The notes under the pieces are model-generated. The model was not told where the DNA came from and did not search any database. It saw only the letters and a program-made list of their open reading frames with translations. Positions 1 through 64,000 of a stretch of 64,000 nt of DNA are shown here, piece by piece. The stretch lies in assembly GCA_965649765.1 (NCBI GenBank), contig OZ287750.1:87854001-87918000 (forward strand), written 5' to 3'. Position 1 is the first letter of the stretch. Each line of letters begins with the position of its first letter. Source of the stretch: Bispira polyomma. Its lineage: Eukaryota. The translations under genes and the position numbers were made by a program.

Positions 1-148
1 TATCATTAATTACAACATTATTGCATGATTTTGCCACATATTTTCCAATTTTTTATTGCAGCTTCTGTTGACTAATTAAGAAGGACAGCAATTAATAAGA
101 CTTTTATAGGAAGCTTTGTCTCTTTTATTTAACTTCAGTATATTTAGT

Positions 149-372
149 TGGGTTTTATGTAGCTTTCACCAGCTTAGTATATAATCATGACGGCCAGGTT
201 TAATGGTCGAAGAAAACAGGGCTGAAGATCACTGTAAGCCACTGACTTATGGCAAGTACCTGCGAAACTTTCCCACGCGAAGGAACAAACATGATTTAAA
301 CCCACATTGGTGACAGGCCAGTGATAGTGAAGTAGATGCTTCTTCACCACTAGGCCACCACAACTCCTCAGC
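149..372 (-). mobile_element. tRNA-derived SINE (V-SINE-like), decayed
   Basis: Reverse complement gives gtggcctagtgg...gtgggaaagtttcgcaggtacttgcc...ctggccgtcatg, shared with copies at ~4670-4857(+), 31930-32250(-) and 40225-40390(-). Confidence 0.6.
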
Positions 373-677
373 TTTAGTGTATTTGTAAGCTTGCTCTGTG
401 TATAATTATTGTAAATATGGATTCAAAAAGTCTGCATAAGTTATACAATTTAGCTGAAATATACATATATCCAATATGTCAAACACTTTTTGACAAACTA
501 TTGTCTCTTTTGTATGAACTAAGTAATTGTCTCAAGTCATGGTGAAAATGTAATGTTTTTGATTTTGTTAAGCTTAAAACTCATTGCAGTTCAAATACCA
601 ATATCATGAATGTGTAAAATATAAAAAACCCTTATACTTAAGTAACATTTTTTTAAATCACTGTAATTAAGTTACTG

Positions 678-1346
678 GGGCGCTATTTACAAAAGGTGTT
701 AGTCTTAAAGTTAAGAATAATAAAAGCATTTTAGAAGAGATTGGGTATTTCGAAAAAAAAGTAATCCACTTTGCAGCCTTTCTGATGAACAACTTCCTGT
801 CAAGTATCGATTCATCTTTTGTTTACATCACATGATACAAGTTCTCACGTAAGTAGAGTGAGAGAACCATATATACTGAAGTTAAATAAAAGAGAAAAAT
901 CATTCTTAGTTGCAGCACCTGCTGAATGGAATAGCCTCCCTATCAGTCTTCTGACTGAGACAGACATCATGGGTTTCAGAAAAAGACTCAAAACACGTCT
1001 GTATCAGCTCTCTTTCCCACCCTAGCATGCATCTGATGGTTGATTGAATCTGTGATCACAAACCTTTTTCCATCTACCGGACTATACTCTTACTCACTTA
1101 CTAGGATATGCGCCACAGAGGATGCCTGGTCATCGATTGTGGCGCTATAGAAGCAAAAATATTAACATTAACCACACTCCTTATGCCTTATCTCATAAGA
1201 TTATTTTTTTAATATTAATTTAAGACTAGACAAATGTCTTACCTAAGACTAGCTTTGTGAATACCAATTTAAGACAAATCTTAGCTAAGACCAAAATAGT
1301 AAAGTTAAGACTAAGTTGAAACTATGACCTTTTGTGAATATAGCCC
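678..1346. mobile_element. PIF/Harbinger-like MITE with nested L2 fragment
   Basis: Imperfect TIRs gggcgctatttacaaaaggt / accttttgtgaatatagccc with CTG/CAG flanks; related copy at ~52385-52603. Confidence 0.55.
893..1172 (+). mobile_element. L2/CR1-group LINE 3' end (family A)
   Basis: SFLVAAPAEWNSLP...FRKRLKTRLY (L2 ORF2 C-terminus), 3' stem-loop gcgccac..gtggcgc and cattaa-repeat tail; closely similar to 8080-8363. Confidence 0.85.
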
Positions 1347-2518
1347 CAGGATGCTGAACTTTTTGTTGACAAACCTTGTCCATGCTTCTCATATTATGAA
1401 TTTTGTCTATGATTAGGATGTTATGACGGTTTGAGTTCTGCCAGAGGACAAGAGTAAAGCATCTGAACAGGACAAGATTATATTAGATAATGCCACAATA
1501 ACTTTTTAAAAATGAAGGGACCAAATTTTGTCCCAAAATTTTTAAAAATACAACTGGCACTGGACACTTAATTAAGCCTAGTCTTCCATCTAGACGATAC
1601 TGATTTAAATATGTTTTTGCGTATCGCATTTAATTGGAATCTCGTTCTTAACAAAAATAAATATTACACAAAAACACCTCAAAGATTGGTCAAAATGTGA
1701 AGCTTTTGCCGGCCTGATCTGATCTCATCTGACACATGGAATTGGCTACGCTGTAAGTATTAGGACAGAAAAAAATAGCTGGTATCGGCTGATGTATATC
1801 CGATGTCTGGAAGCATAAGGCTAAGTCTTCTAATAAATGGTTTTATTAACCATTTAATTTGTCTCCAATATTCCCATTGCTCAGTATAATGTCATTGCAT
1901 GACAATGATCATCTTAGTGAATGTACTATTATTCTTCACTGTGTCAAGTTAATGGTACATTGCTCTTTTTCCATACAATAACCTAATTAACAGTGACCTT
2001 TATGTATAGGTTGGGGTCCAAATTAGCAGTTGAAGAAAGCAATAAAGTGGCATGTACATTCTTTTACGAATAGTAATCATAAATGAGGAAATTATTGTCA
2101 ATTTAAAGTAAATTTCCCAAAAAACTGTCTTTGGTTGTTTTTGTCTAAAAAAATATCGTTAGATTAATAATATACTTAAGTCACAAGGCCACATTCTTTT
2201 ACAAACAGAGTCAAATTTTACAAGATTAATTTAATTTAGATATTTTCAAAACGTATTATTAAATAAATTGTGAAATATAATTAAGTTATTGATAATAACA
2301 TATTATTTGAATATACTTTTAAAATTACTATTGAAAAACGATAGCGAAAACGAATAACTTCTTTGCGACTGCTTAAATAACTGCAAAATACCCCCCCCTC
2401 CCCTCCACCACCCACCCTACACTTAATTACGCCTACACACACTTCCTTGACGCCATTATGTTTCTGTGTGTCCCATTTCACACAGTAAAGTGTATTTCAT
2501 AGTAGGGGGAACACGTTC

Positions 2519-2627
2519 ATTGGTTAAAGCCCAGCTATCACGTGACCAAAGAACATTTTTAGGGGAAAACCACACATGCACACTCGGCTAGGCAGTGCAG
2601 TTTTGGGACTAAAGCAGAGCTAACATT
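2519..2627 (+). promoter_or_regulatory. Putative promoter and short non-coding first exon of the channel gene
   Basis: Reverse CCAAT (attgg 2519-2523), palindromic E-box TCACGTGA (2538-2545), consensus donor gtaagt at 2628, acceptor AG at 2854-2855 just before the ATG. Confidence 0.4.
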
Positions 2628-2870
2628 GTAAGTTTGCTATTTGTGAGAATAGTAACAATGAATCTCTATGTTACAATGAATGAAATACCACAATTTCCGT
2701 TAAGTTTTGTTTGAAAAAGGCACTTTTGAATAGGGGATCCAAGTCATAATAATTTGTGTGTTACTAGAGTTAGGATTGTTTGTTATCATTTCAATTGGAC
2801 ATTGTTTGAATAAGGTTCTCGATATAAAAATCATATTGTTTTTTTTTGTGACTAGTTTGGATAATTTACA

Positions 2871-3070
2871 ATGGGAATCCCTGATCCAGAATCTCGAGAC
2901 ACCCCTAATCCGCCTAGTTATAATGAGATCTATAACATATCCGCTGAGGGACTCCGCCAAGGTGGAGGAGGCAATAGTGATGGGGGGGAGTCTGGCCCGA
3001 GTTGTTCATATAGTACAGATAAGTTTAATGACTTAGAAGCAATAGATGGAGAAACAGAAAAGAAAGAAAG
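2871..3070 (+). CDS. DEG/ENaC coding exon 1 (cytoplasmic N-terminus with PPSY)
   Basis: ATG at 2871 follows a pyrimidine-rich acceptor (AG 2854-2855). Donor AG|gtaact at 3071, phase 2, matches the next exon. Confidence 0.7.
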
Positions 3071-6000
3071 GTAACTAAAAAAAATCCAGGATCTCATTTA
3101 AATAATTACCTTGAAAATGTGTGTAATCTTTGGTTCAAATGTATTAGTTGGGAGTGTAACAATATATGGAAAACTTAATATATCCCAATATGTAATTTAT
3201 TCTATACAATATATTGTAATACAAAATTGGAAATATTGTACATATTAAGTACATCATTTAGAGTAAAATATTAGAATATCGCTCACTTAATGGTATTCTA
3301 CAAGTAAAATGTGAGAGTATACAGAATGTGTGTCAGCAACATAATCAAAAATAAAACAATGGTCAATAGATACAGTCTTCACTAAATAAATAAATTAAAT
3401 ATTACTACCATTTTTTTAATCATTTTTGCAGTTGATAATCTTCTTCTGAGAATACTACGTTTCCTATGTCTAATGTGCATGGGCAGAAACTCCCTTGATT
3501 TTGAAACTTGCTTCTATTTTTGCATATGGAATATGATCCAATATATATTACAATACATATTGTCAATATGACTGGAATATATATCACAATATATCGCAAT
3601 ACGATTTTCAGGCATAATATACCCCATAGTTGATGAGTTGATGTTGTGTTATTTAATTATACCTGGGGGATTTTACCCATTGAAACATTGTACACTTGTA
3701 CTTATTAGTAAAAAACGACCACAAATATATTTGTGTTCACATCTTTAACCCACAGTAACCATCATGTAGCTTCTCTGTTGCAGCACCAACTCTGTGGAAC
3801 AATTTACCAGCGAATATCCAATCCTAGAAAATTCTCTCTGGCTTCAGAGTCAACCTTAAGACCCATCTCTTTATCATCGCTTACCCCCTATAGTAATCTT
3901 TCTTGTCCATGTTTTTTGAGATCCGGATGTTGTTGCCTGTATAATACTCTATGGACCAAAAATTATTTGTGTTATAATGATTATTGTTGTTCTTATTGCA
4001 GAGATTCTGAGCCCAAGAAGAGTTTGAGCAAGGTGTTTTACGAGTTTACACAGAATACATCGCTCCATGGAGCCAGACAGATCACTGAGCCCCAGCCTTT
4101 TATCTTCAGGAGGTGAGTGGAATTTAATGGCAGTTGTAACGTCACTTTCAACTTGGTTTGTGTCATTTCATAACAGACATTTTGTTTGTAGATAAAAAAA
4201 TAGACCAAAGCAGTTAGGTAAGCTTATTTCTGCTCAGCTAACCACTGGCCTTCAGCAATTTTACTGGCAGGGTCAAAAGTTAAACCTATGACTGCATAGT
4301 TGGAAGGCGAATCACTTACCACAACACCAATGCAGCCCTTTTCAGGAGGTTCAGTTCACTCTAATCACAGTTAGAGTATTTAAAAATATATGTAATGTAA
4401 TAGAGTCGATAGCATCTAATGCACTAGCAACAGTCTGGAAGGTGCTTATCCAGGACAATATCCAACAATATTAACAGTCCACGGTGGTTTTTCGCCTGGG
4501 TGGTCGTTTAAACGTAACTCCTTACCTCAAAAAACTAAACTGGCTTTCCATTCATTATAGAATTTTGTTCAAGATTCATGTTACCCCATTTAAGGCTGTT
4601 GTCAATCAACAGCCTTCCTACCTCGCTTTCCAATAACCTGAAGAGAGGTAATATACTCTCTGTTTCTTCTATTACTTGCCTTTTAACAATGTGGGTTTGA
4701 ATTCCTTTTGTTCCTTCATGTGGGAAAGTTTGATCAGGTACTTGTGATAGATTGGAGGTTGACAATGTCTTCAGCACTAGTTTCTGTCACAATTAAATCT
4801 GGCCGTCGTGGTATGATCTGAGCTGTTGAAAGCGACGTAAAATCTCCAATTATAAACTCAAGGGAGTAGTATCTTCTTTTAGTCCAAGTATCTTGTCTAT
4901 GTTATCCATGTTACTTTTGCCCAGTACACTATCTTGTCCCCCTGTCAGGTTACTATGGTTTCTGGTGTTCCTCGGAAGCGGTGTCTTGTTAGTACTGCAG
5001 ATGGGACTCAGTGTGCAGTACTATCTCAGTTGGCCCGTATCTGTAGACCTTAAGATTATCTACAATGATAGCATCCAGTTTCCGGCCATCACGCTTTGTA
5101 ACAAAAACGCATTCAGGTAAGAGCTCCATTATTTAATAATATCATTCGACTGGCAACAAAATAAAACACATATTTTTTTAGCTTATTCTTTATTCGATTG
5201 ATATTAATGGCCCAGTGGTTAGACAGCATTTGTTTTGGTGATAAGAAGGTCCCTGGTTTCACACTTAGTTATGGGGTTGGTCTGGTGATCAAAAGAGGGT
5301 TGGTCAGGTGATGAGAAGGTCCCTGGTAAAACTTCTAGTTAGGGGGTTGTGCTGGTGATGAGAAAGGAGTTGGTCTTGTGATGACAAAGGGGTTGGTCTG
5401 GTGATGAAAAGGTCCCTGGTTACACTCCTAGTTATGGCGGTTGGTCTGGTGATAAGAAGTGAGTTTGGTAATGAAAACGTCAACTAGTTAGGGGGGTTGG
5501 TGTAGTGATTAGAAGGAAGTTGGTCTGGTGATGAGAAAGGGGTTGGTCTGGTGACGAGAAGGGGGTTGGTCTGGTGATAGAAGTGGGTTGGTCTGATGAG
5601 GAAAAGGTCTCTGGTTACACTCCTACTTATGGGGGTTGGTCTGGTGATGAGAAGGGGGCTGGTCTGGTATTAAGAAGGGGGTTGGTCCAGTAATGAGAAG
5701 GGGGTTTGTCTGGTGATGAGAAGGGAGTTTGTCTGGTGATGAGAAAGGGGGGTTGGTCTGGTGATGAAAATGTCTCTGGTTACACTTATAGTTATGGGGG
5801 TTGGTCTGGTGATGAGTAGGGAGTTGGTCTGGTGATTAAAAGGGGGTTGGTCTTGTGATGAAAAGTGAGTTGGTCTGGTGATGAAAAGGGGGTTGGTCTG
5901 GTGATGAGAAGAGGGTTGGTTTGGTGATGAGAAGAGGGTTGGTTTGGTGATGAGTAGCGAGTTGGTCTGGTGATGATAAGGGGGTTGGTTTGGTGATGAG

Positions 6001-9000
6001 TAGGGAATTGGTCTGGTGATGAGAAGGGGGTTGGTCTGGTGATGAGAAGGGAGTTAGTCTGGTGATGAGAAAATAGGTTCCAATAAGCTCGCACAGTAAT
6101 CAAATTTCTTTAATGGATTTTTTAACAGTTTCTGGTATGTCTCCCTCTATTCTTCACTCTACTATTTAAGTTTGTACATTTCAAATGAACAAGCTATAAC
6201 TAGATATCAAGTTTACCTTACACAGCATCAATTAATACTGATGTTAAATTTCCTGTACACATTATTCAAAGAAATTATGTTTTAGTCCATGTATTTTGGT
6301 AAGTTAGTCTGTGTTTTTTTGTCACCATAATTACACAAAATTACTAAAATGATTTACACTAAATTTGGTGGATCGATGCACAATGGAACAACACATTGCA
6401 GATAGGTGTATCCACAGATTATCATTTTCACTTTTTGTTTAAAGTACTGTGCTGCTTATTGGAGGTATGCAATCTAGGGAATGTAGTCAGCAGTGTATCA
6501 AGGTTGTAGCTCCTTATTTCTTTTAATGTGCTTTTAATTTCAGAACAAGCAAAGCCTTTGAGAAAGGCTATTACTTCCTTCTACACGACTTGTACAAAGA
6601 TGCCAAAAGAACGGCCAACTTTTCCCAGTACCAAAACGTCAGTAAAATGCCGCTAACCGACATCTATGGGGGCATAGGGCACACAATAGAGGAGCTTGTT
6701 ATAAGGTGACACGTAATATAGTAAAGACCCTACAATGTGCCACAATTAGTTTTATTTAGTTATTTATTTAAGTTCTTACACATAGTACACTATTTTAAGA
6801 AGAAAGCACAGAAATAGAGAATTGAAATAAATAAGATGAAATACAAGAATACAAATGAAAGGGTTAAATAAGAAATGGGTACAAGTTATAGAACTCCCTA
6901 GAGTACTTCATTACTGGATCAATATTAAGTACATGTACTTCTAAAATAATCAATTGAACACATTATTTCTTCCTTGGTATATTTTATCTTATCAATATGA
7001 TTTAAACTGTCTCTATCTCTGTTTCTTATCAGTTGTAATACAACAGGTATAGAAACCTCAACATGCCTAGAAGAATGAATACTAAGCTTATTTCTAACCA
7101 AGTTCATAGTTCTACAAATAGAGGAATTACTACCATGCAAATCTAGTGATGCACAGACATTTATAATAGTATTGTGACAAGAAATGATACTTTTAAAACA
7201 CTTTAACTATCTTTCAATCAGCTGATCTTCCATACATAAATAACAACTCTGTGCAGGTATGCACCATGTGGCCTCCGACCTAAATTATTTCATTGTCTCA
7301 TGCACTTCGTCCAAGTTACATACAATTAAACCAACATACTTGGCAAATCATCAGGGTCAACGGAGCTAAGTCATCTCCCTTTGATCTCCCATTCAGTGTC
7401 CCTTTCTGCTCCCTCACTCCGAAAAATTATTCCAAGGTCCTGGAACAGTTTTCTAGCTGCTTGTCTTCAATCGAATCTTGGATGAATAATTCAAAATTGA
7501 AACCCAACCTTGACAAAACAGAATTCCTTCTTATTGGCTCCAAACATCAGAGGGAAAAAGTTCTTGACTTCTTTTCTACCATGGTTATAGCACTGTTCCT
7601 GCTGACAGTGCGAAGAACCTTGGAGTTACTTTTGACATTTACTTCTCCTTTAAAAACATGTCTCGAATGTCTGTCGTTCCTGCTACTGCAACATCCGTAA
7701 CTTTTGCAGGTTTTGCCGGCATTTAATCCAAAAAAATAACATTGCAGTGGCAAATGCCCTGGTATCAAGTTGATTAGATTACTATAACTCACTGCTATAT
7801 GGAATTGGACAGGGCCAAATAAACAAGCTACTGAAAATTCAAAATAACCTGTGCAGAATAGGAAGCCATTTTAGCCCTCACACTCACACAACTCCCCTGC
7901 TTAAACAATTATATTGGCTACCTATTGAGTTCTGTATTAAATTTAAGGTAATTGTCCTCATTTTTAAGACAGTCCATGTACATCAACCTGCCTACTTATC
8001 ACCTATGCTGTCTCTCAGCAATCTCACTAGAGGCAATCGTCTCTCTACTTCTGGTGTCCTACCCAAAAAATCAGCTGGATCAAAATCATTCTTAGTTGCA
8101 GCACCTGCTGGATGGAATAACCTCCTTACCAGTCTTCGGACTGAGACAAGGATCACAGGTTTCAGAAAAAAGCTCAAAACACATCTATATCAGCTCGCTG
8201 TCACACCCTAGCATTAATCTGATGGTCACAACTGAATCTCTGATCACAAATCTTTTTCCATCTACAGGACTATGCTTTTCCACACTTACTAGGATATGCG
8301 CCACAGAGGACGCCTGGTCATCGATTGTGGTGCTACAGAAGTAAAAACATCAACATTTACATTCACCATAATGACAACTCCTTCCATTGTACACCGATAG
8401 TCTATCATAGCACTGACCTATTAAACCACACACCATAATGACAACTTCTTCCTTTGTACACCGATAGTCTATCATAGCACTGATCTATTAAACCACACAC
8501 CATAATGACAACTTCTTCCTTTGTACACCGATAGTCTATCACAACACTGACATAATAAACCACACACAATAACGACAACTTCTTCCTTTGTACACCGAAA
8601 GTCTATCACAGCACTGACCTATTAAACCACACACCACAATGACAACTTCTTCCTTTGTACACCGATAGTCTATCACAACACTGACATAATAAACCACACA
8701 CAATAACGACAACTTCTTCCTTTGTACACCGAAAGTCTATCACAGCACTGACCTATTAAACCACACACCATAATGACAACTACTTCTTTTGTACACCGAT
8801 AGTCTATCATAGCACTGACCTATTAAACCACACACCATAATGACAACTACTTTCCTTTGTGCACCGATAGTCTATCATAGCACTGACCTATTAAACCACA
8901 CACCATAATGACAACTTCTTCCTTTGTACACCGATAGTCTATCATAGCACTGATCTATTAAACCACACACCATAATGACAACTTCTTCCTTTGTACACCG

Positions 9001-12000
9001 ATAGTCTATCACAACACTGACATAATAAACCACACACAATAACGACAACTTCTTCCTTTGTACACCGAAAGTCTATCACAGCACTGACCTATTAAACCAC
9101 ACACCACAATGACAACTTCTTCCTTTGTACACCGATAGTCTATCACAACACTGACATAATAAACCACACACAATAACGACAACTTCTTCCTTTGTACACC
9201 GAAAGTCTATCACAGCACTGACCTATTAAACCACACACCATAATGACAACTACTTCTTTTGTACACCGATAGTCTATCATAGCACTGACCTATTAAACCA
9301 CACACCATAATGACAACTACTTTCCTTTGTGCACCGATAGTCTATCATAGCACTGACCTATTAAACCACACACCATAATGACAACTACTTCTTTTGTACA
9401 CCGATAGTCTATCATAGCACTGACCTATTAAACCACACACCATAATGACAACTACTTTCCTTTGTGCACCGATAGTCTGTCATAGCACTGACCTAGTAAA
9501 GCACACCATAACGACAACTCCTCCTGTTATACACATATAGTCTATCATAGCACCGACCCCATGGGCATAAAAATTGATAAAGTGGTTATCTCTTATATCA
9601 CATTGGCCAATTAGATTACCAGCCTTTTAATACAAGACTTTAACATTCATAATTCAAAAAATAGACCCACACCAAGGAAAGGATCTTTTGAACCATCTCT
9701 GTTTGTTTCTCTATTACAATAAGTCCCTCAATGTTAAGTCCTATTTTTGTCTAAATTCTCTTTAGGATGCACAGGTATTAAACACAAGTTAGACTGATGG
9801 TTTTTTTTGTCTTATAGGTTGACATTTTTATTGTAGGTAACCTTTATTTTTAAAGTGTTTTCCTACCAGAGCCCTAATTTTGGTGTTATATTACATCAGG
9901 CTAAAAAAACATAACACAATACAAATATATGACAAAGATATGCAAGCTCACTATTTATATACTATTATGTATAGTAATTAACCTTATATTTTTTTTTTAT
10001 ATTATTATATTTCTCATATTCACCTAATATTAATCTTAAATTTCTCAGTATTTTCAACTTTAAAGTTTTATATTATTGTATTTCCACACTTCTACAGCTG
10101 TGAGTGGGAGGGCAATCCGTGTAACCATGGCGACTTTGTGCAGCAGTTGACTGATTACGGTCAGTGTTACACCTTCAACAGTGGACACAATGGAACACAG
10201 CTTAAGATGGCCTCAACTACAGGTTAATAAGCACAACATACAACCAGCCATTAATAGCATGAGTCACATTTGAGCTGATAGGCCTATACATTGACAGTGA
10301 TCGTAAGCTACCAGTTGATACGGTGTTAACATTTATAGAAGGAGGGGGCACTTACTTTGACTAAGTCAGAGTGCTCAGCCCTCAGTACTGTATGCCGTTA
10401 CACATTTCAATGATTTGCTATAGTAATGTTGACAGAGTTTTTTACTGATGAGGGACAGAGCGGTTACCCTAAACAAAAGCTTACAAATGTGAAATGTCAG
10501 GGGTTTACTATGTTCTATGCACAGAAGAAATATGGAAATATTTTTAAATAATGTTATTTATGTAAATAAGTCCTTATAGCTTGGCCATAAGTTATAACGT
10601 TGTATACATTATAGATTAATTAACACAAACTAAATGGAAAGATAATCCTTTTTGTGCCATACATTTTGCTTATAGTAACGGTTAAGGCTCTGTCGATGGT
10701 GGCTAAAAAGCCACGAAACAGAGGCAGAAAACATACTATAAATGTTACTTGTTAAATGCGTTGTAACAAATAAATTTTAAGAGCTGTGAGTTACATATTT
10801 GTATGAACATTTTATTGTGTCACAGAAATAAAATCTCTATCTATAATGGTTGCAGGTTCTGGTGGTGGGCTGAGATTGCAGCTAAATATAGAACAATATG
10901 AATACATGCGTGGACCAAGTGAGGGGGCGGGGCTTAAGATATTGATCCACAACTATAATGAAATTCCATTGGTTAAAGACCATGGGGTGGCTGTCCCACC
11001 AGGTTCACATGCCTTCATGTCTGTGAAGACAACTGAGGTAAGCATTATGCGACTAAGAACTGATAGGTATTCAAATAAAAGATTTAATCGTTCATTTTCA
11101 AAGCCTTCAATTTTGTTGTATATACTGAACACATTCCCTTATGCAGAAGGATAAAGTAATAGCTTTCACATGTTTGTATTATATTATGATTGCCAGTGGT
11201 CTAGTGGTTGGGGTGTTGATTCTATTCCTGGCATTGAATAATCATCCTCAAGCTAGCGTCGGTGCCCATAGTGGTCTATCTATTGATATTGATGATTTAT
11301 ATCTATGATATATGTGTTTCCTCTGTAACATCCACGAAGAAGGTTGGATCTGAAAAAATTGTCTCCCTGTTGAACTTAGATCACTAGAAAACACATCATG
11401 ATTTAGGAGAATCCTTAACATCTGTCTCTTCAAACTTGCTTCCACACCTTAGTTCCCTCCCTATACGCCTCCACATTATTCCCTATGACCTGGCAGGGGA
11501 GTAGCTAGGATTTTTCATTTGGTACTCCCCAATTTATCCAAAGAGGTTTTGTTTTTGTGCTAACATAAATTTAATTCCTGGTTTTTATTATGTTTTTGTT
11601 GTTTTTTTTTCTGTCATTAAATGGGTACGCCTGGGTGTACTGGTTTCTACACAAGCTACGCCCCCGCCTGGCTTTGTTTTTGGGACTCAGTTGGTTAATT
11701 GATTATTTTGTTGTACCTTGCAATATTGAGGTGCATTCAAAATGCAAAATACAATACAATACATTGTAATAACTATAAGACATACACCAACACATTAAGA
11801 CACAAAATGTTCAACAATTACAGGGGTTGAAAGTGAAAAGGTTATGAAAATTTAATTCCATAGATTTCATTTTGCTTCTACATAATATCATAGCTAAGAG
11901 TACTTTATTTCATCTGCCAATGGATAAAAAAAAAAAAAAAGTTTTAAAAAACATTTCTAGATCCGCCATCCAACCTGGATCTACTGCAAAATCTATACTG

Positions 12001-12994
12001 TTCCACAAAAAATGTCTAATTCTATTTTAACCACCTGTCATTCCATTAAAAGAACTGCTTACCCCCTCCCCCTCTCCCTAAGGTGTTAATATAACACAGG
12101 AACTACAGGTGCCAACTAAACTTAGACAGTCTTCAGTAGTGCATGCTCCATCCCTTCACCAAACTGCATGTACATCAGTTCAATAGTTGAATTGTATTTT
12201 TAAAAAGAAATAATCATTGAGATAACCTCATCCTTTGGAGTGAATTGTGTGTATGTGTGGATGTGCAGATCGGGTTGTAGACACTATGGAGATACTTTGC
12301 TGTTTACAAAAGTATCTCGACAATGATGAATCAATCAGACATAAAGTTGTAACCTTTTCGACACCCAAAAGAACACTATTCCCACTAACTGAAGATTTTT
12401 TAGGGTAATGGTTACAGATAGTTGGAGTCACTCAAATATGCACCACAGAATACTTCCGGCATTTAATAACATCCTCATATATAAGTTTTTTAACAAGTCT
12501 GCTGTATGAAGAATTTTCTAATATAAAGATCATAAGGAAAGATCATAAGGTTATTTTTGGGTTGCTTGTGATCAAATGGCTTAATTGCAACAAACTGTGT
12601 CTAATTTGTGTTATATCAGGTACACAACCTGGAACCCAAACATGGCAAATGCAACGACTCTGTGAGACTAGACTACTTCGAGGAGTACACAGTAACAAAT
12701 TGTGAGGCTACCTGTAAACTGATGTTTGTACTAGAAAAGTGTCACTGCAAGGATGTGTACATGCCAGGTATAATTTAAATTATTTTTATGTCAATTTAAA
12801 CTTGTATAATTGCTTGAGGAAACATGTAGTTGGTCAAGATTTCTGAACTGTATTTTACCAAAAAATTAGGGGTATTTACTTAGAGCAAATGGTTGTTGCT
12901 GGAGTAGAGGGTAGGGGAGATCTTTTTGAAAAGAAGTAGAGAGTGTGGAAACACATATTCCAGGATATTTAAATTAAAATAGAAGAACTGAGAT

Positions 12995-13029
<35 letters not shown>

Positions 13030-16000
13030 GTGTCATAATTTCTTGTTAACTTAATTTAATGCATAGTACCTTACTTAATCTGTGGTGACCTTATCCCCCC
13101 TTCAGTTAACGTAAACTGTACGCAGAAAGATTAGAATTTTATTACCCTAGTCACTAATAAACTATTTTACCGCAATCTGTTACTGTGTTAAATATCGTGT
13201 CAATTTATGGACTGAAGAACTGAATGCATAGATTGTAATAATTTGTACATTCTGATTTTTGTTTTATTAATATATTCTTTATTCCTTGTTGATTTAATTT
13301 AATGCATAGTATGTAAAACTTTGTACATTCTGATTTTTGGTTTATTAATCTGTTCTTTATTCCTTGTTAACTTAATTTAATGCATAGTATGTAAAACTTT
13401 GTACATTCTGATTTTTGTTTTAATAATGTGTTCTTTATTCTTTGTTAACTTAAATTAATGCATAGTATGTAAAACTTTGTACATTCTCATTAGTATTTTT
13501 TAAACGTCTCTTACCACCTGTACATACCGTCATAGTCTGAACACCACATTAGAGCTTGTATAAAGTCTGAATAAATTTCTTACCATAATAACGATTCTAT
13601 AAGATTTATACTCATTGTATTGTATTTGTATTGTATTTTGGATTTTAATGCCTTATTTATGTAAGGCATCTTCTAAAGCACAACAACAGAATCAATTAAT
13701 TAATCAAGAGAAATCCAAAAGACATAGCATGGTTGCTGGGATGGATGTGGGGGTGTACAGGGTGGGAACTAAGGGGGGTAATCGAGTTTGTAGCAATCAG
13801 TTTTAATTTTTTTACTTAAACTCAGAAAGTGTTTCTGGTGATCTAAGCTAAAATGTAAGACTATTCCTTAATATATCGATTGGAAAAACTTTATATGGAG
13901 CCCTCTTGTGGAATTTAACATAAAATACAGAAAGTCTATTTCCTCTCTTGACGTTACTGAAGGAAATATGACTGGCAATGTAGGAGGACTGTTGAGAAAC
14001 AACAGCTTTGCATGGTCAATACATGGAAATTTCTCATTTGTATCATTTCTAGGTCCCGCGCCTGTGTGTACTTTACTACAGTACCAAGACTGTTTAGTAG
14101 AAACTTTGGGTAAGTGGAAACACGTAATTAACCCTTAAAAGGCCTTCATTTGTATGGTAGCTTTTAGGTTTTATTACCTGAGCTGGTATTCACAAATATT
14201 TTTAGTCTTACATGTTTATCTCAACTAATTTGATTGATTGAAAATATTGTTTTGAAGAATTTGATTGGCTGATACATTGTAAGAATGTTTGTGAATATGG
14301 CTCCTGGGCTGGTATTCACTGAAAAGCTTATGTCTAGAGATTGTCCTAAATCCAGCACAAAAGTACACTAGATCTAAGACGATGTTTCGGCTTAGCCCTT
14401 TTGCGAATACCATCTTGTAAAAATATTCAGCATCTCTGCTCTTCTGGGTGAATAATTTACTTTGGAATACGGATCAACTGGATTAAAATCAAAGGTACAG
14501 GCAGACACCCAATGGATTGGTAGACAACTTTAAAAGATGAGCCAAGCCATAAGGCAGGATGTAGTACATAACCACGAAAATACCTAGTATGTGTGGGCAA
14601 TTTTAAAAAATGACACTTATAAAATGAAAAGTGTTCTTAACCCAACAAGGTTTTACATACTTTAAAACAATTTTATTAAAAAAATAATAGTTCATTGGTG
14701 TAACTTATAATTTATTTATTTGGGTCTAACGGCGATTTTAGCAGTATTGGTCATATCTCGACAGCCAGATTTGTTAGTTGAAGAAGTAACCAGTGCTGAA
14801 GCATTGCGAAGGACTAGCCTACAGCAAGTAAAATTGCTTTCTATTTTGCTTCTGCTTTCAGAAATCTTCACTCAGATGAAGGAAGTCTGTGAATGTCCAG
14901 TTCCCTGTGACAGTTTGATGTTTGAACCTGTAGTGTCATACGCAGCTACTTCCAACTTTGACATCCTCGCTCTGCTGAGAAAGAATAACACTGAATACTT
15001 AGCAGAGCAGTACCTCAACTCAAGGGAGATTAACCAGAAGGTACATTCAACCCTTTGGACCCCTATGTTTTCAACTAGTTGTGTACAACATTTGTTACTC
15101 CCAGAACCCATGACTGTCGACAAGCAGTCGACACCCCCCCCCCCCCCAAAAAAAAAAAAAAAAAAAAAATGTTATTATTTTCCTTTTGTTACTTTCGATA
15201 GGATATTGCTAATACAGCAGAATTCTTCTTTTCAAAAATTATATGGATGGCCATTTTATTAAATGTCAGAAATATTCTGTGGTGTGTGTATTGGTGGGTG
15301 ATCACAGCTATCTCTAGTCTATTACCCAAAAGATTTTCTGTAGTTCCTGGCAAAATTTTTCTGTTGGTTTGAAAATGGTGTATTTTATGGTCTGCCTACA
15401 TTTTAGCTAATCGTTATTGTTTTCATCCTGTCGGTGCAAATGGGTGGCTAGGTGTCGGCTGCCAAGTTTGAAACCATGAGGTCAAGAAAGCTCATATTTG
15501 GTACAACTTTTCCTTCTGGTAGGTAACTGATTGGGTGTTATTGTCCATGGTCTGGCGACTAGTAAGCGTCATGTAATGGTCTAGTGGACTTGTGGGTAAC
15601 ACATTCACTTAAGAATGCAATGGGCCACTAAGGGCTTGTGGTTACAAGTGTTCATTTGTTATCTCTCGACAAATTGATTTTGTATAATAAGGTACAGTAA
15701 AAGATTTGTTAGCTGAATATCTATTAGCCAAATATTCAAATTTATGAACATATTTCGACTCACCCAAGTTTAATTCTCCCTGTTGTTTTAAACTAAATTC
15801 CTCTTGTAATGTTCTGTTTATAGATTTAATCTTGCTCAATCTTTATATATGTCAAAGGTCAACCAAGAAATTGTCAAAGAAGACAGGGGGATGATCGGGA
15901 GCTTTGTTGAGAGTGTAGGGGAACTCAATGTGGTCGTAGAAGGGATTAAGTCCTCTCTTGATCAACTCCGGACTTTACTCACAGCTCAGCATGATGTAAT

Positions 16001-19000
16001 GCAACAGCGGATCAACTTCCACTTGGAGCATGGATTGGAGAAAGTGAGATTTTTATTGGAGGACAACATCCTTAGGTGAGAGGTTTCTTCTATTTCTTAA
16101 TGTCGTGATCACTGTACTTGTGTATGACCAGTAAGTGGCACGTTTTAAAATTGATAATTACTAATATTTTAAAATTAACTGAAGCCCAGCTAGAATGCTG
16201 CAAGGCCACAAATACAATAAGTTTTTTAAGGTATATATACAAAACTTTACAGTCAGTGGCACAAATACACATATTTGCAGTCATTGGCAAAAATACATCA
16301 CTTTACAGTCAGTAGCTGAAAAGACACCATTTTACAGACCGTGGCACAATCCATCCCAGTCAATATGCAAAATAATAGTCCATTAGCAGAAAAGGTTTGT
16401 GACCATCAGAGTTCAGTCATGACCAGCAGATAAATGTTAACTTGGAAAAACATGATGATACAGATGTGCTTTGAGGTTTTTTCTTCTGAAGTCTGTCATT
16501 TTTGTCTCAGTACAAAAACAGGCAGGGAGACTATTCCACTCAGTAGGTGCTGCAAAAATCAGAGCTAGAGAGATGATTTTCTCTGGTGCGATTGCTGTGA
16601 GATAACTGCTGTACATGGACATTGACCTTACATTTTATAGAGAACTCAATCGATAGCCAATGAACTGGCCATTTGGCCACAATGTTCAGAGGATCGCTAC
16701 AAAATGATATCTATGTTTCATATTTTGGTCATTTGTGATGCTATCACATCACCTAAATTCACAAATAAGGTACCGAATAAAAGCTTATTATCTACTGAAT
16801 AAGTAAAATACAGAGGCAGCATGCCATAATTGTATTTCCTATGAAGGAATCACAAAAAAAAACACAACTTGCACCTTTCTTTTGAATTATCAGAACTATC
16901 AAACTTACATAGTTAACTTCTAAGATAACATGCCTAGTCAGATTCTTTTATTTTATATTTGATGATCAATAAGGCTGCTCTGCATCTGCAATTTCTTTTG
17001 AAAATGTGTCGAAATATACTTCAGCCTTTATAAACTATAGACATTTCAATATCTGGTGTAGTTAGATATGCTAGTTGGAGGTATTTAAGTAAATTAAACA
17101 TTTGAGGACATTGTTCATTGGCTGGAAGTTGATGAACAAGTGTATTCGCCTGTGTCATGTCACAGCAGTTGACAGTATAAAAATATTATTGTATAGCCTC
17201 CCTTAGCACACAGAAATAAAATATATTTGGTATTTCAATTGTCATAAAAAAAACTTTTTTTTGCATTTGTGAAATAATTAGCCGTTGCGAAAGTGTCATT
17301 TGTGAGAGTAGGATAGAATTACTCTCCATCGGTGGCGAAGGGGTTAATAAATACTGCTACACCAAAAGTCGACACCACTTTTTCTTTCTTTCAGACAGTG
17401 GAAGAGTTACTTTGAGAAGAACTTCGACCATGTGCTGTTTGATTACAAAGGTCTGCCTCGCCTGCTAAAGCAGTCGATACAGGACGCTAACGGGACGGTG
17501 TCCTTTGAGAACAGGGACCATCGACTGCTTGTCACAGTTCCTTCATCTGCCGCGGTAATAAAATTTAAACGAATATGGGCCAACTAATTCTTCATGTGAA
17601 CTATACCACATTCATTTTAATACTGTTGTTAGATTCCCAGTGCTAACACACTCGCCTCCAGCCTCTCGGTCAGGGCCGCGGTGGCCTAGTGGTTAGCAAG
17701 CATTGCGCTTCACAATCACTGGTCTTTCACCTCTGGGCGGCATGAGTTCGAATTGCTTCAATGCCTATGTGGGAAAGGTGGTAGTTCCTTACTGTAGGCC
17801 ACTGGTTTCAGTGCATAACATTGATCAACTGTATGCAGTGTTTCCTCCAGCATTTCCAACTACCCGTCCCAATATAACCTAAACAGGTACATGAGTGGAC
17901 GTTAAATATCCAAATTCAAATTCAAATCCAACCTCTCGGCCAGGACTTTAAATGGGAAAGTTGGCAGTTACTTGTCGGTGGTCACTGGTTTAGAGAGTAG
18001 AATCTTGTTTTGTCATGTGGGTGGTACTTTGCTCTACTTTAGTGGTGCCCCAACATTAATAACCAAATCTTGCCGTGACAATCTACCTTTGTGGCCCTTG
18101 TGGGTAATATATTCCTTTAAGAATGACTTAGGAATAACTTTGCGACCAGGGTACATGCAAGTTCATAGGGGCTCAGATAATGACTTAGACGATTTAAAAT
18201 TGGTGGTTCTCTGTTAATAGGTGCCATCCCCAGGGCAATGGAAGAACTTGACAAATGATGTCATCCCCATGCCTGCGTTTTTAGATATGGGTAATGTCAG
18301 TTACTGGGGCTGGTTGGCTGTACTTGGGCCGTCAAGAAAAGGTTGTTCAATCAGTGCTTTGATCACACCAGACAAAGGCATATATATATATATACACACA
18401 CAATGCACAAAAACACAGGGAAAACAGATATATCTCTGAATGCAAAAGCAAAAATTGAGGCTACAATCAAAATCAAAGTTTCTGTCACAGTTTGTGCCCA
18501 GCCCTGTCATTTATATCAATATCAAATTATAAATCTGAATATGGATGAAATTTGACAAACGTTGTTATTACCAACGTACAATTGTAGGACTCTCCGAGTG
18601 TGCGTATATTATACAAGGATAGCCTTTTAAAAAAGCAGGTCTGAGGAAGTTGAAGACTGCTTAATGTAAGTCTATTATGCACTGACACTTTTGCCAGATT
18701 ATTCTAGTTCCGATTGACATTCTGGTGGGCCTTAGTAGTAACCATTTTGCTTAGCGATTAAAAAATATAACATTAACCACGATATAACAACATATATGTT
18801 CTCATAAATATTGTCAATAAATCTACACCCTCTACATGGTTTATCTAAGACCTGTCATAAAACATGGCAGCCCGCAGCTGAAGCTCACATTAGGAGATCT
18901 TTGACCTAAAAAATAAAGGATATAAAGAAGAGTATACAGTCATGTGCATTTTATCTTCCTGAGTCATATAATTTTTAATATGCATGTTATGTTGTACATG

Positions 19001-22000
19001 CACAAAGGTTCTTTCACTTACAATTGTTATATTTGATGTATGCATTTTTTTTATTTATTGATGGCTTTATATGTTTCTGTAACCATATTAAGACCACCTC
19101 AAAAACAAAAATAAATATCGATAGTTCTTCACATTTTCAACCAGTCTTTAATACATCACACTTGTGAAACGTCACAGCTACAATGTAAACAAGGAATTGC
19201 TGCCATAGAAAAAAAATTAAATTCATATTTAGAAAGCACTAAAAAATCACACTTGGTTTAATGTCCGTGCAAAAATAAAGATATTTTTGATACCTTTTCA
19301 TGGGTGCCAGGTAACCCATTTTATATCCCATATTTCACGTCAAAACATTGTATTTCACGGCCGAGTGGAAAATAAAATTAAATTCATCTCATGTTTAATT
19401 TTTTATTGTATTGTGTAGCTGTGGAGAAGACTGGGTATCATCAGCAGTACCAAGCAATTCATTCAAACTATGGAGAATAAACTCACGTATGAGGACCAAC
19501 ATTTCGTCATCACCAAAGCCAGTTTTAACTACCATTATGATCGCTTCTACAAATCCCCAGAGCTCTTAGGTAATTTTTTATTGTGCATTTAACATGCCTT
19601 ATTGCTGCTAGGCATCTTCTGAAGGGCAGCAACAGAATCAGTTACCCAATAGTGTAGTCCACAAACATAGCCAGGTCAAAAGGAAGGATGTGGGGGTGTG
19701 CAGGAAGGAATTAAGGGGGATAAGTGAGCTTGAAGAGATAGTGTTTCTAGTGATGTGAGCTCAACTGGGAGCCTGTTCTATAACACGGGGCTGCTATGGA
19801 GAAAGCTTTGAATCCAGCGTTCTTGGTTGGTTCAACACAGGAAACAGAAAGTCTATTACTTCTGTTATATTTATATTAAGTTCATTGTATAGGTGACACA
19901 CCTACATACAGTCTATTGGTCTCCTATAGTCTAGTGATCAGAGACTGGTTATCAGAAGACCTGACGTTCCACTCCTGCTAATTGCTAGTTTCAGTGGCTG
20001 GTTAACATTCTTCGACCAGATGAGAACACGCCTTTGCCTAGTGGCTCGGATTGGCACTTAAAATAGCAGTGTCATTCTGAAAACTCATCCATACTGGAAT
20101 TTGAAAATGATGTAAAACCCAATTTTATAGAGATAAATCAGTTGCTACTAATCCTGTGTCAAATTATTTCTGTGTAAATTATATCAACAACATTTTTCAT
20201 TGGGTTTTCTGCTGACACATTGATAAGTAGTGGAGTGAGTATTATATAAAATTCTAAAGTCCTAGGTTAAATGGTTACTATTCAACAAAAAAAAAATCAT
20301 AATATTGATAAAAACGGGAAAAAGTCAACAACAGCTGATCAAGTGGACAGCTATTAAGGGAATGCATCATTAAACAAATATGCTTTTAAATCTGCGACAG
20401 AAGGAATGTATGGAATAAGCTGTCCTGATGCAATAACGTAAACTATTCCACAGCGTAGGAACATCAAATACATTGAATGCTTTGATATGAGTTTCCTGGA
20501 CATAATAATATAAACCTCAAGGAATTTATTTTGGGGATTTTCTCCTCTGTGTCCTGTATTAATTACATTTGTAGTATTTTAAGTATGGATCGAACTATGC
20601 AGCCAAGTCAGAGTCAACAAACGTATTACACAATTGTAGCAGACTTTGCTAAGTTTTGGCTTTGGCCTTTTGTGAATCGCCATTATATGACTGAAAATGG
20701 CCAACACCAAACCTTTCATTTACTTCAAAAGCAAATTTATTACATTTCACAATTTGTAGTGCTGACATATTTTTGTACATATTATGTGTGAGGAATGAGT
20801 ATAATTATGTGGAAACATTTGAATATCAAAGGTTATGGTTGGATCCGAAATCCCTAGTAACATTCTCCGAAGGACTCAAATATGCTGTTTTTGGAACCAT
20901 TTAAATGTGGGGAAAATGTATTATCCTGCATTTTTCCAAAGGTTAACGGGGCGTACCATTTGAGATCCAATATTGCTGGGGCTTGTAAATCAAAGCCTTC
21001 GTTAGGCTAACGAATACGTTTGGTCTTGATTAAGGATTAGTTCACAAAGTGTTGAGTAAATTGAAGCCTGAGTTAGTTTACTGTTGATTAACTTTGTTCG
21101 TGAAACCCCCTAAATTGAACGACACCTCAGACCCTGTTATTTTGTATTTGTTAAACCATATATTCACCAAAAATCAAAATAAATAATAGTACAAACTTCT
21201 AAAAAGCAAGGCAATGGCAATGATGCAATCATTTTCGCTTCTATGTCTAACATAACCCATAAAAATCAATACAAATATATATACTATAATCACACTACAT
21301 GATGCCATACAACCACATCAGTTAGACTTTTTGTTTGGGCTAAATGAACCAAAACCTAACCAATGCTTTTCATTTATCCACAGCATTGTTTGGTTACTGC
21401 CTGGCAGTTTTGTCGTTACATGTTCGTTAGTTGACATTTTAACGAAGGTTTTGATTTACAGGGCCCAGGTCGATTTTTTCGTGATATAATTAAAGTTCAA
21501 ATATAAGTTGTCTAAGTTCTAGCGTTAAATGGTGACTATTATTTTTGGTTAAATCTTTTTATGAGTTATGTATATATTTGTTGACATTGTCCACATGATG
21601 AATCGCAAACCGGATGATGCTAAAATGTGAACACCTAAAATCAGGCCTTTATGGCATATTTGTGCCTGTTTTTCCAACTACATGTAACACCACTGTCATA
21701 CACATATCTGGCGTTTGCTGTGATATAACTTTTCACATATATTGTCCTATATTATGACATTTACGAACCTCTACTGACACCACACTAATACTCTTAATAA
21801 TTTTTGTATTTACATTAAAACGTTTAATGTTTTTTATTGCTCTACTACAATTTATCTAATGTCCTGGTCACACCTACACGTTCTAGAGCCACGTTTGTGT
21901 CACGTTGTGTTGATTTTAGAAATGTTTTGAAACGTAGTAGAAAGTGAGGATCCCTAGTGCATTCGTTCCATGACATTGATTAACAGATGGTATCGTTCTG

Positions 22001-25000
22001 GGAACGTCTCCGTTTCATTTTTTACGTGTACTGTTTCAAACTGTTTGAAACAGTACAGTCACAGCTCTTGTTTCTCCCCATTTCACTGCTTGTCCCCAAA
22101 CGTTTCAGAAAGTAGCATAGACGTATCAGTAAGTAGCTCCACGTACTAGTAGGTAGCGAGGAAGAAGCAGAAGGCACCAGTTAGTAAAAGTCAGTAGCTC
22201 TACCTAGTAGTAGGTAGTGATATTCTACCAGTAAAGGGTCCGTTTTTTTCCCCGCTTCGTGTGTATAAGTGCTAACATCGTCACGAAACATCACAAAAAC
22301 GTCACAATCGACTCCTCCTTTATCAAAATGACGTCACTTTGACACTAATCTACCACGTTTCCAGTTTATATTGCTTTACTACGTTGAGGGATGTTAGCAC
22401 GTGTAGGTGTGACCGGGCCATTAGGGAGCTGAGAGAGAACAATTAGTACCAAGGGAAAGCGCTATATAAATGCATCACATTTACAGTCTCAGATGGTATT
22501 GATTTGTTTTCTCTTGTGATACATTTTATAAAGTATGTATTTCATGGGTATTATTTCCTTTATATCCAGTCTGTAATCGTATCTTGTATTATATATCTCT
22601 CTGTACAGCGACTCGTATGAGTACCCTGGGTAAAGAGGACTATAAGGACCAACATAAGGAACTACTGCATTCTGTCAATGATGTCAAGTTTGGTAAGTTT
22701 CAAAAATTCAGGCAAAAGTAAGAAAAAAACCGATTTGTGAGCAATTTAACATAATATCAATCAGTTTTGATGATTGAATGTTAATAAAATAAGTATTAAT
22801 TTTTGTATTAAATGTATGTATTGTTCACCTACTTTTGATTAAGCCATAAAAATGAAGCTCTGTATACAGTAAGGAAGTTTAGGACAATTTTGTATATATC
22901 TAGAAAAAGATGAAAATTTCAGATTTGCAATTCTGTTTATCTTTGTGAATGATATGCTATGCTGCTTACACACAATTGTAAATGTGTCTTACAACAGAAA
23001 CTTTATAACCTTTGCAAAGGAAATTATGTGTTCACACGTGATGTATTGTTTAGTTGGTATATTTCTTTCATTTCAGCATTATACAAACAAAAAACCAGAA
23101 CCAACTCATATTACATTTGGTAGAGTGTTAGGGTTGGCAGAGGTACACTTTTGTGAACGCTATACTGTGTGACTGTATATTTTATAATAGGTTTATGGTT
23201 CTTACTACCCTAACATAATTGCAATGTGTTTTTGGTTCAGCATTTTAGTCTGGTATAATCTGGTATAATTATCCAGTCTTGGTCTATTTGCTCTTTGGCT
23301 TATTAGCAGGATTAAACAATAACTAATGAATCAATTCTAATATTTGTGGAGGGTTAGGGCATGGACCAAGAACAAAAATACACATAGAAACTGTAATACT
23401 ATTGTATGTTTATTTACTCGAAAGCCAGAGGAAACAGTAAAATGCACACTAATTTGCAAGATGATTACCGACTGCTGATCTATTTCTAACTCACTTGGGA
23501 TATTCACAAAATTACCTCAGTTACCTTTACAGTTCACTATATTTCACATTTGTACTTACTATTGCACAAATTTAGGTGTATATATCCACATAATGCTCAG
23601 GGTGCATAAAAATACTTATTGTTATCTATAATTTAAGGAATATTTGCCCCCTTTTACCTACACACTACTGCGAAATGTGTTTATTGGTCAAATATGTTAT
23701 TGAACTCCCATTTTGATGTGGTATAGTCAGATAGCTGACTTTCAAAGGTTTAGGTTTGTGCTTTGTGATTATTGTACCCCATCGAGGAGGTTTGTGCTAT
23801 ACTAAGTGCTCTTCTTGTAATATTGTTTTAGGAATCATTGACCTTCTGAATGTAATCAACGATTTCTCAGAAAACAATACCTTCGATACGGAGTTGTACG
23901 AAATAGGAGAGAACAAGTTTATCAGCAAGGTGGAGGAATTCAGGGAAAATTTGTACAGGTGACAGACATAAGAGAACTTTTGAAACCCTTTTGAAAACTT
24001 ATTTGGTTGTATATTTTATGGTGTATTCTATTCAAATGTCTACTAAGTGCATATGTCTACCTTCTTCTGGTATTCAGAGTGGTGATTAACCCTTTCCTGA
24101 CTGTAACAGTCAACAGCATCAGTTACTACCATTCCCCTAACTCAAGGGGGCCGCCGTGGCCTAGTGGTTAGCAAGCATTGCACTTCACAATCACTGGCCT
24201 CTCACCTCTGGGCGGCGTGAGTTCAAATCCTGTCGATGCCTATGTGGGAAAGGTGGTAGTTCCTTACTGTAGGCCGCTGGTTTCAGTGCAGAACCTTGAT
24301 CAACTGTATGCAATGTTTCTTCCAGCATTTCCAACTACCCATCCCAATATAACCTGAACAGGTACTAGAGTAGACGTTAAATATCCCAATTCAAATTCCC
24401 CTAACTCAAGAGGTAGGCTTGAGGATGACACCATTTATCAATGTCCTCAATATTCTTTAACTTGCCACTGAGGGGGGGGGGGGGGGGTAGGACCCATTGA
24501 CAGACGACCATTATCTGAAGTAGTCTTTCCAGCCACTAGGTAAACGTGTGTACAAATTTTGCAAAAGGATGTTATCCAACCAATGAACCTAGCAGCCGGT
24601 ACCTGTAGTAAAACATGGTGCCTTTTGATTATGAGACCAGCACCCTGACCACTGGGCCACGAGGGACCAGAAGTAAAAGTTAATTCTAGGAATGGTGTCT
24701 GTCAGTATACAATCAATAACACCCCCAAAATTATCATGTTGCTTTTCTTCAGTCCGGTGTATTTGGAATGTGTTAATATTACAGAATTCCTTGTTATACA
24801 ATTAAGTCATTATGAAATGCGAGGACTCATCGGTGGTGTAAATTTGATAAGTGGTTTAAAAGCAACTCAACTGGTTACAAAGTTTCAATGTGTTTATAGC
24901 ACATTGGTGGTATATGGGCAAAATACACTCATCCGCTACACCTGCACTCTTGAATTCAAATCTAAATGCTAGCATGAATACGGAAAAAGCCTGCGGTGAA

Positions 25001-28000
25001 GTTGCTGAAGGCAAATACAAAAAAACAAACAATCGTGTATTGTTTTCCTCTACCATTAAACTGCCAGTGGTGATATAATACAAACTAAAGCACAGGCAGT
25101 TTTGCCTTTGCTATTTGCGGCTTTTAGTCCTTGTTTAAATTTAAGTTCCCTGTTTATCAGAATAAGAACCAGAACGTACAATAAGCTTGATGCTATTTTA
25201 TAAAAGTTATTATTCAAAGGTATATTTTGTTCCTTTAATTTGTGGTCAGATACAATACACCATATATTAAAACTTAGGAATTCCACAAATAATTACACTT
25301 TTTTCCGAAAAGTTTTGTTGTCAGTTCCAGGTTTGGTGACTTTGTAAGGGCTCATGTTATTGGCTAAGTTACCTTCAAAATCACATTCATAATTAGTAGT
25401 ACTTCCATCACACAGACATGGACACTGTTTACGCAGCACATTTTAAAGTCATTATACTTACTGTATTTTTATCAGGACCTGTCTGATATTGTTTTTATTC
25501 TGAAAAGGGCATCACTATCTTTGAAAAGCACGCCGCCATCTTCATGGATTGGTTTGAAGCAAACGATCCATCCAAACAGAGGAGTGCCAAATGGGCCTGA
25601 GTATACAGTAGCCATATCAACATTAGTGTATTTCACACAGCGCGCTGGTGTCTTTTTGTAAAGACAACTCTTAGTCTAACTTTTCCTGATATTTCAAGGG
25701 CTAATTAATCTTTTCATGACTGACACACTACAGCCAACCATCACCAGTAACTGTGATTACTCCAAGGTTCTTAAGCTTACCACCGGGAATAGGACTTAAG
25801 GGCCTTACAAACCGAGGACTACACGACACTACACTTCACTACAGGGGACGACACATCACTGTACATTTTATATTCTGTATAATGTACATCTAAGCAGTCA
25901 TGAGGGGAGATCAATTAATCAGCAAAGCCATTTGTGCAGAAATAATATAGAAACACCTAACGATACAACGTTTTTTTAGGGATTTCTCCAAGTTAAATTG
26001 CAATGTCTTGCAGTATAGTGTAGTATCTAAGCCAATATATAGAGTCAGTACATAGTTCCTTATTTCTATTTTTTATATTGGCATTTCATGCTGTGTAGTT
26101 GGTGGTCTGTAAGGCCCTTTAAGCACAGTAAGTCGCCATTTGAAGTAGTCATCCCGACCACTATGTACCTAGGAGCCCTTAAACGTTCCCGAGCAAGAGT
26201 GTTACCCAATAGGCAATGACTAGATGACCCGAGAAAAGTCAAAGACAAAATTGTATTTTGCCTGATTTTATCTGATATTTTCTTTATGCCAGCACTAAAC
26301 TCAGATACTTGTTTTACAGCTATGACAAACTGATTGTTGAACTGCCGACCAATGCCATAGATGAGGTCATACTCAACTTCAAATTTGACAACAAGTCGCA
26401 GTTTGACATTTTCAGCAACATCCTGAGGAAAATCAACACCATCAATGCTTCTATGATGACCTCGTCCCAGGATTACTGGAGTCACGCACAGTCCATCACA
26501 GGTGGAGTAGAGTTTTAACCAGTATTAGATCGAAGACCTTCTAATCTAAGCCTTAGCCATGTTGTATGACGGGTCTAAGATGAACCATTTACGGGGTGTT
26601 GATTTAATTATAATATAGTCATGAAAACATATATCTTGTTTTATCGTGGTTAATGTTATATTTGTGTCATATGTATATTTCTTTCTATAGGTGGACTGAT
26701 GGAAGTTTTTTTTTATAAGAAACATGAAAGAATTAATTGATATGGAAAATAGAACATTTTATGTTGAAAAAGCACCTTTTTTTCTTTTGTGATTCTTGTG
26801 TCTGCTGAGCTTGGCTAATTACAAAGGGTGTGAAGAGGTTCGCCTCCAACATAGTTCTGATACAAAGCTGAATTGATTTAATTTTTTGAGTCTACTAATT
26901 TATTCATGGGGTTTTCCCCATCATTTCAATCCTCTAATTGGCTGTACCTATATGAATACTTCACCTAAATTGTTTGTGTTGTTATTACCAAAAAGCTCTT
27001 ATTAAGCACATTGTGATAGGTTTCACCAATTTCACAATAAAGCGACCTTCACCTTCCTCCGACCTGCCTTTTTTGAATGCTATTCTCATTAGTACATGTA
27101 TTATTTGATTACAACTACTTCATAGCATATACAGAATGGTGCCGGATATCGAACATGTATATGCAAAATGTTTTCGGATTTTTCGGAAAGGTTTTCAACA
27201 TCAATTTTACATTCACTATTTTACACAGTAAACTAAGCAAGGGTACAGAATGTCTTAAATATAGACATTCAACTATGATTTGGTACAATAATCTTGATTT
27301 TAAATGCTATATTATTAATACAATTTTAAAGATGATTTGTTGTAGTATCAACTCTGTACTTCTTCTTTATTTTTTCACTTGTTTGTTTTTTTCGCATCCA
27401 AAGTTCATCATTCTAAATAATAATCCCAGAAAAGACCATATACATTCATGATATATATTTCAGAGCTCTCCTTGAGATATTTGGCCAATGACAACAATGT
27501 CACGAAAACCATGGTGGCGGAGGCTGTGACATCCCAGGCAGTCAGAGAATCGTTTTACTCCCTGCATTTGTTCTTTAACGATGTCCAGCTTTACCTAAGA
27601 GGACTCAGGAATGAACTGAGATCCTTAAAGGTATACAAGGCGGTGGGGTGGGTGACATACACTGTCAGAGGACCTGGGTTTGATCCCAGATTGTTATATA
27701 AGTTATGATGAATTATTGACTGTTGGTTACTACAAATTATGAAAATGCATGTGTGTATAAAAAAAATCAATACAATAATGCCAGACTGACGTTAATGACT
27801 ATACTACAGATAATAGAGGGAAAATTAGTACAGCTTTCAAATAAACATGTTTTTGTAATGTAAAGGGGAACAAAATGTAAACAGATGTTGACGGTAAAAA
27901 GAAATGAAAGGAATTTAGATCACAATAAGGTTGACTAAAACTTTCAGACAAGAACCTGTTGATTATAACTCATATTTGTATTCAGATTCATACGCCGCAC

Positions 28001-31000
28001 ATATATTTACCTTCATCTGGTACTTAAAGAGCTAATTAACCCTTTCCTGACTGTATCAGTCAACTGCATCAGTTACTGTCAATCCATTAACTAAAGAGAG
28101 AGGCTTTACGATGACCATTTATCAATGTCCCAAAGTATCTTTCGCCTGCCACTGGGGATAGGGCCTAGTGTCAGAGGACCCCCAGTTTAAGTGGTTATCC
28201 GAGCCACAAGAATATAACAATATGTTAAGACAACACGTTCATGAACAACACCCCATCATGGATTACTCCCCACACTACCTAACCACCCCTCATTAGCACC
28301 CATCAAACTCCTTTTATTTATGTAGTGATCACACTGTCCACATTCTCGGGAATGTTCTAGTCCTGTTCTGGGAATCTGTGTGAACTGGAGTAAACGTGTA
28401 ATATCTGGGCATAAACTGGGCTTAAATGGGATAGATCAGCAAGAACAGGAGGCAGAGCCGGAAATCTTGAACATGTTCAAAAGCTCAATGGGTGGTCGGC
28501 TTTGAAAGCATATCTTGAGAAAACTGGAAAAAAGGGCATAAACAGGGCTTAAACTTCTCAGAACTTGTGTAAACGGGGCCTAAACTGCTTAGAACTAGTG
28601 TGATCTGGCCAGAACTGGAGTAAATTGATATAATCTGAAGCACTCGTTACAGGAACATGTGATGAACTGCTTAGATCTAGTTAGCTCTGGGCATAAATTT
28701 TCATAAACTGGTGAGATCTGGTCAAAACTGGGCATATCCTGGGCATAGACGGGGCTAAACAGGTCATAAAGGGGGATGCAAAAATATGCAAATGAACATG
28801 ATCTTGCCATTCTCTCCCGAATAGCCAAGTTCTAATGATCGGGAGTAAACTGGTATAAACGTGGCAAGAAATTGGACAATGTGACTGACACATTACTTGG
28901 TTACTATTGTCTTGTTTGCCTTAGTGATTAGGGAGTAGTTCACATCATAGTTAGGGGGAAGTTGGTCTGGCGAATGGATGGTACTCCTGCTGATGCTGCT
29001 AGGTTAATTGCTGGCAAAACATCATTGGGCAAGACGTGATGATGAACTATCTATGTTTGAGGACACATGATTGGTACATTTATTCGGTTGCTGCGCTTTA
29101 TAAAAATGTATGAATCAATTGTATTGTATGGTATTTTTTTAAATTTTAAAGCGCCTTATTGTTTCGAGGCATCTTCCAAAGCACAACCACAGAATCGGTT
29201 AAGCAATAGAGGAGTCCACAAACATAGTCAAGGACGAACAGAAGGATGTAGGGGTGTACAGGCAGGGATCTAAGAAAAGGAGGGTAGGCTTTTTTTGAAG
29301 AATTAGGTTGTAAGCTTTTTCCTAATACCATAAAGTGTTTTAAGTGATCTAAGCTCAATAGGGAGACTATTGCATAACATAGGGGCAGCCAATAAAAAAA
29401 AACCTCTAGAACCTGCCCAATTAGTAGGTTTAACAGAGGAAAAATCTTTCCCCCTTTAAGGTTACTGAAAGAAATTTGAGCAATTCTAAACGTAAACTCA
29501 GTTTAGCAACCTTTACTTAAGTTAACCTTAAACTTGTAAGGTGGCCTTAAATTCACATGTGGAGTCATATATATTTTAGATTTAACATATAAAATAAACT
29601 AACATACACCACTGCTAGTCTGTGTGTGTTACACAAGGTCAAATTAGAATAGGTAAGGCATCAATAAGGTCAAACTGATATAGCAGGGAGAGACACTGAA
29701 ACAAAATACAATGATGAATGGAAATGTAAACGGTGTTAAAAATATAAAAATGCAATGAAAATACTTACATAGTTCTATGTTTTGGCTTGTTTCAGATTAG
29801 CTATGGCAATGCCTGGAGATCCATGATAAACATTCCTTATACAAGGTTGTTTTATCAGCAGATTAAACAAGACCTTCAGGACTTTGAAGTGTATCCGGAT
29901 AAAGTCTTACACGGGCGATACAATCCAGATATCGAATACAGCTACCCAACACTGTGGTACAAGCTCCTAAATAAGTGGTTCGTGAGTCGGGAAGCTGTGG
30001 AAAAGCTCTCAGGTAACCTTGGTAACATATATGACTTGGTATTTTAAGTGTAGTTTCCCTTGAACATCATTTCAACACGATTTATGGGTCTTATCATGAC
30101 AGCCAGTTTTTTTGGTGGGACAAATGAGAGCAGGATAGTTCTGTTCTGAAAAACACTGGTCTTCAGCAGGAACCCACATAGACATCAAGGCCAACATTCA
30201 ATCCTTGATGGTAGGAGTCTTAGAATTCTTCCTCTAGCTGTAGCCATTTCGTATTTGTATTCAAATTGTAAAGTGTATTTATCTACCTTTGTGTATGATA
30301 TTCAAAGTGCTAAATGACACTTTTTATGACTGCTAAAGCACAGCCAACCAGCACTGGTAGCTGTTTTACTGAAAATAGTGGCTTGAGGATGGCACCTCTC
30401 TGATTTTGCATACAGTGGTCAATATGTATAGTAATTAATCTTAATGTGTGTCCTGTCAACATACATTATTTAAATATTGATTAGTTGACAGGTATCTTCA
30501 AAATTTTGCCTTGGAATGTTCAGAAACACAAGAAAATAAAAATAATTACAATCTTTTTTTTTTGTATTGACTAAAGCCACTAATGGGTGGCCTTTCTCCC
30601 AGAATTCATAGCAAACATGCGCAGTGCTGTCACACATCGTAACTGTGGAAAGACCTATTTATCAGGTCCTTTAATCTGTTGACTGCAGATAGGAGCCACT
30701 GCCAGAGGACCACCATTTTAAGTTGTTATCGGAGCTACTTTATGTGCCTGTTATCTTTGGGAGTGCCAGGCTGGGATTGAGTCCAGGTCCTCTGTGTTTC
30801 TAAGTAAGTGTGCTACCTACTATGACACAGTTGCCAATTAGATGACATCATATACATCAGTCTTTATATCTTGTTGTTTGTTCAGTTGAACAATTAAGAA
30901 GAGCAGTGAATGGGGATTTTCATGACAAAACCTTGGACATGTTCCTCAACCAGACGGAACGGGAGTTTGAGGTTCTATTGGTAGGTTTGTATTAGAGACT

Positions 31001-33563
31001 TTTAACCCCTTCATGCCCGTACAAGTCGATAGCAAAGTATATTTGTCAGAACCCTGTTTGCTTACCAGCAGACAATACCCCAATATTATTATTTCACTTG
31101 AACGCTTTCCCTCCCTATATTGTTAGCTAGCAGCGCACAGCCTTTCTTACTCCCAGAACATATGTTTCTCGTCAAGCAGTCGACACCCCCAAAAATATTA
31201 TACTTTTTTTCAATTCCTCGCAATAGGAAATTGTTAGCATAGCAGAATCCCCTTTTAAGAAAATGATACACAAGGCTATTATTGAATGCCGGATGTATTC
31301 TGTGGTGTGTTTTTTAGTGACTTCAGATATCTGTAACGTATTCCCTAAAAAATGTCTTTCAGTTTCCACCAATAGTTTTTTCTTAGGGTCGGGAGGGTTA
31401 AGGGAAAAACAAATCTGTTATAGATTAAACTGTAATAATAATAGCTTCTTAATTCTCAATGTGTACACAAAATGCAATTACTAAACTAGCATGTTTCTGG
31501 TGTAACTATTTGGTTAATAGAGATACTTTTATTTGCTGGAATTGCACCAATATATGGTGATGAAGCTAGTGTTTTTGGTATTGTTTTGCTGTCTATGTCC
31601 CTATAGTATAATTATGTTATTTCTGGTCTGAAATCCCCATAAGAATAAAGTGTATTTAATAATGTATAAGCGGGCCTTATGCCGTGGAAATTCAAACAAA
31701 CTTGTTTTCTTGTTGGTTTTTGTATTAGGGCATTATAGATGATGCTTACCTCAAGGCGGAGCTAGATGAACCTTTTCTGGTGGCTTTTGATAAATACAAG
31801 GCATCCTTGGATGGTTTCCTGAGTGAAAGTGTGGTTAACTCAAAGTTTTACAGGTTGGTTAATATTCTATTGTATTTTTGATATTTTATTAGTTGGGTTC
31901 ATGTTATGTGTAACAGCTTAGGTCATATTGACAACTGCCAGATTTCATGGTAGAGGAAACCATTGCAGGAGGACTGTGAACCACCGGCCAACAACAAGTA
32001 CCTGTCAAACTTTCCCCACACGAAAGAATTTAAATTTAGTTTTAGGTAGCTTTCAACAGCTAAGGCCATATCGCGGTAGTCAGATACAATGATGGAAGAA
32101 ATCAGTGCTGAAGCATTAAAAACCACCGACCTACAGCACGTACCTGTCAAACTTTCCCACATAGAGGAACAAACATGATTAAATATGACACTGGTGAGAG
32201 GCCAGTGATTATGAAACAAATGCTTGCAACTACTAGACCACCGCAGCCCCTAATAGTATGTTGTAGAAATAACCCTTGAGATCGAACTTATGTTCTTGAA
32301 AAACATATGTAATGCCTTCAAAGATTGGTTGCAATTGACCCATCCAAACTGAAGGGTGTCACATTTGCCTCAGTATATAGTCGCCATATCAACCTTAGTG
32401 TATTTTAGACTGTGTGCTCTTTTTAAAAAGATAACCCTTGTTTTTTCCTGCAGAGAGAATTTCATGCGCGTTGACATTTTCCTTCAAGAATTGAGATATG
32501 AGGAAATCAGACAGCAGAAAGCGTATGACATCATCAAGTTATTGGGTATTGTATTGTATTCAAACTTATTCTGACCACATTTATGTACCTTTATCTGGTA
32601 CCCAATATGCTCATTGGCTTTATTTTAGCTGCTAACTCCCTAACCTGCCCAAATTAACTCTAATTCACCCAACTGTAGATGACCAGCTGTCAACCTCCAC
32701 AATGATCTTTAGCCTGTCACTGGGGATAAGACCCAATAACAGAAGCACCACCATTTTTAAAGTAGTCATCCAAGCCATTATGTATCTGCCTGTACATGGT
32801 TACCCAAAGCTGGGATCGAACCCAAGTCATCTGTGCTTTTAAGCAGGCGTGTTACCAACTGAGACACAGTTGCAGATAAAGGTAGGTTTAATAGAGCTTA
32901 ATGTTGCTTTGAACACTTTTGTGTCTTGTTAGTTGAACATTTCACTCGGTGGAGAAAATTGGAATACACAACCAAATATTTGGCATACAAACATACTTGG
33001 CCTTCACCTTATATGAGTTTGATAATTACTCGTAAATATTTAGACTTCAAGTTTGAGTCTTTATTCGAAGTTATTATTCGAATATTAACTCAGATTTAAA
33101 CATATAACTCAGTTTTAGGCCTTAATGCTTAATTTCTATAGTACTAGTAGTAAAACTTGTATTTATTTTAAATATTTTAGCATATCAGCGATCTTGTCGT
33201 TTTGGGGTTTTTCAAATTATTGCAACATGCTTCATAACAGTAATTATAATAAAAAACACCCCTATGGTTCTACCTTTTCCTGAAGACTGTTCACCGAGGA
33301 AAGAGAAACTCCTCTTTCTTTGAAAGATGAAAAATTTGCAAAAAAGGAAATGTTAGTCACTCTGTATTTCTGTCTTTGTAGGTGACATTGGCGGATCTAT
33401 GGGGCTGTTCCTGGGCGCCAGTGTGCTTTCAGTCATCGAGTTTATCGATGTGTTTGTGCATCACGGCTTTCAGTCGTTTTACCGGAAAAATACCAAAGAT
33501 AAGATGGCAAAAAAGAAGTCCTCAGGAGAAAGTGGTAGGGGCCCTAGAGAAAAAACAGAATGA
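2871..33563 (+). CDS. DEG/ENaC (ASIC-like) amiloride-sensitive channel subunit with giant knuckle insertion, whole spliced gene, ~1043 aa, 21 coding exons
   Basis: Exons: 2871-3070, 4002-4112, 4949-5116, 6544-6705, 10098-10222, 10856-11037, 12620-12767, 14053-14109, 14862-15040, 15858-16075, 17395-17554, 19419-19569, 22609-22692, 23832-23958, 26320-26501, 27464-27630, 29796-30012, 30886-30980, 31729-31853, 32454-32545, 33382-33563 (3132 nt, one open frame). Family motifs: TSLHG, TM1, FPAITLCN, GQCYTFN, GLRLQLNIEQ, Cys-rich thumb, CPVPC, GDIGGSMGLFLGAS. Confidence 0.93.
4002..4112 (+). CDS. DEG/ENaC exon 2 (pre-TM1 HG motif)
   Basis: ttgcag|...|gtgagt; encodes DSEPKKSLSKVFYEFTQNTSLHGARQITEPQPFIFR. 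Confidence 0.93.
4949..5116 (+). CDS. DEG/ENaC exon 3 (TM1, beta1-beta2)
   Basis: RLLWFLVFLGSGVLLVLQMGLSVQYYLSWPVSVDLKIIYNDSIQFPAITLCNKNAFR; GT-AG bounded. Confidence 0.95.
5208..6070. repeat. G-rich ~21-22 bp minisatellite (ggggttggtctggtgatgagaa)
   Basis: About 30 degenerate copies interspersed with a longer variant ggtccctggttacactcctagtta. Confidence 0.95.
6544..6705 (+). CDS. DEG/ENaC exon 4 (finger)
   Basis: tttcag|...|gtgac, phase 2-2; TSKAFEKGYYFLLHDLY...IGHTIEELVI. Confidence 0.88.
7400..8363 (+). mobile_element. 5'-truncated L2-clade LINE (family A), frameshifted RT C-terminal region plus 3' UTR
   Basis: IESWMNNSKLKPNLDKTEFLLIG, RLDYYNSLLYG, SFLVAAPAGWNNL...FRKKLKTHLY, then the same tail as 893-1172. 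Other fragments at ~3770-3890(+), 16400-16560(-) and 56820-57030(-). Confidence 0.9.
8364..9557. repeat. 67-bp tandem satellite, ~18 copies, with 470-bp higher-order repeat
   Basis: Unit caccataatgacaacttcttcctttgtacaccgatagtctatcatagcactgacctattaaaccaca; the variant pattern of 8431-8900 recurs at 8901-9370. Confidence 0.97.
10098..10222 (+). CDS. DEG/ENaC exon 5
   Basis: SCEWEGNPCNHGDFVQQLTDYGQCYTFNSG, containing the family GxCYTFN motif. Confidence 0.95.
10856..11037 (+). CDS. DEG/ENaC exon 6 (palm/beta-ball)
   Basis: GSGGGLRLQLNIEQYEY...GLKILIH...HGVAVPPG; donor gtaagc. Confidence 0.95.
12620..12767 (+). CDS. DEG/ENaC exon 7 (thumb)
   Basis: VHNLEPKHGKC...YTVTNCEATCKLMFVLEKCHCKDVYMP. 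Confidence 0.95.
13240..13490. repeat. ~77-bp AT-rich tandem repeat (~3 copies)
   Basis: Recurring ttaatgcatagtatgtaaaactttgtacattctgatttttg; a partial copy also at ~13045-13070. Confidence 0.85.
13615..13960 (-). mobile_element. L2-like LINE 3' end (family B, (caata)n tail)
   Basis: Reverse complement encodes a decayed NSL...LRSPETLSEF.KKLKT motif followed by the 3' UTR. Copies at ~11360-11765(+), 19585-19860(-), 29118-29470(-), 36690-36800(-) and 41000-41290(+). Confidence 0.7.
14053..14109 (+). CDS. DEG/ENaC exon 8 (thumb)
   Basis: GPAPVCTLLQYQDCLVETL; tttctag|...|gtaagt. Confidence 0.92.
14862..15040 (+). CDS. DEG/ENaC exon 9 (end of thumb, beta10, start of knuckle)
   Basis: EIFTQMKEVCECPVPCDSLMFEPVVSYA...YLNSREINQK. 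Confidence 0.93.
15858..16075 (+). CDS. DEG/ENaC exon 10 (knuckle insertion)
   Basis: Phase 0-2; VNQEIVKEDRGMIG...LLEDNIL, heptad-like. Confidence 0.85.
17395..17554 (+). CDS. DEG/ENaC exon 11 (knuckle insertion)
   Basis: Strong polypyrimidine acceptor, phase 2-0; QWKSYFEKNFDHVLF...VPSSAA. Confidence 0.85.
17674..17926 (+). mobile_element. tRNA-derived SINE, full length, nested in an older SINE
   Basis: A-box tggcctagtgg, B-box gagttcgaa, (tcaaat)n tail; ~17-bp TSD tccagcctctcggtcag / tccaacctctcggccag. Confidence 0.88.
19419..19569 (+). CDS. DEG/ENaC exon 12 (knuckle insertion)
   Basis: Phase 0-1; LWRRLGIISSTKQFIQTMENKLTY...FYKSPELL. Confidence 0.85.
21860..22420. mobile_element. PIF/Harbinger-like MITE (~560 bp)
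   Basis: TIRs tgtcctggtcacacctacacgt / acgtgtaggtgtgaccgggcca with TAA/TTA flanks. Confidence 0.75.
22609..22692 (+). CDS. DEG/ENaC exon 13 (knuckle insertion)
   Basis: Phase 1-1, donor gtaagt; ATRMSTLGKEDYKDQHKELLHSVNDVKF. Confidence 0.8.
23832..23958 (+). CDS. DEG/ENaC exon 14 (knuckle insertion)
   Basis: Phase 1-2; GIIDLLNVINDFSENNTF...FRENLY. Confidence 0.85.
24147..24395 (+). mobile_element. tRNA-derived SINE, same family as 17674-17926
   Basis: Perfect 15-bp TSD ttcccctaactcaag at 24132-24146 and 24396-24410. Confidence 0.92.
26320..26501 (+). CDS. DEG/ENaC exon 15 (knuckle insertion)
   Basis: Phase 2-1; SYDKLIVELPTNAIDEVILNF...HAQSIT. Confidence 0.85.
27464..27630 (+). CDS. DEG/ENaC exon 16 (knuckle insertion)
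   Basis: Phase 1-0; ELSLRYLANDNNVTK...LRNELRSLK. Confidence 0.85.
28321..28893. mobile_element. Probable Harbinger-like MITE (~570 bp)
   Basis: Imperfect TIRs tcacactgtccacattct / agaaattggacaatgtga; internal short repeats (aaactggg). Confidence 0.5.
29796..30012 (+). CDS. DEG/ENaC exon 17 (knuckle insertion)
   Basis: Phase 0-1; ISYGNAWRSMINIPY...EAVEKLS. Confidence 0.85.
30886..30980 (+). CDS. DEG/ENaC exon 18 (knuckle insertion)
   Basis: Phase 1-0; VEQLRRAVNGDFHDKTLDMFLNQTEREFEVLL. Confidence 0.83.
31006..31397. mobile_element. piggyBac-like non-autonomous element
   Basis: TTAA|CCC...GGG|TTAA ends, with weak TIRs; internal segment (ttactcccagaac...aagcagtcgacaccccc) also found at ~15095-15290. 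Confidence 0.5.
31729..31853 (+). CDS. DEG/ENaC exon 19 (end of knuckle insertion)
   Basis: Phase 0-2; GIIDDAYLKAELDEPF...SESVVNSKFY. Confidence 0.87.
32454..32545 (+). CDS. DEG/ENaC exon 20 (beta11-beta12)
   Basis: RENFMRVDIFLQELRYEEIRQQKAYDIIKLL; compare ASIC [24 protein letters not shown] (recalled from memory). Confidence 0.95.
33382..33563 (+). CDS. DEG/ENaC exon 21 (TM2, GAS selectivity filter, C-tail)
   Basis: GDIGGSMGLFLGASVLSVIEFIDVF...REKTE*, TGA at 33561-33563. The true frame differs from the ORF-track frame. Confidence 0.96.
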
Positions 33564-34616
33564 CGGAAAGGAAATTTAAAAGGCCCAAACAAGACAATGT
33601 AATGATTGTTACTATATTCCCCACCCCCACACTCCTGGGTTAGATTTAAAGTGGAGATTTGTGTGAAATAAGATTTGTTCTTAATTTGCTATTTGTTTTA
33701 TTTTAGGTACACCCATCATCATAACCTGGTCCAGTGTCATAAACTTCTCCACTTTTTTAGAGTTTCATAAATGCCCAGTGACAATGTAACAGTATAGCTA
33801 ACGTCCAAATAATCCGGCCCATATTTAAATGTCTAAATGTTTTTAATGTCACAACTAAGATAATTCACAAGTGGGGAATGCCAATACAATCTTTAAAATT
33901 GAAATACTAGTTAATATAAATATACACATTTTGGGAGAGAGATAAGTGTTCTCCAATGTTGTTAACTGCTATGATATAAAAAGACAGACAACTTTTTAAT
34001 AGACTGGAAAGTGACACCACCATTATACATGCACATACACATACGTGTCATTAGAACAGTAAGATTCTGGCAAAATGGATCAAATATGCAAAAGGTTATG
34101 ACAGAAAAGCACCTTTATTCAATGTATAATATATTCACCCTTCTACAATTAACCACATAGATACATGTGCTGTATATTTGTACATTAAAGCCAATTAACC
34201 AAATCATTATGAATTAAATTACATTAACAAAAACATTCTGTCCATATCCATTAATTTTGTAGTCACAAATATTGCTAAAAAATAGATTAGTCATGAATCA
34301 TTATGTCAGATGTGAGGTACATTAACATTGTTTTTGGTGCCACCCACTTTATTGTATATGTATATATTATCCAGTTTCCAACAATGCCACATCCCTAGAA
34401 TTTAGCTCAGATATCAAAAATTCCGGCTGTCAATTGTCCAAACACAGTTGTACAATTATAAACTTTAGAGAAATTGAGTTCATAAACTTAAATATTTTGA
34501 TGACAAAAGTTTATAACATAATAGTGGTTTTGTTTTAAATTGTCTAACCACTGTTATGATCATGAAGCAGTCAACAGAAAAGTAGTAGTTCCCTCTTTGT
34601 GTCAACCCTGGGCCCT

Positions 34617-36053
34617 TTACACCTCGTCAAAGGTGAAGTGGAAGTGCTGTTTCCTGCCTTTTTCGAACCTCATGAACTGGACATGGTCTATGTCAGTTTC
34701 GTCTGAGAGCATGGTCCTCCAGGTTCCCCTCAGGTAATCATTACTGTGCACCGTATTGGCTGGAATAAACAACGTGTGCATTTTAGGTATGATGAACCCT
34801 GTCAGATGTAGGGTATCGTCGTTCACGTACTTCCCCAGCACCATCACCCCCGAATCCTCCTCTAGCGGGCAGTCAAGATGGTCGAAACCGTGCTTTTCTA
34901 TGCCAGAGCCGCCATTCCCCGCCAGGACGTATTCCTCCAGGTACTTCTGAGAGTAATCAAAGTCAATGACGCCATGTCTGTACACAAGGCAGCAATCCTG
35001 CTCCGACCGATCTGCGAAGCAGCAGTTGTAGTAGGACAGATTCTGGCTGGTCGCCATAATCGCCGGCACCACGCCATCAAAGGCCCCGGTAAATGTCAGC
35101 TCGCCAGATTTCTCGCCAATTTCTTTTCTCCTCCAGTTGGTCCCACTCACAGCCACGATATGCTTTGGTAGCACCACTGCTGGCTGAAAAAAGGAGAGCT
35201 CGGACAGCTTGTAGGACCCGGGTAAGTAGTCTTTCACTAAATCACTACCTGACATGACCAAATTATCATGTTGGTCATACCTCTTCAGACCCGCAAATTT
35301 CTTCCAACGTTCCTCCAGGAAAGCTGTGATTTTATTTGTGTCGGCTGAGTGGCAGATCTTTCTTAGGCCATCCTTAAGCAAGAGCTGGGCTCTCTTCTCT
35401 TTCTCTGATACCATTAGGGTTTGGTTAATGTCCAGCATTATGAAGATATCCCGGAACTGTTCATACTCTAGGCAGCCATTGCCATCCGTGTCACATTCTT
35501 GGAACATTGTGATCCCAGGAGCAATAAGATCTGCCTGGCCAATCGATATCAGAAAAACCACAAATTCCTTGAAATCAAGAATACCACGGCTTTCTTTGTC
35601 TGCTTTTCGAAATGCCTTTACAATATGCATGTCATCTTCCCCATCATTCTTTGCACGAGAAACGTTCCATCCAACCACCATCATCATGTAGCGGAAGAAT
35701 TCCTCGAAAGCCACAAAGCCACTGCCATCCATGTCAATGATTCCAAAGATTAAATCCAATTGTTCATCATCAATGTCTATCTCAAGCACAGTGATCATGG
35801 TGTGGAATTCGTCTTTATCCATCAATCCATTGCCATCTTTATCAATCCCAAGGAAGACAGTGCGGACCTTTTCGGCAATCTCTTCTTTATTCAGACTTGG
35901 ACCTTGATCTTTTCTATTCTGTTTGTTTGTCTCTGGATCCCTGCTCTTTTTACCAATATCTGGATTACTTAGTCTTCCCTGGATTTCCTGAATCATAGGC
36001 TTTGTTCCAGATAACATAGCCCTGGCATTTCTTCTAAAATCTTTCTGCCATTC
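34617..36053 (-). CDS. Fusion gene last exon: end of PH helix, 4 EF-hands, AllA-like cupin
   Basis: 1437-nt open exon after ttccag acceptor. EF loops DKDGNGLMDKDE, DMDGSGFVAFEE, DKESRGILDFKE, DTDGNGCLEYEQ. Cupin motifs IEKHGFDH and LTGFIIPKMHTLFIPANTVHS. Confidence 0.93.
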   Translation of the reverse strand, partial: EWQKDFRRNARAMLSGTKPMIQEIQGRLSNPDIGKKSRDPETNKQNRKDQGPSLNKEEIAEKVRTVFLGIDKDGNGLMDKDEFHTMITVLEIDIDDEQLDLIFGIIDMDGSGFVAFEEFFRYMMMVVGWNVSRAKNDGEDDMHIVKAFRKADKESRGILDFKEFVVFLISIGQADLIAPGITMFQECDTDGNGCLEYEQFRDIFIMLDINQTLMVSEKEKRAQLLLKDGLRKICHSADTNKITAFLEERWKKFAGLKRYDQHDNLVMSGSDLVKDYLPGSYKLSELSFFQPAVVLPKHIVAVSGTNWRRKEIGEKSGELTFTGAFDGVVPAIMATSQNLSYYNCCFADRSEQDCCLVYRHGVIDFDYSQKYLEEYVLAGNGGSGIEKHGFDHLDCPLEEDSGVMVLGKYVNDDTLHLTGFIIPKMHTLFIPANTVHSNDYLRGTWRTMLSDETDIDHVQFMRFEKGRKQHFHFTFDEV

Positions 36054-39000
36054 CTGGAATATAACAAAAATAATTTTATGCAAATTCCTGTAAAACTGGT
36101 ATGTATAGAGCATTTTAGTAGAACACTAGGGACCCGTGGTGTATTGTTGTATCCCACCCCTGCAATCAAGGGTTCAAATCGAATATATGTGGGATAGTTG
36201 GTAGTAGACTTGCTGAAACCAGTGGTTGGCAGTGCACCAAATCCTGACCGATTACCCTGCTCTGATTTCTTGCACATGTCTGCTATCATATGATACAACA
36301 TTCGATGAAGGCGACTTAAAGTCCAAACTAAACTAAATCAATAGAAAACACCACAATAGTCTCTCTATACAGGTTTAGAATTAAACATATTTCCCTAAGT
36401 TGTAGTAAGGTTTACTGTAAAATAGGTAGTTACATGTCAGAGTTACCTTATGCTATTATATACAAAAGTATGGTACATAGCTTCAATTGTATCCAAATGA
36501 ATAGGCTAGTAAGATATGTTTTGGATAACAGCAACTTAGTTTAAAAGAGAACAAAACCAATGAACCTGTAATCCAAATAATGGAAGAACTTCTGTTATCT
36601 TCTATTTACACCTTTGTAAAGTAAGTTTAGTCAGGATAATAGAAGGTTCATTAAATAGAATTTATTTATTAATTAATTGTGGCGTTGTACAGGAAAGAAA
36701 CTGAGGGGGTAAGTGAGTTTGAAAAGATAGGTTTTTTCTTAACCCAGAAAGTGTTTCTGGTGATCTAAGCCCAACTGGGAGACTATTTTATAGGGGGAGC
36801 AGTATATTTCAACTCTTGAGGACAACAGCTTTAAAAGTCGTGACAAGGATTTTAAACTAAATTCTATAATGAATGAGAAATCTAATGTAATTGGTACGCA
36901 TAGCCAGACAAAATATGACTGTACACAGATGAGTTTTAAATGAACTGTAAGTTTTTTATCCCGAATAGAACGGAACAAACTCTTACTCTCCCCCTCAAAA
37001 AATAGATGCTCTATTGTAATAGATCTGTCAAATGCATTATCTAACCTCAACTTCATACTCTGTCTCCAGTGCCAATTGGATGATCACATTGGTGGCCTCA
37101 TCCACTACGAACAACTCTATTCGGTTGTTGAGTTTCTTGGATGCACTAAACACCTTCCAGCCAGGGGTTACTTTGGTGCAGATGGACTTGCCGTTGATGT
37201 AGAAGACTTTGTCAGGCTTCTCAGATTTTCTGTCGGCGTATAACTCCAGCTTGCCATAACACATGACCACCTTGAATTTCTTCCACACAGACCACTCTGT
37301 GTCGCGCTTCTCTCTGCAAGGAATGTTCTCAATCTGTAAAAACGAGAAGTGGCAACTAGAAAAAACACATTGCCCTCTACAAGGAGATTTTAATAACTTC
37401 TCTTACTGCCTCTCCACTCCATACCGTCATAGTGTAAACCCACAATAGGGATTGTGGCAACCCAGTCATTGGGAGCGTTTCACTTCAGAATTACTGGCCT
37501 TTACCCAATGCAGGTTTGAATCCTCCTTTTGGGGGAAGTTGGTTAGGTATTGGCCACAGAGTGGTGGTTTACAATGCTTTATACAGAATAGATACAGCTT
37601 ATTTGTAAATAGGAAATGATTGCTTGGGTATGAAAATGGAAGTTTTGCCACTAAAATCCAGTCTCTAAGTATAGTATTAGCAGAGTTATGGCCAAAAATA
37701 GGTTAGACTGGTGGCCATCTTGTATTTTCCTGATTACAAATATTTTCCCTGAAGGTGACAAAGTAGCATTAAGTGGAATGAGATAAGTAGGGTCTATTCA
37801 ATCATTGTCAGTCATAAAACATTGTATGTATTCACGCCTAAAATAGCATCTGCCAGGCTATCAGCACTGGTTACCTCCACCATTAAATCTAACTGCAACT
37901 AGATGACCTATTGTTACCAGTCTTGGAAGTGTAGATTTTACAGGCTATCTGTGGAACCAGTCATTAAGCATAATGACCAAAATTCCCGGTCATTTTGCGT
38001 AATGACCAAAATTTGTTTGTCAATTTTTATACAGATTGCCTGATCAATATTATGAGATTTTAGTAAATCTGTGTAATGGTGTTGGTAATAGTTTTCTGTG
38101 ATAAGATATCGAGGAAGTAAAGTAAATATGGTAAGCCTCTATCTGTAACTTTGGGTGCTTTTTTTCAGCAGATTGACTTAAATTCTATTAAGCATTGTTT
38201 AAATTCATAATTATGTCACATATTATAGGTGTCTCAGGTAGGAATTTATTTAAGTGTGAGGTTCATCTTATGTGGGGTTTCATATTGTGTAAATGACAAG
38301 ATAAAATTTGGAAATATATCATTTTTCCTCTAAATGGGAATCGGTTTACATGTAACTTCTTTGATTTTTAAAATGGTCCATTAAGCCAATTTCTTTGATG
38401 TTTTGTGTTGTTATTTTAAAGCAAAAGAAAACGAAAGTAGTTGAAGAATACTTTGAAGTTAATTTTGTCCACTGGTATTGCTTTAAGTGAAATTCAGCAT
38501 ATACCTTCTTGTGTGATTGACTTATTTGTGTTGCTACCTGGATACGGATTTAGTTAAATAATTCACACAAAGGTCCTCCTAATCAAAGTTAATACACATG
38601 AAGCAACTTTAATGCTGAACAATAAAGGTTCATCTTTGTGCAATTTCTTTGGTGTGAAAGCCTGATTAGGAATTTCAGGTCAATCCTGAGTACCATTATG
38701 AAATAAAACTGTACTGGAAATAAAAAAATGTGAATTCAACAAGTGCAAGTGCTTTAAAAACAAAATTGAATGCTACAGCCATTGTCACAACAGCCTCTCG
38801 TGTAAAAGTAAATGAGGAGTACATCTGGAAAGAAAAGGGACAAAAATGGAATTAACCACAGTTATCTTTAGTCTTAGCTGTAGTCTTATATGTTTTATTT
38901 TACATGTTTTATGCTTTATTTGAGGGCTGTAAAAGAGTACTTAAGTATTCATTATAGAATAGAGTGACGAACTATTCAGAGTACAAAAAAACTCATGCAA

Positions 39001-42000
39001 GTCCTGGCTATTTTTACACTAAAAAGAGTACTCATGTACAAAACTTACTGCTCTGTATGGCTCTACTTTATTTTAGGTCTATGTAAATAATACCAGTGTA
39101 TAATACACAACAGCTTCTATTTCTTAATTTTGTTTCATTTCTTATTACACATAATGATACAATATGTCAAGGAAAAGGTAAACACCTACTACCAAGAAGA
39201 AGAAGTTTTATTAATATTTAAATTTACATAAATATTGCATTTGAAAAATATATGATCATGATATATAATATTATTGTCTGCTCTATGTAGTTTCAGTCAT
39301 TACATGTAATGACTGATGGTTTCAGGCATTACGCGAAATGACTGAAAGTTTTAGTCACTATGCGTAATGACTGGTTTCACAGATTGACTGTAAGATAGAA
39401 ACACTTAGACTTCACCTTTGTGCTACTACACCAGGGTATATAATTGAGCTTTTTTAAGAATTGTTATCAATATACGGCCCAAGGTGCTCAGTGTTCATAA
39501 GCGGGCTCTCTCTGGTTTTTTTCTCTGGTTACAAAAATATTCTCTCTCTAGTTTTGCAACCCTAATGTGATATTCTTTTTTTGTTAACATAAACAAAAAA
39601 ACTTAACTATGTGACCCTATGAATACACTTAACCCAGTTACATTAAAATACTCATGAACTGTTTTCTTTATGCAGTGTTGTGTGCAATACAAGACTTCAA
39701 CTACATTTATATAGAGGTTACATTTTTCCACTTGAATTAATTCACAAGTTTTTAACCAAAAAACATTAACTTGTTTATGACCTGGTTACAAGATGTTCCT
39801 GTCTGTCCAGCCTTTTAAGTTTATGTGCAGGTTTGACAAACAAGCAAATACGTGGTACACAGTTTCACAAGAATTTTTGGGTCCACTTCATGTCAGAATT
39901 TTTGTTGTCCCGAAATTAATGTATTCACTCTGCCAATGTGTTACTGTGCCCACAAAGGAAGAAACAATCCTAGATCTGCCCTTGTATCCATAACTACTCT
40001 ATAATATAATGGGAGTGTTTCTTGATCCCATACTCCAGTCCCTCCATCTGATTTGATATGAACCTAACAAAGCAACCAGTGGAACAAAGCAATTACATTA
40101 CCTCCTTGGTGGAGGGATATTAAAGTAACCAGCACACTAGCTCTTGTATAATCCCTAGTGTATAAACTCTAATGAACACACCCAAATAATTTGAAGCAAT
40201 AGAGAATTTTTTCTAAATTAGAATTTACTTGGATTTTTATGTCGCATTCAATAGTTTATATTATATCATGGCGGCCACATTTAATGATGGAAGAAACCAC
40301 CAGTTTATGGCAAATACCTGACAAACTTTCCCACATGAAGGAACGACCAGGATTCAAACCCAAACTGGTAAGAAACCAGTGATTGTGAAGCCTCCAAGTC
40401 AAAACAATGGAGGGATTATGTTATTAAAATATGTCTTTTAAGTATATCATTTGGCCTTTTCTATTCTAACATATTTTTCTTGATTTCCATTTAGTAACAG
40501 AATATATTATGAAAAGTATCTGTAGGAACTACAATGATTATTCCCAGAATTCCAAGGATTAATTTTTATTTTGCCTACAAAAACAATGCTAACATGAGGA
40601 GGGCAGAGGTAATTAATTATATTGGATGTGCATCTAAAGTTAGGTACTTTACTGTAAGCCAATTTGATACTGACCTTGATTGGTTCTTGGACAATCCAGG
40701 AAAACATGCACTGAATGAACTCTTGATCACCTGACTTCCTAATCAAGTTCAGGAATTCTTTGAAGGTCCACTCATTCTCTGTGTCATAATTGTTGTTCCT
40801 ATAGAAATAAATAAATATACATGTATATATTATATATATTATCTGGGTATCCATACCAATGTTTCTCCGTACCACAAAGAATTACATTGGCTTCCCATTC
40901 ATCATCAAATTTCTTTTAAGATCAATGTCACTACTTTCAAATCTAGTTGTCTAGCTCTCCTACCCTGCTACGCATCTTTCCTTCACTAATCTTAAGAGTG
41001 GAAATTGTCTTTCTGTTTCCTGTGTTAAACCCACCGAGAGGGCTTGATCTTCAGCTTTCTCAATCGCTGACCCTATGTTATAGAATAGTATTCCTGTTAA
41101 ACTTAGATCACTAGAAACACTTTGCGATTTAGTAGAAAACTAAAAACCTATCTCTTCAAACTCCCTTAGTTTCATCCCTATACACCCACACTTCCCTCCT
41201 TACGACCTGGCAATATTTTTGGGACTTCACTATTGGTTAATCGATTTTGTTGTTGCGCTCAATAAGATGCCTTACAAATGCAAAATACAATGTACATATG
41301 TATCACAAAAAGCGTTACACCCTTCTAGTCGCTTACAAATATAAAGGATTCTTCTTTTGGCTCATGCCCCATTCCTCTACCAATATAATGTATAATGGCT
41401 TGGTAGTTTGTTTGTAATCCTGGTGATAAAAAAAAAAAAAAACAATGGGCCAATGACAAAAGCACAACCCCTGTGGTAGAGGTAAACAGTAGCAGTAAGT
41501 GGGACACAAACAGTGGACTTAGGCATTCGGGCATTGAAAGATTCCCGACTTCAAGCACTCACATTTTAGTGTACACCCTTATATTTGAAATCTATATCAG
41601 AGATTTTAAAAGAGAAATGAAATCATCACTAATTTAAAACGTTAATTTAACTGGAAATAAATACTTTCTCCCACAATTTTTAAAAGGTTTGAACATCTAG
41701 CAGTTGTATATTGATGAAAAGCCCAAAATATTTCATTGTTTGTTAACACCAACACAACTTTTTAACTCAAGATACATATTACGAATCACCTCTTTAAAAA
41801 ATGTAACATCATATTCTATAAACATCTTTGAAGAGCAACAATATATTGGATACCCCACAAAAAATCTAGAAGAATTATAGTAGGAAGCAACCAGTTTGTC
41901 ATTATATTATAGTTACTCGGGATTACTGCCAAATTCAGACAGCGCATCTCCATCTGATCCACAGAGTGTGCAATAATAAATATTATACAAGTATGTCTTA

Positions 42001-45000
42001 AATGTCAATGTCACCAAGCATTTTCAGTGATTTCAAAATTTCTGATTTTTGAGTTTACTGCCCTGAGCATAACTAGTCAGTCACAGAAATTAGGTTTAAC
42101 AAAAACCATATTGTTACCAGCAAGCATTTTAATTACTAGGTGGCGTCTCCAGTAGAATTACTGAACTCACCCCTCTTTCTTCACTTTTAAACCCACAGTC
42201 AAAGGGGTAACACGTTGTTAGAAAAATTAGAAGGAAAAGCTCAATGATATACACCGAGCATACGACGCCATATTGGAATTTTAACTTTCAAAATTTTATA
42301 AGTTGTTATTTTAGTTCATGTGAAGAATAGCAGGATTGTTTTTATGTGTAACTTGTTTTAAAATACATTTTAAATCATATGGTGCTATTAATTGTGTACT
42401 GGATGGGGAAACAAAAGAAAAAAGTGATGGTTGAATGCAACTGCTGCAAGATAATGCATGAACGCCCAGTAGGTAATAGGTGTACTCAACCAGTAATACT
42501 ACACAGCGAAGAGGAAGAAAGTAAATTTGGTCATAAACATCAAGAGCAGGGACATCAGACAGATATTGAATCTTCCGTACTAGATAATGATAGCGTTTAT
42601 AACCAATTGTGCAAATGACAGCAGTCCATGATGGACACGCTTTTGAAATCTGTAACAAAGTTACAACAAGATGTGGACGGAATAAAGTCACAGAACCAGA
42701 ATGAGCCCGTTCTTCAGAAGGCCCCCGTTTTCACTATACCAGACATAACTCTACCTGTGTTAGTTCCGACAACATATCCAGTAGTGGCAGAAGCTAGGCC
42801 CATTCCAGCTCCTCGTTCACGGAACGTTAGCACAGTACCAAACGTGACCACCATGCAACCTCACGCGTCATTACCCACGTATCCAGGGCTGGACTCTACC
42901 ACACAACTGCAGATTCCATCCTCGCACACTTGGTTGTCAACTCAGAACGACATTGTACCGATTACTGATGTTTTAAAACACTCAGCCATGATACAGAATG
43001 AAGATTGCAACAGTACGAAACCAGAGCAGCTGAACAATTACTTCAGGGTAAGTCCCTTTTAAAGCGAAAATCCGGTAGACATAATATCTCCGAAACAGGC
43101 ACAGCAGATCCGTTATTCCGTTGGCTGAATGAGGGCTGCCGGAGTAACCAAGAAGCGAGTACCATATGATGATTTAAGTATTGCACAGTTGGCCAGTGGC
43201 CAAATACAGAACATTCTTGATGTAAAAAATGCAGCCATTTCCCATGCTATGTTAAAACAGTTAGGCGATACACTCTGAGACGCAGCCAACATTTCTTGGC
43301 CAGTCGCACGCAGCACCTGTGCAACGAATATGCACGACGTCGAAAAGGGCAGGTTTACATGGCTCGATGATACGAGATAGACGATCAACTGCCTATCTTA
43401 TTCACAGGCTCTACTAGTTTCAGGTGCTACGTACAGCACACCCAGTTTGGGATCACAGCCAGGTTCGGGAATGAAAACACGAGTCCCATGTCAACATTTC
43501 AACCGAGGATAGTGCAACAACCTGGGAGATCACGCAAATCCAACTACCATGTTTTGACACATATGTGCTAACTGTTACAGGACCACTCGACGTGAACATA
43601 CACACCCAGAGAGCAAGTGCTTCAAGCTACACGGGAAAACATCTACATCAGCAGTAGGGAAGGGACAGAACGTACCCCAGTAGAACAGAAGACGACTGAC
43701 GGGCACTAGTATAAGTAATTTTATTAACAGTGTAGAAGTGCAAAATAGTAGATATAAAACCAGTAGGTATAGGCAAGTAACTGAACCAATTATTGTGATA
43801 ATACTAAATTTGTAATTAGGACAGACAATATGAGTAATCAAGAGAGGGGTAATGATACTCATTCAAAATGAAATTTTAGACAAAATGATAAATTTTATGT
43901 GAATCACAATATCAATCATAGAACATTGACTGATAACTGTTTCAACAGCATAAGTAAAACACACAGTTTGTCACAAAGTGCTCGTTTGCAAAGGGACAAT
44001 AGTGATTTTGGCAATATATATAATAAATGTTGGCAAAAATCTTCTGATGTAAATCACATGTGTCAACATAATCATGAGGTTCAGAGTAAAATTGGAAATC
44101 ATAACGTTTCAGAAACTGATTATAATGTACCCAATAGCAGAAATCATAATGGACTAGAAATTGAAATTGATTTGAAAAATAATCAAAATGTCCTCACTAG
44201 TATTGAGAATCATAATGTTTTTGAAACTTGTAATATTTCCAGTGAGAACCAGGAATTGAACAAGCATGTTGTGACTCAAATGACTTATTTTAAATTTATC
44301 ATACCCAAACGGAAATTCGGTTGACGACCATACGGATAGAGATACATATGATCATTTGGATTTCATTTCAAAATTGCCCATCATTGATCAAATTGTAAAA
44401 GAAATTAAGTCGATTGGTAAAACAGTAAGATTAGCAAAGGTGGACGTAGCGAACGTGTTTCGAAATTTAACAGTAGACCCCCATGATGTTATGAAGCTAG
44501 GATATAATTGGAAAAACAGTCATTATATTGACTTAACTTTAGCGTTTGGACTCAAACACGGGAATTCTATCTTTATGCCTGTATCTGATACAGTAGTATA
44601 TATCTTTAAAAAAGGGTTTTAAGGTATTTAACTACATCGACGACTTTTTAATATGCAAAAGCAAGGATAAAGCCACTGCAGCTTATGAACTACTGCAGGA
44701 CGTACTGCAAGACTTAGGTTTACCCATAAACAAAAAGAAGTTAGTACCTCTCAGGACTCGAGTCACTTGCATGGGGATAACCATCGATATAAATGAAAGT
44801 ACATGAAAGTATTGACGAGGAAAATTTAAAATCTACTGAGCATCCATTAGGTATGGCACAAAAAGATACAATATAGTAGAAACTGATCTATATGATCCTA
44901 GAATAGCCATGTATCAAAAATCCATCACTATCAATTCAACTTTCAGGCCAAAACCAATAGGTATTTTTGATATTTTACAAATTTAAAACATTTCAAGACA

Positions 45001-47066
45001 ATGCCAACTTCAATCTTTTCCAGAATTGTACAGAACAGCTTTCCTTTTTGCATTTTATGTTTTTTTTTTGAGAATTTCCAACTTAACTTCAGCAAACTTT
45101 TGACCCAACACGACACCTGACAAGGTCAGATGTCTTATTTGCACATCCTGGCACACATTTTATTATAAAATGGTCAAAGACAAATCAAAACAGACAAGAA
45201 CACAACATTATTCAGTTACCAACCAACAAAATCTATTGGTTATGTCCAGTCAGGGCAGCGAAGGCATTATTTGAACAATATCCAACTTTGCCTCATGCCC
45301 GCTTACTAGCTGATCCTCATCAGAAAGGAATATCTTTGACAGAAACTACCTTGAGGCTTACTTTGAAAAAATACTGATTCAAAATGGAATTCCCCTAGCC
45401 TCTAACAGTAATATTAAGCTACAAAACATCCAAAAATATAGATGCTGGAAGTCAGATGCTGTTTGGTCATATTTAGAGTCTACTTCTCATGCAGCCTCAA
45501 TTATTCCAGAAACTTTCACTGCAATCATTCCCTCTTCCTTTTAAATTTGGGTTTGGTATTTTAAAATTTTTAAAATATGTGATATTTTTAAAATTTTGTA
45601 CAGGTGTACAAATTTAAATTAAATAAAATTTTTCCAAACAGCATCTATCTTTCCTATAACACATTAAACTTTAAACATCACCTTCTTGGGGTCAAATATA
45701 AACCCAGGTCCAGTGTGTTTTAAAGGCAATGTGTTATTCACTGTGCATTTTGGCAACATACCCACACACCCATACAATAACACATAGACACACACAATCC
45801 TAACTCGAGAATCACTGACCTACTCACTGATGTAACTTTCAGCATTGTTCCATCCAGTAACCACCTGATACATACACACCCACACAAGCCTTACATTAGA
45901 ATCACTCACCTGCTCACTGATGTATCTTTCTGCATTGTCCCATCCAGTAACCACTTGACGTTCTCTCCAGACATCACTGGTGGATATGATCCAGCATGAG
46001 CTAGTCTTATAAAGAGGCTCCAGATCTGATCAAACTGCTGGCCAGAACTCAAACCTTTGTAACCGGCTCCAGAGAGAGCCAAATTCAGACAGCGCCTCTC
46101 CATCTGATCCTCAAACTGGGTCTGGTACACTGCTGGGTGTTTGAGGTACAGAAGAGCATATTTCTTGAAGTCTGTGAACTGAACCTGTGATGATTTAGAA
46201 AGTAAAGCATTGAAGGCCTAGTTGAAACAAGAGTTGTCTTTTTAAAAAGACATACTAAATGAACAGTATGAAATACACTAACATTGATATGGCCACTAGA
46301 TACTCAGGCAGGCTGCGTCCGATAACAATAAATCTGACACCACCCACTCAGTTTGGACATGTTGATTGCTTCCAACCAATGCATGAAGGTCTGACATATT
46401 TTCTAATATGACGGTGCCCTTTTTAAAATGATTAAAAACGTATTACATATACAGTAGAACCTATTTTCCGACTATATTGGTAGAGTGAGAATTTGTTTGG
46501 ATAATAGAAGGTCTGTTAAATAGAAGTGGCATTTTAGTATAAAGCAATAGCAAAAAATAAGTTTGGGAGAATGAAATTAAGTCCGTAAAATCGGATAGTC
46601 GGATAATAGAGGGTCGGATAATAGAGGTTCCATTATATTAACAAACTGTATGCTTTACATAGACCTACCTGTTGCAATGCCTGGGAAAATAAATGAAAAC
46701 CACCTGTTGCCATGCCTTGGGCTTAATTATTGTTTATTTATGTCTATTAATATTATAGATAACAATATAGAACTATTGACAAACGTTTAAGATATATATA
46801 TAAGGTCTAAAAGCTTGCTTGTTGGTATCACACTATACCACTGCATCTTGTCACCAACAAAACTACAAATAAGCAAAAATTGTTTCAGAGATAATTACCC
46901 TGGCATTCGGAAAGGCATCATCGAATTGTTCTTGCGAATACGTCACGAGTCCTTCAGTATGGCATTGCTGTAGGATTTTCTTTAGTGTATCTTTATGGAG
47001 GTTTGCTCCTCTCCCCTTGATACTCCAGCCGGCCTCCCACACACACATTAACACTTCCCCAGCCAT
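34617..47066 (-). CDS. SWAP70/DEF6-like N-terminus + PH + 4xEF-hand + ureidoglycolate-lyase-like cupin fusion protein, whole spliced gene, ~763 aa
   Basis: Exons on -: 47066-46899, 46184-45910, 40798-40675, 37333-37046, 36053-34617 (2292 nt, intron phases 0,2,0,0, no internal stops). The PH domain's C-terminal helix (ETEYEVE|EWQKDF) spans the last intron, which ties the last exon to the upstream ones. Confidence 0.85.
37046..37333 (-). CDS. Fusion gene coding exon 4 (PH domain)
   Basis: IENIPCREKRDTEWSVWKKFKVVMCYGKLELYADRKSEKPDKVFYING...IIQLALETEYEVE; PH strand pattern (WKK..V, L.LY.D, I.L.L). Confidence 0.87.
37941..39390. mobile_element. Non-autonomous TA-target (Tc1/mariner-like) DNA transposon, 1.45 kb
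   Basis: TA|caggctatctgtggaaccagtcattaagcataatgac ... gtcactatgcgtaatgactggtttcacagattgactg|TA, with palindromic subterminal repeats and no transposase ORF. Confidence 0.75.
40675..40798 (-). CDS. Fusion gene coding exon 3
   Basis: Phase 2-0; NNNYDTENEWTFKEFLNLIRKSGDQEFIQCMFSWIVQEPIK. Confidence 0.85.
42380..45540 (+). mobile_element. Degenerate DIRS/Ngaro-type tyrosine-recombinase retrotransposon (gag, RT, YR remnants)
   Basis: Gag-like CNCCKIMHERPVGNRC, VPYDDLSIAQL and PCQHFNRG.C...HICANC. RT motifs LAKVDVANVFRNL, LAFGLK and NYIDDFL (YIDD at 44633-44644). YR motifs FLFAFY..LRISNL, IKWSKTNQ, LCPV and WKSDAVWSYL. Many stops, frameshifts and deletions; element ends not defined. Confidence 0.85.
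45910..46184 (-). CDS. Fusion gene coding exon 2
   Basis: VQFTDFKKY...QMERRCLNL...FDQIWSLFIRLAHAGSYPPVMSGENVKWLL, resembling SWAP70 [28 protein letters not shown] (recalled); donor gtgagt. Confidence 0.87.
46452..46633. mobile_element. Tc1/mariner(pogo)-like MITE
   Basis: TA|cagtagaacctattttccgacta ... gtcggataatagaggttccatta|TA imperfect TIRs. Confidence 0.6.
46899..47066 (-). CDS. Fusion gene coding exon 1 (SWAP70-like N-terminus)
   Basis: Acceptor ttgcag at 47095-47100, ATG at 47066; MAGEVLMCVWEAGWSIKGRGANLHKDTLKKIL..., resembling SWAP70 ELLKAIWHAF...VSKSQLKVL (recalled); donor gtaatt. Confidence 0.8.
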
Positions 47067-48103
47067 TGTCACCAGTTAGTTGTAGATTGCACTACTGCAA
47101 AACAAACAAAAATAAACAATAATAAAGAAGCACACAAAATCATCATCATTATCATTGAAGTATTTATATTGTGCTTTGTTGGTATTTTATCCTCTAAGGT
47201 GATCATTCTCCTGAAAGGGATATAGTCCTATGACAAAGCCAAGGCCTGTATTTACTAACGAACTTAGCTAAGTCTTTGGCTTAAGTCTAGCACAAAAGTA
47301 TGCTGATTCAAGCCTAAGACTTGGCTAAGTCCCTTCGTGAATACAGGTCATGGGTCATCATCATACCTTAGGCAATGTCTTAGAAATGTCTATTAAGCTA
47401 AATCCCTATTATGTACATGTTTAAAAATTGTTATATCTGATAAGAATGTACACACATTAAAATGTTGGGTTTTTTAAAAAATATTTTAAAGGGACTAATA
47501 AACGCCTTGTGGGATAGGTGATACGACAATTATATATAGATACTTGTTTATTATAATGACAAATTGTTATTATGTAGAAAACATGTCACTATAATAACCA
47601 AATAAATTAAAAAATATCAATGTATCTATGTGTCACTAAAACAAATAAAGATAAATGAATGATTATATACTACTTCCAGATATGAGACTTAATATTCTCT
47701 GCCAAATGTTCTGTTTGGATTCTTCTGTATTCAATCTGCTGTAACATTCACATATATTTATTCTACTTATATGTAGAGAGAGATTATATTTAAACTTAGT
47801 TAACACAGTCAGGAACATATTGATTCTATTTAGATACAATATGATTTATTAGTATTGACAAATGTAAAACAATGGATTGTTTTTGTTTGCTTTATTGTTA
47901 AAAGGCCTAGAAAAAAGGGAGATCTTGTTAAACTTACTTAATATTTCATTTGTTTGGTTATAGTGACATGTATTACACTATTACAATAAGTTTTAAAAAT
48001 ATATCAGAAAAATAACTATATTGGGCTTATATGTCTCATATATAGTGGTGTGTAATTAGCCCCAAAAAAGGAGATTTAAATAGGCAAAAAAGAAAATACA
48101 TAC

Positions 48104-48177
48104 CTGTGTGGACAAATACACACATGTAAACACTAAACTAAGATACTTCACACAATCAGAGGGCACAACATTTTATA
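48104..48177 (-). promoter_or_regulatory. Putative TATA box and short non-coding first exon of the fusion gene
   Basis: TATAAAA on - at 48177-48171; donor cag|gtatgt at 48103; a downstream acceptor at 47095 precedes the ATG. Confidence 0.4.
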
Positions 48178-48332
48178 TTAAAACAATAGGTATATTCATT
48201 TAATAAATGCAAAACAATAGATATGTTGTTTGTGTTTACTGTCAGGTTTGAACAATGCAAATACATCTTAATTAGATATCTTTTCAGTTTCCCCCCCCCC
48301 CCCCCCCCCACCCCCCTCCACACACAATTCAG

Positions 48333-48439
48333 GGGCCGTATTCACGAAAGGACTTAGCCAGGTCTCAGGCTTAATTCAGTATACTTTTGTGCTAGATTTA
48401 AGCCTAAGACCTGGCTAAGTCCTTTCGTGAATACGGGCC
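48333..48439. mobile_element. 107-bp Harbinger-like hairpin MITE
   Basis: Long TIR gggccgtattcacgaaaggacttagccaggtct / agacctggctaagtcctttcgtgaatacgggcc with CAG TSD on both sides; older copies at ~47243-47350 and ~14306-14412. Confidence 0.85.
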
Positions 48440-51400
48440 CAGGCAAACAACTCTGTTTATTAAAAATTATGGGGAGAAAGACACACTGTTTGTAATTTGA
48501 ATTCACCGATTTATTGTGATGGGTGAAATGGATACAATGGTCCAATATTTCATGCATAAATTAGATTAAGTCTGTATGTATTGTTTATAAGTTTGTCTTA
48601 AAATGTCAAGGGTTTTGGTGTGTTTTTAAACAAACATTAATGCCTCGCTAGATATTTTCTTCTTCTTGATATTTTCGTCATTGTCCTTTGAAATGCCTTT
48701 AAATTAACTACTATATTTTGGTATTATTCTCGCCATTATTCATATATATTAACCTCTTATCGAAAAGTTAATATAATGTCCACGTCTTTGTTTTGGTAAA
48801 AATGATGTTTATTTTGCAGATGACGAATATATCTAAATAATAATAATAATAATATACAAGATTTTAATGGCGCCATATCCATTCATAGAAATGCTCTAAT
48901 GCACTTTACAAACATTGAGTAAAAATAAATATATAAGACAGTACAATAAATATCGAAGAGGATATTAAGACGACAATTATCGGTAAAATAATTTCACGTT
49001 TATACCTTTTTTAATTTTGTCAACAGAAATTTATTGTTTTACCGATGTAAATTAATTACTTGTATTCAAGGAGCTTAAAGTCACAATACAAATGACGAAA
49101 ACATGCTAGTGCACTATACATAAGCGTATTTGCTTTAATTGCTATTTTCGGGACCTTGATGAAGTTCTGTTAATTGCTTCCTTCAAATGTTATACACTAA
49201 CAAAAGACAAGTTTAAATGGTATTTTGGTATTTTCGGTGCTTTCTTCCAAGGTAAATGGGTACATATAAGGTAATATATGTTGGCGATTCTTGCTGAGTC
49301 AAAGGTCAGTGATATCCTTATATGGAAGTTGGCTCTCCAGGATAACAGATGGCTTCATTTAAATAAAATTCTTCCATTTTCGCTGATATACACGTGCTTC
49401 ACATCCGAGGTATACATTATGCAGCAGTAAATCACATCAGCCACAAATTTTAACAGTTTATTGATGAAACTTCATTAAAGAGTGATGAAATTTATTCAAA
49501 TATAAACTTAAAATAAATATTGGAGGCCGTGATTTAAACTTATTTTCGTTGCCGTGGAAGAAAGTTAAATATTAGAGTAAATAACACAGTACGTACATGA
49601 ATTAAAGTAAGGGAAAATATATAAAAAAAAGGCGAGAATTTAAATCTAATACTGTCAGTGAAATAAATAGAACTTTAATTGACCGACCGGCCGTAAAATA
49701 CCCCCATGTTTATTTTACTAACAATTGACGACATAATAGACACTTCGAATATAATGTTTAATAAAACAGTACTTAATTAAAGGCAAGAGGATATCGGTCG
49801 GGTCGCCGATCAATAAGGGAAAGTGTAATACATCGATCATTATCTTATTTCATCTACTTGACGAAAAATATCTACCGATGCAGTAGACATTCCTCTGGTA
49901 AAATTACGATATAACACTGGACATCGTAACCCTTATACTTTTAGGATTATATAACACCCAGTGGTGCATGTAATATGCAATTAAATCATGTATCCAATAG
50001 TTTTTAAAGTGGCCACAATATGCCATATCTGACACGGGTGGCAATATTACTAGTGGCAAAATTTGACGTACGCCGCAGTTGACACTTTTAAACTGAAGAC
50101 AATACCTATACTTTTACTGTCCTGATTTTAAGTTGACCTCAAAGTGTATTCCCTAATGCTAACTGCACTCTTATTTTTATATAAACTATAAGACATTTGT
50201 ATATAATTATAACCACAGTGTTTAAGTCAATGTAAATATATATTAAAAAAATACGAAATGAATTTGTGAATCACATCTAATATGTAAATAATTAAATACA
50301 AAATGTTGATTTTAATACTCACATCTTCAGGTAGTGGATATTCCACTTTATATAAAGTACGCTATTATATATCTTCCGAGATTAACCATATATCATATAC
50401 TAACTTTATAAACCATGTACACGACTATATATATACATGTGTATGTCCTTATAAGGGGGGCAACCTTATATAGCTTTCTGCACCAACAAAACATGTGGTC
50501 TATAGATCCTAAACATGGTCTGGCATCAGGCTTCGTTGAAAGCTCACACGGAAGACTGACCTTAATGGGAGTGGAAACCACAGGTCATCTTTTTGGAGTC
50601 TGCTTGAATTGTCCACCTCACAACGAATGACAAAATAATTTAAAAAAACATACTCCCACCAAAATCCTCCTGGGGAAATAGGGGGGGGAGGGGTATGTTT
50701 TTTTACAAAATTATTTTGTTTTTTATGGTGACATCTATTGTACATAACTACATTGATAGGTTATTGTTATGTCATGCATTTTATATGTGTACGATCGATA
50801 AATATAGTAAATTACAAAAATACGTTAATTGACGAACAGAAATATAATCAGACATGTACATCTTAGAATTTTGTCTCAAGACTATAACTCATGAACAAAC
50901 TTTATAACTATATTTACTTTTTGAGTGATTACACACACTGATCATTATATCAATAACTGATGGTTTCTGAACCTAAATCTTGCTTTTATTTTTTTTAAAT
51001 ATGTAGAACAGATATTTTGTAGCACTGAGCTTTTACCAAAGAAGTAAATTTCGTCTTCTATATGGAACATACAAAATGTCACTAAAGTCTTCAATTTAAC
51101 TTGACCTGTGTGTATCTGTCTAACACAATTTCAAATGGTAATTAGATACCAATTCTTAACACTGACCAAATAAAGAGCTTTTAGGTTCAGAAAATTATTG
51201 TATATACCTCTCCGGTTTCACGTTTTGCTTTATGAGAGCACTTTTGGTTTATATTGGATGTTTGACTGTCATTTGACTGTCATTTCTCATGCATCACAGT
51301 TATATAAGATATACAGATATACACGTTATACAGTATACCAATATACCCAGCCCTAAAATTGGATTTTAACAGTGCTTTCAACACATTGTATAGCTCATAT

Positions 51401-53673
51401 CACGATAGGCAGTTTCAGTGCTAGAGGAAACCAGTGTATACTAGTTAGACACAATTCTACACTGTAAACCAAAAGTCAAAGTTTAGGGTTTTACGTCCCG
51501 TTTAACAGCCAGGGTAAAATTGGGACAGGCCCATAGCATTTGTCACTTGTGGGAGTCGATACACTGTAAATCAGCGACCATCGGCAAGTAACTGCCAACT
51601 TTTCCACTTAAAGTCCAGCCGAGATTCGAACCAGGATCATAGAGGTGGGATGCACTTACGGTACACTGAGACCGTAAAAGTTTTTAGTGATAAACAAAAA
51701 ATAAACCCCAATAGGCACGGGTGACAACATAACTCCCTAGTTGAAGGTAAAAGTATGGCAACTTAGATCTCCTCCAAGAGGCTTAATCAAAATGCAGTCT
51801 TATTTCTTTAATTCAAAACTTAATTACTTCTTTAAAGATGATGCCTTCCACACTCCCCATAGATATGTTAAAAATATTTAGTCAGTTCACTATTTTCAGG
51901 ACTAAAAACAAATTCTCAGATTGCATTGAAAAAAAAATCTTGTGACACTAGTTGGGCAATAGCCCATCTTAAGATTGGCCAAATGGGAGGTTTGGCTCCA
52001 ACAAGAACATTAAATTTTCAGTTTACTCTTTTTATCTGACCATCAATCACTAACAAAATAAAAGGTCTTAACTGACACCACTAAATGTACCTATATACAG
52101 ATAAATTGTTCTTCTGCTGAAATTGGAATGACAAATATGACAAAAATCTGTTTTACAGTTGCCACATATTAAAACCCAGCATTTTTACAGAGCCAAAGAA
52201 GTACAAACCCAGACTATGTTTACAGTGAAAACTAGCACTTAAATCCCCCCCTTGAAATTTGTTAAAAAGCGAACATAGCAAGGTTGAAAGTAAAATTAAA
52301 CTTCACCAACTTATGGAACCAGTTAAACTTCTAACAACTTATATATAATCTACATACTGTAAAACCACTCTATTTTTCAAACCTGAAACCGTATTCACAA
52401 AAGGTCTTAGTCTTAAATTATATAGGACTCCTGACTGTTAGTATTTAGTCTCTTAAGATCAAAGTTAACACACTAAGCAAAAATCTTTTATTACTGTCAC
52501 TGGGATTAAGACAAAAATGTTTACCTCTTCGGCCATAATCAAAGATAAATATTTTAAGTTGAAGATTAAATAAGGCCAAAGAACTTTTTGTGGATGCAGT
52601 CCTTGCGATTATATTTAAATAATTGATAATGTTATGAAAACACCTTCATTGTTCTACTGTTTTGTATCGAAATGTGTTTTCTTATATTTTATGAATCTTC
52701 TATTATCCAAACAAAATCTGGCTCTCCCGCCCAGGTTCAAATGATGGAGGTATTACTGTATTTTACAAAATTGAAACAAAACACACACAACAAGAGTTAG
52801 CCTTTTTTTAAAAAAACACCAGCGCACAGTGTGAAACACACTAACGTTAATATGACCACTACATACTCAGGCAAATCTGACCCCCCCCCCCCCCTCATCC
52901 CAGTTTGTATGGGTCGATTGCTTCCAAAAAATGCATGAAGGCATTGCATATTATTTCCACTATGGCGGCGCCCTTTTTAGAGTGAAAACAATATCAGGCT
53001 AGGTCTAATAAAAACACCAAATACACCCTGGGATGGGTTGGTTAGTATAAGGTCATCCATAGAACCAACAATAGGGAGGGGGCGGTTGGTGACCTAGTGT
53101 CCTGAACCACCCATCCAAAACAACCATGTATCCCCATTAGGTCATCGTTTATGGGTATATATCTTTTACTATCCCCTCCACCACCAATGTTATTATTGTT
53201 CATTAATAAAAACCAGACCAATACAGGGCTAATATGGGAGTTGTGTGTGCAGTAGTATAGTGTGATATACTTCAAATTACCCTGACAGACCTGAGCAGGG
53301 AGAATATCCTCATTATCTTCAAATAATGGTACAATATCCTCCATATCGCATTTTACCCCCATTTTAAAATGTACAGGGAATATCCTCCTTGCTAGAAAAA
53401 AATGGTACATGCTGCAGCATACTCGAATTATATTATATTATATTAGGAAACTTCTGCACTATGAGGAGACCCATTATTTTTTCATAAGCAATGCAAAAAC
53501 ATGGCTGTATCTCTATCATTTTTAACGAATCATTTTTAATCCGTTTCAAATCGGTCCCTAGTGGTATCGGCACATTATGAAAATGAGGTGCCTGTCTCAT
53601 GTGTCGGCTGGTATGGCAATTAAGCGCTATAAAAGTTAGATTATATTAGATAGTATGTCCTATTCCACAAGTA

Positions 53674-54747
53674 CCGGTGTAATGCAAAATACTGACTCCC
53701 ATCAAAATACTGACTCCCCTCTTTGATCTATTAGGGGAGTCATTATTTGGCAAACAGAATTTGCACTCCCCCACAATAGGTGATTAAGGGAGTCAAATTA
53801 TGGCAGCCAAATACACACTCCCATGTCAAATACTGACTCACAGGCCTTTTTAACACTGATATGCCCTATCAGTGATTGCAATTAGTGTTTGGATTGGTTG
53901 ACTTTTGATTATTATTGTGGGGTTCAGTGTTTAAATTGTGATTATTGTGATCTACTCATCAGTAAGGGAAATGCACAAATTGTTGTGGAATTAGTAACAT
54001 TTATTAATGAGTATACAATAAATCAACAATACAACACTGCATTTAGTGGATATAAACTTATTAAACATTAAATAATCATTTACATTAATAATATACATGT
54101 GAAAAAGTAATAGGTAATTAGTAACATTACAGCTGGTAATCATGACCACCCTTGGATGAATGGAATTAAATAGGAAGCCACAGTTCTAAATTGATTTGTT
54201 TGATCTAACTAGTGTGTGATAAAATAGCTTAACTTACGTTAGTGTTGGTAATTATGTCCACCAATAAAAAAGTGAGTGAATGCTAAATATTACTAATATC
54301 TCCAATATGTTAATTAAATTAAAAATAATTAATATAAAGTAATAAATAACATCATCTATATTCCTTTTTATGTTTGTTTGTGAAAAGAAAAAGTTCACTG
54401 AATGCTAGATGTATACAAAATATAGTTTATGTGCCTATGCAGTTTAAATAGACAAATAAAATATCACTGAATGATATTATTGAAATGTAATTTGAATTAG
54501 TATTTATATAATATCGTAGGTTAGACTAGTTTTCCCTTTTATTCTAATCCCTTAACAAAAGCTTGTACATAATCCCCTAAACAATAACCCCCAAGCCCCC
54601 ACCCTAATCCTATTATCAATGATTTGCTCCAGGGGAGTCAGTATTTTGCAGGGGAGTCAGAATATAGCAACCCCCCCCCCTTCCCCTTGCAAAATACTGA
54701 CTCCCTAGTGACAAATATAGGGGAGTCAGTATTTTGCGCCACACTGG
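53674..54747. mobile_element. Non-autonomous TIR element with subterminal repeats (caaaatactgactccc)
   Basis: ccggtgtaatgcaaaatactgactccc at the left end; the right end is its near reverse complement. Several direct and inverted copies of the motif at both ends. No clear TSD. Confidence 0.7.
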
Positions 54748-57700
54748 GGCAATGACTTTCCGTTTCTTGTGGAAAGATGAAAAATTGTTACAGCCATCAA
54801 TGAGATTTTTTACCAGGCCTGTTGTTGTATATATATTTTTATGTTGTAAATTTTATACTTTAACCCTTTAAAAAAAAGTCGAACACAGGTTTTGGCATGG
54901 AATTTCTCCTTTTTTTTAAAATTAACCAAGTGCTAATTTACCGTAATGGACTCTTATAGACAATGTATCAGTTAACGTCCTCCTGTAGGACCGGTGTGAA
55001 TTTCTGCCTATGTACTTACCTGTGAATCTCTGCTACTCTTCATTGGTCTCTTATATCTCTACTAAACTTTCTAGCCTGTTTTAGGCTCTAATTTTTTTTA
55101 TTTCAAACTCATATTAAACTTGTTAAACAATTGCGTAGACATCCATTGTCCTATCTAATTGTATTATTTTCTATTATTAATAATTTTTATTCTATCATTG
55201 TCATATGTGATGATCAAAGAAAATAAAAGAATTTACATGAGATTGATTCGACAATGAGCTATAATCGCATTTTTTTAATGTGAAAGTGGAGGTGCAACTA
55301 TGACATTCCGAGCTTAATTATAAAAACCTGTTATCTATTTAGAATGGTAGCCTAAGTCAAAATCACTGTATCATCAGGCCATATTTGCATAGTTTTATTG
55401 ATTTACAAATAGTTATTTGGGCTCATTATTTCATTGAGAAATTTCACATGACGTAGTTTAGATTTGATATGGGGATATATCATATCACCTAAACCATTGG
55501 GTCTGCTTATCAATTATATAAGAGTGAACTAAATGAAACAGCAATGAAGGGCCACATATTGTATTAAATTGTTGTCTTTATAACCCATTAAATGCAACAG
55601 CATGTCGTAAATTACTAATCATTACAACATCCCTGAATACATTTTCAATACATCTGAAATATTTCCGGGTTTTATTGACTTTTCCTTTTTTCAGCAATAA
55701 AATTGAAATCAAAAATCTGTTTAACAAAAAACATTATTCAATTTTGCAAATACAATTTATTAAATTGCAAATACATGTATGTATTTGCATAGACGACTTA
55801 CTTAATCGCAAATTTGAACGAGACCAAATTGTTCTTTTGACTTAATAAATTAATATATTACCTTGCAGATATGAGTTATTAAATTTTACTTGTAAATATT
55901 GTTTTTCGCTTTTCCCAAGAACAAATTAGGTATTTTGACAGGTGTTTCTGACAATTTCCTTTAAATTATACAAATGTATCATTATCAGTCATATTTACAA
56001 ATGTAGCATGGGTAAATATAAAATACTGAACAAATTTTGTCTGACACCTCTATTCTTTATCCTCGACAGCTTGTAAATAACATGCTTGACATAGTCTTTG
56101 TTTAATTTTTAAACATCTGTAGGTACGTGAAACTGTATCACAAATTATGTTAAGGTGTTTTAAAAATTGTATAAAATTAGTATAAAATTAACAGGAGTTT
56201 TCAAATCCTGCTAAATTCCAGGCATCTTGACTTCATTGAAAAAAATCAGCTTTTAAAATCGGTTATATGTGGAAAACACTGAAATCGCCTGCCAGCTGTT
56301 TGCTCAATCATAAGTCTACTTCATGGATACAGAGGCGCTAACACGACAAATCCAAAAGTCTTTACCCCAAAATGCTATTTCAATGTTTTGTTTTAATGTT
56401 AAAAACTCCCACCATTTTTTTAATGTAGGGTTCTCGCTGTTCTGGAAAAGAGAGACAGTAACAGAAGATTAGAAACTCGCCTTTTAACACAGGTAACTCT
56501 ATGTATAACTCCATAAACTTCAGCTTCCTCCCTCAACCATTTGCAGGGTAATAAACTTTCGACTCATGTATATATCACTCACCCGGGGGACTGCAATACT
56601 GGTATATATCCTCTGACTTGCCTTTATCAATATGAATTCACATTATATCCTTATATTAATGTATATTTGTGTCTATTACCTTGACACAACTAAAATCTAA
56701 CTATATATATTTGAGCTCTTCACTTAAAGCTTTACTGGTGCTATAACAGTTAAGGCCCACCAAAAATAATTATCAATAATTATACTGTATGCCCTGAAAA
56801 AAATAATGTTTATGTTTTTACATCAAGAGCACCACGATCGATGACCAGGCATCCTTTATAAAAGAGTTCATGATCAGAGTTAAGTCGTGACAAGCAGATG
56901 AACGTTAAGACGGAAAAACGAGTTGATAAAAATGTGTATTGAGCTTTTTCCTTGAACCCTGTAATCCAATTTTTAGTTTGAAGACTAGTAGGGAGGCTAT
57001 TTCACTCAACAGGTGCTGCAACTATGAATGATTGTGAAGCAGCCAGTTTTCTGGGCAAGAAGATATTGGTTAATATCTCCGAGATTCATTGATATTTTAA
57101 CACGAATAATGTAGAATTCAAAACAAAATGACGCACTACTAAAGGGATGAGTATATTGATAACATATTCAAAAGAAGGCTTTAAAAAGGCTTCTTTGAAA
57201 TCAAACAATGCATGTGCCTAAACTGTGTTGGGTGAGTCACAGCTGTTACAGCACCAGTATTAAAGGTAATGGCAGCCTTTTAAAGGAAACCAATTTCTTG
57301 TTTTATTCATTTATGACAGTGACATGTACAATCAAAATATAGAAAATTACAAAACAACAGATTACACATAGAAGTACCCAGCCCTATATGGGTTTTTGTA
57401 TGTTACTTAAAACATATGACAATTGACCACCACAAATATAATCGGGCATAAAATTTAGAGTTTCAGAATATTTAATTTTGAATGTTTTCACACACTGTTA
57501 AATAAATCTATAACTGATGAACCTAAAGTGCTGATTCCACTATCAAGTTCGATCGACAAAATGGGCCCAACTTTGAGATCGAGATGGTTGGGGGCAAGAA
57601 AATTAATAAAATCCATTTTTTTTGGGTGGGAAAATAAAAATACGGGGTGACCTTCTCGATTGAACTGATTGTGCCCCGTTTTGACGGGACACCCATCCTG

Positions 57701-58169
57701 ATGTAACTTTAAGGTTGTACGACTTTAAACTGAAAAGTGGCTCGACCTTCCAGACCTTGGTAGGATCGAACTTATTGACGATAGAATCTGACGGATCACC
57801 CTACGATCGAATGTACTGGGTATACAATTTTACGGATTGATGATTCAGACATAAAGGATTGAACGTTATAACAAGATAAGAGTGGTCCATGGACCACATC
57901 ACCAGATGACTGAGAATTTGCTTCGATTGTCGCCCACATGAATTTGATACATCAAAAACCCAATTTTAAACTAAATGAAATGGTGATACATACCTAAACT
58001 GTACTATATTTTATGTTTTCCCAAAATATAAAATCAAATTATGGTGTAAAATGGATATAAAGTTACCTTTTCATCGATCTATTATTTATATTTGTCCTAT
58101 GCGACAATGTTCTTTTGGGCACATACTAAAATTCGGCCATCAGGGGGTGCCTTCTAAAACTCGGAGCTC

Positions 58170-58310
58170 TTGGAGGTAGCTCCGTACAGAGGTAAAATTG
58201 CCTAAATCTTGGGAGGTAGATCTAAAATCGCCCAAATCTTAGGAGGTAGCTTGAAAATCCCCTAAATCGTGGGAGATAGCTTAAAAATCGCCTAAATCTT
58301 GGGAGGTAAT
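58170..58310. repeat. 30-bp tandem repeat (cctaaatcttgggaggtagc...), ~4-5 copies
   Basis: Directly visible periodicity. Confidence 0.85.
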
Positions 58311-58599
58311 TTAAAATAAACTTTTATAGTAAATTAATATTTAAGGAATTTTGTATGAATGTAGTATTATATGCATTCCAATAAATAACTAATGTATTGT
58401 TGTATTTATTCTTTATTCGATTTAGGGATTATAATATATAGTCTAGGAATTAATTTTGTATTAATGTATTATTATATGTATTATTATATTTATTCTTCAT
58501 TCGATTTGGAATTATATAATATACAGTCTAGGAATTATTTTTTAATATTTATTCTCCACAAATATTCATTTAATGACCTACAAAAATCCACCCAGAAAT

Positions 58600-59120
58600 A
58601 TAGGTGGTTTTCAAGTAGTATGAGTAGGGCGATTTTGTTCAAGATAAAGGTTGCAGACAAAAAAAAAAACAACTAAAAAATTTGACTTGTATGAATAATC
58701 TCAAAACAAAAAAAATCATATGTCCAAGATATAGGAGACTAAAAAACAACAATTAATTTGGACTTGTATTAATAACTACAAAACAGAAAAACATATGGGC
58801 ATGGCAATTTTGTCAAAAATATAAGTTGGAGACAAAATACAATTAATAATTTTTACTTGCACAAGTAACTACAAAACACAAAAAGATATAAGCAGGGCGA
58901 TTTTGTCAAAAATATAGGTTGGAGACAAAAAACAATAACTTGCCTGAATCACTACAAAACACAAAAAATATGAGTGGGGTGATTTTGTCCAAGTTACAGG
59001 TTAGAGACAGAAACCAATTAATTTTGATTTGTATGAAGAGTTACCTGTTTACCATGAAAACAAATGACCAAGGCAATTTTGTCAAAGTTAAAGGTTGAAG
59101 ACAAAGTAAAAAACAATTTT
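58600..59120. repeat. Diverged ~90-100 bp tandem repeat
   Basis: Recurring gcgattttgtc...aggttg.agacaaaa...actacaaaac blocks. Confidence 0.65.
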
Positions 59121-60060
59121 GTTAAAATTGCTAAACTAAAAAAAATTAGATTCACACCATGTTTTCTTCAACTACCTCATGCAATATTCGTTGTAGCTTA
59201 AAATTTTTGAACAGCACAAAAGATTACCTTTATGATGATACCAAAACGAAAATTATATGTAAAGTTTGGATATACATTAATTATAATTAGTGAAACCTAT
59301 CAGAAGGTACATTATAAGAGCTTCCTAGTGATACCAAAACGAACTTTTTAGAGGAAGTATTCAGATAGATACATCCATTTATACAATTCATTTTTCATGT
59401 TGCACCTTAATCAAGTTGCCGCCCTGTTCCAGGGTGGCTGAAATAGGGCGGCAATTCCGAGGTATAGTATATACTCGAATGTTTGAGTTTTAATATTAAC
59501 CCTCACATCCGGTCCCACGATCAGTAAACCTAAATAAACTCCCAAATTTGTCACATTTTCGCTTATAACTTCTATACTAGTATACGGAGTCATATACAGA
59601 ATATACAAAATATTCTGTGTGAATTACAAGGCTAAACTCCCAGCAGTTTCTGAGATTATCTTGTCGACACACATTTTTGGATCTTTATCATATATAGTAA
59701 AAAAACAGTACCCAAGAGATGTGATAAGCCCAGCTAACACTTACTTGTAGGTGTCACCTGCCATAAAAATGAAATCGGGACTGCTATACAAACGCTTTCT
59801 GACCTTATATATACCCCTTTTGAGCCCTAAAAGTTATGTAATATTGAGTAATTAATTGAGTACAATGCCAGCAATCGCCAAGAGAGAATCTTTAAGGAGA
59901 CTAGGGAATTTTCTGTTGTTTTTTTGAGTTAGAAATATGTTTCCTTATGCTCATACTACAACAACAAAGACAGGAATTGAACCCAATACCACCACCGGCC
60001 CTTTGGGCTCCCCCAGAGAAGGTCAGGCTGCCATGAATGTCACCTCTACACTGGGTCAAG

Positions 60061-60250
60061 CCCTGGATCGGGCGAAGAGAGGCCCTATATATTTGAGGAA
60101 ATCAAAAAGAGGATTACACCCATGTCAAGAGAGCCACGACTTGGTACAACCATCACAAAGTTCATATTAGAGGTGTGTAAGGACATTATCAAGGAATACA
60201 AGACTGAAAATCTGGCCTGCCAAACCACCCCCACTAACTGACTGCAGTGG
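60061..60250 (+). pseudogene. PIF/Harbinger transposase remnant
   Basis: Frameshifted PWIGRR..., PYIFEEIKKRITP..., TTITKFILEVCKDIIKEYKTENLACQTTP. Resembles the Harbinger N-terminal HTH region (TISKFIPEVC.AI..EY....CP.TP) as recalled from memory. Confidence 0.5.
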
Positions 60251-61263
60251 TTCCTCTTTTGACGCTCCAATTTCAAACCACTCAGAACTAAAAGAAAAGT
60301 TTGAAGACGGATCCATCTTGTGTGTAAACTTTTTTTGCATTCTGTATTATAGTTTTCTCTAACTTGTAAGTATAGCATATAATATGTTAAAATTAATCTA
60401 TACTTAAACTACTTTCCTTACATTTGGTTACAAATATAAAATACTGCAAGGTAAAATATATGATTTATTTATTTTATCATTTTCCCCCTTTGTATCCCAG
60501 CAGAACTGATTTGGGTGTCATACAATGATTAATTAATTTATCAAACGTTTTACTTCATTCCAAAAGAGTTTTACAGTTGGGCAGAACCAGAATAAATGAT
60601 CGATAGTTTTAGGTGTTTTGTCACAAAAGTAACATTTGTCTGAATCCTTTATTTTACAAAAAAATAAGTATAAGTATTTATTCGTAGGTAAGACTCTCTG
60701 CAATAATTTATATTGGAAGCTCCTTAATTTACTTTAAAAAACATGCGAACATCAATAATTAGTCAACGTATCTTAGTACATAGCAAAGTACTGCATTATT
60801 TAAACAATAACACATGAATCACAGGTTGTATTTAATTTTTATTTTTTCTAAATTGAAGTTTTTACAGGTAGAAAGTATAATCGATTTTCTACCGGTAGAA
60901 TTCTACCAGATTGGACTTTGTACCATGACGTACACATACATGTCATTAGAACAGTAAGATTCTGGCAAATAGATCAAATATGCAAAAGGTTATAACAGAA
61001 AAGCACCTTTACTAAATGTATAATATGTTGACCCTTCTACAACTAACCACATAGATACATGTGCTGTATATTTGTACATTAAAGCCAAATAACCAAATCC
61101 CTGTGAATGAAATTGTCACATCAACAAAAACATTCTGTCCATACTCATTGAGTTTGGACATACTCACAAATATTGCTAAAAATGGATTAGTCATGAATTA
61201 TTATGTTAGATACGACATACATTAACATTGTTTTGGCTACCACCAACTGTAATTGTATATGTA

Positions 61264-61907
61264 TGGTTGTTTTATGTTATTTCGACGCATTTATTACTTT
61301 GGCGTATGAAGACATTATGGCCGAAACTACTGAAAAATATCATAAAAATATGATGAGAAAGCTTAATTTTTTGTCTTTACTGTGTTTTTTGCATCAAAAT
61401 TCGCTTTGAAATGGCGAAAAATTTTAAGTTTAACTAGTAGTCATTTTTATTTTTGTTCTTTTACTTTCTCACTTTTGCAGAGCTCTGCCATCTAACAAAT
61501 GCTTTGAAGACTAGAGCACATGTGCTCATATAAGGCAGTATTTGATCATTTGAATTTACAGATATGTGTAAATGAAAGATATTTATTAAAACAAATATGT
61601 GTAATATAGGATTATTAGTTGGTACAATATCTATTTCCTCTCTTATGTCAAATCAATAAATTGGCAGTATAAACAACAAAATGGCGAATATGAAAGATAG
61701 AATATTCAGTTTGGCGAAAATGGTCGTCAGCACCATCAAAATTTTTTAACATATTCACTTTACTATATTAATATGCAAATGAACATTCAATGAAAATGAT
61801 TTAATGTCAATAAAATGGCTTTACTGTGGATAAAATTGTTTAATAATGAGCGGAAATGTGACCTGCCGTAAATCAGTTTAATGCATCGAAATAACATTGC
61901 ACAACCA
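61264..61907. mobile_element. 644-bp MITE with TA TSD in the 3' region of the paralog
   Basis: 28-bp TIR tggttgttttatgttatttcgacgcatt / aatgcatcgaaataacattgcacaacca flanked by TA; the empty site (tatatgTAtatatt) is at 34361-34362 in the other gene copy. Confidence 0.92.
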
Positions 61908-62163
61908 TATATATTTTCTGGTTTCCAACAATGCCAGATCCCTAGAATTTAGCTCAGATATCAATAATTCCGGCTGTCAATTGTCCGAACACTTTTGTAC
62001 AATTATAAACTTTAGAGAAATTGAGTTCATAAACTTAAATATTTTGATGACAAAAGTTTATAACATAATAGTGGTTTTCTTTTAAACTGTCTAACCACTG
62101 TTATGATCATGAAGCAGTCAACAGAAAAGTAGTAGTTCCCTCTTTGTGTCAACCTTGGGCCCT

Positions 62164-63600
62164 TCACACCTCGTCAAAGGTGAAGTGAAAATGCTGTTTC
62201 CTACCTTTTTCGAACCTCATGAACTGGACATGGTCTATGTCAGTTTCGTCTGATAGCATGGTCCTCCAGGTTCCCCTCAGGTAGTCATTACTGTGCACCG
62301 TATTGGCTGGAATGAACACCGTGTGCATCTTGGGTATGATGAACCCTGACAAGTGTAGAGTATTGTCGTTAACATACTTCCCCAGCACCATCACCCCCGA
62401 ATCCTCCTCTAGCGGGCAGTCAAGATGGTCAAAACTGTGTTTTTCTATGCCTGAGCCGCCCATACCAGCCAGGACATATTCTTCTAGGTACTTTTGAGAG
62501 TAATCAAAGTCAATGACGCCGTGTCTGTACACAAGGCTGTAATCCTGCTCCGACTGATTCGCGAAGCAGCAGTTGTAGTAGGACAGATTCTGGCTGGTCG
62601 CCATAATCGCTGGCACCACACCATCAAAGGCCCCAGTGAAGGTCAACTCGCCAGATTTCTCACCGCTTCGTTTACTCCTCCAGTTGGTCCCATTCACAGC
62701 CACGATATGCTTTGGTAGCACCACTGGTGGCTGAAAGAAGGAGAGCTCCGACAGCTTGTAGGACCCGGGTAAGTAGTCTTTCACCAAATCACTACCTGAC
62801 ATGACCAAATTGTCATGTTGGTCATACCTCTTCAAACCCGCAAATTTCTTCCAACGTTCCTCCAGGAAAGCTGTGATTTTACTTGTGTCGGCCGAGTGGC
62901 AGATCTTCCTTAGGCCATTCTTCAGCAAGAGCTGTGCTCTCTTCTCTTTCTCTGATACCATTACGGTTTGGTTAATGTCTAGCATTATGAAGATATCGCG
63001 GAACTGTTCATACTCCAAGAAGCCGTTGCCATCCGTGTCACATTCTTGGAACATTGTAATCCCCGGAGCAATAAGATCTGCCTGGCCAATCGATATCAGA
63101 AAAACCACAAATTCCTTGAAATCAAGAATACCGCGGCTTTCATTGTCGGCTTTTCGAAATGCCTTCACAATATGCATGTCATCTTCCTCATCATTTTTTG
63201 CACGAGAAACGTTCCATCCAACCACCATCATCATGTAGCGGAAGAACTCCTCGAAAGCCACAAAACCACTGCCATCCATGTCAATGACTCCAAAGATTAA
63301 ATCCAACTGTTCATCATCAATGTCTATCTCGAGCACGTTGATCATGGTGTGGAATTCGTCTTTATCCATCAATCCATTGCCATCTTTATCAATCCCCAGG
63401 AAGACAGTGCGGACCTTTTCGGCAATCTCTTCTTTATTCAGACTTGGACCTTGATCTTTCTTATTCTGATTGTTTGTCTCCGAATCCCTGTTCTTTTTAC
63501 CAATATCGGGATTACTTGGTCTTCTCTGGATTTCCTGAATCATGGGCTTTGTTCCAGATACCATAGCCCTGGCATTTCTTCGAAAATCCTTCTGCCATTC
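62164..63600 (-). CDS. Last exon of a tandem paralog of the PH/EF-hand/cupin gene (upstream exons lie beyond the window)
   Basis: Same length (1437 nt) and same acceptor position as 34617-36053. Open frame with about 29 aa differences in 466. The flanking intron (to 64000) and 3' region (from ~60930) are also homologous. Confidence 0.92.
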   Translation of the reverse strand, partial: EWQKDFRRNARAMVSGTKPMIQEIQRRPSNPDIGKKNRDSETNNQNKKDQGPSLNKEEIAEKVRTVFLGIDKDGNGLMDKDEFHTMINVLEIDIDDEQLDLIFGVIDMDGSGFVAFEEFFRYMMMVVGWNVSRAKNDEEDDMHIVKAFRKADNESRGILDFKEFVVFLISIGQADLIAPGITMFQECDTDGNGFLEYEQFRDIFIMLDINQTVMVSEKEKRAQLLLKNGLRKICHSADTSKITAFLEERWKKFAGLKRYDQHDNLVMSGSDLVKDYLPGSYKLSELSFFQPPVVLPKHIVAVNGTNWRSKRSGEKSGELTFTGAFDGVVPAIMATSQNLSYYNCCFANQSEQDYSLVYRHGVIDFDYSQKYLEEYVLAGMGGSGIEKHSFDHLDCPLEEDSGVMVLGKYVNDNTLHLSGFIIPKMHTVFIPANTVHSNDYLRGTWRTMLSDETDIDHVQFMRFEKGRKQHFHFTFDEV

Positions 63601-64000
63601 CTGACAAAAAAAAAAAAATTTTTAAAATGCCTGTTAAACTAGTATGTATAGATTATCTAACGAGAACACTAGAGCCTTGTGGACTTGCCTACCACCTCTG
63701 CATTCAAGGGTTTGAATCAAATATATGTGGGAAAGTTAGTAATAGACTTGCTGAAAACCAGTGGTTTGAAGAGCTCCAAATCCTAACTGATTACCCTGCT
63801 CTGATTTCTTGCACCTGTTCACTGTCATATGACACAACGTTTGATGTAGGTGACTTTAAGCCCAAACTAAACTAAATCTAAGGAAAGCACCACATAAGTC
63901 TCTCCCCACAGGATTGTAATTAAACATATTTTACTGAGTTATAGCAAGGTTTACTGTAAAATAGGTAGTTACATGTCAGAGTTACCTCATGCTATTATAT

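What the first reader, a model, noticed from the sequence alone, without database searches (positions are those of the whole stretch)
15858..31853. DEG/ENaC channel with a ~510-aa Cys-free helical domain inserted in the knuckle (a possible stalked channel)
Seen: ten extra exons (1526 nt) splice in frame between beta10 (FEPVVSYA, after CPVPC) and beta11 (RENFMRVDIF), roughly doubling the subunit to ~1043 aa. The insert has no cysteine, shows amphipathic or heptad-like runs (e.g. VGELNVVVEGIKSSLDQLRTLL; VQLYLRGLRNELRSLK), and carries six N-glycosylation sequons (NGT, NNT, NKS, NAS, NVT, NQT). Established: in ASIC1/ENaC this interval is the two-short-helix knuckle at the apex of the trimer near the 3-fold axis, and family size variation usually falls in the finger instead. 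Inference: three inserts could form a tall helical bundle or coiled-coil stalk above the pore. That stalk could act as a matrix tether for mechanogating or as a large ligand-binding module, i.e. an uncharacterised channel subfamily. I cannot tell whether homologues have already been described.
Basis: partly seen in the sequence, partly recalled or inferred. Interest (0 to 1): 0.87.

Follow-up and report, generated by a model that had tools for sequence, protein, structure and literature searches.

The report
Sodium channel carrying a helical tower
This invertebrate ENaC/ASIC-family ion channel carries an extra 500-residue domain, predicted to be a helical tower about 13-15 nm long on top of each subunit; the design is shared by segmented worms, ribbon worms, molluscs and brachiopods, probably by the nematode orphan channel DEL-10, and was not described in the papers searched.

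Summary
Confirmed. A 21-exon DEG/ENaC gene (1043 aa; AG/GT sites, no stop) has ten exons (1526 nt) adding about 510 Cys-free residues with six sequons between knuckle helices alpha6 and alpha7. No RNA exists for this genome. However, own-genome paralogues and genes of Lineus, Owenia, Capitella, Dimorphilus and Haliotis carry the same domain inside one exon. The spliced window insert fits the family profile end to end (291 bits; shuffles at most 4). The profile hits 275 clusters, all named ones spiralian and functionally uncharacterised. Platynereis and Lingula transcripts join it to the core. AlphaFold of a Lineus homologue (pLDDT 95) gives two stacked four-helix bundles threaded by an 84-residue helix. 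It has no Pfam, PDB-sequence or Foldseek match. The insert is under purifying selection (dN/dS 0.08-0.29). C. elegans DEL-10, silent in oocytes, has a shorter insert at the same site with similar motifs, compared by eye only. The core is ASIC/BASIC-clade but lacks H73 and K211. Best guess: a tall binding head gating or docking the channel (0.42); matrix tether 0.27. The trimer and function are untested. No paper describing the domain was found, and the scan had not noted it elsewhere in this genome.

The parts
2871..3070 (+). exon 1, ATG and cytosolic N-terminus (aa 1-67; no homology support, least certain exon)
4002..4112 (+). exon 2, pre-TM1 re-entrant loop with HG motif
4949..5116 (+). exon 3, TM1, wrist (Val at the ASIC H73 site), FPAITLCN
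   Evidence: (best PDB match BASIC/ASIC5, E 4e-8)
6544..6705 (+). exon 4, short finger
10098..10222 (+). exon 5, beta-ball/palm
   Evidence: ASIC2, E 1e-6
10856..11037 (+). exon 6, palm/beta-ball
   Evidence: (PF00858, E 1e-10)
12620..12767 (+). exon 7, Cys-rich thumb
14053..14109 (+). exon 8, thumb
14862..15040 (+). exon 9, thumb end, beta10, knuckle alpha6 and first helix of the tower
15858..16075 (+). exon 10, ascending long helix (aa 445-517; part of the 84-residue helix)
17395..17554 (+). exon 11, distal four-helix bundle, helices 1-2; sequon N549
19419..19569 (+). exon 12, distal bundle helix 2 and conserved loop (YD motif)
22609..22692 (+). exon 13, distal bundle helix 3
23832..23958 (+). 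exon 14, distal bundle helices 3-4; sequon N663
26320..26501 (+). exon 15, descending long helix; sequons N715, N733
27464..27630 (+). exon 16, proximal bundle with the family signature Tyr-Leu...Lys-Thr (Y757, K766); sequon N763
29796..30012 (+). exon 17, proximal bundle end (W814, Y827) and basal lobe
30886..30980 (+). exon 18, basal lobe (N-G-D motif); sequon N901
31729..31853 (+). exon 19, return helix and knuckle alpha7
32454..32545 (+). exon 20, beta11-beta12 and start of TM2 (Gly at the degenerin site)
33382..33563 (+). exon 21, TM2 with GAS filter, short C-tail, stop

Best explanation
SHOWN: an intact clade-A (ASIC/BASIC-like) DEG/ENaC subunit whose knuckle loop between alpha6 and alpha7 is replaced by a conserved domain of about 520 residues. 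PREDICTED (on a Lineus homologue): a proximal four-helix stalk plus a distal four-helix head, joined by continuous helices of 84 and 75 residues, about 13-15 nm long. INFERRED: three such rods stand on the apex of the trimer. Their conserved, glycosylated head (Arg/His/Tyr/Trp/Asp cluster) is a binding module for a ligand or protein partner held about 20 nm from the membrane. Binding moves the rigid rod and its basal lobe against the neighbouring finger/thumb and so opens the Na+ pore, or docks the channel to the partner. Protons are probably not the trigger.
For: Fold: (head 87-288 is a four-helix bundle; the proximal bundle matches another, rmsd 3.3-4.1 A over about 195 residues). The head is the best-conserved part between paralogue subgroups (50-55% against 33-50% for stalk and base) and holds most conserved polar and aromatic residues. 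Purifying selection: dN/dS 0.24-0.29 in paralogue pairs, core 0.19-0.20. Heads look exchangeable: Capitella P0171 matches only stalk segments. Tandem birth and death of paralogues, as in receptor families (one copy with stops). H73 and K211 are absent in all full-length members aligned. DEL-10 gave no current in a pH screen in oocytes (PMC10424705). Knuckle alpha6 lines the peptide pocket in FaNaC (PMC11026163).
Against: No ligand, current or expression data exist. Resemblance to chemoreceptor sensor bundles (Z 9-12) lies within the background for helical bundles and below de novo designed bundles. The knuckle is nearly static during FaNaC gating, a poor place for a lever. Head conservation could equally reflect trimer contacts. 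No diversifying selection in the head. The window gene itself has lost several consensus head residues. DEL-10 silence may be a trafficking or missing-subunit problem, as its authors say.
Confidence: 0.42

Rival explanations
1. Mechanical tether: the glycosylated rods reach into cuticle, mucus or matrix and pull on the palm (force-from-filament gating).
For: Mean 7.6 sequons per insert, with three conserved sites (82, 60 and 60 of 116 rows). One paralogue and its orthologue carry a Thr-rich mucin-like segment of about 300-380 aa inside the insert. Knuckle N-glycans mediate shear sensing in alpha-ENaC (PMC6955349). Long rigid helices suit force transfer.
Against: Many divergent tandem paralogues per genome fit recognition better than a conserved mechanosensor (inference). 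Two of the three conserved sequon sites are not clearly kept in the window gene. No force data.
Confidence: 0.27
2. Non-gating scaffold: the tower controls assembly, partner choice, adhesion or localisation (for example spanning a cleft), in a subunit that conducts only as a heteromer or not at all.
For: The knuckle is static in known gating. DEL-10 homomers are silent. Some members have degraded pore ends (P0071).
Against: HG, GAS and the TM2 acidic residues are intact in the window gene and most members, so the pore is maintained.
Confidence: 0.24
3. The insert is tolerated bulk without function.
For: Only 12-20% identity to the window across phyla.
Against: Length and fold are kept in four phyla; Y757, K766 and Y827 equivalents are over 90% conserved; dN/dS 0.08-0.29.
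Confidence: 0.04
4. Gene-model error: exons 10-19 belong to another gene or are skipped in the main transcript.
For: No RNA for this genome.
Against: In homologues beta10 and the whole insert lie in one exon. Platynereis and Lingula transcript ORFs run thumb-insert-TM2. Exon 9 ends in phase 0 and exon 20 starts in phase 2, so skipping all ten exons shifts the frame.
Confidence: 0.03

Closest known systems
ASIC1 / BASIC (ASIC5), DEG/ENaC clade A
   Same: Core fold and topology (Lineus homologue to chicken ASIC1: E 5e-64, Foldseek E 4e-21, VIA Z 32); HG, thumb cysteines, GAS filter.
   Different: About 553 residues instead of about 35 between the last thumb Cys and beta11; no H73 or K211; short finger.
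C. elegans DEL-10 (T28D9.7, NP_495302.3) and its nematode orthologues
   Same: Large helical-looking insert at the same site (about 383 residues by my count from the PMC9822975 supplement). It has a Trp..Tyr-Leu-x6-Lys-Thr motif at the family's Tyr-to-Lys spacing, a similar run-in to beta11, and Cys at the degenerin site like the mollusc and nemertean members. Two Tubulanus members are auto-named del-10-like. The nearest Atlas clusters are nematode ASC proteins of 866 and 973 aa, one named del-10.
   Different: Insert shorter by about 170 residues, with an acidic run and three Cys; the head motifs are not recognisable; homology judged by eye, not scored. Papers treat DEL-10 as an orphan (one calls it worm-specific, PMC5196487) and do not discuss the insert.
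FaNaC/WaNaC peptide-gated channels (clade B)
   Same: Spiralian DEG/ENaCs; knuckle alpha6 helps form the ligand pocket (PMC11026163).
   Different: More distant core (E 8e-38 and 2e-22); no knuckle insert.
alpha-ENaC knuckle glycan tether; MEC-4/MEC-10
   Same: Precedent for an extracellular tether at the knuckle (PMC6955349).
   Different: A single glycan, or finger-region domains, not a 500-residue helical rod; other clade.
Four-helix-bundle sensor domains of bacterial chemoreceptors (Tar, PcaY, Adeh_2942)
   Same: Up-down four-helix head, Z 9-12, rmsd 2.6-4.1 A.
   Different: 4-9% identity, scores within background for bundles; no evidence of homology.

Membership tests
DEG/ENaC superfamily (PF00858) | Two TM helices around a palm/thumb/finger/beta-ball/knuckle ectodomain | tested here: met
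DEG/ENaC superfamily (PF00858) | HG motif, Cys-rich thumb, G-x-S filter | tested here: met
DEG/ENaC superfamily (PF00858) | Trimeric, amiloride-sensitive cation current | not testable with these tools
   needs expression
ASIC (groups A/B) | Wrist His73 (PMC10507113, PMC9949801) | tested here: not met
   Val in the window gene; no His in any full-length member aligned
ASIC (groups A/B) | Palm Lys211 | tested here: not met
   Thr in the window gene; not Lys at that column in homologues
ASIC (groups A/B) | Proton-gated current | not testable with these tools
   none
DEG/ENaC clade A (ASIC/BASIC side) | Core closer to ASIC/BASIC than to ENaC/FaNaC | tested here: met
   similarity ranking only, no tree with references:
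Spiralian knuckle-tower subfamily (defined here) | Full-length match to the insert profile between beta10 and beta11 | tested here: met
   291 bits, positions 2-511; groups with own-genome paralogues, support 0.96-1.0
DEL-10 clade | Large insert between beta10 and beta11 | tested here: met
DEL-10 clade | Sequence homology of the insert | tested here: inconclusive
   Motif seen by eye; the strict pattern occurs in 21 of 116 family rows and 0.13% of random 375-mers, but was chosen after seeing DEL-10 and the window gene fits only the loose form. No nematode among named profile hits.
DEL-10 clade | Monophyly of the cores | not tested
FaNaC/WaNaC | Clade B core | tested here: not met

The most novel reading that the evidence does not exclude
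An old protostome DEG/ENaC branch (spiralians plus nematode DEL-10) gates through a new mechanism: a 13-15 nm helical tower on the knuckle senses a ligand, partner cell or matrix far above the membrane and drives the pore. Orphan DEL-10 would then be its model member, with exchangeable heads.
Probability: 0.35. Interest if true: 0.88.

Novelty: new variant of a known kind. Interest (0 to 1): 0.76.

Why it matters
Known DEG/ENaC gating inputs act on the finger, thumb or wrist; the knuckle is treated as a small static cap. A conserved, well-folded 500-residue tower there doubles the subunit and offers a protein-built version of the long-sought extracellular tether or a remote sensor. Published phylogenies contain such sequences but trim the insert out of their alignments. 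It gives a concrete, testable reason why C. elegans DEL-10 is large and silent. A mutant allele (ok1705, listed in PMC6010301) and Platynereis transcripts already exist, so the test is within reach.

Tried and rejected
RNA support: none on record; the three runs are DNA. Two extra candidate exons (18221-18290, 25476-25600) break the frame or the collinearity and were rejected. Pfam, PDB-sequence, Foldseek PDB, viral and Atlas searches of the insert gave nothing significant; weak hits to spike HR1, olfactomedin and leucine zippers are generic coiled-coil scores. Word-index protein searches were nearly blind to this family. A pure 7-residue coiled coil was not supported: only the first 48 residues of the long helix and one stalk helix show a period near 3.5, the rest 3.3-3.7. 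Diversifying selection on the head was not found. An introner origin of the ten new introns was not supported: they share only internal repeats. It was only translated and compared inside local scripts with sequences already held. All structure results are therefore for the Lineus homologue. DEL-10 was read by eye from a paper supplement and not typed into a tool.

Full report
Observation. Rebuilding the gene from the window gives 21 exons from 2871 to 33563 with canonical splice sites and one open frame of 1043 aa. Exon 9 ends in phase 0 and exon 20 begins in phase 2, so the ten exons cannot be skipped as a block. No RNA run is on record. Two DNA runs of one study match the assembly over 26200-32000 in their longest pieces; one may be the assembly's own sample.

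Independent proof of the insert. The window lies in a 1.04-Gb animal genome with about a hundred PF00858 matches. Single-exon searches found paralogues on another chromosome. Five intact genes near C8:55.3 Mb and two near C8:7.1 Mb carry the region as one uninterrupted frame of about 1.5 kb or more, mostly collinear with window aa 433-953 at 22-31% identity. Their profile hits 275 protein clusters, 197 at E up to 1e-10. Named members are from nemerteans (Lineus, Tubulanus), annelids (Capitella, Dimorphilus, Owenia), a brachiopod (Lingula) and molluscs (Haliotis, Ruditapes, Littorina, Lottia, Argonauta and others); full-length ones run 900-1060 aa and are labelled uncharacterised or ASIC-like. 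In Lineus, Owenia, Capitella and Haliotis one exon runs from the thumb end to the junction before beta11; in Dimorphilus the exon is longer still. The spliced window insert matches a 116-sequence profile from position 2 to 511 of 511, 291 bits against at most 4.1 for shuffles, with no large gap at any junction. Transcript-derived ORFs of Platynereis and Lingula in the supplement of PMC10507113 run through thumb, insert and TM2. The gene model is therefore secure even without RNA.

Structure. AlphaFold2 of the Lineus insert gave pLDDT 95 and pTM 0.87, almost all helix, with helices of 84, 75 and 48 residues. The full subunit gave pLDDT 89 and pTM 0.69: an ASIC core, beta10, alpha6, the insert, alpha7, beta11 (Foldseek ASIC1 E 4e-21; Z 32). 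Structural alignment splits the insert into a distal four-helix bundle (model 87-288; window aa about 506-706) and a proximal bundle formed by both ends, plus a basal lobe that is short in molluscs. At 1.5 A per residue the long helix spans 126 A, up to about 150 A with its kinked continuation. No solved, viral or Atlas structure matches the domain as a whole. Best partial matches are designed bundles (Z 14-16) and sensor domains of chemoreceptors (Z 9-12), which is background for bundles.

Constraint. Across phyla the insert is 12-20% identical to the window against mostly 34-43% and 48-63% for the two core parts, yet length and key residues persist. dN/dS is 0.24-0.29 in recent paralogue pairs (core 0.19-0.20) and 0.08 where measurable between species. 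The head is the most conserved part between subgroups, and three sequon positions recur in 60-82 of 116 sequences. One paralogue and its orthologue carry a fast-evolving Thr-rich segment in the basal lobe. A second subfamily (Capitella P0171; probably a C14 gene here and Platynereis comp420047) keeps stalk motifs but has a different, Cys-containing middle.

DEL-10. Two members are auto-named del-10-like, and the Atlas ranks nematode clusters of 866 and 973 aa first. The DEL-10 sequence printed in the supplement of PMC9822975 has about 383 residues between the last thumb cysteine and beta11, with the family's Tyr-Leu-x6-Lys-Thr signature and a similar ending (motif statistics, post hoc). I could not score it, so homology is likely (about 0.7) but not shown. 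DEL-10 gave no current in oocytes (PMC10424705) and its stimulus is unknown (PMC9822975).

Mechanism. The pore motifs are intact, and the ASIC proton determinants H73 and K211 are absent (definitions in PMC10507113 and PMC9949801). I favour a remote binding head on a rigid stalk (0.42): conserved polar and aromatic head residues, apparently exchangeable heads, and receptor-like gene turnover. A matrix tether (0.27) has the alpha-ENaC knuckle-glycan precedent (PMC6955349) and the mucin-like variant. A non-gating scaffold (0.24) fits the static knuckle of FaNaC (PMC11026163). All coupling steps are inferred.

Novelty. Nine successful literature searches found no description of this domain or clade. 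The phylogenies that hold such sequences trim their alignments to about 455 columns. The library lacks most subscription papers, and predicted models of public members probably exist elsewhere, so prior notice cannot be excluded. The scan's notes list finger-borne lectin and LDLa modules in other channels of this genome but not this one. Verdict: a real, old, undescribed structural variant of a known channel family; interest 0.76.

Limits. The spliced window protein was not submitted to any search or fold tool; exons were searched by reference and the joined form was used only in local scripts. The trimer was not modelled.

Noticed in passing
window 15041-31728 (introns 9-18): Ten introns split what is one exon in other phyla and in most paralogues, while core introns sit at ancestral positions. 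Paralogue L017 has about five introns in the same exon at different positions, pointing to repeated independent intron gain.
   Followed up: partly
L016:4351-7290 and P0001 (L047): Paralogue with a Thr/Ser/Pro-rich (37%) mucin-like segment of about 380 aa inside the basal lobe of the insert; 37% identical between species against 75% for the helices.
   Followed up: partly
G000:C8:55.26-55.43 Mb and C8:7.03-7.12 Mb: Tandem clusters of knuckle-tower channels (about six and about four); L024 is broken by frameshifts and stops and lies beside an intronless cytochrome P450.
   Followed up: partly
L025 (G000:C14:18.77 Mb), P0171: Second knuckle-insert subfamily with a Cys-containing, acidic middle; P0171 has an RKKR furin-like site inside the insert.
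   Followed up: partly
PMC10507113 supplement file 10: Other DEG/ENaCs with shorter (about 200 aa) knuckle expansions: Platynereis comp412166 and Saccoglossus Sakowv30002567m; relation untested.
   Followed up: no
window 34620-36125 (-) and 62167-63621 (-): Two near-duplicate, apparently intronless EF-hand protein genes (about 500-aa frames) 27.5 kb apart.
   Followed up: no
window 42600-46300: Decayed retroelement-like fragments (RT- and recombinase-like pieces by eye; no Pfam hit).
   Followed up: no
window 8364-9558 and 5492-6071: 67-bp minisatellite (17.8 copies, 470-bp higher-order period) in intron 4 and 23-bp array (25 copies) in intron 3.
   Followed up: no
P0169 (L052): The Owenia model joins a tower channel to a CBM39/GH16 glucan-binding protein after TM2; probably two genes merged by annotation.
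   Followed up: no

Follow-up and report, generated by a model that had tools for sequence, protein, structure and literature searches.

A Bispira polyomma gene joining a SWAP70-like front half, EF-hands and a putative metal-binding cupin

The window, a 64,000-nucleotide stretch of the Bispira polyomma genome, raises the question of whether the front half of a SWAP70-like protein, a set of EF-hands and a possible metalloenzyme belong to one protein, and what such a protein might do. A sequence-only reading had joined an N-terminus, a PH domain, EF-hands and a C-terminal region in one spliced frame, which we resolve into five coding exons:

47066-46899, minus strand: coding exon 1 (168 nt, 56 aa), first part of the N-terminal SWAP70-like region (a degenerate EF-hand)
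46184-45910, minus strand: coding exon 2 (275 nt), SWAP70-like helical region
40798-40675, minus strand: coding exon 3 (124 nt), helix leading into the PH domain
37333-37046, minus strand: coding exon 4 (288 nt), divergent PH domain
36053-34617, minus strand: coding exon 5 (1437 nt, 478 aa plus stop), intronless, with a 55-aa linker, four EF-hands, a helical connector and the cupin

The coding total is 2292 nt (763 aa plus stop), with GT..AG at all introns, junction phases of 0, 2, 0 and 0, and no internal in-frame stop in any of the five exons. A polypyrimidine-AG acceptor at 47095 points to a further, non-coding exon upstream. The gene model is known from DNA, with splicing predicted, and was searched one exon at a time; the B. 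polyomma read sets X1-X3 are genomic, not RNA, and contain no splice joints. The gene has a tandem paralogue:

62164..63600, minus strand: exon 5 of the paralogue, 93% nucleotide identity to exon 5 of the window gene
C3:87918603-87924582, outside the window: exons 1-4 of the paralogue

All five exon lengths are identical in this copy, with AG/GT ends retained, and contig L049, from another species, carries all five exons in conserved order at 45-73% identity. Because both keep all five exons, the joined gene is not a product of chance. Between the tandem copies, dN/dS in exon 5 is 0.11 for the cupin and 0.06 for the EF-hands, and the gene is shown computationally, from sequence comparison, to be under purifying selection. 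It is very improbable that the joining of the exons is an annotation artefact, with exon 5 transcribed alone: some relatives do carry the EF-hands and cupin without a PH domain, and for B. polyomma the model rests on genomic sequence, but the paralogue and one other species share its exon lengths, phases and splice sites, and the whole architecture lies on a 3.3-kb contig as an uninterrupted 810-aa ORF and on 12 further transcript-sized contigs. The gene is real, and the earlier observation is confirmed.

The idea that this was a one-off chimera or an altered SWAP70 orthologue did not survive. The architecture is common to about 50 relatives of ~800 aa each (chiton, bivalves, Lingula), 13 of them on transcript-sized contigs, and represents an old multigene family; ordinary SWAP70-like genes with a charged tail coexist in the same genome, separately, on C8. 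The EF-hands stay with the cupin while the N-terminal partner varies (SAM, C2, LysM/U-box or none), and the pair is a mobile module. A carbonic-anhydrase fusion (P0088) was set aside as a probable gene-model merge. As the sequence-only reading had supposed, no description of the family or its architecture was found in the literature searched, nor any cupin metalloenzyme with a built-in calmodulin-like switch. Database entries for the family in mussels, oysters and clams are named 'switch-associated protein 70' or 'calmodulin', which is misleading.

The SWAP70-like character of the N-terminus is borne out by structure, with residues 1-195 of a Lingula relative matching the SWAP70 cluster at TM 0.80 over 191 aa. 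A Pfam search of the window's own exons found no direct match to PF25530, the N-terminal EF-hand-like region, so the link to SWAP70 runs via the relatives: PF25530 is at the cut-off in P0002 and reaches E<0.01 in three of the 43 relatives, and window exons 1 and 2 score E 3.5e-5 and 6e-12 against the family profile. Exon 2 reads QIWSLFIRL..YPP where the family motif is KLWxIxNRL..YPP. No strongly hydrophobic N-terminal or membrane segment is present. That the PH domain is of the SWAP70 type also held, the best PDB match of the family profile being the SWAP70/KIAA0640 PH domain (2dn6, E 1.4e-14). A PH domain was matched in 42/43 relatives; the window exon alone matches Pfam PH weakly (E 0.039) and gives a gap-free alignment with the PH beta1-beta2 segment of the family. 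The suggested recruitment to phosphoinositides is weakened for this copy. Two basic PH residues, a beta1 Lys (36/43) and a beta2 Arg (37/43), are frequent in the family, and the family's G and K (beta1) and R and W (beta2) are E, C, F and K here, so that the basic PIP3-binding residues of the beta1-beta2 loop are lost in this copy, as they are in its orthologue. Lipid binding is imperfectly predictable from sequence motifs (PMC4704004). The EF-hands begin about 55 aa past the PH domain and the cupin follows, leaving no coiled-coil or actin-binding tail.

Pfam EF-hand_1 matches four stretches of exon 5 (E 8e-19), with loops as follows:

35808..35843, minus strand: EF-hand loop 1, canonical here and in 74/77 relatives
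35700..35735, minus strand: EF-hand loop 2, canonical here and in 54/76 relatives
35565..35600, minus strand: EF-hand loop 3, degenerate in this copy, with E at position 3 and R at 5; 55/72 relatives have it canonical
35457..35492, minus strand: EF-hand loop 4, weakened by Gln at position 12, canonical in only 10/60 relatives

The proposed calmodulin-like module of four EF-hands agrees with the fold and with Pfam, but in the window copy canonical loops are confined to the first two hands. The degenerate EF3 and EF4 of this copy count against the reading as a Ca2+-regulated metalloenzyme. A predicted model of the EF-hands with the cupin (pTM 0.68) is weakly compatible with packing of the two.

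The C-terminal region, for which an AllA-like cupin fold had been proposed, does model as a cupin (pLDDT 88), with structures of ureidoglycolate lyase AllA as its best matches (Z 10.5-10.9) and DUF4867 (SqvB/SftX; 9GYY) next (Z 8.6-9.2). The barrel aligns with AllA over 130 aa at an rmsd of 3.2-3.3 A, Foldseek places the model against AllA at E 7e-4 (prob 1.0), and nearly all of the highest-ranking VIA matches can be recognised as cupin/double-stranded beta-helix proteins. The region comprises:

35076..35417, minus strand: two helices and a conserved beta extension before the barrel, without counterpart in AllA
34620..35075, minus strand: cupin barrel, superposing on the whole AllA chain
34878..34898, minus strand: cupin motif 1, putative metal ligands E671, H673 and H677, by conservation and SqvB-like spacing
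34746..34748, minus strand: cupin motif 2, putative fourth ligand H721, equivalent by spacing to SqvB H150 and AllA H124

Cupin sequence searches of Pfam, NCBIfam and PDB found no match, those to Sm proteins and antibodies being noise, and a BFVD fold search found no clear one. The two His-bearing motifs on a modelled double-stranded beta-helix point to the metal-binding cupin superfamily. The conserved E/H/H/H set noted earlier, as putative ligands, is retained in 192/209 homologues, those of bacteria and probable giant viruses included, and is lost in a few family members (P0116, P0169, P0183). The quoted E-K-H-x2-D-H and its downstream motif are indeed present, but the Asp is not conserved, the family motif being E-x-H-x-F-x-H. 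Polar residues around the ligands (D182, N226, D227, W233 and T235, cupin numbering) are very highly conserved. The ligand spacing follows E97/H99/E103 of SqvB, a DUF4867 protein in which these residues and H150 form the Fe site (PMC11968277), and by this spacing the four putative ligands would converge on one metal.

The AllA motifs quoted in the sequence-only reading agree with E. coli AllA. The purine/ureide chemistry suggested there is not supported, and a sequence-level link to AllA/PF04115 is lacking. A Pfam HMM search of the window exons for PF04115, the AllA family, gave no match at E<=1, and comparisons of the family profile with AllA (E 0.39) and with the PF04115 proteins of the same genome, which occupy four separate loci, were not significant. 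The site reads E-x-H-x3-H...H against E-x-H-x4-Q...H in AllA; with no HMM match and a His in place of the AllA Gln, membership in PF04115 was rejected. PF16161 (DUF4867) was likewise not matched by Pfam search.

Lone cupins are sparse in bacteria, where they are about 265 aa long, and occur also in probable giant viruses. Some bacterial homologues precede a class II fructose-bisphosphate aldolase gene near transketolase, others lie near adenosine deaminase, MTA/SAH nucleosidase, FGGY kinase and aldolase II, one is near an Ldh_2/AllD-like dehydrogenase and nucleoside deaminases, and several have ammonium transporter genes nearby. In marine bacteria the lone cupin adjoins one and the same PAS-PAS-GGDEF-EAL gene, though the orientation takes two different forms. 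These gene contexts are few and mutually discordant. A GTDB scan returned only three Geminicoccales genomes, with none among 298 further relatives, and an IMG/VR scan with P0228 gave no match. Horizontal transfer of the whole EF-hand and cupin exon from bacteria is rejected for want of support: the bacterial homologues are rare and without EF-hands, and the tree was a quick run, midpoint-rooted only.

What the cupin does is best approached by weighing several readings. It is quite doubtful that it is a true ureidoglycolate lyase, releasing urea and glyoxylate in a Ca2+-regulated step of purine breakdown: the end-to-end AllA structural match, the single Ldh_2/AllD-like neighbourhood and the ammonium transporters favour it, but similarity to AllA is absent even by profile, AllA Gln79 is a His, there is an additional ~85-aa extension, the genome has its PF04115 loci elsewhere, and the bacterial homologues seen lie outside allantoin clusters. 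Acireductone dioxygenase and quercetinase use three His and one Glu as ligands, and the site here could hold Fe or Mn and use O2 as a dioxygenase, oxidase or O2/redox sensor. Acireductone dioxygenase and 3-HAO are indeed among the structural matches (Z 7.2-7.4), and the PAS-bearing neighbour in marine bacteria fits as well. These matches fall ~3 Z units under AllA, however, and the E-first ligand order is that of AllA/DUF4867, unlike those dioxygenases, leaving this a possible but minor alternative.

A non-catalytic metal or metabolite sensor, in a protein acting as a SWAP70-like adaptor, seems unlikely: repeated fusion to signalling modules (PH, SAM, C2, LysM/U-box), the c-di-GMP enzyme neighbour and the members that lost their ligands are set against stand-alone forms and a very high conservation of ligands and nearby polar residues, both typical of enzymes. 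There is also some chance, a modest one, that the family is a spiralian receptor-coupled signalling enzyme, in which phosphoinositides would recruit the SWAP70 head and a Ca2+-activated cupin would make or destroy a small-molecule messenger. In some marine bacteria this cupin family is tied to the PAS-GGDEF-EAL protein, and probable giant viruses carry it too.

A SWAP70-type N-terminal half, a PH domain, a calmodulin-like EF module and an AllA/DUF4867-type cupin with near-invariant E/H/H/H are shown computationally. As a SWAP70 front half joined to a Ca2+ sensor and a metal-binding barrel, the protein may be a calcium-switched enzyme; we give about even chances to a cytosolic, Ca2+-regulated multidomain metalloenzyme (lyase or isomerase) of an undescribed family, acting on a small polar substrate. 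An intronless EF-hand and cupin cassette would have landed behind the PH exon in a duplicated SWAP70/DEF6 gene, ahead of the divergence of molluscs, brachiopods and Bispira polyomma. A divalent metal in the barrel might serve as a Lewis acid at a hemiacetal or hemiaminal carbon, in lyase, ring-opening or isomerase chemistry like that of AllA and KdgF and that proposed for DUF4867, and Ca2+ at EF1/EF2 could shift the helical connector and so switch activity. The basic PH loop of typical members would dock the enzyme on phosphoinositide membranes; in the fast-evolving sub-lineage of the window copy the PH domain probably binds a protein instead, or binds in a non-canonical way. The substrate is no less likely to be a sugar or sugar phosphate than a ureide, and the cupin fold alone is without power to assign function.

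These results define a cupin family that lacks a Pfam model and has a near-invariant metal site, which animals appear to have wired repeatedly to Ca2+ and to membrane or ubiquitin signalling modules. The SWAP70 front half would act in it as a portable targeting module, and the stand-alone bacterial homologues offer an easy route to the substrate.

Among known systems, CDPK, calpain, NOX5 and SCaMC are enzymes with a built-in calmodulin-like domain, and PLC-delta has the order PH, EF-hands, catalytic domain. The window protein shares the tethered EF-hand module beside a putative catalytic domain with the former and the PH and EF-hand order with the latter, but the catalytic domains are unrelated and this is analogy only. 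To SWAP70/DEF6 it is linked by the N-terminal ~195-aa degenerate-EF helical region, the PH domain, nearest to that of SWAP70, and a phase-0 intron at the PH start within one codon of the site in the genome's SWAP70-like gene. It differs in the missing PH basic signature and in having a cupin and four additional EF-hands in place of the long coiled-coil/DH-like, dimerising, F-actin-binding tail that helps to define SWAP70/DEF6 (PMC11101836). DUF4867, whose role is proposed and not demonstrated, is the closest metal-site analogue (PMC11968277): it shares the spacing E-x-H-x3-[E/H]...H, and language-model neighbours partly carry PF16161, whereas its site is 2His-2Glu rather than 3His-1Glu (His here for the second Glu) and it stands alone, in sulfoglycolysis clusters. 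With AllA/DAL3 (PF04115, EC 4.3.2.3), a Ni-dependent ureidoglycolate lyase (PMC3793230), the protein shares cupin topology across the whole chain, the E-x-H of motif 1, the distal His and a similar N-terminal helix motif, but identity is 8-12%, the third ligand is one residue closer as well as His, the ~85-aa extension is N-terminal, and the cupin is fused to signalling domains.

The minus-strand gene has five coding exons, with GT..AG at every intron, phases 0/2/0/0 and a product of 763 aa; the window contains 0 N bases.

Features of the window
47066-46899, minus strand: coding exon 1
46184-45910, minus strand: coding exon 2
40798-40675, minus strand: coding exon 3
37333-37046, minus strand: coding exon 4
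36053-34617, minus strand: coding exon 5
62164-63600: exon 5 of a tandem paralogue, remaining exons just beyond the window edge
~3700-32600, plus strand: multi-exon DEG/ENaC gene (amiloride-sensitive channel, PF00858), tail-to-tail with the SWAP70-cupin gene
8364-9558: tandem array, ~67-bp unit
5230-6072: looser short-period repeat array
45782-45868 and ~41925-41965: degenerate copies of exon 2 parts in intron 2, one ending donor-like

The sequence-only reading had joined SWAP70-like, PH, EF-hand and C-terminal regions in a single spliced frame, and this frame is borne out. Each exon was searched on its own, and the predicted junctions are backed by three independent lines. The tandem paralogue has five exons of identical lengths, with AG/GT ends and 92-94% nucleotide identity; another species' contig, L049, carries five exons in the same order (45-73% amino acid identity), with splice sites that agree wherever a boundary was checked (the exon 2 donor was not located); and some 50 database proteins, 745-865 aa long, have the PH domain, EF-hands and C-terminal domain together, window exons 1 and 2 matching their residues 1-56 and about 58-140. 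Thirteen of these ~50 derive from 2.5-4.3 kb contigs, and the one such contig checked (3309 nt) holds an uninterrupted 810-aa ORF. Since the paralogue and L049 both keep the five-exon structure, an artefactual joining of the gene model is very improbable. The paralogue is intact (window 62164-64000 and G000:C3:87914000-87924600 of the host genome). Between the tandem copies, exons 2-4 have a dN/dS of 0.20-0.45 and exon 5 has 0.11 (EF region 0.06, cupin 0.11); unlike the other exons, exon 1 shows 10 non-synonymous changes against 1 synonymous, which are small numbers.

The proposed SWAP70-like N-terminus is supported. A profile built on the first ~320 aa of the relatives best matched the SWAP70 (KIAA0640) PH structure (E 1e-14), and the 195 aa outside the PH domain of the Lingula relative gave TM 0.80 over 191 residues against SWAP70 cluster models; PF25530 was matched weakly (3/43 members). 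In the host genome, the profile found two SWAP70-like loci on C8, exon after exon and then a charged helical tail, and the phase-0 intron at the PH start lies at the same position, within one codon, in the family and the host SWAP70-like gene. Given these separate loci and the near-identical intron position, the family is judged a derivative of a SWAP70/DEF6 duplicate rather than an altered SWAP70 orthologue. The C8 loci (G000:C8:41.34 Mb and C8:48.65 Mb) are nearly identical and 7.3 Mb apart, either a recent duplication or a retained haplotype.

Typical members keep the basic PH loop (K 36/43, R 37/43). The window copy aligns gap-free to the family with substitutions G>E, K>C, R>F and W>K, and the L049 PH domain is altered similarly. 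Because basic residues are replaced, canonical phosphoinositide binding by the window copy appears doubtful, and its suggested membrane recruitment is unsupported. Basic-loop motifs are imperfect predictors of PH lipid binding (PMC4704004).

The four predicted EF-hands are present, paired two by two, with calmodulins as top Foldseek matches, but only loops 1 and 2 are canonical in the window copy; E and R stand at positions 3 and 5 of loop 3, and position 12 of loop 4 is Gln. Relatives have canonical loops in 74/77 (loop 1), 54/76 (loop 2), 55/72 (loop 3) and 10/60 (loop 4) cases. Scores of the EF+cupin model (pLDDT 84, pTM 0.68) are compatible with packing of the two parts, short of proof. 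No intron interrupts the EF+cupin exon of the C3 copies, the C4 copies or L049, consistent with a processed or intronless cassette having entered behind the PH exon; in a C7 copy where no PH was detected, the cupin contains an intron. Bacterial transfer of this exon is not required, and bacterial homologues are without EF-hands.

At E<=0.001, the cupin search returned 318 cluster representatives; the named matches, a minority, include no vertebrate, insect or nematode. Named full-length relatives come from the chiton Liolophura, the brachiopod Lingula and the bivalves Mya, Mytilus, Pinctada and Tegillarca; their database labels read 'uncharacterized', 'switch-associated protein 70' or 'calmodulin'. 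Eukaryotic transcriptome proteins P0089-P0100 (the source of GFUD01 is a copepod) have EF+cupin but no SWAP70 head; bdelloid rotifers join EF+cupin to SAM or LysM+U-box, and it is also found with C2. Cupins without EF-hands occur in dinoflagellates, sparsely in bacteria, and on contigs assigned as giant-virus-like from their neighbours (myosin, FNIP, ankyrin, serpin); L023, L024 and L050 are giant-virus-like contigs whose cupins have intact ligands. Proteins P0116, P0169 and P0183 have lost the ligands and are likely pseudo-enzymes; P0169 keeps its PH domain, with no Pfam EF-hand match. Nine cupin loci are spread over C3, C4, C7 and C12 of the host genome. Those on C4 are typical of the family, and a quick tree places the window pair and the L049 gene in a long-branched sub-lineage. 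Divergent copies (G000:C12:12.685, 12.702 and 18.717 Mb; C7:60.737 Mb) had no SWAP70/PH exons that could be found within 10 kb. Locus L043 (G000:C4:10849065-10851110), interrupted in the EF-region frame and with only exon 1 found upstream, is a probable pseudogene. The architecture is real and conserved, and combines known modules with an unclassified cupin family; we found no description of it in the literature searched, and it is apparently undescribed.

The cupin itself has no sequence match in Pfam, NCBIfam or PDB. An AlphaFold2 model from a 93-sequence alignment (pLDDT 88) supports the AllA-like fold first suggested by motif: residues 115-266 superpose on the whole ureidoglycolate lyase chain (2bdr, 1xsq, 1yqc; Z 10.5-10.9, rmsd 3.2-3.3, identity 8-12%), DUF4867 ranks next (Z 8.6-9.2), and sugar ketoisomerases and acireductone dioxygenase come after it at Z about 7. 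An Atlas search agrees. The putative ligands E671, H673, H677 and H721 are intact in 192/209 full-coverage homologues, bacterial and virus-like ones included.

Bacterial gene context offers few clues, and these disagree. The neighbourhood of one marine homologue includes adenosine deaminase, MTA/SAH nucleosidase, FGGY kinase, class II aldolase, Ldh_2 dehydrogenase and a deaminase-like amidohydrolase; a second stands immediately before class II fructose-bisphosphate aldolase, with transketolase nearby. A set of marine bacteria, Geminicoccales among them, keeps the lone cupin next to an orthologous PAS-PAS-GGDEF-EAL gene (46-47% identity), in either of two orientations (L026-L030, L051 and L057), often with an ammonium transporter close by.

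Beyond the demonstrated architecture, fold, conservation and selection of the family, we propose that the cupin very probably binds metal, that EF1/EF2 would, with somewhat better than even likelihood, impose Ca2+ control, and that the chemistry may be that of a Lewis-acid lyase or isomerase acting on a small substrate that resembles a sugar or a ureide, a reading that we hold at about even overall. O2-dependent chemistry or sensing is an unlikely alternative, and a non-catalytic sensor role for the cupin is less likely still. A true ureidoglycolate lyase, which the fold might suggest, has a lower probability again: the host genome already has four separate PF04115 loci (L016-L019, ureidoglycolate-lyase-like; G000 C6:16.14, C7:6.06 and C9:18.22 Mb), so the window gene is not needed for that step. 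Those loci have N-Y/N-H-P-D-G-G-Q in place of the AllA motif E-R-H-P-L-G-T-Q. With these loci, no PF04115 HMM signal and a different third ligand, the ureide function first proposed is left unsupported.

Lewis-acid chemistry at a metal site, our preferred reading, can be set beside two known systems. The Fe site of the DUF4867 cupin SqvB consists of E97, H99, E103 and H150 (PMC11968277), with spacing equal to that of E671/H673/H677/H721. AllA has E72, H74, Q79 and H124 at the equivalent places, where a ligand role is suggested by analogy. The third ligand of the window cupin differs from that of both, it has an extra conserved N-terminal extension, and neither AllA/PF04115 nor DUF4867 gives an HMM signal in it; for these reasons, the cupin, predicted to work like an AllA/DUF4867 cupin, belongs to neither family.
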